Positions 1 to 64,000 of a stretch of DNA of 64,000 bases are shown here, piece by piece; positions within the stretch are counted from its first letter, which is position 1, and each line of letters starts with the position of its first letter. Origin of the DNA: an uncultured virus (IMG/VR IMGVR_UViG_3300027747_002439) (taxonomy: Duplodnaviria; Heunggongvirae; Uroviricota; Caudoviricetes); the IMG/VR virus record IMGVR_UViG_3300027747_002439, positions 1-64,000 of that record, one strand, 5' to 3'. The translations under genes and the position numbers were made by a program. Below the pieces are notes generated by a model. It was not told where the DNA came from, made no database searches, and saw only the letters and a list, made by a program, of their open reading frames with translations.

Positions 1-1
1 A

Positions 2-184
2 ATAATTAACGCCCATATTATGGAACTTAAGGCTGAGCAGTACAGTCATGAACTCAGAAAAGTAGAGTTAGAGACTATAGGAAGTGTAGATAATGAAATA
101 CACACGAATATAACTAGAATAATCGGAGATTACAGCTTACAGATTAGCACTTTAGAATCTTTAAAGTCTAATTTGGCAGTATAA
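2..184 (+). CDS. 5'-truncated small coiled-coil protein, paralog of 228..452
   Basis: Manual translation IINAHIMELKAEQYSHEL...IGDYSLQISTLESLKSNLAV*; IGDYSLQI resembles IGNYNVQI of the next ORF. Confidence 0.65.
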   Translation: MINAHIMELKAEQYSHELRKVELETIGSVDNEIHTNITRIIGDYSLQISTLESLKSNLAV

Positions 185-227
185 ATACTAAAAATAAAAT
201 AAATAACTACAATAGAAATGGAAGAAA

Positions 228-452
228 ATGTCAGATAAAGATATAACTAAGGAGCAAAAATTAACTATAGTTGCTTCTCGTATTCGAGGAATAAAAGTTG
301 ATAAGTTTAACGCCGAGTTAAACCTTATCGAGCAAAATGCCCTAGATGCACCTGAAGCCTCAATAGTGGCCAGTGCAAACAAGGTAATTGGGAACTACAA
401 TGTTCAAATAGCCGCGCTCGAGGCTCAATACACATCCATAGAGTCAGAGTAA
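228..452 (+). CDS. hypothetical coiled-coil protein
   Basis: 74-aa ORF, paralogous to the upstream partial ORF. Confidence 0.75.
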   Translation: MSDKDITKEQKLTIVASRIRGIKVDKFNAELNLIEQNALDAPEASIVASANKVIGNYNVQIAALEAQYTSIESE

Positions 453-461
453 TATACCTCC

Positions 462-647
462 ATGGAGACGCCAAAGACAAAACACGAACTTATGATTATT
501 GCACTTCAACAGCGTATCGGCGAGATCACCTCGCAGTACGAAGGAACTATCGCATCTTTGCGTGCAGATTTAACGCAAATAATGAACGTTAATGATATAG
601 TTAATCAAACACAAGACGAACGACGAGAAGAGATAACTAGTGCATGA
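462..647 (+). CDS. hypothetical coiled-coil protein (leaderless)
   Basis: TAATAT at 450-455, 6 nt before ATG; overlaps the next start. Confidence 0.7.
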   Translation: METPKTKHELMIIALQQRIGEITSQYEGTIASLRADLTQIMNVNDIVNQTQDERREEITSA

Positions 648-1110
648 AGTAAAAGATGGGTCACGCACGCTGCAGTTTAGCGGTAAGCTTCTTGCTGAAT
701 CATCTTCCTGGCGACCAGGGACGTATCGCTGGATCGAGTTTAAGCTATATAAAACGGATAACGGCTCGTATATTCTTTCTCGTATAGGCATATCCCTAAT
801 CTTCCACGGAGCTGCATGCCCGTTGGTAAAAAGATACGCTCTTACGGAAATGCCTATCTCTACGTTGGTAGATGATTCTCTTCCCTGCGAGGAGTGTCGT
901 CCTACACGTAGTGTTGCGATTATCTTTCCGGAGAAGCATCGCTATTGGGCACAGGTATCCGAGGAGCCAACTCCTGTCTTAGATGCGTTATATAAATACG
1001 ACCAAGGCGGCGCACGATACCTTACCAATGTTGCCCAGAGACTTTTAGAGGACGCGTCTGATATTGACCGTGGAATTGAGTCGGTGTATAGGATAGAGCT
1101 TATTCCTTAA
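640..1110 (+). CDS. hypothetical protein with Cys/His motif
   Basis: 156-aa ORF with HxxxC...CEEC. Confidence 0.75.
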   Translation: MHEVKDGSRTLQFSGKLLAESSSWRPGTYRWIEFKLYKTDNGSYILSRIGISLIFHGAACPLVKRYALTEMPISTLVDDSLPCEECRPTRSVAIIFPEKHRYWAQVSEEPTPVLDALYKYDQGGARYLTNVAQRLLEDASDIDRGIESVYRIELIP

Positions 1111-1122
1111 ACAACTATTTAG

Positions 1123-1131
1123 TGTTATAAT
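1123..1131 (+). promoter_or_regulatory. extended -10 promoter TGTTATAAT for the replication and modification operon
   Basis: Perfect TGnTATAAT; the same 9-mer occurs at about 16698 and at 55342. Confidence 0.65.
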
Positions 1132-1157
1132 TTTCTTAGAGACAAAGGACGTAGTGA

Positions 1158-2174
1158 ATGTTTATAGTAGTTGAAGGTACAGACGCCTCAGGTAAATCTA
1201 CCCTTGTGTCTGAGATACAAAAACAACTTACTGACAAATTTCCTAAGCAGGAAATCGAGTTCTACCATAAGTCTAAGCCAGAAGAGATGTCGCGTCGATG
1301 GGTTTTATACGACTACGTTACGTCTATTGAAAAGGTAGATTGGTCTCAACGTATTGCGGTTGCAGACCGTTGGCACTGGGGCGAGGTAACATATGCCGCT
1401 GTTAAACGTCCTGAGACTGGTTCTGGCGACGGATACGGTTTACTTGGTGTTGCAGGGTGGCGTTGGACAGAGCTCTTTCTTAAATCCCGCGGTGTAGCTC
1501 AATTTTGGTTGTATCAACCTCTTGATGTTATTACTCGTCGTCTTAACACTCGCGGTGACGATTACATACAGGCAAATGAGCTCGAACAAATCTTAGAGCT
1601 GTATCATACCGCTGCTGCAAACTCTGCAGGACTTGCCGCGCGTCTAACACCCTCCCCTGATTCAATTGAAGAGATACCAAAACTTGCCTCGCATGTAATC
1701 AGTCGCGCCGAGGTATTTCAGGAGGACGCAAGGGCACTGGTAAAATTTCCAGAGTACATCGGACAAAGATTTCCACGCGTGTTACTTGTAGGAGATACAA
1801 GAAACATCACTAAGAAATACGGCGAGGAAACTATCCTGCCATTTATGCCTGTTGATGGAAACTCTGGCGAATTTCTACTTACCGCGCTAGAGTCTGACGC
1901 ATGGAAGACGATGGGTATTGTCAACATCAATGACATGTCCGCAGAGCGTTTTGATGATCTGTGGGCTACTCTACGCAGACCTCCTATACTTGCACTAGGG
2001 CGTCTTGCAGAGCGCGGGTTACGTAACGCAAACATTCCAGACTACATGTATACCGTTACATCTCACCCGCAATATGTGCGACGGTTCTTTAACTCAAGAA
2101 AAGAAGAGTACGGCGAAGCTATTACACGTTTATCTAACAAAAAAGATAGGGATGATCAATGGATACTGCGATAA
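1158..2174 (+). CDS. dNMP (thymidylate-type) kinase fused to a C-terminal uracil-DNA glycosylase-like domain
   Basis: N-terminal IVVEGTDASGKST P-loop and DRW motif; C-terminal VLLVGD...PF...SG..L, ILALGRLA and HPQY follow the UDG superfamily layout. Confidence 0.8.
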   Translation: MFIVVEGTDASGKSTLVSEIQKQLTDKFPKQEIEFYHKSKPEEMSRRWVLYDYVTSIEKVDWSQRIAVADRWHWGEVTYAAVKRPETGSGDGYGLLGVAGWRWTELFLKSRGVAQFWLYQPLDVITRRLNTRGDDYIQANELEQILELYHTAAANSAGLAARLTPSPDSIEEIPKLASHVISRAEVFQEDARALVKFPEYIGQRFPRVLLVGDTRNITKKYGEETILPFMPVDGNSGEFLLTALESDAWKTMGIVNINDMSAERFDDLWATLRRPPILALGRLAERGLRNANIPDYMYTVTSHPQYVRRFFNSRKEEYGEAITRLSNKKDRDDQWILR

Positions 2175-3010
2175 TCAATATACCTGACGGAGTTAACGGA
2201 TACGTTGACCTTGTTCAGCACGTTCTTAAGTATGGCAAGGAGGCAGCTCCTCGCGGTATGAAGACCCGCGAGATTGAGGATGCGATTATTCGCATTGAAG
2301 ACGTGTATAACACCTTACCTTTAGGTGTAGGACGTGGAACTGTTCCAGGTATCGGTGCGGTTGAGGCTTGCCAGCTTATCGCAGGTGCAAGCACACCTAA
2401 ACTTGTTATTGCCATCGGCCCACAGTTTGCTAACTATACCGAGGACAACGGACTATTTCACGGAGCATATGGAATTCGCACACAGTCACAGTATGCTCCT
2501 ATAGTTGAAAGACTTAAGGCAGACCCAGATACACGACAGGCGGTCGTTACGATTTGGAATCCGGAGCTAGATCTTCTTGCAAATAAGCGAGATTACCCGT
2601 GCACTATCCTGCATCAATTTAGAATTCGCAACAACAAACTTAACATGAGCGTGTACATGCGTTCAAATGACGTATGGCTAGGAGCGGCGTATGACTTCTT
2701 CCAGTTTACCCGCGTTCAACTTGCTATAGCATCTATCCTGGGCATCGAGCCAGGAACGTATCACCATCACGTCGGATCTCTTCATATCTACGAGCAACAC
2801 TACGACTCTGCAGAAAGTCTAAAGCATACGTACGTTCCGTACGAAAAGATCCCTGCGATAGTGGGCAACTCTTGGGGAGAAGTTTCAAACTTTGCCATGG
2901 ACGCACTAACTGCAGCAATTCATCACGAGGAAAAAGCTCTTCTGTACGGCCTTCACCATTTCGAGCAGTGGTATGCAAACGCCATGATTAAGGCAGTCAA
3001 TAAAAAATGA
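2159..3010 (+). CDS. thymidylate synthase homolog, probable dCMP hydroxymethylase or other dCMP C5-modifying enzyme
   Basis: RDYPC148T catalytic Cys; MRSNDVWLGAAYD179 has Asp at the Asn177 position of ThyA; SLHIYE motif. Confidence 0.85.
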   Translation: MDTAIINIPDGVNGYVDLVQHVLKYGKEAAPRGMKTREIEDAIIRIEDVYNTLPLGVGRGTVPGIGAVEACQLIAGASTPKLVIAIGPQFANYTEDNGLFHGAYGIRTQSQYAPIVERLKADPDTRQAVVTIWNPELDLLANKRDYPCTILHQFRIRNNKLNMSVYMRSNDVWLGAAYDFFQFTRVQLAIASILGIEPGTYHHHVGSLHIYEQHYDSAESLKHTYVPYEKIPAIVGNSWGEVSNFAMDALTAAIHHEEKALLYGLHHFEQWYANAMIKAVNKK

Positions 3011-4050
3011 AAATTCATGGAGTAGTCGTAGCAAGAAACGAGTGGCCTTTGTTGGGTCTCTCTATCTCACATGCGCTTTTTTACCATGTTGATAAAGTTT
3101 TTGTTATTGACCACTCCAGCACCGACGACACAAAAAATGGTCTTGCCGAGCTGCAAAAGGTTTGGCCGGATCAGATAGAGGTATTTAGATATGAGGATAA
3201 CCTATTTGACCAGGAAGCCTTAACTAATATTCTTCTACATATCAGTAATCAAGAAAATCCTGACTGGAACTTTATCTTCGACGCGGACGAGTTTTTAGTT
3301 AGCCCTACCGACAAAGATATAGAGGATCTTTTATCTAATCTAGGTGAAAAATGGAATGCCATAGCTATGCAGCTAGAAAACTACATAGTACCTGCAGGAT
3401 TTATTGACACTAGACTAGATGATTACCAGCTTGTAGATCACTATGTGACGTCTGTAAATCACGTAGGAGATCGTGACGAGTTCCACGAGCAGGTTAAGAG
3501 AAACGAGAAACTTCTTCACGAGTTTAGGGTTCCCTCAAAGATCCTGGTAAAAAACAACTCCGGTGACTTTGTTGATGCAGGACAGCATCAACTTAAATAT
3601 GGCGACGGCAAGTTCTGGGAGTTATGGGATACAACTGTTGCCGCGTCTAATAAGGAAGATTGGTTAATATGTCATCTACCTTACACAAGTCTTAAGAGGT
3701 TTAAGGCGCGTAAGGAAGTACACGAAAGAATTAACAACAACTTTGCAAATAGAGTATTCGCAAAAACAATAACACCAGAAGAAGATATCGCACAGATGTG
3801 GGATAGACTTCAGATGAAGCCTGGAGATGACAACCCTCTTCTTGTTCGTGACAACTCGTTCTCTGACAGCTTTAAGCCTCTAGTTGATAAGCTGGTTCCT
3901 TACTGGGGGAAAATACTTGCTCCAGAACACCATAATGTGATGTACAGAATATCATCTGAGGCAATAGAGTTTGCAGTCTCAATTACAAATAAATATATAA
4001 ACAAATGTGATCGGCTATGGGCAAACCAGAAAGGAGAACGCAGTGAGTAA
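3007..4050 (+). CDS. GT-A (GT2-like) glycosyltransferase
   Basis: ARNE, IDHSSTDDT and FDADEF motifs. Confidence 0.8.
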   Translation: MKIHGVVVARNEWPLLGLSISHALFYHVDKVFVIDHSSTDDTKNGLAELQKVWPDQIEVFRYEDNLFDQEALTNILLHISNQENPDWNFIFDADEFLVSPTDKDIEDLLSNLGEKWNAIAMQLENYIVPAGFIDTRLDDYQLVDHYVTSVNHVGDRDEFHEQVKRNEKLLHEFRVPSKILVKNNSGDFVDAGQHQLKYGDGKFWELWDTTVAASNKEDWLICHLPYTSLKRFKARKEVHERINNNFANRVFAKTITPEEDIAQMWDRLQMKPGDDNPLLVRDNSFSDSFKPLVDKLVPYWGKILAPEHHNVMYRISSEAIEFAVSITNKYINKCDRLWANQKGERSE

Positions 4051-4210
4051 GGAACTAGAGGGGTTTGATCAAAGTCCGCTTCGAGAGGCAACAGTTCAAT
4101 TGCACGAGATGTACATTGAGCTTAAGTCCGCGGGTTTTAGCAAGAAGGAGGCACTACACTTAGTGTCAAAAATTCTTACAACATCGCTTTTTAAGGAAAT
4201 AGATGAGTAA
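4043..4210 (+). CDS. small hypothetical protein
   Basis: GTG start after the AAAGGAG RBS; HEMY...AGFSKKEALHLV. Confidence 0.7.
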   Translation: MSKELEGFDQSPLREATVQLHEMYIELKSAGFSKKEALHLVSKILTTSLFKEIDE

Positions 4211-4682
4211 TCGCCCTTCTTGGGACGAGGTCTGGATGCAGGTTGCAGATGCAATCGCGCAAAGATCTCGCTGCAGTCGTGCTCACATTGGAGCTGTTGT
4301 TGTGTCTAAGGACCAACGTATAAGCTCGACTGGGTACAATGGCCCTGCAGCTTTGTTTCCCGTTGAAGGAGACTGTATAGACTGGTGCCCCCGCGCGCAA
4401 GGCGTAACTGCACTCGATAACACATATGATTCGTGCCCGTCGATTCACGCGGAGTCTAACGCGTTGTTATACGTTGACCGTTCTCGCGTAGAAGGTGGTA
4501 CCATATACATAACAGATGCAGCATGCTATCAGTGCGCTAAGTTAATCTCTAACTCTGGAATTACTCGTGTCGTTATGCGTATTGGAGAGCGGTCGGCTCA
4601 TCGTTTGCCGGATGCAACTGTAGATTATTTTAAGAAATGCAACATCGAGGTAGTAATAACAGAGGACGTAAATGACAGTTGA
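4203..4682 (+). CDS. dCMP deaminase
   Basis: RSRC, TGYNG, HAE, CYQC zinc-binding motifs. Confidence 0.92.
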   Translation: MSNRPSWDEVWMQVADAIAQRSRCSRAHIGAVVVSKDQRISSTGYNGPAALFPVEGDCIDWCPRAQGVTALDNTYDSCPSIHAESNALLYVDRSRVEGGTIYITDAACYQCAKLISNSGITRVVMRIGERSAHRLPDATVDYFKKCNIEVVITEDVNDS

Positions 4683-6495
4683 AGGATTAGGTGACGTACA
4701 ACTTCACCTCGTAGATAGCGTTGAAAAGGCAGGCGAGTTTCTAACCTGGCTTGGTGAGCGACGTCCTCACGATGCGATTGCGATTGATACTGAAACTGGA
4801 GAGTATCCAGGACAAGATCGTAAGGACGCTTTATCTCCTTGGCATGGACGCTTACGTTTAGTGCAGGTTGGCGATGGGCAACAGGCATGGGCAATGGCGT
4901 GGGACGAGTGGGCTGGCGCGTTCTATCAAGCTATGGATAAGTTTGATGGACAAATCGTTTGTCATAACATTGCGTTCGAGGCACGATGGTTTGACATTCA
5001 ATCACGTTGGAAATTGCCTTGGCACCGTGCGCACGACACTATGATTATGGCACACATCATTGATCCACTTGGTGTTGGCGCATTAAAACGTCTTGCAGCT
5101 TTATATGTCGATGGGCGTGCGGTTGCATTGCAGGATACATTAGATACAGAGCTAGCAACTAACGGCTGGACGTGGGGAACTGTTCCTACTAACTTTCAGC
5201 CTTACTGGGCATACGGCGCCTTAGACTGCATCTTGACTATGCGCTTATGGGAAAAGTTTTATGAAAAATGTGGCCCTGGCGGTGTGTACAACCAGGCATA
5301 CGAGCTAGAAATGGCAACACGTCGCATTGTTACCCGTATGGAAATTAACGGCGCACGTATCGACCTTGATTACTCTAAAAAGAAGTTTGATGAGCTAACA
5401 GAGTACGCAGGCTCAGTTAAGACTTGGGCTAAAGAAAAATACAACGGCGTCTCTATCGGCAGTAACCTTCAACTAGTGCGCTTGCTAGAATCACTTGGCG
5501 CAGAGATTAACGAATTTACGCCTTCAGGACAAAAATCAGCTTCAAAAGATCAACTTAAGCTGCTTACCATTGAAGGCAATGACGAGGTAAAGGCTTTAGC
5601 CGAGATTGTGTTAAAGCAACGTAAGGCAGATAAACTTGCTAACACATACTTTGCTAACTTCCTTAATGATAACGTTAATGGATTTGTGCACCCATCTGTA
5701 AAAACGCTTGGCGCTCGCACGTCTCGCATGTCTATCCAAAACCCAGCGCTACAGACATTGCCTAAGGGCGACGACGTTGTCCGCCGTGCGTTTATTCCTA
5801 AGGATGATGACCACGTCATTGTTACCTCAGATTTAGATCAGGTAGAGTTTCGAATGGTGGCTTCTCTTACAGGAGATCCAAACCTTATCGGTATGTTTCA
5901 TCAGGCAGACCTTACTGGCTCAGATCCGTTTACTGAAATTGGAAAAGAAGTATACAGCGATCCAAACTTCCAGCGTTCAGACAAGCGACGAGGTCTTATA
6001 AAAGGAATGATTTACGGTCGTCTCTACGGCGCAGGCGTCGCAAAACAAGCGCTTACCGCAGGAGTTCCCGAGAGCATTATGAAGACTGTAGTTAACCAAT
6101 TTGATGCGCGTTTCCCTGGCATGACTGGATTCCAGCAGAAAATTGAAGACGTTGGAATGCGTCGTCTTAAAGCAGAAGGCCAAGGGTATGTTTATACCTG
6201 GACAGGTCGCAGGCTTCCTTGCGATGAAGATCGAGTTTACACGCTGCTTAACTATCTAGCTCAGGGAGGCGCGGCTGAGATCTTTAAGGCAAATCTTGTA
6301 AAACTAGATCAGGCAGACTTAACCGAACTTCTTATCGTTCCTGTACACGATGAAATTGTTCTCAACGCGCCACGTAAGGACGTTGATGAAATCAAACGCA
6401 TTGTTAAGGAATGTATGACTACTACCGAAGGGTGGGCAGTTCCACTTACAGCAGGCATTGATGGTCCTATGGAGAACTGGGGAGAGAAGTACTAG
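4672..6495 (+). CDS. polA: family A DNA polymerase with 3'-5' exonuclease, no 5'-3' exonuclease
   Basis: DTET (ExoI), YGALD (ExoIII), TSRMS..NP.LQ, DLDQVEFR (motif A), KGMIYG..YG (motif B), VHDE (motif C). Confidence 0.95.
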   Translation: MTVEGLGDVQLHLVDSVEKAGEFLTWLGERRPHDAIAIDTETGEYPGQDRKDALSPWHGRLRLVQVGDGQQAWAMAWDEWAGAFYQAMDKFDGQIVCHNIAFEARWFDIQSRWKLPWHRAHDTMIMAHIIDPLGVGALKRLAALYVDGRAVALQDTLDTELATNGWTWGTVPTNFQPYWAYGALDCILTMRLWEKFYEKCGPGGVYNQAYELEMATRRIVTRMEINGARIDLDYSKKKFDELTEYAGSVKTWAKEKYNGVSIGSNLQLVRLLESLGAEINEFTPSGQKSASKDQLKLLTIEGNDEVKALAEIVLKQRKADKLANTYFANFLNDNVNGFVHPSVKTLGARTSRMSIQNPALQTLPKGDDVVRRAFIPKDDDHVIVTSDLDQVEFRMVASLTGDPNLIGMFHQADLTGSDPFTEIGKEVYSDPNFQRSDKRRGLIKGMIYGRLYGAGVAKQALTAGVPESIMKTVVNQFDARFPGMTGFQQKIEDVGMRRLKAEGQGYVYTWTGRRLPCDEDRVYTLLNYLAQGGAAEIFKANLVKLDQADLTELLIVPVHDEIVLNAPRKDVDEIKRIVKECMTTTEGWAVPLTAGIDGPMENWGEKY

Positions 6496-6710
6496 TGAAA
6501 CGTATATGGAGCCAAGTAAGAGATGCGCAGGCGCCGCTAAGAGTCAAAGTTGTTCTTGTGCTTCTTGTCTTGTACTTACTTAATCCTATTGATCTAATTC
6601 CAGACTTTATTCCTGTCTTGGGTCAACTTGATGACATACTAATCAGTGCGGCAGTTCTTCGCTGGGCCTCAAAGTACATTGATCTTGACATAAAGAAAGT
6701 AGCAAAATGA
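6495..6710 (+). CDS. DUF1232/YkvA-family membrane protein
   Basis: YLLNPIDLIPDFIPVLGQLDD signature. Confidence 0.9.
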   Translation: MKRIWSQVRDAQAPLRVKVVLVLLVLYLLNPIDLIPDFIPVLGQLDDILISAAVLRWASKYIDLDIKKVAK

Positions 6711-7159
6711 AATATATTCTTTCTGTAGACCCAGGCAAGGCAACAGGCATGACTTTATTCTCGTTTGAGCGCGGTGAAGAACCTGTCTTACTCTGGGCTG
6801 GGGAATATCAACAAGAAGAATATGCTAAGCCTATTCGCGACACACTTGTTGAATATCCTGATGTGACCGTTGTCTGTGAGCGCTTTATCATTAACGCCCA
6901 GACTGCTAAAAAGACACAGGCTCCCTACAGCCTTGAGCAAATTGGCATTCTTAAGCAATGTCTTATGGACGCAGGAAGAAAGGCAGATGATGTTATCTTC
7001 CAGTCACCTTCCGACGCCAAGGCGATGTTTGATAATCCTAAACTTAAGAAGCTAGAATACTGGTTTGTTGGCGGTGACGGACACGCACTCGATGCGATAC
7101 GACATGCCCTTCTTCAGTGTGTAAAGCTCGGATGGATCCCTAGAAGGCTCCTACAATAA
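6707..7159 (+). CDS. RuvC-like (RNase H fold) Holliday junction resolvase
   Basis: ILSVDPGKATG, VVCE, HALDA acidic residues. Confidence 0.75.
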   Translation: MKYILSVDPGKATGMTLFSFERGEEPVLLWAGEYQQEEYAKPIRDTLVEYPDVTVVCERFIINAQTAKKTQAPYSLEQIGILKQCLMDAGRKADDVIFQSPSDAKAMFDNPKLKKLEYWFVGGDGHALDAIRHALLQCVKLGWIPRRLLQ

Positions 7160-7246
7160 ATAAAGTAGATACTAAGCAGAAATGATAAACATTTTCTGTT
7201 AAATCCTGTTAGTATAGCGAAATAATGACGAAAGGAACGACAAACA

Positions 7247-9049
7247 GTGCCAGTTGACGTAGAGCTTGATGAATCAGGCAAGCACGTAGTTATCAATACT
7301 GAGTGGCGTCTTAAGGAACTTTGCAAGAGTATTCCAGGAGCAAAGTGGGATGCAAAAACTCAGGTTTGGAACGTGCCTACAAGTTGGGCAACATGTTTAG
7401 CGTTACGCAGTACCTTCAAAACTGACCTTCAAATTGGCCCTAGATTGACCGCGTGGGCAACCAACGAAGTTACCACACGTATTACCCCAGCGAACACTTT
7501 GCGTGACCTAGAAACCCTGGAAGAGGGCAACGAGGACCTGTTTCCCCACCAGCGCGCAGGCGTTAAATTCCTATCAGTAGCCCGTAGAGCATTACTTGCC
7601 GATGAGCCTGGTCTAGGTAAAACAGCGCAGGCAATTAGAGCACTAAAGAAGCTTCAAGATGACGGGGAAGAAGTATTCCCTGCGCTTATCGTATGCCCTA
7701 ACACATTGAAAAAGAACTGGAAGCGTGAGTTCGACATGTGGTGGCCTGGAGTTGATGTAGAAGTTATTAAAGGTTCAGCTACCGCACGTCGCAAGATCTT
7801 TGAAAACGAAGCTGATGTGTACGTTATTAACTGGGAGTCCTTGCGCTCACATTCTCGTCTTGCGTCCTACGGGTCTATTGCCCTTGCGCGGTGTCAGGAG
7901 TGCGGCGGGCATGATGAAAAGGTTACTGTAAATCGCTGTGAGGTTCACAAGCGCGAGCTTAACATGATTGATTTCAAGTCTGTCGTCGCAGATGAGATCC
8001 ACCGCTCTAAGGAGCCAAAATCAAAGCAATCTCGTGCCCTATGGGCTGCAACAGGAGATGCAGATATTCGTTTTGCACTAACAGGCACGCCTATTGCCAA
8101 CAACGTATTAGACTTATGGTCAATCCTTCACTGGTTATCACCTGAAGAGTGGCCAAGCAAGACACGTTGGGTTGACCGTATGGTTAACGTTATGTTGAAT
8201 GCCTTCGGCGGCATGATGGTGTTAGGCGTAAAGCCTCACATGGAGGAAGAATTCTACGCAACTGTAAATCCTCGCATGCGTCGTATGCTTAAGGCAAAGG
8301 TATTGCCTTGGCTTCCTGAAATGATGTTTGAACGTCGCGATATTGAAATGTCTACTAAGCAAAAGAAAGCTTATGACCAGATGCGTGACACTATGATTGC
8401 AGAGCTTGAAAACGGCGAGGCAATTACCGCGCCTTCAGCACTAACACAGACAATCCGTCTGCTTCAGTTTGCAAGTTCTTACGCAGAAATGGATGTAAAC
8501 GAGGAAACTGGAGAGATGCGTGCAATTCTTGCCGAGCCTTCGTGCAAGGTTGATTCTCTTATGGACGATATCTCAAACGGTGACTTTGGCGATGACTCAG
8601 TTGCGGTTTGCGCTGTATCACGACAACTTATAGATTTACTTAGTGCAGAAATGACTAAGGCTAAGATTCCACATGGTCTCATCACTGGCGCCCAGGATGA
8701 AGATGAGCGTCAACAAGCAGTTGACGATTTCCAATCCGGCAAGATCAAGTGGATACTTTTTACAGCACAGGCTGGCGGTGTTGGAATTACACTTACTGCA
8801 GCTCGTCGTTTAGTAATGTTACAGCGTCCGTGGTCACTTGTAGATCACAAGCAGGCACTTGACCGTGTGCACCGTATTGGATCTGAAATTCATGACTCGA
8901 TTATCGTCACAGACTACGTCACAGATGGCTCCATCGAGGAAAGAGTTATTCAGGTCCTGTCAACTAAGGCTGATAACTTTGAACAAATCGTAAAGGACAA
9001 GGATAAGCTTCTCTCACTACTCAAAGACGATAAGGCAGGAAAACTATGA
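7247..9049 (+). CDS. SNF2-family helicase
   Basis: LADEPGLGKT, DEIH, LTGTP, QALDRVHRIG. Confidence 0.93.
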   Translation: MPVDVELDESGKHVVINTEWRLKELCKSIPGAKWDAKTQVWNVPTSWATCLALRSTFKTDLQIGPRLTAWATNEVTTRITPANTLRDLETLEEGNEDLFPHQRAGVKFLSVARRALLADEPGLGKTAQAIRALKKLQDDGEEVFPALIVCPNTLKKNWKREFDMWWPGVDVEVIKGSATARRKIFENEADVYVINWESLRSHSRLASYGSIALARCQECGGHDEKVTVNRCEVHKRELNMIDFKSVVADEIHRSKEPKSKQSRALWAATGDADIRFALTGTPIANNVLDLWSILHWLSPEEWPSKTRWVDRMVNVMLNAFGGMMVLGVKPHMEEEFYATVNPRMRRMLKAKVLPWLPEMMFERRDIEMSTKQKKAYDQMRDTMIAELENGEAITAPSALTQTIRLLQFASSYAEMDVNEETGEMRAILAEPSCKVDSLMDDISNGDFGDDSVAVCAVSRQLIDLLSAEMTKAKIPHGLITGAQDEDERQQAVDDFQSGKIKWILFTAQAGGVGITLTAARRLVMLQRPWSLVDHKQALDRVHRIGSEIHDSIIVTDYVTDGSIEERVIQVLSTKADNFEQIVKDKDKLLSLLKDDKAGKL

Positions 9050-9975
9050 CCGATCCAATAAGAATCTCAAACTCGGAGATTCAAACCTTCAAGGACTGCC
9101 GCAGACGATGGTGGCTTAGCTACTACCGTCGCCTTCAACCTAGAACTCAGCAGATGACTGGTGCTCTTGCACTTGGATCTCGTGTTCACGAAGCTCTTGA
9201 TATGTACTACGGCAAAGGTATTCCACTTCTTGAGGCTCACTCTGAACTTGTTGCAAAAGATAAGCTCATTCTTGAGGAATCATTTCGCGATACCTACGAT
9301 TTAGACTCTGAGGCAGAGCTTGGACGCATTATGCTCGAGGGTTACCTTCAATGGGTAGATGAAAATGGAATTGACGCAGAACTAGAGATGATTTCTACTG
9401 AAGAGATCATCGAGATGCCTTTGCTTAACGGTGAGGTTATCCTTCAAGGTAAGATTGATATGCGTGTTCGTCGCAAGGCTGACGGAGTGCGCATGTTTAG
9501 AGACTTTAAGACAGTCGGCGGCTCATTTACCGACTTCTCTGCCATGGCGCACATGAACGAACAGATTCTTACTTATATGATGCTTGAAACAGCGCAAAAT
9601 AAAGAAGGTGAACGCTCTGAAGGCGGAATCTTTACTATGCTTAAGAAGGTTAAGCGCTCTGCAAATGCAAAGCCTCCTTTCTATGAGCAAATTGAGGTAC
9701 GACATAATGTTTTTGCCTTGCGCTCGTTTTGGCAACGTATCCACGGTGTTTTAACAAACATGATGGACGCACGTAAGGCGCTTCAAGAAGGTGGAGATCA
9801 TCGTTTTATCGTGTACCCTAGTCCTTCGCGCGACTGCAAGTGGAAATGCTCATTCTTCTCAATATGTCCGATGTTTGACGACGGTTCAGCAGCTGAAGCT
9901 GCACTTGAAGACGCGTTCCAACCTTCGGATCCATATGCCTATTACGGCGTTGAAGAGAAGAAGGGTAACGCTTAA
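9046..9975 (+). CDS. PD-(D/E)XK exonuclease, Cas4/RecB-like, with four Cys
   Basis: N-terminal DCRRRW, GKID...DFKT, C-terminal CKWKC...C. Confidence 0.85.
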   Translation: MTDPIRISNSEIQTFKDCRRRWWLSYYRRLQPRTQQMTGALALGSRVHEALDMYYGKGIPLLEAHSELVAKDKLILEESFRDTYDLDSEAELGRIMLEGYLQWVDENGIDAELEMISTEEIIEMPLLNGEVILQGKIDMRVRRKADGVRMFRDFKTVGGSFTDFSAMAHMNEQILTYMMLETAQNKEGERSEGGIFTMLKKVKRSANAKPPFYEQIEVRHNVFALRSFWQRIHGVLTNMMDARKALQEGGDHRFIVYPSPSRDCKWKCSFFSICPMFDDGSAAEAALEDAFQPSDPYAYYGVEEKKGNA

Positions 9976-10011
9976 TAATGTTACAAACAAACAAAGAGAT
10001 GAAAGGAAACA

Positions 10012-10791
10012 GTGATGTCTGACGTACAACGTTCGTTGACAATCATGGTTTACGGCGAATCAAAGGTTGGTAAATCAACCTTCGCAGTAACCGCACCATA
10101 TCCGCGTCTCATGCTTGACGTTGAGGGTGGGCACAGATTCCTACCTATCACCGTTAAGTATTGGGACCCTATTAGAGAAGAACCTCCAGTTGCTGATGGC
10201 ACCTGGGATACTGTAGTCGTTAACGTTCGCGACTACGATGTTGTTCTCAAAACATTCCAGTGGTTACAAACTGGAAAGCATCAGTTCAAGTCACTTATCA
10301 TTGACTCTATCTCTGAACTTCAAGTGAAGTGCATGGATTCAATTGCAGGCACTGAACAAATGAAGATGCAACAATGGGGCGAGCTACTTCGTCACATGGG
10401 TGCGCTATTGCGTGATCTGCGTGACTTAACAATGCACCCTACACAACCATTAGAAGCTGTTGTATTGACTGCTATGGCACGCCCTGGAGCAGACGGTCGT
10501 TCACGTCCGTACCTACAGGGTCAGCTTGCAATTCAAGCACCTTACTTCTATGACATCCTTGGCGCAATTACAGTAGAAACGTTTCCTAATCCGGACCCAC
10601 TGCAATCACCGTTTAAGGCACGTCGTATGTACGTAGAACGCACAGACGAATACGAAGCAGGCGAGCGAGTACAAGGTCGACTTGGAAAGATCGTTGAACA
10701 AGAAAACCTTGGAATCGAACGCATGCTTGACATGATTTTCGGTCCAAGTGTACCAGCAGTAACACCACCAACAACTAAGTCAGGAGAATAA
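10012..10791 (+). CDS. AAA_24/Sak4-like ATPase (recombinase)
   Basis: YGESKVGKST Walker A, IIDSISE Walker B; lies between the nuclease and SSB. Confidence 0.85.
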   Translation: MMSDVQRSLTIMVYGESKVGKSTFAVTAPYPRLMLDVEGGHRFLPITVKYWDPIREEPPVADGTWDTVVVNVRDYDVVLKTFQWLQTGKHQFKSLIIDSISELQVKCMDSIAGTEQMKMQQWGELLRHMGALLRDLRDLTMHPTQPLEAVVLTAMARPGADGRSRPYLQGQLAIQAPYFYDILGAITVETFPNPDPLQSPFKARRMYVERTDEYEAGERVQGRLGKIVEQENLGIERMLDMIFGPSVPAVTPPTTKSGE

Positions 10792-10796
10792 ACCAG

Positions 10797-11327
10797 ATGA
10801 GTTCACTCAATTGGGGCGATCTTGTAAAAGACGCCGGAGATGTAGGCAGTTTCGAACCACTACCAGATGGTGACTACGATCTCGTAGTTCAGGAAGCTGT
10901 TGCAAAGGTTTCACAATCAGGCAAGACTATGTTCTCGCTTAAAGCACAGGTCCAGGGCGGCGCACATAACAAGCGTCTTGTTTGGGATAACTTAGTTGTT
11001 ACTCCAGAATCACCTGCTGCTCTTGGTATGTTTTTCCGCAAGATGGCAGCTCTCGGTCTAGGCCGTGAGTTCTTTGCAACCAGTCCTTCTAACGCTGCAA
11101 TCGAGCAGGCAGTTAAGGGTCGCGCATTTCGTGCACAAGTTGGCTCTCGCACATGGCAAGGCCAAAAGAAGAACGAAATTAAGATGTACTATGTAGCTAC
11201 AGCGCCAGCAGGTATTCCTGCTTCCCCTGCAGCTGCAGCGCCTGCACCAGCGCCTGCACCTGCACCAGCGCCTGCACCTGCACCAGCGCCAGTAGTTGCT
11301 GCTGCTCCACCTTCAGCACCCTTCTAA
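10797..11327 (+). CDS. DUF669-like single-stranded DNA-binding protein
   Basis: FEPLPDGDY...SQSGKTM motif; Pro-Ala linker ending in PF. Confidence 0.8.
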   Translation: MSSLNWGDLVKDAGDVGSFEPLPDGDYDLVVQEAVAKVSQSGKTMFSLKAQVQGGAHNKRLVWDNLVVTPESPAALGMFFRKMAALGLGREFFATSPSNAAIEQAVKGRAFRAQVGSRTWQGQKKNEIKMYYVATAPAGIPASPAAAAPAPAPAPAPAPAPAPAPVVAAAPPSAPF

Positions 11328-11352
11328 ATAGTACGCTAAGTACGTCTGGTTT

Positions 11353-11384
11353 ATCACCTATTCCTGGTACAGTGAATAGGTGAT
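11353..11384 (+). other. intergenic hairpin with 11-bp stem
   Basis: ATCACCTATTC...GAATAGGTGAT with no U tract; attenuator or processing site. Confidence 0.55.
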
Positions 11385-11408
11385 ATTCCAAATCTACTTA
11401 GAAAGGTA

Positions 11409-12626
11409 GTGGGTATGAAGATAATCGTTACGGGTTTTACTGCGCTCCAGATTAACACTGAGAAGCGCACAATCCAAAAAATTGACGTGCCTGCTTCTAT
11501 CGTCAAAGCATTACGAGAAGCTGGTCACGATGTTGATTGGCGCAAGGTTACTCCTGGCGAGGATCTGTCGTCTTATGATGCAGCGTGGGTAAACCTTGCA
11601 CCGTTAAACTCACTTAACGGACGTCAAGGCGCTATGGGTGCGCTATACGTTTTATCATCAGGCTTGCCTTGCGTAGGATTCTTTGATGATTGGCAAACAA
11701 ATACAGTATTTAACGGCGCTCGCGCTTTAATTCGTAAACCAGAGATGTTGTATAAGCATCTACTTGTAGGAACTGAACATCGCGGTGACGAAGGCGCAAC
11801 TTACTTTAGTCGTGCAGATATTGACGCAGCTCTCGAGCGTGTCAGAGAATTAAACCCGGCGGCCGCTAAGAAGTGCTACGTTGAACGTTACTACATGATG
11901 GATACAGACGAGAACGTTCAGCCTTATGAAAAACGTTTAGTAGAGGCAGCACGTGATCTCATAGCAGATCGTTGGACTGCAGGTATGGTTCCAGTTTGTC
12001 CTATGTATTCTTTCGGTGATAGATCTATCGTGCGCAAGCGCATGCCTGTTGAGCTAGGACCTATTGAAGCTCTTGACCCAACATCAACTGTAATTCCAAC
12101 ACTTCAACCAGTAACTGCGCTTCAGCCAGAGCACAAGAAAAAGGCTTGGGTTCTTGGAGCTCTTATGCCACATGACACCTGGCTTGAAAGAAAAAATCCT
12201 GATTGGCATGTAGAAATTGTAGGCAGTCGTAAACTTATTAAGAAGCTTGGCGGCCAACGTTTTGATACCGAACAAGATGTACTTGAATTTTACAACAAGC
12301 ACTGGGGAATTCTTTCTCCACCGTATCCACACGCTGGTTCTGGTTGGTGGCGCTCACGTTTCCTCTACGCAGCGCATGTCGGCTCTATTCTTGTAACCGA
12401 TAAGGGTGAGGGCGATCCATTAGGTGATGCGTATAAGTTAAAGATTCCTGATGTTGAAAAGATGACAGACACGCAATTGCATGAAGCAGCAATGGCGCAA
12501 CGCGCCGCTCTTGCTCCATATTTACCAGAATACTCCGCATTTGTTGAACACTGTGACCGTATCATTAAGCGTGCAGTTGCAGAAGATAAAGGCATAGCAA
12601 GAAATGCAGACGGTACTCTCGTATGA
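11409..12626 (+). CDS. GT-B glycosyltransferase resembling T4 DNA beta-glucosyltransferase (paralog 1)
   Basis: DLSSYDAAWVNLAPLN, FFDDWQ and GWWRSRF...ILVTD recall T4 BGT segments DVNDYDRLIVVN, LFTDIR and TLRVWE...MLID (from memory). Confidence 0.65.
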   Translation: MGMKIIVTGFTALQINTEKRTIQKIDVPASIVKALREAGHDVDWRKVTPGEDLSSYDAAWVNLAPLNSLNGRQGAMGALYVLSSGLPCVGFFDDWQTNTVFNGARALIRKPEMLYKHLLVGTEHRGDEGATYFSRADIDAALERVRELNPAAAKKCYVERYYMMDTDENVQPYEKRLVEAARDLIADRWTAGMVPVCPMYSFGDRSIVRKRMPVELGPIEALDPTSTVIPTLQPVTALQPEHKKKAWVLGALMPHDTWLERKNPDWHVEIVGSRKLIKKLGGQRFDTEQDVLEFYNKHWGILSPPYPHAGSGWWRSRFLYAAHVGSILVTDKGEGDPLGDAYKLKIPDVEKMTDTQLHEAAMAQRAALAPYLPEYSAFVEHCDRIIKRAVAEDKGIARNADGTLV

Positions 12627-13669
12627 GTAAAATTCTTATCACAGGTATGACTGCATCTCATGCGTCAGAGAAGGCTAACCTGCGCTCGTTATCTTTTGCC
12701 GGAGTAATGAGACGTGTTCTTGAACAACAAGGTCACGAGGTTATTCAGGAAAACCCAGAGGTATCCTGGAACACAAAGGATCTTGAACAATACGACGCGG
12801 TACTTGTCGGCATCAGCCCTATTACAAGTTTAAGTGCAAATCATGTCTATGGTGCGTTAAGTGTTATGGATGTGCTGCTTGATTCACCTAAGCTGCATCT
12901 ATTTATTGACGCGCCAGAGCCTGCAAAGATTACTGCAAGCCTACGCGCAATGGTTAAGACGCCTGACAACCTCACCAAGCCTTTTTACTCGTACCGCAAG
13001 GGATTTAGCCACGCGTCGGAATCGAACATGCTTAATAACCTTATAGAGGTAATAGAGGACCTTCTCACAAAGCCTTGGCCTGTAACGTTGTATCCGTCAT
13101 TGCCATGGACAAACGAGGAAGAGCACGTTGCAAATCTTTTACCTGAAGGAGCGCGTGATTCTCTTAAGGCAATTAACTTAGATTCATTTTTAATCTCAAC
13201 ACAGGACATGATTGAGACAGAGCGTCGTGATAAGTGGGCAGTGGAAAATTACTCTACGCGATGGGTTAAAACAACTACGGCTACATTGTCAAATCCTACT
13301 GTCCCTATGAAGTGGAACAAGTCATGGAGCGACGCGCAGGTTGATGTACAAATTGCAGCTAGCATAGGCGCTCTTATTCCACCGTATTCTTCAAGCACGT
13401 GGTGGAGTTATAGATACGCTCAATGCATGAACGCATTAACTGCAATCGCTACAGACTGGAAAGAAAGTAGTATTCTTGGGTCTTCCTGGACGCATCTTGC
13501 CTCAAGTATTGAAAGTATGTCCCAGGAGGAGCGTACTACGCTTGCACTAGAACAACGTAAGACGTATCTAGCGAGCATTCCTACACGAAGAGAAGCAACC
13601 ATAAACCTAACACAGGCGTTAGGTTTATTTACGAGAAAAGAGCAAACCAATGTCTATCTTGTTCAATAA
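12623..13669 (+). CDS. GT-B glycosyltransferase-like protein (paralog 2)
   Basis: Colinear similarity to 11409: KILITG, GHEV, YDAVLV..SP..SL, GAL, FID, PPY..TWW..R. Confidence 0.6.
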   Translation: MSKILITGMTASHASEKANLRSLSFAGVMRRVLEQQGHEVIQENPEVSWNTKDLEQYDAVLVGISPITSLSANHVYGALSVMDVLLDSPKLHLFIDAPEPAKITASLRAMVKTPDNLTKPFYSYRKGFSHASESNMLNNLIEVIEDLLTKPWPVTLYPSLPWTNEEEHVANLLPEGARDSLKAINLDSFLISTQDMIETERRDKWAVENYSTRWVKTTTATLSNPTVPMKWNKSWSDAQVDVQIAASIGALIPPYSSSTWWSYRYAQCMNALTAIATDWKESSILGSSWTHLASSIESMSQEERTTLALEQRKTYLASIPTRREATINLTQALGLFTRKEQTNVYLVQ

Positions 13670-14135
13670 CTGGTTAAGACGTACACGTGATCTACAAAAA
13701 GATGTGTACTTTATTAACTATGAAGAAATGGAAGGCGATAAGCCTCAAAATATTCGTCGTCTAGTTGAGTATATGCGTTGGAACATGCTCGCCATCGATG
13801 ACGAACTTGCAGAGATGCGTCAGGCAATATCGTGGAAGCCTTGGCAACATGATGCTCCATACGCAGATCGTGAAGAGATCATCAAGGAGGCTGTTGACGT
13901 CTTGCACTTTGTCGCAAATATCATCGTTGCGGCGGGCGGAACTGACGAGATGCTCGATAAGTTCTATCTTGAAAAGATGGAACGCAACAAGGAACGCCAG
14001 CTTAATGGGTACAAGGTTAAGGACGTAGGAGTAAAGTGTACTCTATGTCAGCGCGCAATTGATGACGTCGGCCGCGGCGCAAGCCCGGATATGTGTGCTA
14101 AATGTTTGCCTAAGGAGGTAGATTACAGTGCCTGA
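13650..14135 (+). CDS. all-alpha dCTPase/dUTPase, T4 gp56-like
   Basis: AIDDE..E...WKPW, E.VDVLHF..N, Y..K...N..RQ.NGY; C-terminal CxxC..CxxC. Confidence 0.85.
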   Translation: MSILFNNWLRRTRDLQKDVYFINYEEMEGDKPQNIRRLVEYMRWNMLAIDDELAEMRQAISWKPWQHDAPYADREEIIKEAVDVLHFVANIIVAAGGTDEMLDKFYLEKMERNKERQLNGYKVKDVGVKCTLCQRAIDDVGRGASPDMCAKCLPKEVDYSA

Positions 14136-14547
14136 GATTAACAAAGAGTGGATTAAAGAACAAATGCAGGAGGCAAAGGTTAAGGTAGGAGTTGGAAATG
14201 CACTACTAAAACTTCTTTCCGCGTGGGAACCTTTGAAGTTATCTAATCCTCAGCAAAAAGAGGTATTAGCGCTATTTAACCAACTTGCACTTGGCTACGC
14301 TATAACACCAGAGGTTGCTAATGAGATATGGGTTGACGCACAACCAGGAGCGATTACTGTTGGAGATCAGGTACGCGTAAAACTTGACGCATATCAAGGA
14401 TCTACTGGTGCGATGCATAACGGACGCAGAGGTAAGGTTGTTGGAATTCGCTATGGCGATATTATCTTTAAGTCTAATGACGACAAGCAGCCTGTACTTG
14501 ATGGCTCACACTACGCGCCTTATCAACTTCAGAAGAAAGTTCAATAA
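14128..14547 (+). CDS. hypothetical protein with SH3/KOW-like C-terminus
   Basis: VGDQVRV...GRRGKVVG. Confidence 0.7.
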   Translation: MPEINKEWIKEQMQEAKVKVGVGNALLKLLSAWEPLKLSNPQQKEVLALFNQLALGYAITPEVANEIWVDAQPGAITVGDQVRVKLDAYQGSTGAMHNGRRGKVVGIRYGDIIFKSNDDKQPVLDGSHYAPYQLQKKVQ

Positions 14548-14750
14548 TGAGATCTACAGTTGAGTTCTACATTACAGGATCTACCTTAACTGAGATTATG
14601 GAAGGTGCTAAGAAGCGTTGGCAAGATTTTTGCGGTGACGAAAGCGCAACCTTGCCTACGGACTCAGAGTTGCAGATCAAGGATAAACTTGATGACGGCA
14701 ACATACTTACAGGGATCATCACTATTCGCACGAAGGTAGAAGACAAATGA
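14547..14750 (+). CDS. hypothetical protein
   Basis: Translationally coupled ORF. Confidence 0.65.
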   Translation: MRSTVEFYITGSTLTEIMEGAKKRWQDFCGDESATLPTDSELQIKDKLDDGNILTGIITIRTKVEDK

Positions 14751-15067
14751 CAGAAAATGATGCAGTAGTTCAGTATCGCGTTGAGGCTTTACGCGAGGCC
14801 GCAAAAATAATTGCAGGTGATAGGGACGCGCAATACGGAAGACCTGAGGAAAACTTTGCACGTATATCGAAGGTATGGTCAATGATTCTTGGAGTCGATA
14901 TATCTACCGAAGACGTTGCAATGATGATGGTCGGGTTAAAGGTTGCACGCTACGCAAACAAGTCTGGGTTCCAGGGAGACACTTGGATTGACATCGCGGG
15001 ATACGCGGGTTGCGGGTATGAGGTAGGTATGTTGGAGCTAGAAAAGAACGCTAATCTTTCTGCGTAA
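14747..15067 (+). CDS. DUF6378-like protein
   Basis: GDR..QYG.PEENF..I...W, LKVAR, D.WIDIAGYA. Confidence 0.8.
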   Translation: MTENDAVVQYRVEALREAAKIIAGDRDAQYGRPEENFARISKVWSMILGVDISTEDVAMMMVGLKVARYANKSGFQGDTWIDIAGYAGCGYEVGMLELEKNANLSA

Positions 15068-15131
15068 ATAACGCGCGGTAAGTAAGATGTCGGTATAAGG
15101 TCCTACCCTAGGAACTACGAAGGGCTAAGCC

Positions 15132-16394
15132 TTGTCACAACATACCTTTATTGACTGCAACGGCCTTGCCGCGTTCATGAGTCTCGGCTTTGTGCAAAAT
15201 GACATGAAGATGATTCAACGCACTGGAACATTAAACTTTGGAAATGCTGTCGCAGATAACAACCGTCATCTTCTTGGAGATGACTGGACAGCAGAATTTT
15301 CAGATGATCCTAACGAATGGCGCGTGCAAAAAGCAGACATAGTTATGGGCTGTCCTCCCTGCTCTGGTTGGTCCGTATGGTCTGGCCCAGCAAATCGTGG
15401 ACCTGACTCTAAGGCGCACGAGCACACCGTAGCCTTTATGAAATACGCAGGACGAGTGAAACCACGCGCTATTGTTTTTGAGTGTGTTCAACAGGCGTAT
15501 ACACAGGGACGCGATGTAATGGTTAAGTATCGCGACATGGTTGAACAGATCTCAGGTAAAAAGTATGACCTATACCACGTTAAAGAAAACAACCTACAGG
15601 TTGGTGGATTTTCGTATCGTCCTCGCTACTTCTGGGTAGCAGTTGAATCAGGGCTTAAGTTTTCAACTCCGATTACCGAGCCAAAAGAACTTCCACGCAT
15701 TATGGACATCATCGGTGATCTTGCGGAGATGCCTCAGACATGGAACAAGCAAAAGTACACCGCGCCTGCTCCTTCTAAGTGGGTTAAGCATCTACGCACA
15801 AAGGACGGAATGGTTGACGGTCACATCGGTAAAACAAATATTCATGCGCAGCGCATTGAAGAGATCTTTAGTATCATCGGAAATGACGGCTGGGAAGGAA
15901 ATGGCGACACTGGGCAAGCGCTAAAGAAAGCGGTAGACTTAAACGACGGTAAGTTTCCGCAAAAATGGATTGACATTTCTCCTCGCGTTATTCGTAATAA
16001 CTTTAAGCTAGGGTTTTCACAGCCGTATCGTTGGAAAGAAGATCACTGGTGTAACGTATTGACTGGCTCCGCGCTAGATCACGTTGTTCACCCGACGCAG
16101 CCACGACTTATTACACATCGAGAATCTGCTCGTATGCAGGGACTTCCTGATGATTGGAATATTGAAGCTGCACGCGACTACTCACTTCTTGCGGCTGTAT
16201 GGGGAAAGGCTGTTCCAGTGCAGGCTGCCAACTGGCTTGGAAATGCTGTTAAGGATTCACTTGATGGGAATCCACAAGGACCAGACGCAGAGTTAATCGG
16301 AGATCGTGAATATCTTATCGACGCAGATAAGGGATTCTCTAGACACTACGCTAAGAAAAAGTGGTACAGTAGCCCTATGGAGACTGCTAGTTAA
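15132..16394 (+). CDS. atypical DNA cytosine-C5 methyltransferase homolog
   Basis: GCPPCSGWS (IV), FECV (VI), RPR (VIII), RESARMQG.PDDW (IX); motif I is degenerate (CNGLAAF) and motif X reads GKAV. Confidence 0.85.
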   Translation: MSQHTFIDCNGLAAFMSLGFVQNDMKMIQRTGTLNFGNAVADNNRHLLGDDWTAEFSDDPNEWRVQKADIVMGCPPCSGWSVWSGPANRGPDSKAHEHTVAFMKYAGRVKPRAIVFECVQQAYTQGRDVMVKYRDMVEQISGKKYDLYHVKENNLQVGGFSYRPRYFWVAVESGLKFSTPITEPKELPRIMDIIGDLAEMPQTWNKQKYTAPAPSKWVKHLRTKDGMVDGHIGKTNIHAQRIEEIFSIIGNDGWEGNGDTGQALKKAVDLNDGKFPQKWIDISPRVIRNNFKLGFSQPYRWKEDHWCNVLTGSALDHVVHPTQPRLITHRESARMQGLPDDWNIEAARDYSLLAAVWGKAVPVQAANWLGNAVKDSLDGNPQGPDAELIGDREYLIDADKGFSRHYAKKKWYSSPMETAS

Positions 16395-16693
16395 TGAGAA
16401 ATCTGCGCACGTATGATAGTGATCCCGTGCCAGTCTGCGAGCGCTGTTGGATTGAAGAAAACAGTTTGTGGGAAGCTGACAGCGTTGATATCAACGGCAA
16501 CATCATTACCCGTCTTATTAACGTCACCATACCCATCGAGCTATCCCCTGGTGCAGTTGGCGATTGCTACATATGTGGCCGTCTAACCGTTGTTGGAATA
16601 TATGTCTCATCCAGTGAACTTGATGGGCTAGACTTAGAGGAAGAACTTGAGGAAGAACCGGCACAGGAGGAGCCTAAGCCCGACGAGCTATAG
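16394..16693 (+). CDS. hypothetical zinc-binding protein with acidic tail
   Basis: CERC and CYIC motifs. Confidence 0.7.
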   Translation: MRNLRTYDSDPVPVCERCWIEENSLWEADSVDINGNIITRLINVTIPIELSPGAVGDCYICGRLTVVGIYVSSSELDGLDLEEELEEEPAQEEPKPDEL

Positions 16694-16732
16694 TTCCTGT
16701 TATAATTTACACAATGACGAACGGACGAATAC

Positions 16733-17260
16733 ATGCAAACATTTGTACCACAAACTGACTCCTTTGAGCGTATTGCTCAGGAGCTAGATAACAAGCGCCT
16801 TAACAAACAGGTACTTGAGGCATGGCAGCTTATGCTTGTCCTTACCTCGCTAAATCCACAAGGCGAGCACCGTGACCCTAAAGGCTGGCGCAATCACCCT
16901 GCGGCGAAGATGTGGGAAGGCCACGAAAAAGCCCTAGCCTTATACGCAACTACAATGTGTGACGAGTGGCTTAAGCGCGGTTACAAATCTACGATGATTC
17001 CTAAGATTCAAGGAACATTAACTCGCGCGCTTGAGCTAGATCGCATCAGCGACGAGCTAACATTCCCTTACTGGTTTAAGGATAAAGACACATACGAGCA
17101 AATCGCATCTACCCACAGGGTTGCGCTACTGCGTAAGGACTACGAGTGGTACTCACAGTTTGGCTGGCCAGAGGATAAAGGTTATCGCCCTGAGTATTAT
17201 CAATATCTATGGCCTGACGTCAACGGTGTCCTGCAACTAGGCACCTACAACAATATGTAG
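16733..17260 (+). CDS. pyrimidine-dimer DNA glycosylase family protein (DenV/MSMEG_6728-like)
   Basis: MQTF.P, LDNKRLNKQ..E, WRNHPA..MW.G, EW..RGY, H...LLRKD..WY. Confidence 0.85.
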   Translation: MQTFVPQTDSFERIAQELDNKRLNKQVLEAWQLMLVLTSLNPQGEHRDPKGWRNHPAAKMWEGHEKALALYATTMCDEWLKRGYKSTMIPKIQGTLTRALELDRISDELTFPYWFKDKDTYEQIASTHRVALLRKDYEWYSQFGWPEDKGYRPEYYQYLWPDVNGVLQLGTYNNM

Positions 17261-17399
17261 GCATTGCTCAGTGACTCTTAGAGACACTTTCATACCTATC
17301 CTGAGGTAATTTATTACTTAAAAATAATCTGCGTTTATCCGCGCAAACATCTACCTTGTAGTGTAATATTCCCTTAACGACAGCACGCTAAGGGGAATT

Positions 17400-17744
17400 G
17401 TGAAAGACTCACGTATAGGTGAGCTTTTGTGGAAGGAATGGACGGGTGAAGGCTACGAGCCTCTTCACGACTATTCGGTTACCTTCTTCACAGAGGATCA
17501 TGTAGATCTAGAGAACGAGCTTATTCGTCGCGCATTGGCATCTGCCCTCCAGCGTGACGGTGTATCCGTGTCATTAGGCAACGGATTTAAGTATCTTGAT
17601 TCTTCATTGATTAACTATGGCTATGCGGGAGAAGTAGATGGCGACAACGAGTTAACAGCATGTGATGAAGATGGCGAAACACGCGAAGGCGACGGTGTAG
17701 ACAACCTAACTCCTGTTACATGGGTTGAGGTAGTCGCAGAATGA
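17400..17744 (+). CDS. hypothetical acidic protein
   Basis: GTG start after the AAGGGG RBS. Confidence 0.7.
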   Translation: MKDSRIGELLWKEWTGEGYEPLHDYSVTFFTEDHVDLENELIRRALASALQRDGVSVSLGNGFKYLDSSLINYGYAGEVDGDNELTACDEDGETREGDGVDNLTPVTWVEVVAE

Positions 17745-18259
17745 GCGGATCGTTAGACTTAGGCTGGCAAAAAGATTCTGCATGTGGGCAACAGGTAAAC
17801 GACGAGTTTAAGGACTTCTTCTTTTCATCTGAGCCTGCAGAAAAATATCAAGCAAAGAATCTTTGCTTCTCATGTCCTGTAAGAAAAGAATGCTTAAAGT
17901 GGGCGTTAGAGCATAAGCAGATCTGGGGTATCTGGGGAGGAAAGGACGAAGGAGAAATTCGTCGCACACTTTCCGTATCATGGAACGGGCAGGAATCTCG
18001 ACGTCAACGTTTTCCGCAGTGTCCATTTTGTAATGCACGACCAAATAAACTTAAGACATTAGTTTTAGACGTTCCAGGCGGAGGGCGTTGGGCAACAATG
18101 CGTCTTGTTCAATGTGAGGCTTGTGATTTTACCTGGCGCTCACGAACAAGTGCAAATGCGGTTGATGCATATCATGTTCAACGCGAGGAAAAATTAGCAA
18201 AGAGCGAGCGCGACAAGGAAAAGAAAAAGAAGCCTAAGAAGGGAAAACCTCTACTGTAG
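17741..18259 (+). CDS. whiB: WhiB-family transcription factor fused to a zinc ribbon
   Basis: W...AC, C.SCPVR.ECL, GIWGG; then CPFC...CEAC and a basic tail. Confidence 0.9.
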   Translation: MSGSLDLGWQKDSACGQQVNDEFKDFFFSSEPAEKYQAKNLCFSCPVRKECLKWALEHKQIWGIWGGKDEGEIRRTLSVSWNGQESRRQRFPQCPFCNARPNKLKTLVLDVPGGGRWATMRLVQCEACDFTWRSRTSANAVDAYHVQREEKLAKSERDKEKKKKPKKGKPLL

Positions 18260-19114
18260 CCAGCGATCCTTATACGCCGCAGCTCTATCTTCCTTATCCT
18301 TTAGATACTCGTACCACCAACGCGATGCGCGTGCATTTTCTGATAGCGTCAGGATACCATAGATAGTTCTGTTATCTAAGTATTGTGTAATTTTCTTATC
18401 GCGCGCGGAGTTAGAAAAGACCATGTACTCCCAGCGGTCAGAATCCTCTAGGTATGAAAGCTCTGAAAGATACTCACGCTTAATGAGGTATGTGCAGTGA
18501 ACACACATGCACTCGACTATTCCTTTAACTCTTTGATCCAGTATGTGGTAGTAGCTATCGTTTGCCACGATTGAACCGTAGTCATCTACGATGTGATGGT
18601 AGTTAGCGTAATACTGTCCAAGGTGTCCTTCGCGCTCCTTGGCGGTTTCCTCGTCATCTACGTTATCACCAAACGCAACAGCATAGCGAATAAACGGAGC
18701 AACGATTGGCAGGTTAAGTTTAATAAGCTCGTTCAACGTCTCTGGGAAAATAAAGTTATCGACGTCAACTACAAAGTAGTATTCGCAGTTGGTTTCTAGA
18801 CACTCGTTAAAACTTTGCTGGCGAATCTTTGCAAGTACCCTAAAACGTTCGCCATTCCACTCGTGTTGCTTAAAGCGCTCGACAGCCTGCTCGACGTTTT
18901 CAGTCTCGTACTTGTAACCCTTATATAGATGCCCGTTCTTTTCAACCCAGTTATTTAAGATTTGAAGGGTATTATCGGTGTTGTTATTTGTGCGGATATA
19001 TAAAAATAATTTTTCCTTAGGGTAATCCCACGCCTCAAGCGACTCAAGAAATAGAGGTAGTACCGCTTCCTTTTGCTTTACAAGAAGTGCAACAAATACA
19101 TCAGGCTGTTCCAT
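18251..19114 (-). CDS. glycosyltransferase resembling the N-terminal GT domain of procollagen galactosyltransferase (COLGALT) or PLOD
   Basis: VALL....LP.FL..LE..DYPKE, NNNTDNT..IL..W, W..ERF.....RQ, VDVDN, IVAP, VHCTYLI, F...AR. Confidence 0.75.
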   Translation of the reverse strand: MEQPDVFVALLVKQKEAVLPLFLESLEAWDYPKEKLFLYIRTNNNTDNTLQILNNWVEKNGHLYKGYKYETENVEQAVERFKQHEWNGERFRVLAKIRQQSFNECLETNCEYYFVVDVDNFIFPETLNELIKLNLPIVAPFIRYAVAFGDNVDDEETAKEREGHLGQYYANYHHIVDDYGSIVANDSYYHILDQRVKGIVECMCVHCTYLIKREYLSELSYLEDSDRWEYMVFSNSARDKKITQYLDNRTIYGILTLSENARASRWWYEYLKDKEDRAAAYKDRWLQ

Positions 19115-20165
19115 TTAGTTGTGCCTCAATTCCTGCTCGATAAAATCTTAGGTTTGTCTTTAAACGTTCGTCGTCAGGGTTACCGGCAAGCGCTAACTCT
19201 CCATATTGTACAGCCTTATCTCTGTCACCTAAATAATGTGCAGATAGTCCGCGCATGTCGTCAAGTTGCCAACGCCATAGCGCCTCGGATGAAAGATAGT
19301 GATCTGTCTTAGCGCATGCGGCGACAAGCTTACATGTTTCCCAGACTCCGCCCCAGTCGCCGGAGTCGTAGTAGCAGCGAACTTTTTCGTAGTAATTTTC
19401 TCCACAAGGATCAATTTCAATTGCCTTGTCTGCCCAGGCGTGCGCTTCTTCCTTCTTGCCGATGTTGCGCAAAGCCTCCGACGCCCAACGACAGACTGCC
19501 GCGCGTTCGATATACCAGTCTTTACTAAACTCAGTTACCTTTTCAGCCGCGCTAATAACAAGTTCCCATTGTCTATAGAAGTAATACTCACGGCATAGGT
19601 AAACCCATATGCGGTGATCCTCGCCAAACTCTTTTGACGCGGCGACAAGCATAGGCAAGTATTGGCCGCGAGATTTTGTATCGTCAGGCTTGTGATACAT
19701 CTTAACTCCGTGAATTTGGCAGCTGATAGCTTCCGTATCAAGCGAAGGAACAAAAACCTCGTGAATTGGATATTTCCAATACATCTTGTGTCGTGAGTGA
19801 AGGCGGCAACCCCACCAAACGTGTCCGGTGTCAAACTCACACCAACCTTTTGTAGCTCCGTCTACCCACTGCTTCTTAACTTCCTCAAAGAAGTTCTCAT
19901 CTACGAGCTCGTCCATGTCTAAGCTCAAACAGACATCTATGTCGTTAGGCAGCAGACTTTGTGCGGTGTTACGGGCGACATCAAAGCGCCAAGGCTTGAC
20001 GCTAATCTCATAGACAGTCACGCCGTGCTCGCGTAGGATCTCAACGGTGCGGTCTGTGGATCCAGTGTCGCATACAAGGCGGAAGTCCGCACCCTTTGTA
20101 GTTTCAGCCCAGCGGGCAGCGTGTTTTTCTTCATTCAACGAGATGGCGTATGCGGCAACTTTCAT
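19101..20165 (-). CDS. GT2 glycosyltransferase with C-terminal TPR repeats (leaderless)
   Basis: NEE, DTGSTDRT, RFDVARN, LDMDE, PIHE; helical TPR-like C-terminus. Confidence 0.88.
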   Translation of the reverse strand: MKVAAYAISLNEEKHAARWAETTKGADFRLVCDTGSTDRTVEILREHGVTVYEISVKPWRFDVARNTAQSLLPNDIDVCLSLDMDELVDENFFEEVKKQWVDGATKGWCEFDTGHVWWGCRLHSRHKMYWKYPIHEVFVPSLDTEAISCQIHGVKMYHKPDDTKSRGQYLPMLVAASKEFGEDHRIWVYLCREYYFYRQWELVISAAEKVTEFSKDWYIERAAVCRWASEALRNIGKKEEAHAWADKAIEIDPCGENYYEKVRCYYDSGDWGGVWETCKLVAACAKTDHYLSSEALWRWQLDDMRGLSAHYLGDRDKAVQYGELALAGNPDDERLKTNLRFYRAGIEAQLNGTA

Positions 20166-20211
20166 GTGGATACCTTATCAAGAATATATTTAGAAAGTGT
20201 TCTTTTACTTA

Positions 20212-20689
20212 CTAAAACTTTGCTATAAATACGCCAGTAATGTCAAACTCTTTATGTTCAATGATTCCAGGGAAAGCCTGAAGAACTCTCTCGGTAGACC
20301 AATCTTCCTCGTGGTGGATCTCGTAAGGGTTTCCGCCCCACGCACCTTGCGGATGATGACCGATAGGTATAGAGATCATCGCGTGTCGAGCTTGCTTAGA
20401 AACAGCTTCCCCCGCCACCGCCTCCTCCAACAACAATAACTGACACATTTGCTGGACTTGAACTTGAGCCAACTGGTAAGGATGTGCTACCTGATGTAGT
20501 AAAGACTTGTTTAAGAGTTGGTGTAGTAGAGACTGTAGTCCATTCCAGACCTGTTGTAGATAAAGATGATGCGGTCAGTACTTGACCATCAGTGCCCACT
20601 GTAAGAGGAGCAGCAGTAGTAGACCCTGTTCTTACAACGAGGGCGCCTTTATCTCCACCAGTGGTTCCAGTTGCTCTTGCCTTTGTCAT
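20212..20689 (-). pseudogene. chimeric remnant: N-terminus of a glycine-rich fibre gene joined out of frame to the C-terminus of a probable methyltransferase
   Basis: Frame A stops just after IVVGGGGGGG; frame B continues with ISIPIGHHPQG...NPYE.H..DW and has no convincing start; junction at the G-run 20409-20413. Confidence 0.6.
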
Positions 20690-20798
20690 CTATCTATGTC
20701 CTTTACTATGTTTTTATTGCGCTTTTTATAAGACCATTCTCTCATTGTTATGGGGTTTTGTAGGTGTAAATATACCACATTTTTTTTGCGTTAAAAAC

Positions 20799-21458
20799 CT
20801 AAAATGACTCTGTTTTCCATGCTTTATAAGCCGGTCCAAATATACTTCCATTTCCCGCACGATAATGTTGTATGGACTCTTTATGAATAATGTAAGAGTT
20901 CGCACCTAAAAACTCTTGTACGCCCTCTTTAGTTTTTTCTAACGTTTTTAATATTGAATTTGTAAAAATTATGTACCCAACCTCATTTATTTCGTAATCA
21001 ACTACGCTTTTATACGTTATATTTTCATAGTACTTGTTTTTAATGCTAATTAAAAGCTCTTTTAAAAAAATACTAGATGATTCTGATGCAAAAATAGACT
21101 GTGTATATCCCCATATATTAGGTTCGCTAGAAACAACAAATTTTGAATCTGTTTTTAACCAACTTTCTATTGGTTTTTTACAAATCATATCAAGATCAGT
21201 ATATAAACCCCCATTTATATAAAGGCACATATACCTCCATAGATCTGACCTTAATACGTCTAATTTATAGGAGGTGTATATATTTTTCCACTCTTCACCA
21301 AAATGCTCTTCTACAAATATGGCTCTTTCTTTTCCAGAAACATATTTAAATTCCCAATCTGGATTTAAAGATTTCCAAGATTCAACACACTCTTTAGCCT
21401 TATCTGGAAGCTCGTCATATTCAGACTCATATGTTTGCCAAATTATTTTATTTATCAT
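20799..21458 (-). CDS. GT32 (OCH1-like, DxD) glycosyltransferase
   Basis: KIIWQT, SW...NPDW, RSDLWRY, GGLYTDLD. Confidence 0.9.
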   Translation of the reverse strand: MINKIIWQTYESEYDELPDKAKECVESWKSLNPDWEFKYVSGKERAIFVEEHFGEEWKNIYTSYKLDVLRSDLWRYMCLYINGGLYTDLDMICKKPIESWLKTDSKFVVSSEPNIWGYTQSIFASESSSIFLKELLISIKNKYYENITYKSVVDYEINEVGYIIFTNSILKTLEKTKEGVQEFLGANSYIIHKESIQHYRAGNGSIFGPAYKAWKTESF

Positions 21459-21460
21459 TT

Positions 21461-22447
21461 TTAAATACTTGAACTTAATGGCGGTGTTACGCCTTCATCC
21501 CACACAGCCCTAAAGCACTCTTTGCATACACCCTCATATGCTTTTTGAATTGCATTTTTTCTTTCTTGACTATTCCAAATATCTTTAATTGTTCTATTAT
21601 TTATGTTTTCATACACTGTTTCATAATTAAAATCTGCACAACACAAATAAACGTTTCCTGTAGCAGAAATAAATAATTCTTCTTCTGTGTAGTTAAATCC
21701 ACACCCAATAACTTTTCCATGCTGTTGGGTTTTAATTGCTGCTTGGTTTGAGATGACTTTTAAGCTAGAGAGAATGTTTGTTCTATCAGATAAATTGTTT
21801 CTTAAAAAAACCATAATGTTTGGAAACATTGATTGCATTGTATTCACTATTTTTTTATGCTCTTCATCGCTATAAAATGGAGCATTTTCCAAAACTTCCA
21901 TCCATCCACCATTTTCAAACTTAGCTTCTGGACTAATTCCATTAACTAATATCATTAATTTTTTTCCGCTAAAAGTTTGATACAAGGTGTCATTTGCGTA
22001 TTGCAAATTGGCAATTAACTTATCAAAAATTTTTGGATTAAATCCCGTAAACCTTGACCACTGTTCTCGTTCTATAGAAGGAACATTTAAAATAATATCT
22101 GTTACAACATCTCGATAATCATTTATCAAATCTGATTTGTTCGGCGTCAAATTAACACCGTTTGAAAATAAATACATTTTAATGTTGTATTTACGATGAA
22201 GGGCAAGCATCTCTTCAAAATGAGGGTATAAAAGAGTTTCATTATAATGAATTGGGTTATTATATATTTCAATATTGTCGGCAACAAAATCTCCGCGACC
22301 TTCATCAATTTGCTTAAGGATACTTTCCATAGTTTCTATGGTCATAGTTCCCCGATTTTCTTTTGGATTGCCCAAATATGCTACTGGGCAAAACCAACAT
22401 TTTGCGTTGCATAATCCATTTGGGTCTATGTTTATGTGCCTAATCAT
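21461..22447 (-). CDS. radical SAM protein with SPASM/twitch domain
   Basis: CNAKCWFC; GNVYLCC..D...IW...CKEC. Confidence 0.9.
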   Translation of the reverse strand: MIRHINIDPNGLCNAKCWFCPVAYLGNPKENRGTMTIETMESILKQIDEGRGDFVADNIEIYNNPIHYNETLLYPHFEEMLALHRKYNIKMYLFSNGVNLTPNKSDLINDYRDVVTDIILNVPSIEREQWSRFTGFNPKIFDKLIANLQYANDTLYQTFSGKKLMILVNGISPEAKFENGGWMEVLENAPFYSDEEHKKIVNTMQSMFPNIMVFLRNNLSDRTNILSSLKVISNQAAIKTQQHGKVIGCGFNYTEEELFISATGNVYLCCADFNYETVYENINNRTIKDIWNSQERKNAIQKAYEGVCKECFRAVWDEGVTPPLSSSI

Positions 22448-23336
22448 TATTAGAAATCCATTCTTTAAGACCCACTTGTGGAGACCAGTTTAATACAGAT
22501 TTTGCTTTTTCTATGTTGGAAAGAGTCTCTTTTGCCTCCGTTGGACGCGGTTTAGTGTAAATAACGTTGTGATTAAACATGCTAGCAACTTCATTAATTG
22601 AGTAGTTTACTCCACTACCAATGTTAAATACTTGTCCCAAAAATGTGGGGTCTACATCTTTTGTTGCAGCTAAAATATTGGCGTTAACTACATCTTTAAC
22701 ATACGTAAAGTCACGGCGTTGTTCACCATCCCCTACAATAGTAAGCGGCATCTTAATTTCTTTTTGTCTTTTAAACGTACCAACAACGGGCGCATAAATA
22801 CCCTTTACTGGTTGGCGTTCTCCATAGACATTAAAATAACGTAAAGAAATAGTTTCTAAACCGTGGTGATTTGTATAAAAGCGGCATAGATCCTCACCGT
22901 TTACTTTAGAAATAGAATAGGGGTTTAAACAATCGTTAGGTTGAGTCTCCACATTGGGCACTAGGTTTTTTCCATAAGCGGAAGAAGTAGACGAATAAAC
23001 AACCCTTTTTACGCCCGCTTCTTTTGCACATTCTAAAACAGTTGCTGTTCCCAAAGAGTTTACACGTATAGTTTCAAGAGGTTCATTTATCGTTCTTTGA
23101 ATACGAGCTTGGGCAGCAAAATGAAACACGTAATCTGCCTTAAAATAAAGTCCTTTGGTTTGATCGTAATCGCATATGTCTAATACGTGGTTTTCAGCCT
23201 TTGAGTTCCAATAAAACTTTTCATTAGAAACAGCCGATTCATTGTCTATGACCACTACTTCGTGACCCTGACTTATAAGCGCATCTACTAAATTAGAGCC
23301 TATAAATCCAGCTCCGCCTGTAACCAGTGCTCTCAT
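22440..23336 (-). CDS. NAD-dependent nucleotide-sugar epimerase/dehydratase
   Basis: VTGGAGFIGS, YSISK, LRYFNVYG, RDFTYVKD. Confidence 0.95.
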   Translation of the reverse strand: MRALVTGGAGFIGSNLVDALISQGHEVVVIDNESAVSNEKFYWNSKAENHVLDICDYDQTKGLYFKADYVFHFAAQARIQRTINEPLETIRVNSLGTATVLECAKEAGVKRVVYSSTSSAYGKNLVPNVETQPNDCLNPYSISKVNGEDLCRFYTNHHGLETISLRYFNVYGERQPVKGIYAPVVGTFKRQKEIKMPLTIVGDGEQRRDFTYVKDVVNANILAATKDVDPTFLGQVFNIGSGVNYSINEVASMFNHNVIYTKPRPTEAKETLSNIEKAKSVLNWSPQVGLKEWISNND

Positions 23337-23343
23337 ATTGCTC

Positions 23344-24183
23344 CTAATAATATTTTTCTATATTAATATTTTTTTTATTTAATTTTACAAGGATATTAGA
23401 ATACGCTTTATCAAACTCTTCCCACGAATTAAGTTTTTTCCATTCACCAATTGACATGCTATTTTTATTAATGTTTTTAGCAAAATATTTTTTTAATCTT
23501 TCTTCATTATTTATATTTAAAAACTTTAATATTTTACCCTGTTCAAAAATTGATTGTTTTTCAACAAAATCTTCTAATCGTACGTTTATGTATTGCTCTT
23601 TATTTATCTGGTTTAATGACTCAAAAGACTGTGTAATCCTATCGTACCACCAATCAAGGCAGTCAAATTCATTTTTAGACCCCTCTACAGAAAAGTAGTC
23701 TCTCATTTTATAGATAGAATAGGCAGAGTCTCTGCCATCTCTAAACATATGAATAAACTTAGAATCTGGCATTATTTGAGTTATTCTGTGAGAATACCTT
23801 ATATTTGATGGGGTTGAGTCACCTATATATAAAGATCCTTGCTTAAACCCCTTTTGTTTTATAATAAGATTAAAATAAAAATTTTTAATTGTTTCTTCAG
23901 TTATATTTGCATTTATTTTTTTTAAGTCGTCAAAGAGTTCTTCAATATCTATAAAATTTTGTAACCCTATAGTTTTATTAGTTCCATACTTCCATGTTTT
24001 TTCAAAGTATGTGTTAAAGGTAGAAATATTTTTTGTTTCAAATAAATCTAAAAGGCCGTGTTTTTCTGTTAGAACTCTTATTTCTATTGGGTTACTTGCA
24101 TAAATTTTTGAATGGCTTCCTAAATACTCTAAGCAAACAGTTGTTCCACTTCTTCCTGTTCCACCAACAAAAAGTGGGATCAT
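23344..24183 (-). CDS. PAPS-dependent sulfotransferase
   Basis: GTGRSGTT (5'-PSB), RDGRD...S (3'-PB), RLED. Confidence 0.88.
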   Translation of the reverse strand: MIPLFVGGTGRSGTTVCLEYLGSHSKIYASNPIEIRVLTEKHGLLDLFETKNISTFNTYFEKTWKYGTNKTIGLQNFIDIEELFDDLKKINANITEETIKNFYFNLIIKQKGFKQGSLYIGDSTPSNIRYSHRITQIMPDSKFIHMFRDGRDSAYSIYKMRDYFSVEGSKNEFDCLDWWYDRITQSFESLNQINKEQYINVRLEDFVEKQSIFEQGKILKFLNINNEERLKKYFAKNINKNSMSIGEWKKLNSWEEFDKAYSNILVKLNKKNINIEKYY

Positions 24184-24899
24184 TTTTCAAAAAAGCTTCT
24201 ATAAAAATTGTTTGTTTTTGACATGCCATTTATTTCATTAAAAAACTTTTCCCTGTACACTACTCTTAAATCGTCATCGTATCTTAAAATCATATTATCA
24301 TCAGTAACTTCTGCATAATATAAAACCTTATCTAACCTTCTCCAAGTAAATGGATTTTGTTTACAGTAGCGCACTACTCTTTGCCAGTAGTCTTCGTCAC
24401 CACTGTACTCTGTATTATCAAAATAACCAAATATTTCAAAAGCTTTTTTGCTAAAAAATCCGTGGGCTATATTTATCATTGGTGTAAAAGGTGGGTTGTA
24501 CCATTCTGGTGGAGGATTTCCTATTCTTATTTCTAAATCTTGAACGTTTAAAATATTTTCATCTTCATTAAAAACATTTAAAATTTCTTCAAACCTTGTT
24601 GGTTGTGAAAAGTCATCGGCATCGTGAGTTGTATAAATGTCGTAATCTTCTGTTTCCATAAAACGTATTCCAAGATTTTTACTATAAAAACACCCTTTAT
24701 TTTTTTCATTGCTTATAACACGAACTCTTGGATCGTATAAAAATTTATTTGCTTCTTCTAAAGAGTTATCTGAAGAGTTATCGTTGATTATAACTAAAGA
24801 AAAGTTTTCATGTGTTTGCTCAAGGATGCTATGAACAGCCCGTTTTAATAAACGAGCTTCGTTGTACACAGGTAATGAGACTAATATTTTTTTTGTCAT
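24180..24899 (-). CDS. GT2 glycosyltransferase
   Basis: LPVYN, INDNSSDNS, HDADD, D.DY. Confidence 0.9.
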   Translation of the reverse strand: MTKKILVSLPVYNEARLLKRAVHSILEQTHENFSLVIINDNSSDNSLEEANKFLYDPRVRVISNEKNKGCFYSKNLGIRFMETEDYDIYTTHDADDFSQPTRFEEILNVFNEDENILNVQDLEIRIGNPPPEWYNPPFTPMINIAHGFFSKKAFEIFGYFDNTEYSGDEDYWQRVVRYCKQNPFTWRRLDKVLYYAEVTDDNMILRYDDDLRVVYREKFFNEINGMSKTNNFYRSFFEK

Positions 24900-25567
24900 A
24901 TGCTGTATCCTAAATTTTCAAACTCCCATTGCCAACTATCTTGAATCATGTTTAAGTGGCTTTGATTAAAAACATCTGTGTATACAATATTAGTTGGCCT
25001 AAACGCTTTTTCTCTTATTTTTAATTGTATTTTTGGTAAATTGTGTAAGGGCAAAACTGCGTTAATTTCGTCTTCTATTCCGTTTTCATAGTATAGTATT
25101 TTATTAACAGCAAGGCTTCCGTCATAGTGCAGGTATATGTTTTTTGAGCTTCTGTACCAAATCCACCCTAAATCGTCATTAAAGTATCTGTCGACCAAGT
25201 TTTGCCGTTCTTCTTTTTCTAGCGTGTTCCAAATAAAATTTTTTTGAATAAAGTATAATCTATGAAAAAAATCAGACAAAACTGCTTTATAGGGGTGTCG
25301 AACAAATACATAGGCATTGGCTTTACTTAAATCAAGTTTGTTTGCAATATCCACATAAGGGATGTGGTTATAAAAACCAATTTCATAATTGCGAGGTTTA
25401 TACCCAGCAATTTTAGGCTCATCTAATTTCCATGCTGGATTATCCGAAGTCTTTGGGGTTACTATTGCATTATCTGGAACAATCATAGAAAGAGGAACTT
25501 CAAGAGAAGTGCCACCTACTTTATGGTTTTTTAATAGAAGAAAATTATGGTCGGGGGAGTAAATCAC
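24896..25567 (-). CDS. sulfotransferase family 2 (HNK-1/chondroitin sulfotransferase-like)
   Basis: KNHKVGGTS, FVRHPY...S, YYEN, FENLGY. Confidence 0.8.
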   Translation of the reverse strand: MIYSPDHNFLLLKNHKVGGTSLEVPLSMIVPDNAIVTPKTSDNPAWKLDEPKIAGYKPRNYEIGFYNHIPYVDIANKLDLSKANAYVFVRHPYKAVLSDFFHRLYFIQKNFIWNTLEKEERQNLVDRYFNDDLGWIWYRSSKNIYLHYDGSLAVNKILYYENGIEDEINAVLPLHNLPKIQLKIREKAFRPTNIVYTDVFNQSHLNMIQDSWQWEFENLGYSI

Positions 25568-25893
25568 TCTCTACCCCATTTAATTTTGTTCCAAACCCTT
25601 TCGTGATAATAATAAAGAACAATTTTAACCACTAACTCAATACCTGAAGCAATAAGAGCTAGTTTAGCTTTATGCGTTAGTTCATAAATAATTATAAAAG
25701 AAATTAAATTGCCAAAAAATCTCCAACTAACTGCTTTAGCAAGTGATCGAGCATGGGATGCCCAAAAAATTGAGTTTACTTTTGTCGGCTGTGACCATAA
25801 TCTTTCTTCTGCTTTACCAATATTTTCCATTCCAACCCACCAATATTTAAATGCCGAGCTGCTTGCGTTTTTCAGTTGCTGAAATGGCTTCAA
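25564..25893 (-). CDS. DUF2061 membrane protein
   Basis: RSLAKAVSWR and K.VLYYYHERVW..I.WG. Confidence 0.85.
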   Translation of the reverse strand: MKPFQQLKNASSSAFKYWWVGMENIGKAEERLWSQPTKVNSIFWASHARSLAKAVSWRFFGNLISFIIIYELTHKAKLALIASGIELVVKIVLYYYHERVWNKIKWGRE

Positions 25894-26599
25894 TGTCTGC
25901 TCCTAACGATACTTGTTCAATTTTATAACCAACATCTCTACCATACACAATGTTAGTAATGTTAGGCATTTTTACTATCATTGCGCGTGTCATGTGAGGG
26001 TCTTGGGAAATGTAGTCTTTTACTTCATCAAAAGAAAGTGGGTCTTTAGGACTTGTTCCCTGAGTATTGCGAACACCAAGCATTACCTGCCCCGTGCGCT
26101 TTTTTGCCTCGTTATAAAGCGCGTGATGCCCTTCGTGCCAAGGTTGGTATCGACCTAGCATAAGAGTAGTTGGTTCTTTCCAATCGTATAACCCAGATTG
26201 GTTAATGATTGCATCTGTTTGACCCTCTGCGTCATAGCTCATCCAACGATAATCAAATTCAATTGGGTCTTCCCACAGTTTATTAGTGTCTTCAAAACGA
26301 CCTTCTTGAATTGTGTTCATCCATATAAGAATATCTGGTTTTCCAAACGATTGGCGAGTTGTTTGTGTTGGGCATACAAAATCAACTACAACATCTAACC
26401 CTTGACCAGAAAGCATACGAGCCATTTCACCCATACGCCGAGCATGCTCAATTCTATCTTCGACAGTAAAGCCTAAGTCTGAATTAACAGTAGAGCGAAC
26501 ATAATCTGCATTTAAATGAACAGCATTGATTCTATCTGATAGTTCAATGGCAAGGGTTGTCTTGCCACTGCCTGGTAATCCTATAATCTGAACAATCAT
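25847..26599 (-). CDS. cysC: adenylylsulfate (APS) kinase fused to an HxGH nucleotidyltransferase domain
   Basis: GLPGSGKTT, D.VR, DLGFT.EDR.E.ARR; C-terminal GRYQPWHEGH...RDVGY. Confidence 0.85.
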   Translation of the reverse strand: MIVQIIGLPGSGKTTLAIELSDRINAVHLNADYVRSTVNSDLGFTVEDRIEHARRMGEMARMLSGQGLDVVVDFVCPTQTTRQSFGKPDILIWMNTIQEGRFEDTNKLWEDPIEFDYRWMSYDAEGQTDAIINQSGLYDWKEPTTLMLGRYQPWHEGHHALYNEAKKRTGQVMLGVRNTQGTSPKDPLSFDEVKDYISQDPHMTRAMIVKMPNITNIVYGRDVGYKIEQVSLGADIEAISATEKRKQLGI

Positions 26600-26600
26600 G

Positions 26601-27080
26601 TTATCCCCTTTTTTTATTTTTCCAGTCTATTACAAAATACTTATCAAAGTTTTCTTTTAAAAACTTTAAGTGTTCTTTAGTAGAAGCAATTTGAAAATCT
26701 TTGTCTTTAAGTTCTCTCATAAATGGACAATAAATTCTACCTTGTTTCATACATGTAATATGAAACGGGTAAAAATCTGAGGGAACATAATCACTGGTTG
26801 ATTTAAATACTGCTGTTTCAATCTTCCGCCTAATAGATGTTTCTTCTTCATCTATCTTAATACCGCAAAACGGACAAAGGTTTTCTTTAACTGCCCTTTC
26901 TTCGTTTTCAATGTTAAGGCGAATAACACTACCTTCTGGCAAACCTGGCATAGATTGAAATGGAACTGGTGATTTTTTATAAACAAACCTTTTGTTATTT
27001 CTAAACCAATCTTTTGATTGAGTAAAGAAAAAAGGTCTAGGCAAGCCTATAAAATTAATAACCTTTTCAGACCAAAGCAT
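26601..27080 (-). CDS. hypothetical protein with Cys motifs
   Basis: CPFCG...H..C......CPF. Confidence 0.7.
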   Translation of the reverse strand: MLWSEKVINFIGLPRPFFFTQSKDWFRNNKRFVYKKSPVPFQSMPGLPEGSVIRLNIENEERAVKENLCPFCGIKIDEEETSIRRKIETAVFKSTSDYVPSDFYPFHITCMKQGRIYCPFMRELKDKDFQIASTKEHLKFLKENFDKYFVIDWKNKKRG

Positions 27081-27274
27081 TATTCTGCTACTGGTGCCTC
27101 AACTACTGGTGCATGAATAAATGTTGTACCATCCCATGTATCGCCTATGTGTGCTGGTGTTTCAGGCTTTACTTCAACACAATAACTAGAAGTAACTTGT
27201 TCTGCTATTTCTAATGTGTTTGCAACAATAACATTTTCTACTACATTATCTTTTAAAACTGCAAATGTTTTCAT
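27080..27274 (-). CDS. small fibre-associated protein
   Basis: FAV...VVENVIVA...IGDTWDG; follows a glycine-rich gene. Confidence 0.75.
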   Translation of the reverse strand: MKTFAVLKDNVVENVIVANTLEIAEQVTSSYCVEVKPETPAHIGDTWDGTTFIHAPVVEAPVAE

Positions 27275-27282
27275 TTTTCTCC

Positions 27283-27825
27283 TTAGTATGCGTAAATATA
27301 AATAGTTGCTTGTGTCCCTATGCCGCCTTGAGCATTTCCATAGCCACCAGAACCACCAGTAGTAACATTTGAACTAGATGTTGTTGCTGAAGAAGCACGA
27401 GTCAATGTTGATGCACCAGGGTTAACTGTTGGTAAACTTGTTTGCGCAGACAATGATGCACCTGGGTTATTGTTTCCACCCCTACCACCAACAACAGTAA
27501 TGGCATTGTCAAATGATGAAGTACCACCATTACCGCCTGCTGCGTTGGTACTGGTTCCGCTTCTAGGACCTGCTGCGCCAACAACAACGGAACATCCAAC
27601 ACCAGGTGCTACCTGAACATAGCCAGCGCCCCAAATTCCATTTTGACCAGAGGTACCCGTGTATTGGCCATAACGCTCAGGACCGCCTGCTGCGCCGCCG
27701 CCTGATGAACCTTGAATTGCTACATAAACTAGATTGCAACCAGCAGGTGGGGTGAAAGTTCCTGATGAAGTGAAAGTAGCAAGATGCCGTAACTTTGAAT
27801 TTGATTGTAATTGATTTGTAGCCAT
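27283..27825 (-). CDS. glycine-rich virion protein
   Basis: TFTSSGTFTPP and GGG motifs. Confidence 0.75.
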   Translation of the reverse strand: MATNQLQSNSKLRHLATFTSSGTFTPPAGCNLVYVAIQGSSGGGAAGGPERYGQYTGTSGQNGIWGAGYVQVAPGVGCSVVVGAAGPRSGTSTNAAGGNGGTSSFDNAITVVGGRGGNNNPGASLSAQTSLPTVNPGASTLTRASSATTSSSNVTTGGSGGYGNAQGGIGTQATIYIYAY

Positions 27826-28163
27826 TATGAGTTCTCCGTTCCAAATATGCTAAATGATGAAGTTCCTAATGTGCTCCAAACATTTATTACATCTTCAGGT
27901 TGTAGACCAATACCCAATGTATAAGATTGAGATGATGCTACAGATACACCCACATTGTAAACAATATAATGTTTAGAACTTAATGATTGACCAGAAGGAA
28001 CTACCGCAATTCTGATTTCATCTGTAAAAGATGAACCAGTGTTTGTTATATTTATTGTAGAAACAACCGCATAGTTTCCTGTACCCGCTGGTACTGTGTA
28101 AGCAGTTGTGTCTGTTGATGCACTAGGAGCAGATTGCCCTAGGACTTTATATTGTATTGCCAT
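27825..28163 (-). CDS. small beta-rich virion protein
   Basis: YKVLGQSAP...YTVP...FGTE; paralog of 33290..33607. Confidence 0.75.
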   Translation of the reverse strand: MAIQYKVLGQSAPSASTDTTAYTVPAGTGNYAVVSTINITNTGSSFTDEIRIAVVPSGQSLSSKHYIVYNVGVSVASSQSYTLGIGLQPEDVINVWSTLGTSSFSIFGTENS

Positions 28164-28166
28164 AGT

Positions 28167-29741
<1,575 letters not shown>

Positions 29742-29799
29742 GGTTACTCCTTTGCGATGTGCATATTATAGCGCGTTTTGAGCTAGAATGATTAAGAAT

Positions 29800-31149
29800 T
29801 TATGATGCTAAGTATCTAATAATTGTAATGCCTGAACCGCCAGCAGTTCCATCTGTGCCAACGGATGTATTTTTACTACCGCCACCACCACCTGTATTAA
29901 CTTTACCAGCAGTATTAATTGCGCCGCCGCCACCCAAACCAGCAGTACCCGCAGAAGCGTTTTCCCAATCGTAGAAAGCACCAACGCCACCGCCAGCGAT
30001 ATAACCACCAACACCAGTTCCAGTTACGCTAAGCCAAGATGAATAAGTGTTAGTTCCGTTACCACCGCTACCTGAAAGATAACCATAAGAATTTGCGCTA
30101 TTACCACCTACTGCGCCAGCACCGCCACCACCACCGCCATAGTTGTATTGTGAATAATCTGTATAACCTCTACCACCATTATTACCTTGGCCTGATGTTG
30201 CAGTACCGCCTGAATTACCTTTTACGCTACCACCGCCTGAACCGCCATTACCACCAACAGTTCCGCTTTGTCCCGCGCCATAACCACCACCAGTAGCGGT
30301 TATTGAAAGTGAACCGCCAATAATTGATGAGTTATTTCCTTGCCCACCGTTTGCATTATTGGCCCCAGCAGTACCACCTGCACCAACAGTTACGGCATAA
30401 GCAGTTGATGATGCAAATGATTGAGTATTAGAATTTAATACTCCACCTGCTCCACCGCCACCACCATATCCACCCGCTCCACCGCCTCCAGCAACTTGTA
30501 ACACATCACAACTTAATGATGTAGCAGGGGTAAATGTTCCACTGCTAAGGAATGTATGGTACCAATACGTACCGTCAGTCTGAATGTTTCCACCGCTAGC
30601 CTTTGGAGCGATAGCGGGTGTAGTGTCTACTGCGGCTAGTCCGTAGAGTGAGAAGGTGCTGTATTGAGCCCAACCGCTACCATTTACAGGCGCTATGTTA
30701 ATACTTGATATTGCCGCAGTTCCAGTCCAAATATTTGCCATTAAAGCCATATAAGCCGTAGTGGCATTATTTTCTGAAACACCATCGGAAGATATGGATT
30801 TTTGTATTCCCGAAACCGAATAATTAGGAATGTATATCTCAGAATTACCAAAAGTATTTGCCGTAGCATTTGCATAACCTGTGTAAGCCGTATAAGCATA
30901 ACCATTACTTGTTGTGTCACTACCAGCAACCGAACCTGTTCCATAAAGTCTGCGATAAGTATAATTAGTTGCAGTATCACCATTAAATTGCAATGCAGGG
31001 GAATCATTGGTGGCTCCTGTATTTGTGCCACGCGCAGATACAACAATTTTCAAATCGGTATAGCCAGATTGTGGAATGTTGCTGAATGTGACTGATGCTG
31101 CCGAGGCGTTAAGTTGAATGCGTTCTAGTAATACATAATTTGCTGGCAT
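29800..31149 (-). CDS. polyglycine-rich virion/adhesin protein
   Basis: beta-rich N-domain, then KASGG...YHTFLSSGTFTP, then GGGGGAG repeats. Confidence 0.85.
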   Translation of the reverse strand: MPANYVLLERIQLNASAASVTFSNIPQSGYTDLKIVVSARGTNTGATNDSPALQFNGDTATNYTYRRLYGTGSVAGSDTTSNGYAYTAYTGYANATANTFGNSEIYIPNYSVSGIQKSISSDGVSENNATTAYMALMANIWTGTAAISSINIAPVNGSGWAQYSTFSLYGLAAVDTTPAIAPKASGGNIQTDGTYWYHTFLSSGTFTPATSLSCDVLQVAGGGGAGGYGGGGGAGGVLNSNTQSFASSTAYAVTVGAGGTAGANNANGGQGNNSSIIGGSLSITATGGGYGAGQSGTVGGNGGSGGGSVKGNSGGTATSGQGNNGGRGYTDYSQYNYGGGGGGAGAVGGNSANSYGYLSGSGGNGTNTYSSWLSVTGTGVGGYIAGGGVGAFYDWENASAGTAGLGGGGAINTAGKVNTGGGGGSKNTSVGTDGTAGGSGITIIRYLAS

Positions 31150-31161
31150 TAGTTAATCTCC

Positions 31162-32451
31162 CTATGACGCGTATCTGATAATGACAATGCCTGAACCGCC
31201 GGAACCAACTGTTGAGTCAGCACCTGCGCCACCACCAGTGTTGATAGTTCCTGATGAGTTATATGAAGGTAAACCTGATACGTTCTGACCACCGCCACCA
31301 AGACCACCAGCAGCGCTTTGTCCACCACCGCCACCGGCGTAGTAAACAGTTCCACTGGAATTCTGACCAGTAGTAGTTGCAAGGCCCCACTGTGAATAAG
31401 AAGAAGAACCTACGCCACCTGTTGTTGCACTACCAGAGCCATCTGTGCCTTGTGCTCCTGCACCACCACCACCGGCTCCTGCGTTACCGGAAGAAATATT
31501 TCCACCACGATTACCTTGATCGGATGTTGCTGCGCCTCCAGCATATGTGCGAGAACCGCCACCACCAGAACCACCAGTATTACCGGTTGCTCCAGTTCCA
31601 CCACCGGCGTCATAACCACCGCCACCGCCACCTTTAACAAGTGTGAGTCCAGCAATCTGTGAGTCGTTACCGTTGTTGCCTCTAAAAGTATCTGCTGTTT
31701 GAGCAGCGCCACCGGCGCCTACAGTTACTGCGTAACCTGTTGCGCTAAATGCTTGAGCAGTAAAGCCAAGTAGTCCACCTGCTCCACCACCGCCGCCGTA
31801 TGAACGACCACCTGAGCCACCACCTGCAACTACAAGTGCGTCGCAAGATAGTGCTTGGTTAGGAGTAAAGGTTCCTGATGATGTAAATGCGTGATAGGTA
31901 TATCCATCTGCTGCATAAGTAATAGTTCCACCAGTTGCTTTGGCAGTGGGTACTGCTTGTGCGCGGATGCCGTAGAGGGAGAAGGTTGTACCTACAGTAA
32001 AAGTAGTTGCTGCCCTAGAAAATATAACGCTAGTAATAGGGGCAGTATTGCGCCATAATCCTACATAAGCACCTAAATAAGCGCTTGCATTTCCCGTTCT
32101 AGCAAGAACGGTTTTGTAAGTAGTATTATTTGAATAGTTTTGAATATTAACAATAGAAGAAAATCTAGCGTTATTTACATCGCCAATCATTACATAAGCT
32201 TGATTAGAAAGTATTCCTGAAGAAGCCGAACTGCCATCACCCAAAATTCTTGTTGCTGAATAATTGGTAGAACTAGTATCTCCATTAAATTGAATACATA
32301 GATTAGAGGTACTTGCATCAGTTGTTGTTCCGTTAATTACTACTACTAAATCTGTATAACCGCTAATTGTAGTTAAATCAAAAGTAACACTAGATACAGG
32401 ACTTCCCGTTACAGTTGTAGATTGTAGCGCAACATAAGTATTAGTAGCCAT
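31162..32451 (-). CDS. polyglycine-rich virion/adhesin protein
   Basis: Colinear paralog of 29800..31149. Confidence 0.85.
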   Translation of the reverse strand: MATNTYVALQSTTVTGSPVSSVTFDLTTISGYTDLVVVINGTTTDASTSNLCIQFNGDTSSTNYSATRILGDGSSASSGILSNQAYVMIGDVNNARFSSIVNIQNYSNNTTYKTVLARTGNASAYLGAYVGLWRNTAPITSVIFSRAATTFTVGTTFSLYGIRAQAVPTAKATGGTITYAADGYTYHAFTSSGTFTPNQALSCDALVVAGGGSGGRSYGGGGGAGGLLGFTAQAFSATGYAVTVGAGGAAQTADTFRGNNGNDSQIAGLTLVKGGGGGGYDAGGGTGATGNTGGSGGGGSRTYAGGAATSDQGNRGGNISSGNAGAGGGGAGAQGTDGSGSATTGGVGSSSYSQWGLATTTGQNSSGTVYYAGGGGGQSAAGGLGGGGQNVSGLPSYNSSGTINTGGGAGADSTVGSGGSGIVIIRYAS

Positions 32452-33290
32452 TATTTAATCCCATACAAAGCAAAGGTTGAGTATTGATAAGCAGTACCAG
32501 AACCACCTATTGGAATAGTTATAGAAGTAATCGCAGATGTATTCATCCACACTCCAGAAGAAAAATCAGGTCCACCAGAACCGTTTTGATCAGAACCACC
32601 TAAAGACCTTGTAGTCTTGTATTTATTTACATTGGCGTAATCAAAAATATCAAAAATAAAAGAAAGTGGATATGTTGAAGTTGGAGAAACAACGGTGCCT
32701 AATTGTAAATTATTATTATTAGTTACTGCATAAGCAGACGCGGCACTTCCATTACCTCTTAAACCGTGAAAAGAGTAATTAGAACCACTATCTCCATTAA
32801 AGCGAGGAATTGGAACATCCGTTCCTGTATATGTTCCTCTAATCTGCAAATGGCTATACCCCACAGGAATACCTGCAAAGGTAATTGATGTTGCAGAAGT
32901 TGATAGAGTTACAGTTGCAAGAGAGTCATATCCACTATCGGGAAACCAAGCAACAGGCGTAGTAATCGAGCTTGATGCAGCGCTTGGTCTCGATGTCCCT
33001 GTAGCATTCGTCGCGGTGACAGTAAACGTATACGCGGTCTGCTCAGACAGTCCACTTACAGTGATAGGAGACGTTGCGCTTGTTCCTGTAAGTCCTCCTG
33101 GGCTCGACGTTGCGGTGAACGTAGTCGCCCCGTAAGCGCCAGGTGCGGTGAACGTAACAGACGCGGTAGAGTACGTAAGCGCGGTAGCGGTTCCAATGGT
33201 AGGCACCGACGCAACAGGCGTGATTCCCGCTATAAGAGACTTATAGCGATATCCACTCTGTCCCGCGTTCGAGAGACGTTGAATGGGCAT
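32451..33290 (-). CDS. virion protein with fibronectin type III-like domain
   Basis: ITVSGL...TAYTFTVTATNA.G.S..S; C-terminal domain homologous to the N-domains of the two preceding genes. Confidence 0.8.
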   Translation of the reverse strand: MPIQRLSNAGQSGYRYKSLIAGITPVASVPTIGTATALTYSTASVTFTAPGAYGATTFTATSSPGGLTGTSATSPITVSGLSEQTAYTFTVTATNATGTSRPSAASSSITTPVAWFPDSGYDSLATVTLSTSATSITFAGIPVGYSHLQIRGTYTGTDVPIPRFNGDSGSNYSFHGLRGNGSAASAYAVTNNNNLQLGTVVSPTSTYPLSFIFDIFDYANVNKYKTTRSLGGSDQNGSGGPDFSSGVWMNTSAITSITIPIGGSGTAYQYSTFALYGIK

Positions 33291-33607
33291 TAGACTATTT
33301 CAACTCCCGAGATGTGAAAGTTGACGGTAATCGCTGACGCTCCACCCGCGATAATTTTTGGTGTTGCGTTTGCAGGAATGACCTGCTTAAGATCCATGAT
33401 GACCGTATCATTTGCGGCGATAGAAACGGTTGTCGCAATTGCAACTCCGTCGATGGCAAGCGTATATGTTGCGCCGGACGCCGCGGTGTTTGTCACGATG
33501 ATGCTGGTGACGACCGTTGTTGTACTTGTCGTTGGGACGGTGTACAAGGTTGTTGCTGTGTTCGTTGTCGCTGCTCCGCGAAAAAGAACCTTTGAGGTTG
33601 TAGCCAT
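33290..33607 (-). CDS. small beta-rich virion protein
   Basis: TLYTVP...IVTN...HISGVEI. Confidence 0.75.
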   Translation of the reverse strand: MATTSKVLFRGAATTNTATTLYTVPTTSTTTVVTSIIVTNTAASGATYTLAIDGVAIATTVSIAANDTVIMDLKQVIPANATPKIIAGGASAITVNFHISGVEIV

Positions 33608-33643
33608 TAGTTACTACGCCTTTCGGTTTGTTATATTTTTATT

Positions 33644-35404
<1,761 letters not shown>

Positions 35405-35469
35405 TCACTACTGCAATGGTATGGGGCATACTATACTATAAATCTCGATGTTTATCTTAAAGACGAGCA

Positions 35470-35506
35470 TAAAAAACTGCCCGCTCTTCCGAAGAAGAAC
35501 GGGCAG
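35470..35506 (-). terminator. intrinsic terminator
   Basis: CTGCCCG...CGGGCAG stem followed by T6 on the minus strand. Confidence 0.75.
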
Positions 35507-35523
35507 CTTCCTTTAAGAAGGGG

Positions 35524-37986
<2,463 letters not shown>

Positions 37987-38085
37987 ATATGCTTTCTCAT
38001 TTCACTCGAGTGTTAGGAGCAGAGAGGCTCCTAAAAGATATCTTATACTAAATGAAAGAAGGTGATAGAGGTAAAAAACTGCAGC

Positions 38086-39873
<1,788 letters not shown>

Positions 39874-39886
39874 TTACTATCCTCCC

Positions 39887-42103
<2,217 letters not shown>

Positions 42104-42180
42104 TTATCAACATAGCAAAGACATCAATAGGAGACAGGTATATACTACCAAACATATAAAATCTTTACTTGGATACTTTA

Positions 42181-43374
42181 TTATTTATTAGCTGGAATTA
42201 CGCTAACATCGAGCCTTGGATCGTGATCTTTACCTACCACCATGGTCAATATACCTGGGTTAGACTCTAGACCACGTCGGTCTCTAAACCATGCGGAGCC
42301 TGGGTCGACCGTCGGACATTGCGCCCAAAATCTGCCGCCAACATCCATTGATCTAAAGTTGTGGAAATGTCCTGACAGCCAAACATCACATCCGCCCAGC
42401 GCAGTCTGGCCTGCAGCCTGCTCTGACAGATATTTAGTAACATCTTTTCCACTTTGATGACCGTGAAATAGTCCAATCATAGTTCCGCATACTTCTACCG
42501 CAAGTGTTTGATGATCTCTCGCAGGGAACCTAAACTCTACGTGTGATAGCGCGCTACTTTCCGCGCAGATAGACTGAGCTACGTTTGCAATATGAGTGTT
42601 CCATCCTTCAGATGGATCAAGCGCAACTTGGCGACTTACCTCGTCATGGTTTCCGTTTACTACCGCGACTACGACACGGTCTACCAACGGGGCAAACGCC
42701 TTTATTTGAACCATAAGCAGACCAATACCTACGCGTATTTGTTCGGTAAGACCCATGTCCGACGCGAAGTGGCTTTGTAGACGCCCACCTTGAGAAACGT
42801 TTCCTTCAACGTGATCTCCTAGCAGCGCGATAACAACCGTGCCTATTTCTCTTCCAACTTTTCTAAGGTCGTGTAGACGATGAACCGCACCTTCGGTTGC
42901 CGTCTGTATACGCTCTACGGTTTCCTTGGTTCCCTCTCCGTTAGCTTTCTTACCTAGTTGCTGGTCGCTGGGCGCAAAAATAAAGGCAAGGTCTCCAGTC
43001 GTCACCGAAGGCTTCTTGCCAGGCTTCCAATTTTGCATACTCTTCATTAGATCTTTTACGTCTAGGTCTAATTCTGTTTGAGATGATATTGGAACTATGT
43101 TAATTCTTTGCGATTCTAAAAGCTCGCCGTCGTACCTTTGCCAACGTGATTTTCTTACCGATGTAATTGCCCAATGGTCTGGGTTAAGGTCAAACTCAAC
43201 TAGTAACTCTCTTGCGTCAGGAATATCAGTAATCGGGCGTGGTATCGAGATTACATAACCGCCGTCGTCTCCTACGTCCATGCGCGGACGCCATGCCTCG
43301 TCGGGAGCGCTGTTCTTTGTCTTAAAGTCTGAGCCCGAGCGCCCTGGAACAGAGAGCTTATCAAATAATGTCAT
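42181..43374 (-). CDS. calcineurin-like metallophosphoesterase/nuclease
   Basis: SD.Q.G, LGD..EG, GNHD, HGH, GHFH. Confidence 0.88.
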   Translation of the reverse strand: MTLFDKLSVPGRSGSDFKTKNSAPDEAWRPRMDVGDDGGYVISIPRPITDIPDARELLVEFDLNPDHWAITSVRKSRWQRYDGELLESQRINIVPISSQTELDLDVKDLMKSMQNWKPGKKPSVTTGDLAFIFAPSDQQLGKKANGEGTKETVERIQTATEGAVHRLHDLRKVGREIGTVVIALLGDHVEGNVSQGGRLQSHFASDMGLTEQIRVGIGLLMVQIKAFAPLVDRVVVAVVNGNHDEVSRQVALDPSEGWNTHIANVAQSICAESSALSHVEFRFPARDHQTLAVEVCGTMIGLFHGHQSGKDVTKYLSEQAAGQTALGGCDVWLSGHFHNFRSMDVGGRFWAQCPTVDPGSAWFRDRRGLESNPGILTMVVGKDHDPRLDVSVIPANK

Positions 43375-43385
43375 CTAGTTAATAC

Positions 43386-43664
43386 CTACGCACTAATCTT
43401 AGGATTAGATCCGAAGCATCGGCACGCGCCGCGACGGTGCTTTGTCACCGCAGCGTCACCTACGTCTAATCCTTCGTCTCGTAGAGCAGCGGCAATAACC
43501 GTGTTAGGAAGACGTCCTGGAGCACCGTAAGGAACCTCAAGTACCTCGGCAAGCTTTGCCTTATCTTCCTTTGAAAGTTGTTCGCCTGTTAGTAGGCTTC
43601 CTATCTTGCACGGTAGACCCGCACCGATTCCTGAGGATTGAGATAAACGTTCTGCAAGTGACAT
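43386..43664 (-). CDS. small HTH/zinc-binding protein paired with the phosphoesterase
   Basis: ATG after GGAGAG; C...I..AL..EG......V.KHR.G.C.C. Confidence 0.75.
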   Translation of the reverse strand: MSLAERLSQSSGIGAGLPCKIGSLLTGEQLSKEDKAKLAEVLEVPYGAPGRLPNTVIAAALRDEGLDVGDAAVTKHRRGACRCFGSNPKISA

Positions 43665-43894
43665 ATAGCTCTCCAAGTATTGTCTACACGCTACTTAACG
43701 GCATCTCCGGTTAAGTGAACCATAAGCCTTGAGCTAACGGTTAGGAAAATTGTAACAAGAAGTAAGCAAAAGTACTGCTTATTAGGCAAATAAATAGTTA
43801 ATTAAAAAGTAATGTTAACTGTACTTATAAGTGTACTTACAGCAGGAATACAGTACAGAAAGACGTAAAACAAGACAAAATAAAACTGCTTCTG

Positions 43895-44272
43895 TTATGC
43901 GGTTGAAGCCTTCTTTTTGCGTGGTGCCTTTGTCATCTTTGGTTCAACTGGAGCAGGGCCTTGATGCATTTCGGGAAGAGATAGAAGCTGAAGAAGAACG
44001 TCCTTAATAAACTTAACCTCTGTGGCTGTCTGCTTAGCTAGTTCCCCGTGCGTATTTATCTGATCCTTCATGGAGTTTCCTCCATTTTCCCAAAGTTGGT
44101 ACTCGACTCTTTCCATGCGTTCGGACATAGTTCTTCCTTTGTCGTCTACGCCGATGGCGGTCTCGACGCGGTTGATGACCTTGTAGATCTTATAGATGAA
44201 GGCTAGGAGAAATAAGCCTCCGCCTACGATTCCAACCATTGCGCCTACCTGCATTGATAGTTGATTAAGCAA
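43895..44272 (-). CDS. single-pass membrane protein
   Basis: Hydrophobic N-terminus; ENGGNSMKD motif. Confidence 0.7.
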   Translation of the reverse strand: MLNQLSMQVGAMVGIVGGGLFLLAFIYKIYKVINRVETAIGVDDKGRTMSERMERVEYQLWENGGNSMKDQINTHGELAKQTATEVKFIKDVLLQLLSLPEMHQGPAPVEPKMTKAPRKKKASTA

Positions 44273-44500
44273 GGTAGTTGCCTTTCAGTTAAGTATCAAA
44301 GATATATCAAATTATATATTAAGGATTAAAGTATTAGTTGTTTTGGTTGTTTACTTATATGATACGTACCCTTTATAGTTGCCAAGTAACAAAGATTCTA
44401 AATAAGTGATATGATAGAGTTTCTCTAGAAAAATTAGAGTTTTATAATTATATTTGATTGGAGTTAACGACGAAAAGATGCTAGAGCAAGGTAACTGCGT

Positions 44501-47122
44501 ATGAGCGCATGGGAGTCAGCAGAGGGACGTCTAGGTCCTGCTGCAAATTGGTACGCGACTCATAACTGGTCTATACTTCCTTGCTATGGAATCGTCGGAG
44601 GTCGTTGCACTTGTGGCGGCGCGCACGTTGAGCCAAAGGACGTAGGCAAGCACCCATCACTTCCAGAGTGGAACAAGTTTGCAACTACAGACGCTGCAAC
44701 TGTAGACTCTTGGTGGGACAGAGATCCAAACATGAACATCGGTGTCATGTGTCGCTCCAGTGGATTTTTTGTAATTGATATTGATCCGCGCTCAGGTGGA
44801 CCAGATTCATTTGAAAAGTTTGAAGCATTAGTCGAAGGATTCCTGCCTCCAACAGTTGAGGCAATCACAGGCGAGTACACAATCGCCGGTGGAAAGGTAA
44901 TGCGCGGTCGTCACCTATTTTATAAGTGCGAAGAGTCAGAGCAGCTTGTTGGAAATCTTAAGAAGGCAAACCTTCCGGGCGTTGATATTAAACACAATGG
45001 ATACGTTTTAATTACTCCATCACGACACTTCTCTGGAGTTTGTTACGAGTGGGCACCAGGTCATGCGCCGTGGGAAATTGAGATGGCAACCGCACCTGAA
45101 GAGTTACTGCAGTCTCTTCGTAAGAAGAATAGTCGTCGCGGTGGCACGAATCTTGGTGAAGGCGATTGGACTTTCCTAGAGGACCTAGACTTTGCTGGCG
45201 AGCGCATCGACGTAGAACGTTTGCTTGAGGAAGGAATTGAAGAAGGCTCACGCGCTGTTGATATTTACTCGATGACATGTGCGCTTGCTAATAAGTTTCC
45301 AATCAACACCGAGGCTGGTAAACTTGCAGTCGAAACTATGATGATTCGCTTTAACGCTGAAAAGGTGCGGCCTCCGCTTGAGCTTGAAGGCCAAGGCGGA
45401 TTGCTCATGCACGTTCGCAGAGCAATTCAGTTTGTTATTGACAATCCAAAGTCAGAGCGCATGTGGCCAGGACTACAGGAGTGGGCTAACAAGTCTCAAG
45501 ATGAAACACGCTCTAAGCCTACAAAGCAACAGGAAATTAGAACAACTGAAAATTATTCACCGCAGGATACATATAACGCACCAGGAACTATCGGCGGATC
45601 AATTACACAGTCAATCTCAGATGGCGATTCAATTTCTGAGGCGTCAAGTCTTTTAAAGATGGACGTGCCTAAGGATGTTGACGCTATTAACGAGAACGAC
45701 GGTGGAGAACCTGGTAAGCGCACACTTACAGATACGGGAAACGGTCGTCGTCTTGTAGATGCATTTGGTCCTGCAATTCGTTACACGCCAGGACTTGGTT
45801 GGTTTCACTGGGACGGCGGATACTGGAAACCTGACGTAGAAAATCTTGAACTACAAGAGTTAACAAAGAAGCTTGCGCCGGTTATTGCATCTGAAGTTGT
45901 TAACTATGAGGACGCAGACAAGCAAGCAGAGTTAATGAAGTGGGCATTGCAAGCAAAATCTAACTCGCGCATCGCAGGCTGTATCGAAAACGCAACGTCA
46001 GATCCTCGCGTGCAGGTTGAGGTTAACGCGTGGGATTCAGACGAGACACTACTTGGCGTTGCCAACGGAGTTATTGATCTTCGCACCGGTGAATTACTTA
46101 AGGGACGTCCTGATTTGTTTATTACTCGCCGCGCACCTGTTGCATACACCGCAGGAATGCGAAATGTTAAGTGGGAACAGTTCTTAGACTTTGCAACAGG
46201 CGGAGATAAAGAGCTGCAAGATTGGATTCAACGTGCAGCAGGTTACTCGTTAACCGGTCTACGTACATACGACGTAATGTTTTTGATCTATGGCCCTGCA
46301 GGTTCAGGCAAGAACACACTTGTTGAAGCGTTGGTTAAGTGCATGGGCACACAGCAATATGCCTGGCCTCTTGATTCTTCTATCCTTGCGCAAGGAGACG
46401 GTCACGCCAATGGCTCAGATCTTTATCACTGGGCAGAGTTACGCGGACGTCGTATGGTGTGGGTTGACGAGTTGCCCGAGTCTGAAAGACTTAAAGAAAA
46501 CTCAGTTAAGAAGCTTACAGGTTCTTCTGAAATCTCTGCACGTTCACCTGGTGAAAAACCATTTACGTTTTCATCGCGCGCGAAACTGTGGGTTACAACA
46601 AACCACAGACCTATCATTAACGATGATGCGATGTGGCGTCGTATTCGTCCTGTGCCATTGAACAACGTTCCTGAATCTCCAGACCCAGACTTGAAGCACT
46701 ATATATTTGATCCTGAAGGCGCGTTGCCTGCTGTTCTATCCTGGGCAGTTGAGGGTGCGATTAAACTGCTTGGCTCGTCTGCACGTGATGCTCTTGGAAC
46801 CTGTAAGGTTGTAACCGAGGCATCTGAGATCTACAGAAAGAACGAAGACCGTATCGGCATCTTCTTAAACGAAGAGACAAAGGAGTCTGAAGGAACGGTA
46901 GTTCCTATCAAGGCTTTGTACTCTGTATATCGTGCATGGAGTGAAGAACGCGGTGAAAGACCAATGACACAGATTGCATTCCAGCGTAAGATATCGGATC
47001 GCGGAATGACTGTAGTCGGTCTTGGTTCAAAGGCTGAAATTCAAGGTCGAATACTTGTTCCGCGCGCTGTACAAACTGGCGAGGTCGACTGGGGTCTTGC
47101 TTCTCGCTACTCTCGCGGATAA
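44501..47122 (+). CDS. bifunctional primase-polymerase fused to a P4/D5-family SF3 helicase
   Basis: CTC..GKHP, NIG, IDID, GRHLFY; TDTGN; GPAGSGKN Walker A; WRR. Confidence 0.93.
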   Translation: MSAWESAEGRLGPAANWYATHNWSILPCYGIVGGRCTCGGAHVEPKDVGKHPSLPEWNKFATTDAATVDSWWDRDPNMNIGVMCRSSGFFVIDIDPRSGGPDSFEKFEALVEGFLPPTVEAITGEYTIAGGKVMRGRHLFYKCEESEQLVGNLKKANLPGVDIKHNGYVLITPSRHFSGVCYEWAPGHAPWEIEMATAPEELLQSLRKKNSRRGGTNLGEGDWTFLEDLDFAGERIDVERLLEEGIEEGSRAVDIYSMTCALANKFPINTEAGKLAVETMMIRFNAEKVRPPLELEGQGGLLMHVRRAIQFVIDNPKSERMWPGLQEWANKSQDETRSKPTKQQEIRTTENYSPQDTYNAPGTIGGSITQSISDGDSISEASSLLKMDVPKDVDAINENDGGEPGKRTLTDTGNGRRLVDAFGPAIRYTPGLGWFHWDGGYWKPDVENLELQELTKKLAPVIASEVVNYEDADKQAELMKWALQAKSNSRIAGCIENATSDPRVQVEVNAWDSDETLLGVANGVIDLRTGELLKGRPDLFITRRAPVAYTAGMRNVKWEQFLDFATGGDKELQDWIQRAAGYSLTGLRTYDVMFLIYGPAGSGKNTLVEALVKCMGTQQYAWPLDSSILAQGDGHANGSDLYHWAELRGRRMVWVDELPESERLKENSVKKLTGSSEISARSPGEKPFTFSSRAKLWVTTNHRPIINDDAMWRRIRPVPLNNVPESPDPDLKHYIFDPEGALPAVLSWAVEGAIKLLGSSARDALGTCKVVTEASEIYRKNEDRIGIFLNEETKESEGTVVPIKALYSVYRAWSEERGERPMTQIAFQRKISDRGMTVVGLGSKAEIQGRILVPRAVQTGEVDWGLASRYSRG

Positions 47123-47142
47123 GGACTGGTCAAAGAACACCA

Positions 47143-47670
47143 ATGAAAAATAGCACACGAATTTCTATAGCGGTAGCCATTGCTCTTGCGATTACAACTC
47201 CGTCATATGCGGCAGATTGGGTAAAGCCAAAGGCAAAGTTGACACCTGGTATAACAAATCCAGATGTAACACAGGCAAACATTAAGGACAATATCTGTAA
47301 GTCAGGGTGGACAGATACCGTGCGTCCTACTACTACATACACAAATAAGCTAAAGGAAACACAGCTTGCAACAACCTATAAGTTCTTAGTTGCGACATAC
47401 GGAGCAGATCTATCCGGCTATGAAGAAGATCATCTTATTTCACTACAGCTAGGCGGATCACCTTCTGACCCTAAAAATCTTTGGCCGCAACCGTATGTAG
47501 GAGCAAATGCACGAAAGAAAGACGTCATCGAGACAAAGTTAAAGAGAATGATCTGTGCTGGAGCTATTACACTTAAAGACGCACAGAAAGCAATTTCTAA
47601 AGACTGGGTGGCAGCGTACAATAAATACTCTGTCCCCGCGGATGTAAAAGTTGTTGAATCAAACGGTTAA
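47143..47670 (+). CDS. secreted HNH-like protein
   Basis: Signal peptide; YEEDHLISLQLGG...NLWPQ...KD..E. Confidence 0.75.
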   Translation: MKNSTRISIAVAIALAITTPSYAADWVKPKAKLTPGITNPDVTQANIKDNICKSGWTDTVRPTTTYTNKLKETQLATTYKFLVATYGADLSGYEEDHLISLQLGGSPSDPKNLWPQPYVGANARKKDVIETKLKRMICAGAITLKDAQKAISKDWVAAYNKYSVPADVKVVESNG

Positions 47671-47697
47671 TTAAAAACCAGTAGAAAGGAAAATAAT

Positions 47698-47763
47698 ATG
47701 TGTGCAACATGTGGATGCAGAAAATCAAAGCCAAAACCATCAAAGCCTAAGGGAGGTAAGTAA
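47698..47763 (+). CDS. 21-aa Cys/Lys-rich peptide MCATCGCRKSKPKPSKPKGGK
   Basis: GAAAGGA RBS; fills the gap directly before the endolysin. Confidence 0.55.
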   Translation: MCATCGCRKSKPKPSKPKGGK

Positions 47764-47765
47764 AA

Positions 47766-48530
47766 ATGGCAGCAGCACAAGGAACAGCAGCTCGCTTAGT
47801 AGAAGTGGCGCTAGCAGAGCTAGGCACAGCAGAAGGACCAAAGGATAATCAAACTAAGTATGGCGCGTTTACTAAGGCAAACTTTTTGCCATGGTGTGGT
47901 AGTTTTTGCATGTGGTCTGCAAATCAAGCAGGAGTAAAGCTTCCCAACACAGTTTCAACTGTTGCGGGCGCGACTGCGTTTAAGAAGGCAAAACAGTGGA
48001 CAGACGCAGCGTCAGCTACTCCTCAGCCAGGAGATCTTGTTTATTTTGATTTCTCTAGAGGAATGACAGCAGGTATTCAGCACGTCGGTATCGTAGTTAA
48101 GGATAACGGCGACGGATCTGTAACTACCATTGAAGGTAACACAGCAGGTAATGAAAAAGGAAGTCAAAACAACGGCGGAGAAGTTGCAAAAAAGATCCGC
48201 GCGTATAAGGCAAATAAAAAAGGTCTTCCTATTTTTGTTGTAGGTTTTGGTAGTCCAGTCTTCGGCGCGGCGGTAGAGGTAAAGGTTGAAAAGGCAGTAG
48301 ACACAACTGGACAGGTTTATCCAGGCGAGACAATCGACCCAGGAGAAGCTGGTATCCATATTGCTACAGTACAGAAAGCTTTAGGTATTAAACCAGCTGA
48401 TGGACAATATGGACCTGTAACTAAGAAGGCAGTAATTGCGTTTCAGGAGAAGAACCCTAAGCTAGGCGCGGCGGACGGGGTTATCGGCCCAAAAACTTGG
48501 AATGCTATTACAGGATTGCCCGTAAAATAG
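47766..48530 (+). CDS. endolysin (CHAP amidase plus peptidoglycan-binding domain)
   Basis: PWCGSF, HVGIV, TIEGNT; DG.YGP.T..AV..FQ...DGVIGPKTW. Confidence 0.92.
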   Translation: MAAAQGTAARLVEVALAELGTAEGPKDNQTKYGAFTKANFLPWCGSFCMWSANQAGVKLPNTVSTVAGATAFKKAKQWTDAASATPQPGDLVYFDFSRGMTAGIQHVGIVVKDNGDGSVTTIEGNTAGNEKGSQNNGGEVAKKIRAYKANKKGLPIFVVGFGSPVFGAAVEVKVEKAVDTTGQVYPGETIDPGEAGIHIATVQKALGIKPADGQYGPVTKKAVIAFQEKNPKLGAADGVIGPKTWNAITGLPVK

Positions 48531-48602
48531 CGCAAGAGCCTGGAAACAGGTATACAGTAATACTAGTTTTTGGTGTCCTGGGAGAGAACGCCTAAAACAT
48601 AA

Positions 48603-48645
48603 AGAGCCGGACAGCGTGAGTAATCGCGCGTCCGGCTCTATTTTT
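48603..48645 (+). terminator. intrinsic, probably bidirectional terminator
   Basis: AGAGCCGGAC...GTCCGGCTCT plus T tract, between convergent genes. Confidence 0.8.
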
Positions 48646-48683
48646 AGGTATAGATCTTTTAATCCTAAAAACAAGGAAAGTCT

Positions 48684-48893
48684 TTAACTTAAAAGTAGTT
48701 TTGCTTCGTCTGCTGTAATGCCGAGCTTGCTTAATAGTGCTTCTTTGGCTGCTGCCTTATCTGCTTCTTGCTGAGCAGCAACAGCATTGGCTGCTTGCTG
48801 TGCTTCATAGGCAGCAAATTCTTCATCGTTCATTTCACGGTCAATGACTGTGTCTGTTGATAGGTCGTGAATTCTTACCATTGGTCTGCTCAT
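48684..48893 (-). CDS. small tail-associated protein
   Basis: DREMNDEE...LLSKLGITADEAKLLL. Confidence 0.75.
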   Translation of the reverse strand: MSRPMVRIHDLSTDTVIDREMNDEEFAAYEAQQAANAVAAQQEADKAAAKEALLSKLGITADEAKLLLS

Positions 48894-48894
48894 A

Positions 48895-49656
48895 TTATTT
48901 TACTCCGTATAGTATGTAGGTACTTCCGCTTGTAAAAGCAGAAATACCATTTGATAAAAGTGTAATACTTGTAACCGCTGAAGTTACTCCAGTAGTTCCG
49001 CCAACCCCCATAGAAACATACATATAAGTGCTATATTGCCAACTTGAATACCAACTAACATATTTAGCCATAGAAGATTGTGTATATAAAGGAATATCCA
49101 TAACCATAGAATAAGTATAGTTGCCACCAAAACGACCTATATAAAGACTATCTATATTGCTAAATTGACTAGTATTTGCAGTTGAAGTATTAAGAGTATA
49201 AGTATAAGAATAATTGCTATTAGTATTACCATTAAGTTGAAGACCCATATTGGTAATTGAAGAATCACCTGTAACATTAAAAAGTTGCAGTTGCAAAGAT
49301 TTATAAGTTTGAGGAATAGAAGATATTGTTAGGCTAGAACCACCACCACTAGATATATCACCTGTGGCAATTTGAGTCATAGAACCAGCAGCAGGAGCAG
49401 CAGCCCACTTCAATCCAGTAGCAGCAGTAGAGTCTGCAGTAAGTACTGTATCGTTAGCACCTGCAGCAAGACGAGCAACAGTATCTGCTGCAGTAGCAGC
49501 AACAATGTCACCCTTAGCGTCTACAATAGATTTTGGAATCATAGTTGCAACAGTGGTATCAACTGAGGTGCCTAATGAGCGAATGGCTGAGGCGCCTTGT
49601 TGGACGAGAGATGAGTCATCGGGAGTTGTCCACCCGAAGTTGGTAGTTGTTGCCAT
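48895..49656 (-). CDS. minor tail/virion protein
   Basis: MATTTNFGWTTPDD, AKGD..A.TAAD..ARL...GLKWA, C-terminal LYGVK domain shared with genes at 29.8-33.3 kb. Confidence 0.8.
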   Translation of the reverse strand: MATTTNFGWTTPDDSSLVQQGASAIRSLGTSVDTTVATMIPKSIVDAKGDIVAATAADTVARLAAGANDTVLTADSTAATGLKWAAAPAAGSMTQIATGDISSGGGSSLTISSIPQTYKSLQLQLFNVTGDSSITNMGLQLNGNTNSNYSYTYTLNTSTANTSQFSNIDSLYIGRFGGNYTYSMVMDIPLYTQSSMAKYVSWYSSWQYSTYMYVSMGVGGTTGVTSAVTSITLLSNGISAFTSGSTYILYGVK

Positions 49657-49666
49657 AGGATTTTCC

Positions 49667-49792
49667 TTAGAGTTTAGTTAGAGAAGACCAGATAAATGTT
49701 TCTGGTACTTCATTCCACTGTAAGGAAGAAGACACGTTTTCCCACGAGGTAGATACCTTCGAACTGGATGATACTGTGCCTACTACGAGCAT
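49667..49792 (-). CDS. small ORF MLVVGTVSSS...WENV...WNEV...WSSL
   Basis: GAAGGAAA RBS; periodic Trp residues; 41 aa. Confidence 0.5.
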   Translation of the reverse strand: MLVVGTVSSSSKVSTSWENVSSSLQWNEVPETFIWSSLTKL

Positions 49793-49922
49793 AGTTTCCT
49801 TCTTCTCCGTATACAGGTTAAAGAAGGAGACTTACTGGCTTTAAAAGCTAAGTGCCCTAGATCAACGTTGTTATCATATACCTGTAACAACAATATGTCT
49901 TATACTATCTTGTCCAGACTTC

Positions 49923-50582
49923 TTATTTTTGCTGGTCTAATACGTACTTAATACTAGAAGCAGACCATTTCCCGCCATAAGCTGTAGGAATACCTTCAGC
50001 TTGCAATGTGTTTGCAATAACACGCAAAGAAAGACCCTTTTCTCGTTCTGCTATAATACGACTACGTATCTCGTCAGAGATAAGTTGCTTAGGGCCTAGG
50101 TCTACACCCCATACTTTACCTGTTGAGCGTCTATATGAGTGAACGTCCTTCTGACGCTCGGAGATGATAGATCTTTCCATCTCTGCGAGCGCGGACATGA
50201 TTGTCACGACAAAGCGAGACTGGTATGAAGAAGTGTCCAGATTAAGATCAAGAAGAACAAGGCGCCAGTCGTACGTCTTAGAGTGGTCAATGATAGATAG
50301 GAAGTCTTGAGTTGAGCGAGATAGGCGATCTAGGCGGGTAACAAATAATGCATGGGCTTTGCCTAACTCAAGATCTAATAAGGCCTTACGGAGGACGGGA
50401 CGGCCTTTAATTGATTTGCCAGAGCGTCCTTCCTCGCGTATCAATTGTACATTTTTATACCCTGCAAGCTCCGCGGCCTGGCGCAACGTGCGCTCTTGAA
50501 CCTCTAGCGAGATGCCGTCTTGAACCTGCATAGACGTAGATACACGTGCGTAAAGTAGCGCTATCTTGTCGTCAAGTTCCAT
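49923..50582 (-). CDS. serine recombinase (resolvase/invertase family) with short C-terminal DNA-binding domain (leaderless)
   Basis: YARVST, SG....RP, RLDRLSR, AEMER..ISER. Confidence 0.93.
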   Translation of the reverse strand: MELDDKIALLYARVSTSMQVQDGISLEVQERTLRQAAELAGYKNVQLIREEGRSGKSIKGRPVLRKALLDLELGKAHALFVTRLDRLSRSTQDFLSIIDHSKTYDWRLVLLDLNLDTSSYQSRFVVTIMSALAEMERSIISERQKDVHSYRRSTGKVWGVDLGPKQLISDEIRSRIIAEREKGLSLRVIANTLQAEGIPTAYGGKWSASSIKYVLDQQK

Positions 50583-50778
50583 TAAGATATCATACCCTAT
50601 TTAGCTTAAAATGTGCTAAATACCATATGTACATTTATTGCAGACATAATACTTTGTCCGTTCTAATGTACAATTCTTACAAACAAACAAGAGAATCAAA
50701 CTGCTGTAAACCCTTAAGTTGAAGGGTGTATGCTTTTAAGGCGTCTTTACGCGGTATGAGAGGGCTTAGAGTTTTGAA

Positions 50779-52775
<1,997 letters not shown>

Positions 52776-52916
52776 AATACCCCTACCCTAAAAACTAGTT
52801 AGGTCTAATCTATCATACTCCAGCTACTTCTTAGTAGGACTTCTTGGTGCCTTATGAGGAAGTAGCTAGTTGAAACTTAAACTATCGCTTTGCTGTTGTT
52901 GTGATAAAATAGCCTT

Positions 52917-53756
52917 ATGCCACTTATAGGAACTAGCGCATCACAGAATACAAAATCATTTTTAACATTTAACGTCGAGTACTTAGTTATTGCTGGTGGT
53001 GCATCTGGAGGTTCTACTTATCACGGCGGAGGCGGCGGAGCAGGAGGATATAGGTCCTCAGTAGTAGGAGAACTTTCAGGAAGAAATACTTCAGCAGAAG
53101 CAGTTTTATCTTTAACTGCAGGCGTCAGTTATGGCGTCACAGTAGGAGGTGGTGGAGCTAAAACTGCATATGTTGGAACAAATGGAACTGATTCTGTATT
53201 TTCAACAATAACTTCTTTAGGCGGAGGAGCAGGAGTACATGCTACTAACACTGGATACACGGGAGGTTCTGGTGGTGGCGGAGGAGCAAATAGCACTGGA
53301 AATGGTGGACAAGGAACAGCTGGTCAAGGATTTAATGGTGGAGGAGGAAGTCATCCTTGGGGTGGTGGAGGCGGTGGAGCTGGTGCTGTAGGCACAACAG
53401 GGGGACCAGCAACTGGAGGTAATGGAATTGCCTCATCAATTACTGGCACATCTGTATATCGTGCAGGCGGTGGCGGAGGGTCACCAATGGACGGGGGAGC
53501 AGATGGAGGTCTAGGCGGGGGTGGAGCTTCTGGTGCAGACTACGGAACAAGCGGCACAGCAAATACTGGCGGTGGCGGTGGTGGAAACGATAGAATTACT
53601 GGTGCGGCAAATACAAATCAAGGCGCTGGAGGATCAGGTGTGGTTATACTAAGAGCAACTAGCGCAGCACGCACAACAGTAGGCTCGCCGGTATACACAA
53701 CTTCTGGAAGCTATCATATCTATCAATTTAACGCTTCGGGGAGCATAACCTTTTAA
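52917..53756 (+). CDS. polyglycine-rich protein (leaderless)
   Basis: MPLIGT N-terminus, EYLVIAGG, GGSGVVILR. Confidence 0.85.
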   Translation: MPLIGTSASQNTKSFLTFNVEYLVIAGGASGGSTYHGGGGGAGGYRSSVVGELSGRNTSAEAVLSLTAGVSYGVTVGGGGAKTAYVGTNGTDSVFSTITSLGGGAGVHATNTGYTGGSGGGGGANSTGNGGQGTAGQGFNGGGGSHPWGGGGGGAGAVGTTGGPATGGNGIASSITGTSVYRAGGGGGSPMDGGADGGLGGGGASGADYGTSGTANTGGGGGGNDRITGAANTNQGAGGSGVVILRATSAARTTVGSPVYTTSGSYHIYQFNASGSITF

Positions 53757-53772
53757 CTATTAAGAATTAAAG

Positions 53773-53815
53773 AGAGCCGGGAGCATATTTACATATGCAA
53801 CCGGCTCTTTCTTTT
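53773..53815 (+). terminator. intrinsic, probably bidirectional terminator
   Basis: AGAGCCGG...CCGGCTCT plus T tract, between convergent genes. Confidence 0.75.
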
Positions 53816-53821
53816 AACTAA

Positions 53822-54958
53822 TTACTTGTTAATTGTCTCACCGTAGATAGTTGTCTCTTGTCCTGTTGCTAGATCGCGAAGAACAAGCTTAACGGTATAC
53901 TCGCTGCTAGACCCTAACGAGTTAACGTCGATAGTCTGTGCAGACCCGTCGGTGCCAATCGCGGTAGTAGACCCTGTCTTCTTATCAACAACCATAAGGG
54001 TTGCCCAGGTCTTATTACCATCAAAGTTCGTCACCGCAGGTATTGAGATCGTTGCCTGACGAGCGCCCGACGTGTCGGTGGTTACCGCCTGGGTTACCGG
54101 AGCAGCAATCGTAGCAACATCACGTGCAGCGTCTCTTGCAGCAACGGTAGCAGGAAGTGTTGCAGCTACTGTAGCAATTACCGGATTTGAGATGACTCTT
54201 TCCGTGTTTGTCACGGAGTCACGAATAACGGTCTTAACTGTAACGTTCTGCCCTTGAGGTACGTCCGTTACTGTCACCGCAGTTTGTGATGGAGCTAAAC
54301 CAATAGCAGTGGTAGATCTACCGTCCGTTATGACGTAGACAGATACAGATGACGTTAAAGGAAGATTTGCAACGTCAGGTACCTGAATATTAAGAGAAAC
54401 TGAGTTATTCGTAGCAACAGTTTGAGATACGACAACCGGAGTGTTAGCCTCGGCTACAGCGTTACCCATCGGTTGTACTAGTGAAAGTAGCTCGTTTAGA
54501 ATAACATCATACGAAGGTGTAACAACCTTGCCTGTATCCTGTAGAACAGAAATGATGGATCCCTGTGTAACTGGCTTAAATCGAATTACTCCATTTGAGT
54601 CTACGTACTTGACTCCCTTTGACACAGGAAGCTTTACGATAATGCCGTACGCATCAATCTTGCGATTAGGCGTATAACCGTCCCAGGTAACAATCTTATC
54701 AACAACTCCGCCAACGATAACTGCATACTGCGCCTTTGGCCTAGGAGCTTCTGTCTGAAGAGACATCTGAGGAGTAGAAAAAATTTCGTCTGCGGTAATT
54801 AAAAAGTAGCCGTCTGCCCTAGTCTGAAGCAGATCGTCTCCTGCCATGCGGGAAACTGTGGAGCTAGAGTCTGTGTCAATTGCCCAGTCCGCGTGAGCAG
54901 GTGTTGCGATGAGAGTTGCCATGGAAACAATCCCAAGTAGCGTTATACGTCTTTTCAT
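53822..54958 (-). CDS. secreted protein with an internal duplicated domain
   Basis: Signal peptide ending AHA-D; repeated STTAIG...T.TV...VK.V.RD..T..E motif. Confidence 0.75.
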   Translation of the reverse strand: MKRRITLLGIVSMATLIATPAHADWAIDTDSSSTVSRMAGDDLLQTRADGYFLITADEIFSTPQMSLQTEAPRPKAQYAVIVGGVVDKIVTWDGYTPNRKIDAYGIIVKLPVSKGVKYVDSNGVIRFKPVTQGSIISVLQDTGKVVTPSYDVILNELLSLVQPMGNAVAEANTPVVVSQTVATNNSVSLNIQVPDVANLPLTSSVSVYVITDGRSTTAIGLAPSQTAVTVTDVPQGQNVTVKTVIRDSVTNTERVISNPVIATVAATLPATVAARDAARDVATIAAPVTQAVTTDTSGARQATISIPAVTNFDGNKTWATLMVVDKKTGSTTAIGTDGSAQTIDVNSLGSSSEYTVKLVLRDLATGQETTIYGETINK

Positions 54959-55060
54959 CTTAGTGCCTTTCGTAGTGTGTCATTTAGTATAATAGACAAT
55001 ATCACATAGAGGCCAGAACGTACAACTATCACCGCAGGTTTTGTGGGATACTATCTATCA

Positions 55061-55336
55061 ATGGAATTCAACGACGATATAGACCCTGATTTTGGTAGAG
55101 ATGATGATGTTCTAATGCAGTATCTTGAGGAGGAAGGGCTACTCCTCGTCCCCGTTGAGTTCATGAAGGAACTGATGGCTCTCATGGAGACATACATCCA
55201 GAACGTATGTGACGTAGATAGGGATGAACTTAGCGAGATCTTAACCCGTCTAGAGGATCTTCTAGGGGAAGACGGCATGATGGACTTATCTATTGAAGGT
55301 ATCGTCGGCTGGGTAAATACGCTAAAAGCTGTCTAG
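55061..55336 (+). CDS. acidic hypothetical protein (leaderless)
   Basis: TACTAT 6 nt before the ATG at 55061. Confidence 0.7.
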   Translation: MEFNDDIDPDFGRDDDVLMQYLEEEGLLLVPVEFMKELMALMETYIQNVCDVDRDELSEILTRLEDLLGEDGMMDLSIEGIVGWVNTLKAV

Positions 55337-55356
55337 GATCCTGTTATAATTTAAGC

Positions 55357-55590
55357 ATCGCCACTGGCCTGGTGCCGCCATCAGTAGCTTGTCACAACGA
55401 AAGCGAACCTTCGCTAATCCCGCCAATGCGAATCGTCCTGGATAAGACGTACAACTGTCATCCACTCCAACTTCAGAGTTGAGTGTCTAGCACTGGCTGG
55501 GTAGACATCGAGTGGGTTGTTGATTAGCGAGCTATCGTTACGGGTAGCATAAGAAGCGCTGCCAGTGCTAGACCCGATTCTTTCTAATTT
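55357..55590 (+). ncRNA. candidate structured non-coding RNA, about 220 nt
   Basis: TGTTATAAT promoter not followed by ATG; multiple nested stems; T-rich 3' end. Confidence 0.5.
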
Positions 55591-55608
55591 TTATGATACA
55601 GTTCATTC

Positions 55609-55959
55609 ATGACACCGGAGATCTTTGTTCGCCCTTGGGGCTTCTATGTAATCCTTCACACTGAGCAAAAAGTACAGGTCAAACGAATACACGTTGAAAA
55701 CGGAAGTCGTTTAAGTAAGCAATCACACAAACACCGCGCGGAGCATTGGTACATCACGCAAGGTTACGCGGAGGTCGAGCTATTTGACCAGATACTTCAT
55801 CTTGGCCCAGGAGACTACGTCTCAATTGGGGTTGGAGAAGTTCACCGCGTAAGAGCCGAAGGCGAAGGCGACCTCGTCTTTATCGAGATTCAAACAGGTG
55901 AGTATCTTGGAGAAGATGACATCATTAGATATGAAGATGATTTTGGACGTGTTGAGTAG
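55609..55959 (+). CDS. cupin, mannose-6-phosphate isomerase type II C-terminal-like (leaderless)
   Basis: RPWG, RLS.QSH.HRAEHW, IEIQTG.YLGEDDI.R.EDDFGR. Confidence 0.9.
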   Translation: MTPEIFVRPWGFYVILHTEQKVQVKRIHVENGSRLSKQSHKHRAEHWYITQGYAEVELFDQILHLGPGDYVSIGVGEVHRVRAEGEGDLVFIEIQTGEYLGEDDIIRYEDDFGRVE

Positions 55960-56516
55960 TGGAGCAAGAGCTTCCTACGTGGTTTAACCACGTTAAACCA
56001 AACTTTGAAAACTACCTGAGGATTGAATCTCCCTTAACTGTTTTACAGATCGGAGTATATGAGGGTGACACAACACAGTGGTTATTAGACAATAAAAACA
56101 TCAACAGGATAGTAGACGTTGACACCTGGGAAGGCTCAATAGAGCACGAAGGTACCTTTGACTTTAACCAGGTTGAGAGAGTCTACGACGAGCGATTTGC
56201 TAAAATTGAAAAGGTTGAAAAGCGTAAGGGCACAAGTGATAAATACTTTGCGACATGCCCTGCAAGTGAAAGATTTAACGTTGTCTACATAGACGGAGAT
56301 CACACCGCACTGCAGACCGTGATTGATGCCCTTCATGGCTGGCGCGTGCTGGAGGTTGGCGGGATCATGATATTTGACGACTACGACTGGCACATGTATC
56401 AAGGAACACCCTTACACCCTAAGGACGGTATTGATTGCGTTCTAAGGCTGTTTAGAGGACGCTACAACCTTATCGTTACGAACTACCAGGTCTGGATTCG
56501 TAAGACCGCGGAGTAG
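55959..56516 (+). CDS. class I SAM-dependent methyltransferase (Methyltransf_24-like)
   Basis: LQIGVYEG, VDTWEGS, YIDGDH, GG.MIFDDY. Confidence 0.88.
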   Translation: MEQELPTWFNHVKPNFENYLRIESPLTVLQIGVYEGDTTQWLLDNKNINRIVDVDTWEGSIEHEGTFDFNQVERVYDERFAKIEKVEKRKGTSDKYFATCPASERFNVVYIDGDHTALQTVIDALHGWRVLEVGGIMIFDDYDWHMYQGTPLHPKDGIDCVLRLFRGRYNLIVTNYQVWIRKTAE

Positions 56517-56555
56517 GCTTTTATCAATCATATGTAGATAAGATAAAATAAGCCT

Positions 56556-57452
56556 ATGCCTATTCTTGGAACAATCGCGAGCGGGTACAATGTACCTTTG
56601 TCAATTGTCACTGGCGGTACACTTACTAGTGACGCAACTTATTACTACCGTACATTTACTTCTACCGCAGACTTAGTAGTCACTGCAGCTCCTCTTACTG
56701 CAGATGCTCTTGTAATTGCAGGCGGAGGCCCAGGCGGAAATAACTCGGCTGGAGGATACGCTTCTGGCGGTGGAGCTGGTGGAGTTCAATATGGAGCTGC
56801 AACTTCTTTTTCGGCGGGAACTTACACGGCAACAATTGGTGGCGGTGGCAGCCTTGGGTCTAATGGAGTTGATTCTTCACTAGGTTCTTTATTTATCGCA
56901 AAGGGCGGCGGTAGAGGCGTATTAGCTAGTGCTGTAGACGGAGTAGCTGGCGGATCTGGCGGTGGAGCAAGCGGTAATCAGGGCACATCAGCAACAGCAA
57001 CAGGTGGCGCAGCTACAAGCGGCACTGGCGGAATTTTTTATGGAAATAAAGGTGGAGATTCTTTTGGTGGCACAAACGGTGCGTATCCAGCGCAAGGTGG
57101 CGGAGGCGGCGCGGGCGCAGCAGGAGGTAGCGTGTCTCTTAGCGGAGGGTACGGAGAAACTCCTGGCGGGTCGGGCGGAGATGGATTAAGCACTTGGTCA
57201 TCTTGGGCAACTGCAACTGGAACTGGTAGAAGCGGATATTACGCAGGTGGTGGATGCGGCGGATACAGAGTTGATGCTTCTAGTGGACAAGCTGGCGCAG
57301 GTGGAGGCGGTGGGTACGGAGTTGCAGGTGGCACTAATACTGGTGGTGGCGGCGGCGGAGCTTTGAACGGCGGTCAATACAATACAGTAAGTGGCATAGG
57401 TGGATCTGGTATTGTTATTGTTCGCTATCTTCGTTCTGCAGTGGGTGGTTAA
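56556..57452 (+). CDS. polyglycine-rich protein (leaderless)
   Basis: MPILGTIAS, VTGGTL..D..YYYR.F, GGSGIVIVRY. Confidence 0.85.
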   Translation: MPILGTIASGYNVPLSIVTGGTLTSDATYYYRTFTSTADLVVTAAPLTADALVIAGGGPGGNNSAGGYASGGGAGGVQYGAATSFSAGTYTATIGGGGSLGSNGVDSSLGSLFIAKGGGRGVLASAVDGVAGGSGGGASGNQGTSATATGGAATSGTGGIFYGNKGGDSFGGTNGAYPAQGGGGGAGAAGGSVSLSGGYGETPGGSGGDGLSTWSSWATATGTGRSGYYAGGGCGGYRVDASSGQAGAGGGGGYGVAGGTNTGGGGGGALNGGQYNTVSGIGGSGIVIVRYLRSAVGG

Positions 57453-57469
57453 GTAATATAATTGCAAGT

Positions 57470-57697
57470 ATGAGCGACGTAATAATAGAAGTTGATACTG
57501 AAGCAGATCTGCGCACTAACAGCGGAGATCACGACAAGTTTTCGCATTATATTCACCGCGATGCAGCAATGGAAGCATACGTAGAAGGCAAGCCTGCTAT
57601 CGCTTTATGTGGAAAAATATGGGTTCCAACAAGAGACGGAACAAAATTTCCTGTCTGCAAGCCGTGTAAAGAAATCTTTGAAACACTAGGAAGTTAA
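57470..57697 (+). CDS. DUF3039-family protein (actinobacterial)
   Basis: GDH..FSHY, ALCGK.WVP.RD...FPVC..CKEI. Confidence 0.85.
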   Translation: MSDVIIEVDTEADLRTNSGDHDKFSHYIHRDAAMEAYVEGKPAIALCGKIWVPTRDGTKFPVCKPCKEIFETLGS

Positions 57698-57770
57698 CAC
57701 GCTTTAACGAAAAAGCAGTATAATTCGTCATCTAATTTTGATCTAAAATTACAACATATTCCAGGGGGTT

Positions 57771-59813
57771 TTGGTGAGCTTTTTCTCTTTCAAACTAAGC
57801 GATGATTTTGTGCAAGGGTATCGAGGAAAGAAAGCTCCTTTTGGCTACACTGATGCAGCAGGAAACTCTGTTGGAGAAATTACTTTTCTTCGCACGTACT
57901 CTCGCTTAAAAGAAGACGGCACCAAGGAAACTTGGGCTGACGTATGCGAGCGTGTCATCAATGGCATGTACTCTATTCAAAAAGATCACTGCAAAAGCCA
58001 AAGACTTCCTTGGAATGATTCAAAGGCACAGGCATCTGCAAAGGATGGATTTGATAGACTATTTAATCTAAAGTGGACACCGCCAGGTCGTGGTCTCTGG
58101 GTTATGGGTACTCCTTTAGTTAACGTGCAAAAGAACTCTGCAGCACTGCAAAACTGTGCATTTGTTTCAACACTTGAAATGACAAAGCAAAACCCAGCAA
58201 AGCCTTTTGCGTTTCTTATGGAAGCGTCAATGCTCGGCGTTGGTGTAGGATTTGATGATAAAGGTGCAGACAAAGATTTTGTGATTTATTCACCGCAAGG
58301 AGAGGAAACATACGTTGTCCCAGACACAAGAGAAGGATGGGTTGAATCACTCTCAATCATCCTCAATGCTTACCTCAAGCCAGATCAGAAGGCTCCATTA
58401 TATGATTACAGCCAAGTCCGCCCAGCAGGTATTCCAATCAAGACGTTCGGTGGCACAGCCGCAGGACACGAACCGTTAGAACGTTTACACAACTACATCC
58501 GTAAACTATTTGAAGGACGCGCCGGTGAAAAAGTTACTCGTACTGATCTTGCTGACATCGGTAATCTTATTGGCGTGTGCGTTGTTTCTGGCAACGTTCG
58601 TCGCTCAGCTGAACTTCTAATCGGTCGCCTTGATGACGATACGTTCCTAAACCTTAAGAACACAGAGCGTTTCCCAGAGCGCAATAGCTATGACCCAGCA
58701 TCACCGGGTTGGGGCTGGATGTCAAACAACTCCATTGAAACAACAGTAGGACAAGATCTAGACAAGATCGTTGAGGGCATTGCCCGCAACGGAGAGCCTG
58801 GCGTAGTCTGGATGGACGTATCACGTAAGTATGGTCGTTTAGCAGATCCAGTAAACAACAAGGATCACCGCGTAGTTGGATACAACCCTTGCGCAGAGCA
58901 GTCACTTGAATCATACGAGTGTTGCACGCTTGTTGAGACGTATCTAGGACGTCACGATTCACTAGAAGACTACAAGCGCACGTTGAAGTTTGCATATCTA
59001 TATGCTAAGACAGTGACGCTGCTTCCTACTCACTGGGAGGAGACAAACGCAATCATGCAACGCAACCGCCGTATCGGAACTTCAATGTCCGGTGTAGCTA
59101 ACTTTGCAGACAACGTTGGTTTACCAACTCTGCGTGAGTGGATGGACGAAGGATACAAGACAGTCAAGACGTATGACAACACGTATTCAGAGTGGCTTGG
59201 TATTCGTGAGTCTATTAAGATGACTACCGTTAAGCCTTCAGGTACAGTTTCAATCTTGGCAGGAGAGTCACCGGGAGTTCACTGGACACCAGGCGGAGAG
59301 TACTTTAACCGCGCAATTCGTTTCTCTAACGAAGATCCAATGTTGCCTCTCTTCAAGATGGCAAACTACAGAGTTGAGCCTGCGTCAGAGTCACCAGACT
59401 TTACGAGCGTCGTGTTCTTCCCTATCAAGTCAAGCGCTAAGCGTGCCGAGAAGGAAGTATCAATCTTTGAGAAGACAGCAATCGCCGCAACAGCGCAGCG
59501 CTACTGGTCAGACAACTCTGTCTCTGTAACCGTATCATTTGATCCTGAAAAGGAAGCGGAGCACGTAGGAACAGTTCTTCACATGTACGACGGACAGTTG
59601 AAGACAGTGTCCTTCCTGCCGATGGGTAACTTCACATATCCGCAGATGCCATACACGCAGATCACCGCAAGTGAGTATGAGGATGCGACGATGAAGTTGT
59701 TTCCTATTGACTTCACCGGAGTCTACGCAGGAATGGCGTCGGATGCAATCGGAGATGCGTACTGCACAACTGATGCGTGCGAGGTTAAGCTTATCGTGGA
59801 GAACATGAAGTAA
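57771..59813 (+). CDS. nrdJ: class II adenosylcobalamin-dependent ribonucleoside-triphosphate reductase
   Basis: RTYSR, PPGRGLW, LQNC, GNVRRSA, NPCAE, VKPSGT, C-terminal CTTDAC; start codon uncertain. Confidence 0.93.
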   Translation: MVSFFSFKLSDDFVQGYRGKKAPFGYTDAAGNSVGEITFLRTYSRLKEDGTKETWADVCERVINGMYSIQKDHCKSQRLPWNDSKAQASAKDGFDRLFNLKWTPPGRGLWVMGTPLVNVQKNSAALQNCAFVSTLEMTKQNPAKPFAFLMEASMLGVGVGFDDKGADKDFVIYSPQGEETYVVPDTREGWVESLSIILNAYLKPDQKAPLYDYSQVRPAGIPIKTFGGTAAGHEPLERLHNYIRKLFEGRAGEKVTRTDLADIGNLIGVCVVSGNVRRSAELLIGRLDDDTFLNLKNTERFPERNSYDPASPGWGWMSNNSIETTVGQDLDKIVEGIARNGEPGVVWMDVSRKYGRLADPVNNKDHRVVGYNPCAEQSLESYECCTLVETYLGRHDSLEDYKRTLKFAYLYAKTVTLLPTHWEETNAIMQRNRRIGTSMSGVANFADNVGLPTLREWMDEGYKTVKTYDNTYSEWLGIRESIKMTTVKPSGTVSILAGESPGVHWTPGGEYFNRAIRFSNEDPMLPLFKMANYRVEPASESPDFTSVVFFPIKSSAKRAEKEVSIFEKTAIAATAQRYWSDNSVSVTVSFDPEKEAEHVGTVLHMYDGQLKTVSFLPMGNFTYPQMPYTQITASEYEDATMKLFPIDFTGVYAGMASDAIGDAYCTTDACEVKLIVENMK

Positions 59814-59992
59814 TGCCACAGTACGAATATCATTGCAAGAATGGTCACTACAACCTCATAGAGCGTAGCATAAGCGAGCCAGAGGGTAATCCAACCTGCA
59901 CCGCTCCGGAGTGCTCTGAAGAGCTTAAGAGACAGTACAGCGTACCTTCAATAAGCTTCAAAGGAAACGGGTTTTACTCAACGTCTAAATGA
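59813..59992 (+). CDS. FmdB-family zinc-ribbon protein
   Basis: Manual translation MPQYEYHC...C...C...FKGNGFYST; not in the ORF track. Confidence 0.85.
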   Translation: MPQYEYHCKNGHYNLIERSISEPEGNPTCTAPECSEELKRQYSVPSISFKGNGFYSTSK

Positions 59993-60027
59993 CGTACTTT
60001 TGTCATAGTTCAATATAGAATTATTTA

Positions 60028-60330
60028 ATGGCAAAACATAACCCGCAGCTTCTCAACCTGCGCCCTGTCTATGATGACTGGGCATGGCAGGAACAGTCTA
60101 ACTGTCGTGATGTAGATTCAGATCTATTCTTTTTAGATCTGATGGCACGTGGCAAGGAAAAACGTGAAAAAGAAAAAGCTGCCAAGAAGGTGTGTAGAGG
60201 TTGTCCTGTTTTGGAACAATGCTTAAGTCATGCTCTTTCAATTCCAGAGTTCTTTGGTGTCTGGGGCGGAATGACAGCGGACGAACGAAACTTTATTCTT
60301 CGCAAGCAAGGATTAAGAATAGTTAAGTAA
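60028..60330 (+). CDS. whiB: WhiB-family transcription factor (WhiB3-like, leaderless)
   Basis: W.WQ...NCR, AKKVCRGCPV..QCL.HAL, GVWGG. Confidence 0.92.
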   Translation: MAKHNPQLLNLRPVYDDWAWQEQSNCRDVDSDLFFLDLMARGKEKREKEKAAKKVCRGCPVLEQCLSHALSIPEFFGVWGGMTADERNFILRKQGLRIVK

Positions 60331-60386
60331 GTGTAAACTAAAAACTTATAGTTTACAAGAATTCCTATTGTGTGTATGGTCCGTCC

Positions 60387-60674
60387 ATGGCACTAGACAT
60401 ACAGCTATCTAGCAATTACCCTGTCTTCAAAGATCTTGGAGTCCCTGCTTGTGCGACTACAGATCCTGAGATTTTCTTTCCAGAAAAAGGAGCAAAGGGC
60501 CAATCTCAATACATCATTGGCGCAGCGCGAAGAATGTGTGCAGGCTGTCCTTATAAAGAGCCGTGCCTTGCATGGGCAGTAGAGCACGATGAAATGGGAA
60601 TCTGGGGCGGAACTACCCAGAAAGAACGACGTGTTCACCGCAGAAAGTTAAAAGTAACAAACAGCAATAAATGA
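60387..60674 (+). CDS. whiB: WhiB-family transcription factor (leaderless)
   Basis: CATTDPEIFFP, CAGCP....CL, GIWGG; TATGGT 6 nt before the ATG at 60387. Confidence 0.92.
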   Translation: MALDIQLSSNYPVFKDLGVPACATTDPEIFFPEKGAKGQSQYIIGAARRMCAGCPYKEPCLAWAVEHDEMGIWGGTTQKERRVHRRKLKVTNSNK

Positions 60675-60739
60675 TAGAATAATAAAGCTTCTTGGGAGAG
60701 GTAAGCAAACCTTACTACCTCTATCCCTAGGGAGATTAT

Positions 60740-61033
60740 ATGGCAAAAAAGAACGACATTATGGAAGCTGATGTTTCAGTGGCAGCAGGACCAGTCACCG
60801 CGATTAAGAACATCTTGCTTCGTATCATAGCAGTATTCGCTGCATCAGGACTTAGTGTTATCGGCGCTGGCGCTGTTGTTGGAATTAGCACCGCGAAGGC
60901 AGTAATCCTTGCTGGAACACTTGGTGTTGCAACTGTAGTTGAGCGCCTTGCTCGTGGATTCATGGACGATGGAAAACTTACCGTTCAAGAAATTAACGCT
61001 GCATTTAACTCTGTAGACAAGAAGGCTAACTAA
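60740..61033 (+). CDS. two-TM holin-like membrane protein
   Basis: Two hydrophobic helices; DDGKLT..EIN.AF tail. Confidence 0.65.
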   Translation: MAKKNDIMEADVSVAAGPVTAIKNILLRIIAVFAASGLSVIGAGAVVGISTAKAVILAGTLGVATVVERLARGFMDDGKLTVQEINAAFNSVDKKAN

Positions 61034-61035
61034 AT

Positions 61036-61191
61036 ATGAGCCCTACACTAAAGCTAGGACTTATGGTTTTTGGAACTTTAGGCGTTATATACATAGTCTC
61101 TTACTTGACGGCTGAAATCATATTTAGACTTACAAAAGAGGACGTTAACACGGCATTTGCCGCGGTAGACAAGCGAGCAGCTGCAGAATAA
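61036..61191 (+). CDS. small membrane protein with a C-terminus paralogous to 60740
   Basis: Manual translation MSPTLKLGLMVFGTLGVIYIV...LTKEDVNTAFAAVDKRAAAE. Confidence 0.6.
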   Translation: MSPTLKLGLMVFGTLGVIYIVSYLTAEIIFRLTKEDVNTAFAAVDKRAAAE

Positions 61192-61204
61192 CCCGTAGAC
61201 ACCT

Positions 61205-61348
61205 ATGTCTACATTTAATGATTCTTACGGCTTTATGAGTAATGAACGACGTATGCAGCAATGGACGTGTGCCATTTGTGACAAGGTATATGTTGTTTCA
61301 TCGCTAGCAAGAGACTGTGAGGATAGACACCTAGCTACTGAGAAGTAG
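61205..61348 (+). CDS. small zinc-finger protein
   Basis: WTCAICDKVYVVSSLARDCEDRH; start may be 61235. Confidence 0.6.
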   Translation: MSTFNDSYGFMSNERRMQQWTCAICDKVYVVSSLARDCEDRHLATEK

Positions 61349-61371
61349 TTAGAAAAACCTATAGGAGAATA

Positions 61372-62388
61372 ATGAAGTTAATACGTAACATAGCAATGAC
61401 ATCTGTCGTTGCGCTAGGTCTTGGAGCTGCAGTTGCACTCCCGGCAAGCGCTGCGGACATGTCACTATCAGTAAAGGTCGGAGCAGCTGTTGCAAGTTCG
61501 AACGCAACAACAGCTTTAGTACCTGCAGTAGTAACGGTTCCAGCAGATAACACAATCGACGAAGCAGACGTAGTCCGTTTGGTCGCAACTGTAGACGCAG
61601 GTACCTCAGTTTCATTCGTCGCAACAGGAGCTATCAAGCTCGTTGCAGCTCTAGATAATCCAGCGGCAGTGCGTGTACGCTCGACAGACGGAGCTTCATC
61701 AGTTGTTGTAGCAACAGGAACAGGTAACACTGCAACTGTTTATGCTTACACAACTAATGTAGCGGCAGGTACAATCATCGTTTCTAACGGTGGAGTTACC
61801 AACACAATTTACATGAAGGGCACAGCAGGCGCAGCATCAGCAGTTTCTGTAGTTGCTCCTTCAGCTGTAGCTTCTGGCACAGTGGCAACATACACATTTA
61901 CAGCTCTAGACGTTTTCGGCAACAAGGTTTCCGGCCTTGCGATTAACGCTACAGTTGCAGGTGCAACAGTTGCTTCAACTGGCCTTAACGTGGCAACAGT
62001 GACAACAGCGGTTGATACAGCTACAGTAGGTCTTGGCAACGCAGAGCTTAAGGTTCTTGCTCCTGCTACTGGATCTATTACAGTTGTAGCAACAGCTACA
62101 GGCGTGGCTGCAGTTGCAGCTACAACAGTCGTAAGCGATCTTGCAGCAGAACTTGCAAAGGTCAAGGCTGAACTTGCCGCTGAGAAGGCAGGACGCGCAG
62201 CTGATAAGACTGCAGCGGACGCGGCAATGGCTAAGGTAGTAGCGGATAACGCGGCTGCTAAGGTTGTTACAGATAAGGCAGTTGCTGATCTTTCAGCCGC
62301 AGTTGCTAAGCTCAATAAGGACATGGCCTCAATTAAGGCTAAGTACAACGCGATGGCAAAGAAGTATAAGTTCACCGCGATTAAGTAA
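61372..62388 (+). CDS. secreted Ala/Val/Thr-rich Ig-like surface protein with C-terminal coiled coil
   Basis: Signal peptide ending ASA-A; DVFGN motif; AELAKVKAELAAEK coil. Confidence 0.8.
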   Translation: MKLIRNIAMTSVVALGLGAAVALPASAADMSLSVKVGAAVASSNATTALVPAVVTVPADNTIDEADVVRLVATVDAGTSVSFVATGAIKLVAALDNPAAVRVRSTDGASSVVVATGTGNTATVYAYTTNVAAGTIIVSNGGVTNTIYMKGTAGAASAVSVVAPSAVASGTVATYTFTALDVFGNKVSGLAINATVAGATVASTGLNVATVTTAVDTATVGLGNAELKVLAPATGSITVVATATGVAAVAATTVVSDLAAELAKVKAELAAEKAGRAADKTAADAAMAKVVADNAAAKVVTDKAVADLSAAVAKLNKDMASIKAKYNAMAKKYKFTAIK

Positions 62389-62400
62389 AGTAGGTCATTA

Positions 62401-62433
62401 AGGCGGGGTCAGGAAACTGGCCCCGCTTTTCTT
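62401..62433 (+). terminator. intrinsic terminator
   Basis: GCGGGGTCAG-GAAA-CTGGCCCCGC plus TTTTCTT. Confidence 0.85.
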
Positions 62434-62509
62434 ATGCCTTAAGACGCTTTGTCCGTACTAGTATAGAATTGGTATAGAATTGTATGTATATTTAGAGAAG
62501 GATAAACTA

Positions 62510-64000
62510 ATGCCAATTCTTGGAACTGCCGCTTCAGCGGGAGCGTTGAGTCGTTTAACACTTGCAGTTGACTACCTTGTTGTTGCAGGTGGTGGTGGTG
62601 CAGGATTTGCTGCTTCAAATGCTGGTGGTGGTGGCGGCGGAGCAGGAGGTTTACGCTCTACTGTTACTGCAACTGGTGGTGGTGGTTCACTAGAAACTGT
62701 TTTATCAATGGCACTTAATACTGCATACACAGTAACTGTTGGTGCTGGTGGTAATGGTGGAATACAATCTTCAACAACTTATGCTACTCAAGGTGGTAAT
62801 TCTGTATTTTCTACTATAACTTCTATTGGTGGTGGTAAAGGAAGTTCATCAGGTATTAATTCAGCAAATGCTGCACCTGGTACAGGTGGTAGTGGTGGTG
62901 GTGGTACTGGAGATTATTCTGTTGTTTCTACGGGCGCTGCTGGTACAATTAATCAAGGTTATGCTGGTGGTGATGCTGCTGTTGGAATTAGTGGTTATGA
63001 CCAAAGTCCTGGCGGTGGCGGTGGCGCTGGTGCTGTTGGTGGTAATTATTCAACACAAGGTAATGGTGGTAATGGTGTAGCCACATCTATTTCAGGCTCA
63101 TCAACTACTTATGCTGGTGGTGGTGGTGGTGGTTCATCTTATCGTTACGGCTCTGCAACTGGCCCTGGTACTGGTGGAACTGGCGGTGGAGCAAATGGAA
63201 ATACTAACAATGGTTCATCTAATACAGGCGGTGGCGGTGGCGGCGGTGCTTATCAAGCCAATAAAAATGGAGGCAACGGCGGCTCAGGAATTGTTATAGC
63301 CCGATACTCAGGCACTACACAAAAAGCGATTGGTGGAACTGTAACCACATCAGGTGGAAATACAATTCACACATTTTTATCTTCAGGTATTTTTTACACT
63401 GCTGCACCTAAGGCAACTGGCGGAACTGTAAGTTACGCTGATGGATATGTGTATCACGCATTTACTGGGTCAGGTACATTTACTCCAACCATATCCTTAA
63501 GTGCAGATATATTAGTTGTTGCTGGCGGAGGTGGAACTTCACAAGATTCAGGTGGCGGTGGTGCTGGTGGATTATTAACTTTTAGTTCTCAATCCCTTAC
63601 TGCTCAGGCATATACTTGCACAGTAGGTGCAGGTGGTACTACTGCTACTGATAATTATGTTGATGATGCAACAAGCGGTAATGATTCTCAATTTGGTTCC
63701 TTGACCCTTTGTGTTGGTGGTGGTAGAGCAAGGTATAGAAGCCAAAACCCTACTGGCGGATCAGGTGCAGGTGGTAACTCTAATAATGGTGGGGGAACTA
63801 CTAATCCTGGAAGTGGTACTTTTGGACAAGGTAACGCTGGCGGTACTGCTGCATTTTGTACTGGTGGTGGTGGAGGTGCTGGTGGAGTTGGTGGAAATGC
63901 AAACGGTTCAGTAATCGGTGGAACTGGTGGAATTGGTGCAACATCTGCCTTAATTAACGCAATGGGTTCTGCTACATCAACAGGTCAATTATCGGGTGGT
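62510..64000 (+). CDS. polyglycine-rich protein, 3'-truncated by the window edge
   Basis: ATG after GAAGGA; MPILGTAAS...DYLVVAGGGG; appears open to the end of the window with two polyglycine domains. Confidence 0.85.
   Translation, partial: MPILGTAASAGALSRLTLAVDYLVVAGGGGAGFAASNAGGGGGGAGGLRSTVTATGGGGSLETVLSMALNTAYTVTVGAGGNGGIQSSTTYATQGGNSVFSTITSIGGGKGSSSGINSANAAPGTGGSGGGGTGDYSVVSTGAAGTINQGYAGGDAAVGISGYDQSPGGGGGAGAVGGNYSTQGNGGNGVATSISGSSTTYAGGGGGGSSYRYGSATGPGTGGTGGGANGNTNNGSSNTGGGGGGGAYQANKNGGNGGSGIVIARYSGTTQKAIGGTVTTSGGNTIHTFLSSGIFYTAAPKATGGTVSYADGYVYHAFTGSGTFTPTISLSADILVVAGGGGTSQDSGGGGAGGLLTFSSQSLTAQAYTCTVGAGGTTATDNYVDDATSGNDSQFGSLTLCVGGGRARYRSQNPTGGSGAGGNSNNGGGTTNPGSGTFGQGNAGGTAAFCTGGGGGAGGVGGNANGSVIGGTGGIGATSALINAMGSATSTGQLSGG

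Follow-up and report, generated by a model that had tools for sequence, protein, structure and literature searches.

The stretch of DNA analysed here (the window) comprises 64,000 nucleotides, positions 1 to 64,000 of the uncultured virus record IMGVR_UViG_3300027747_002439 of IMG/VR. The gene under study encodes a protein with the fold of the C5-cytosine methyltransferases and is preceded by genes for which roles in nucleotide and DNA modification can be predicted. The genes concerned are as follows:

1158–2174, + strand: thymidylate-kinase-like P-loop protein, candidate hm-dCMP kinase (phrog_761, 5e-13; weak AAA_18 match)
2159–3010, + strand: thymidylate-synthase (TS)-fold enzyme of the cytosine type, candidate dCMP hydroxymethylase (PF00303, 3.2e-26)
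4203–4682, + strand: dCMP deaminase (PF00383, 9.7e-19)
11409–12626, + strand: GT-B fold glycosyltransferase of 405 aa, candidate DNA glycosyltransferase (no Pfam match; AF2 model with pLDDT 85.7)
12623–13669, + strand: paralog of the GT-B protein, 348 aa (19% identity; weak match to the same phrog_14998)
13650–14135, + strand: MazG/dUTPase_2-like nucleotide pyrophosphohydrolase, candidate dCTPase (PF08761, 3.3e-11; phrog_18650)
15132–16394, + strand: Lys-type C5-cytosine-methyltransferase-fold gene, from its ORF and translation (420 aa, TTG start)

The TTG start codon of the last of these has the sequence AAGGG 9 nt upstream, and the same start site is used in close homologs. The product was matched by PF00145 at 1.5e-18 with a score of 67.8 bits (cut-off 22), but only over residues 65–373 (profile positions 58–322), leaving the N-terminal cofactor-binding part (residues 1–64) outside the match. 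Its score against TIGR00675 (NCBIfam dcm) was 34.4, below the cut-off of 100.65. The AF2 model (pLDDT 95.5, pTM 0.93), together with structural alignment, gave the two-domain C5-methyltransferase fold, with a complete Rossmann half and a target-recognition domain of the DNMT1/HaeIII kind. Residues 1–380 of the model were aligned by VIA-align with DNMT1 (Z 29.8, rmsd 3.3, 356 aligned), M.HaeIII (Z 28.6, rmsd 2.7, 288 aligned), M.HhaI (Z 25.9) and SpCmoX of Synechococcus phage S-B43 (PDB 8YF3, Z 22.9), the canonical enzymes as a group (M.HaeIII, M.HhaI, the prophage CP-933R enzyme 3G7U and DNMT1/MET1) having Z values of 25–30. Homologs of the enzyme are labelled as methyltransferase in public records.

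The motifs of the enzyme were located as follows:

15153–15179, + strand: altered motif I, D8-C-N-G-L-A-A-F-M16, replacing the D-x-F-x-G-x-G-G SAM loop
15225–15227, + strand: Gly32 at the acidic (ribose-binding) position of motif II, to which E47 of SpCmoX maps
15348–15374, + strand: motif IV, G73-C-P-P-C77-S-G-W-S, with the catalytic Cys77 and with Ser78 where canonical enzymes carry Gln
15477–15488, + strand: motif VI, F116-E117-C118-V, canonically E-N-V
15618–15632, + strand: motif VIII, R163-P-R165-Y-F
16104–16151, + strand: motif IX, R325-L-I-T-H-R-E-S-A-R-M-Q-G-L-P-D, from the family alignment
16200–16220, + strand: motif X, W357-G-K359-A-V-P-V, with the K359 codon AAG at 16206–16208

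Motifs IV, VI (Glu), VIII and IX are shared with the canonical enzymes. Cys77 is kept in 124/126 non-gap rows of the family alignment, in the context CPPC in the window enzyme and NPPC in most of the family, and the Glu of motif VI in 139/140; R163 and R165 occur in 142/145 and 145/145 non-gap rows, respectively, and R325, T328, R330, E331, R334, G337 and P339 of motif IX are nearly invariant. The apparatus for flipping a cytosine-type base and adding Cys77 to its C6 (PPC, Glu117, Arg163/Arg165, motif IX and the DNMT1/HaeIII-like target-recognition domain) is thus wholly kept. The surroundings of C5, in contrast to those of the canonical enzymes, have been rebuilt. The Gln that follows the catalytic Cys, as in 'GGPPCQSWS' of M.HaeIII, is replaced by Ser78 (SpCmoX reads PPCS), the Asn of ENV by Cys118 (this residue being Ser in 130 rows of the family and Cys in 7), and the Gly-Asn of motif X by Gly-Lys, with Lys359 in place of the Asn beside the transferred methyl. 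In the alignment K359 occupies the column of the Asn of 'IGNAVPV' in M.HaeIII and of Arg350 in SpCmoX, a residue equated with Asn304 of M.HhaI in the SpCmoX report (PMC12783734). Two claims of an earlier note on this DNA, namely that the catalytic motifs are intact and that K359 takes the place of the motif X Asn, therefore hold against the translation and the alignment.

Lys was found at this position of motif X in 121/121 close homologs and in 139/146 non-gap rows of more distant representatives, down to ~30% identity. The alignment comprised 151 rows, i.e., representatives of 50% clusters plus the query, of which 139 have Lys, 5 a gap and 7 another residue; the 12 rows lacking Lys are fragments or have degenerate catalytic motifs, with the exception of P0156 (Arg) and P0218 (Gln). 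Judged by these alignments, the presence of Lys goes far beyond chance or decay, and a sporadic change in a decaying gene, a case for which the earlier note had allowed, is not what was found. The same data bear on the idea that the protein is an inert DNA-binding derivative of a methylase, with which the loss of cofactor-binding residues described below would agree. However, the catalytic Cys, the Glu and both Arg residues are almost invariant to ~30% identity, the rare members without these residues are also without the Lys, and in one relative (P0249) an intein is inserted exactly before the catalytic Cys, making this idea extremely improbable. The enzyme is best explained as a branch ('Lys-type') of the C5-cytosine methyltransferase fold in phages that is predicted to be active and directed to DNA. 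Cultured carriers of it are the Gordonia phages GMA2, Phendrix and GodonK and the Micrococcus phage Kurnik.

The cofactor pocket is remodelled, as had been proposed, although profile alignment refined the earlier reading of motif I. The region reads F6-I-D-C-N-G-L-A-A-F15, and the canonical F-x-G-x-G-G corresponds to N10-G11-L12-A13-A14-F15. Residues F25, G27, G29 and G30 of SpCmoX map to N10, L12, A14 and F15, F48 maps to T33, and the segment equivalent to D69 is deleted. The F-x-G-x-G-G of motif I, the acidic residue of motif II and the Asp of motif III, all concerned with SAM binding, are consequently missing; relative to canonical C5-methyltransferases it is the motif I Phe and first Gly, the motif II Glu and the motif III region that are gone. 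N10 and L12 are each found in 31/31 members of the clade of the window enzyme, and position 32 is Gly in 31/31, as against Glu in 58/93 distant representatives. On the alignment, the residues that would bind the adenosine of SAM or carboxy-SAM (Cx-SAM) are lost in this clade. Positions 12 and 32 also covary, Phe12 pairing with Glu32 (44/59 rows having Glu/Asp32) and Leu12 with a residue other than Glu (29/34), which argues that nucleoside binding was lost as a whole in the window clade. Since 59/93 distant members retain the acidic residue of motif II, two adjacent Gly residues and, two positions on, an aromatic residue, the ancestral family may bind SAM or a SAM analogue. The complete Rossmann half of the AF2 model also weighs against a SAM-free enzyme.

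This retention of Glu32, Gly-Gly and the nearby aromatic residue in distant members is one of several observations that would be accounted for by an ordinary SAM-dependent 5mC methyltransferase with a merely divergent SAM pocket, acting on unreplaced phage cytosines or on host DNA. The PF00145 score above cut-off, the fact that all solved structural neighbours are DNA C5-methylases and the annotation of homologs also agree with it. The Lys is compatible as well, because the engineered enzyme M.MedI N377K still fully methylates with SAM (PMC12015181), and Lys at this position cannot alone exclude methyl transfer. Set against this, the five mapped contacts to the adenosine of SAM (F25, G27, E47, F48 and D69) are all changed or deleted in the window clade, and three changes on the C5 side (Asn to Lys, Gln to Ser, Asn to Ser/Cys) occur together across the family. 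Furthermore, the gene is a constant feature of phages that encode a cytosine-type TS-fold enzyme, although DNA in which cytosine is replaced by hydroxymethylcytosine offers no C5-H to methylate. An ordinary methylase is therefore considered unlikely, though a reading to be taken seriously.

The earlier note had offered two candidate activities, carboxymethyl transfer and SAM-independent cytosine modification. The first has foundations in the literature: PMC12015181 confirms that M.MpeI N374K, as had been stated, and also M.MedI N377K transfer carboxymethyl from carboxy-SAM, and both have Lys at the motif X position of the window enzyme. SpCmoX, published in 2025, is a natural phage enzyme with Arg at the motif X position, and this Arg contacts the carboxylate of Cx-SAM, as described in PMC12783734; the alignment of K359 with Arg350 thus gives the carboxymethyl idea a natural precedent. 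The two proteins resemble each other in being phage-encoded, in their C5-methylase fold, in the basic motif X residue and in the Ser after the catalytic Cys, SpCmoX making a handle for DNA hypermodification. In E. coli, moreover, host CmoA can provide Cx-SAM (PMC12783734). A Lys version of CmoX, i.e., a DNA cytosine C5-carboxymethyltransferase dependent on carboxy-SAM, was accordingly weighed.

The differences are considerable. M.MpeI N374K and M.MedI N377K are single mutants with intact SAM pockets, whereas the Lys of the window enzyme is natural, invariant and accompanied by a rebuilt pocket. SpCmoX has canonical motifs I–III (FAGGGG, E47, F48, D69), ENV and a full-length PF00145 match of 180 bits; of the marks by which CmoX is defined (an 'SPPC' motif, Arg350, the contacts F25/E47/F48/D69 and a phage CmoA), none was found for the window enzyme, and the adenosine contacts for Cx-SAM are not retained. 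SpCmoX is also accompanied by CmoA and an amide ligase, in place of which the window enzyme has a TS-fold hydroxymethylase, MazG and glycosyltransferases; the glycosyltransferase and kinase neighbours require a hydroxyl group, and the neighbours that were annotated include no amide ligase. A search for CmoA (TIGR00740, E <= 0.01) in enzyme-bearing records gave matches in 0/5 and 0/22, or 0/27 altogether, the sample consisting of the window's own record (58% complete), four named complete phages and 22 IMG/VR records; among those at least 90% complete, 0/10 were positive. SpCmoA was recovered in phage S-B43 at 2.5e-34 as a positive control. The absence of a CmoA-like synthase, previously noted for the window, is thereby extended to its own record and 26 others. 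The control genome of the actinobacterium Corynebacterium glutamicum likewise gave no CmoA signal, and in PMC12783734 CmoX candidates, 5615 in number, are accompanied by 4257 CmoA genes. The carboxymethyl idea fits the window gene poorly and is regarded as very unlikely; of the two activities first offered, the SAM-independent modifier is probably the better reading.

The genomic setting of the gene points to hydroxymethylcytosine. The best solved relative of the TS homolog is the CMP 5-hydroxymethylase MilA (5B6D, 2.4e-23), and the homolog has Asp at the position of ThyA Asn177 and keeps the catalytic Cys and D169. The phage thus appears to make a C5-modified dCMP, in line with the earlier suggestion of an operon supplying C5-modified dCTP. 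The substitution D169N is the mark of 5-hydroxy-dCMP synthases, according to PMC13326640. A TS-fold gene was found in 5/5 and 21/22 enzyme-bearing records (26/27 in total), a co-occurrence that is partly inherited and not independent evidence, as all carriers share one replication-module synteny; all 26 homologs have the Asp and retain D169 and the Cys. The thymidylate-kinase-like gene adjoins that of the TS homolog. In a Foldseek search the model of the 405 aa protein gave GT-B folds as top matches, including T4 beta-glucosyltransferase (1QKJ, E 2.9e-5, TM 0.47/0.53), and the two ORFs upstream of the enzyme had no match to solved structures by sequence.

In 51/69 loci with enough flanking sequence, a MazG-like homolog is encoded no more than 1.5 kb upstream of the enzyme gene, and the order SNF2-PDDEXK-AAA24-DUF669-[variable genes]-MazG-enzyme is kept at 30–40% identity, the variable slot holding glycosyltransferase, sugar-nucleotide or kinase genes. 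Neighbours in relatives include HMUDK_HMUD1 (loci L064 and L085), HMUDK_hel (L090) and a weak ADDT match (L085), and in one representative (P0248) the HMUDK_hel domain is fused to the enzyme; no 5-hmdU DNA kinase was found in the window's genome or in the four named relatives. The enzyme gene is, then, a fixed part of a module in which a MazG-like pyrophosphohydrolase is combined with DNA-decorating enzymes that vary between loci, and which is carried by phages that also encode a cytosine-type TS-fold hydroxymethylase. From these genes we infer that the phage substitutes 5-hydroxymethylcytosine for C. A literature search on hydroxymethylcytosine in actinophages and on enzymes of this type returned nothing specific.

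In phage T4 the glucosyl-hydroxymethylcytosine pathway is made up of gp42, gp1, gp56, Cd and the alpha- and beta-glucosyltransferases and is not known to include a C5-methylase-fold enzyme. Counterparts to this pathway in the window are the TS-fold enzyme, the kinase-like protein, the dCMP deaminase, the MazG-like protein and the GT-B protein resembling beta-glucosyltransferase. Unlike the T4 pathway, the actinophage module has a C5-methylase-fold enzyme as a fixed member.

Two other routes were considered and rejected. For a TET route, PF12851 was found in 0/4 complete relatives; in the window's own record, outside the window, there is a single sub-threshold match (16.9 bits versus 34.9) that is better classed as 2OG-FeII_Oxy_3. 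A second protein of methyltransferase fold, which could act as a hidden cofactor synthase, is not encoded next to the enzyme gene of the window. Seven representatives have an FkbM- or Methyltransf_23-like domain fused to the enzyme, and genes of these types are adjacent in few of the 84 loci (L080, L090 and the 170 aa protein of L001 and L059).

With the attacking residues kept, the methyl-donor residues mostly lost and a Lys by the reactive carbon, the enzyme probably carries out a non-methyl reaction on hydroxymethylcytosine DNA. That it is a conserved, active and non-canonical enzyme that acts at cytosine C5 within the hydroxymethylcytosine module, probably working without SAM, is a proposition to which we give about even weight, its activity being a prediction from sequence. 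In such a SAM-free reaction the substrate would be the hydroxymethylcytosine of phage DNA, or any cytosine that had escaped replacement. Cys77 would attack C6 of the target base, and Lys359 could serve as an acid/base or as an anchor for an oxygen-bearing C5 substituent; the hydroxymethyl group might thereby be made, exchanged or activated, as in the cofactor-free in vitro reactions of ordinary C5-methylases. In PMC7176277, M.HhaI is reported to make 5hmC from formaldehyde and M.SssI to couple thiols to 5hmC without a cofactor, which bears out the statement of the earlier note that cofactor-free C5-methyltransferases add nucleophiles to hydroxymethylcytosine. These reactions resemble the proposed one in that covalent catalysis at C6 makes or rewrites the 5-hydroxymethyl group without SAM, but are secondary activities of normal enzymes, seen when the reagents are highly concentrated. 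The literature search found no description of a natural enzyme specialised for cofactor-free C5 reactions. It is tentatively proposed that the enzyme is a natural SAM-independent member of the fold, in which Cys-C6 catalysis and the Lys make, exchange or activate the 5-hydroxymethyl of DNA cytosine. Host cytosine DNA as the target, in place of phage DNA, is also compatible with these data.

A further explanation is that the enzyme serves as a weapon, independent of SAM, against the unmodified cytosine DNA of the host, the hydroxymethylcytosine DNA of the phage being immune to it. Cys77 would add to C6 and Lys359 protonate C5, and the resulting dihydrocytosine adduct would go on to uracil or to a protein-DNA adduct. 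C5-methylases deaminate cytosine in the absence of SAM, and in T4 a corresponding role against host DNA is filled by cytosine-specific nucleases. A weapon of this kind would account for the strict tie to the cytosine-replacement pathway, for the neighbouring MazG-like candidate dCTPase and for an eroded cofactor site combined with an invariant residue that bears a proton where the methyl would lie. However, the fusions to 5-hmdU-DNA-kinase and other methyltransferase-fold domains suggest that the enzyme works on the phage's own modified DNA, and an integrase lies near the enzyme in one carrier locus (L073). Both the weapon and its sequence of steps are considered quite unlikely.

If the enzyme does act on (hydroxymethyl)cytosine without SAM, this would represent a new class of reaction for a very well studied fold and an extra step in phage DNA hypermodification. 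It would be the equivalent in nature of the 'atypical' reactions that methylases perform in vitro and a third route of pyrimidine hypermodification, besides the thymidylate-synthase and TET routes. The enzyme could also provide a natural basis for tools for the labelling or rewriting of 5hmC, for which engineered methylases and forcing conditions are used at present. The CmoX family is bounded by these results, as a carboxymethyltransferase is not to be recognised solely by a basic residue at motif X, and the existence of cultured carriers makes the question directly testable.

The Lys-type enzyme, a protein of the C5-cytosine-methyltransferase fold, is encoded in a record of 74,850 bases with an estimated completeness of 58%. 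The gene and the motifs read from its translation are as follows.

15132-16394 (+): Lys-type C5-enzyme ORF, TTG start with AAGGG 9 nt upstream, 420 residues
Motif IV: G-C-P-P-C77-S-G-W-S
Motif VI: F-E117-C-V
Motif VIII: R163-P-R165-Y-F
Motif IX: R325-L-I-T-H-R-E-S-A-R-M-Q-G-L-P-D
Motif X: W-G-K359-A-V-P-V, Lys codon AAG at 16206-16208

The Pfam match to PF00145 (1.5e-18) is limited to residues 65-373, and the NCBIfam dcm model, whose cut-off is 100.65 bits, scored it at 34.4. The earlier note placed a lysine at the Asn position of motif X, and this observation was correct, since 'WGKAVPV' pairs with 'IGNAVPV' of M.HaeIII in a HMMER alignment and K359 falls on Arg350 of SpCmoX, the carboxymethyltransferase of Synechococcus phage S-B43, in a profile-profile comparison (probability 98.6%). 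A search of 5.8 billion proteins found Lys at this column in 121/121 best homologs, down to 61% identity. Representatives clustered at 50% identity were searched exhaustively, giving 809 proteins at E <= 0.001, of which 140 reached E <= 1e-30; the best 150 were aligned with the query (151 rows). The K359 column of this alignment holds Lys in 139 rows, a gap in 5 and another residue in 7, and the 12 rows without Lys come from short fragments or from proteins also lacking the PPC or Glu motifs, with the exceptions of P0156 (Arg) and P0218 (Gln). The lysine is thus not a sporadic change in a decaying gene, an outcome the earlier note had allowed for.

The family consensus departs from canonical enzymes at several motifs simultaneously, reading D-C-(Q/N/H)-G-(F/L)-A-G-(G/A)-F in motif I, G-N-P-P-C-S-G-F-S in motif IV (M.HaeIII has Q after the Cys), F-E-S-V in motif VI as opposed to the canonical E-N-V, and W-G-K-G-(V/I)-P in motif X. 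One 752-aa representative, P0249, carries a Hint/LAGLIDADG intein in motif IV, where it splits Pro-Pro from the catalytic Cys, this Cys being the first residue after the intein.

Using a 124-sequence alignment as input, AlphaFold2 produced a model with a mean pLDDT of 95.5 and a pTM of 0.93. Its top structural matches (Foldseek, VIA-align) were DNA C5-methylases only, namely DNMT1 (Z 29.8, rmsd 3.3, 356 aligned residues), the prophage CP-933R enzyme 3G7U (Z 28.8), M.HaeIII (Z 28.6, rmsd 2.7, 288 aligned residues), M.HhaI (Z 25.9) and M.MpeI (Z 23.9), with SpCmoX (8YF3) at Z 22.9. All matches cover model residues 1-380, so that the fold, Rossmann half included, is intact in the predicted structure. 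The catalytic core for C6 attack, predicted to be DNA-directed, is likewise intact, and the surroundings of C5 have been rebuilt with an invariant Lys. It is scarcely credible that such a protein is inert.

The earlier note proposed either a carboxymethyltransferase using carboxy-SAM (Cx-SAM) or a cytosine modifier independent of SAM. Engineered methylases with a Lys at this motif X position, M.MpeI N374K and M.MedI N377K, carboxymethylate with Cx-SAM (PMC12015181). A natural enzyme of the first kind is SpCmoX, in which the carboxymethyl group is bound by Arg350, the counterpart of M.HhaI Asn304; phage CmoA makes the Cx-SAM and CmoY then ligates glycine onto the SpCmoX product (PMC12783734, Nat Commun 2025). 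The survey in that paper took 'SPPC' and Arg350 as criteria and gave 5615 CmoX candidates accompanied by 4257 CmoA genes; because both criteria were required, Lys-type proteins fell outside it. In the SpCmoX crystal, F25, E47, F48 and D69 contact the adenosine of Cx-SAM (PMC12783734). When the SpCmoX sequence (from MN018232.1) was placed in the family alignment, F25, G27, G29, E47 and F48 corresponded to N10, L12, A14, G32 and T33 of the window's enzyme, and the segment with D69 was missing in 124/124 family rows. The known adenosine contacts are therefore lost in the window's clade. A search for CmoA (TIGR00740, E <= 0.01) found none in the window's record, in agreement with the earlier note's remark on the window itself, nor in the complete genomes of phages DSL-LC01, GMA2, Kurnik and Phendrix (0/5 in total), and none in the IMG/VR records carrying the enzyme (0/22; 0/10 for a completeness of 90% or more). 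The same search recovered SpCmoA in S-B43 at 2.5e-34. No CmoA signal came from Corynebacterium glutamicum, the sole actinobacterial control genome, and a supply of Cx-SAM by the host is therefore not supported, as judged from this one genome. As the cofactor contacts are not kept and the carriers examined lack the synthase, we regard Cx-SAM-dependent carboxymethylation as very improbable.

Within the family, positions 12 and 32 on the adenosine side co-vary. Among the 93 distant representatives, those with Glu/Asp at position 32 (n=59) include 44 with Phe, 5 with Tyr and 7 with Leu at position 12, and those with a non-acidic residue there (n=34) have mostly Leu (29; Phe in 2). The window's clade, with Leu12 and Gly32 in 31/31, belongs to the second subtype, as do the Gordonia phage enzymes; Lys359, Ser78 and the motif VI Ser/Cys are common to both. 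From these residues, the first subtype could still bind a ligand containing adenosine by way of an aromatic residue at a shifted position, and the window's subtype would have lost the adenosine site as a unit. A second methyltransferase-fold domain, of the FkbM family or Methyltransf_23/UbiG-like, is fused to the enzyme in seven representatives (P0142, P0160, P0164, P0165, P0192, P0197, P0223), and all of these belong to the first subtype (Phe12/Glu32). Such domains also adjoin the enzyme at related loci L080 (2003-2662) and L090 (12817-13536), and these partners might carry out a further modification step or make a cofactor. A 170-aa protein was noted at L001 11428-11940 (Actinomycetia phage DSL-LC01) and L059 18455-19042, and in DSL-LC01 it lies directly upstream of the enzyme. 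GenBank labels it a class I SAM-dependent methyltransferase; it matches nothing in Pfam or NCBIfam, and the window encodes no counterpart.

The enzyme lies in the following gene context.

1158-2174: thymidylate-kinase-like protein
2159-3010: thymidylate-synthase-fold (TS-fold) protein
3007-4050: GT2 glycosyltransferase
4203-4682: dCMP deaminase
In the window: DNA polymerase A
In the window: SNF2 helicase, PD-(D/E)XK nuclease, AAA_24, DUF669
11409-12626 and 12623-13669: two paralogs without a name
13650-14135: MazG/dUTPase_2-like pyrophosphohydrolase
In the window: three small ORFs, DUF6378 among them
In the window: WhiB
16733-17260: T4 endonuclease V-like pyrimidine-dimer DNA glycosylase (PF03013, 2e-20), two genes downstream of the enzyme

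The best solved relative of the TS-fold protein is the CMP 5-hydroxymethylase MilA (2.4e-23). It has Asp at the ThyA Asn177 position and keeps D169, whose change to Asn is a mark of 5-hydroxy-dCMP synthases (PMC13326640). The 405-aa ORF at 11409-12626 is predicted to fold as GT-B (pLDDT 85.7), with T4 beta-glucosyltransferase 1QKJ among its best fold matches (E 2.9e-5, TM 0.47/0.53). Homologs of the pyrimidine-dimer glycosylase occur in 38/84 related loci. A run of glycan-type genes at 18251-26599 (- strand) encodes glycosyltransferases (Anp1/GT2-like, GT2 with TPR, a DXD sugar-binding type and another GT2) together with radical SAM/SPASM, NAD epimerase/dehydratase, sulfotransferase and APS-kinase/cytidylyltransferase-like proteins, whose products could be a sulfated sugar on virion proteins or DNA. 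Outside the window, its record encodes a 209-aa 2OG-Fe(II) oxygenase (G000:C1:66291-66485; L010 1345-1974, - strand) that matches 2OG-FeII_Oxy_3 at 3.1e-12, whereas its Tet_JBP score of only 17.2 bits falls below the cut-off of 34.9. None of the four complete named genomes contains TET/JBP.

A TS-fold gene accompanies the enzyme in 5/5 records (the window's and the four named phages) and in 21/22 IMG/VR records, including 10/10 with a completeness of 90% or more, the lone record without one being 80% complete. Each of the 26 TS homologs carries Asp at the specificity position and has retained the Cys and D169. Among cultured phages, 15 records representing 10 phages (Gordonia, Micrococcus and one uncultured actinophage) contain the enzyme, and the proteins most closely related to the window's TS homolog come from these same carriers. 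The order SNF2-PDDEXK-AAA24-DUF669-[variable genes]-MazG-enzyme is kept where the enzyme is 30-40% identical, and in 51 of the 69 loci with enough flank the 1.5 kb upstream of the enzyme include a MazG homolog. The variable genes include GT1-, RGP/STELLO-like and other glycosyltransferases and sugar-nucleotide enzymes (epimerase, nucleotidyltransferase, SIS). Since one replication-module layout is common to all carriers, the co-occurrence of the TS-fold gene and the enzyme is partly inherited. Large tRNA gene arrays precede the glycosyltransferase-MazG-enzyme module by a few kb in Gordonia phages GMA2 (L002 665-2936) and Phendrix (L004 72-1205).

The enzyme is thus a fixed member of a module with enzymes of predicted types: a cytosine-type hydroxymethylase, a MazG-like protein and enzymes decorating hydroxymethylpyrimidine DNA. 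We hold with moderate confidence that 5-hydroxymethylcytosine (hmC) replaces C in the phage DNA, and that the enzyme would act without SAM on hmC or leftover cytosine, with Lys359 acting at the C5 substituent. Such chemistry is feasible for this fold, as ordinary methylases without cofactor hydroxymethylate cytosine with formaldehyde and couple thiols to 5hmC (PMC7176277). We consider a SAM-free attack directed instead at host cytosine DNA decidedly unlikely. That the enzyme is an ordinary methylase whose pocket has diverged is rather unlikely: M.MedI N377K retains full methylation with SAM (PMC12015181), but if hmC stands in place of C, such an enzyme would have nothing to methylate. The main texts searched on carboxymethylcytosine, phage Cx-SAM, hmC hypermodification with C5-methyltransferases, actinophage hmC and DSL-LC01, and a 2023 glycosyltransferase preprint, contain no description of the Lys-type family; sequence lists in the supplement of PMC12783734 may be relevant to its novelty.

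Some loci of distant relatives also have kinase-type genes among the variable genes, HMUDK_HMUD1-like at L064 (1114-1680) and L085 (6596-9156) and HMUDK_hel at L090 (8156-8974). L085 has in addition a weak amino-acid:DNA-transferase match beside the enzyme, and in P0248 the Lys-type enzyme is fused to HMUDK_hel. The presence of these 5-hmdU-DNA-kinase-like genes with cytosine-type (Asp) TS homologs suggests a kinase-dependent hypermodification of hydroxymethylcytosine, a route so far known for hydroxymethyluracil.
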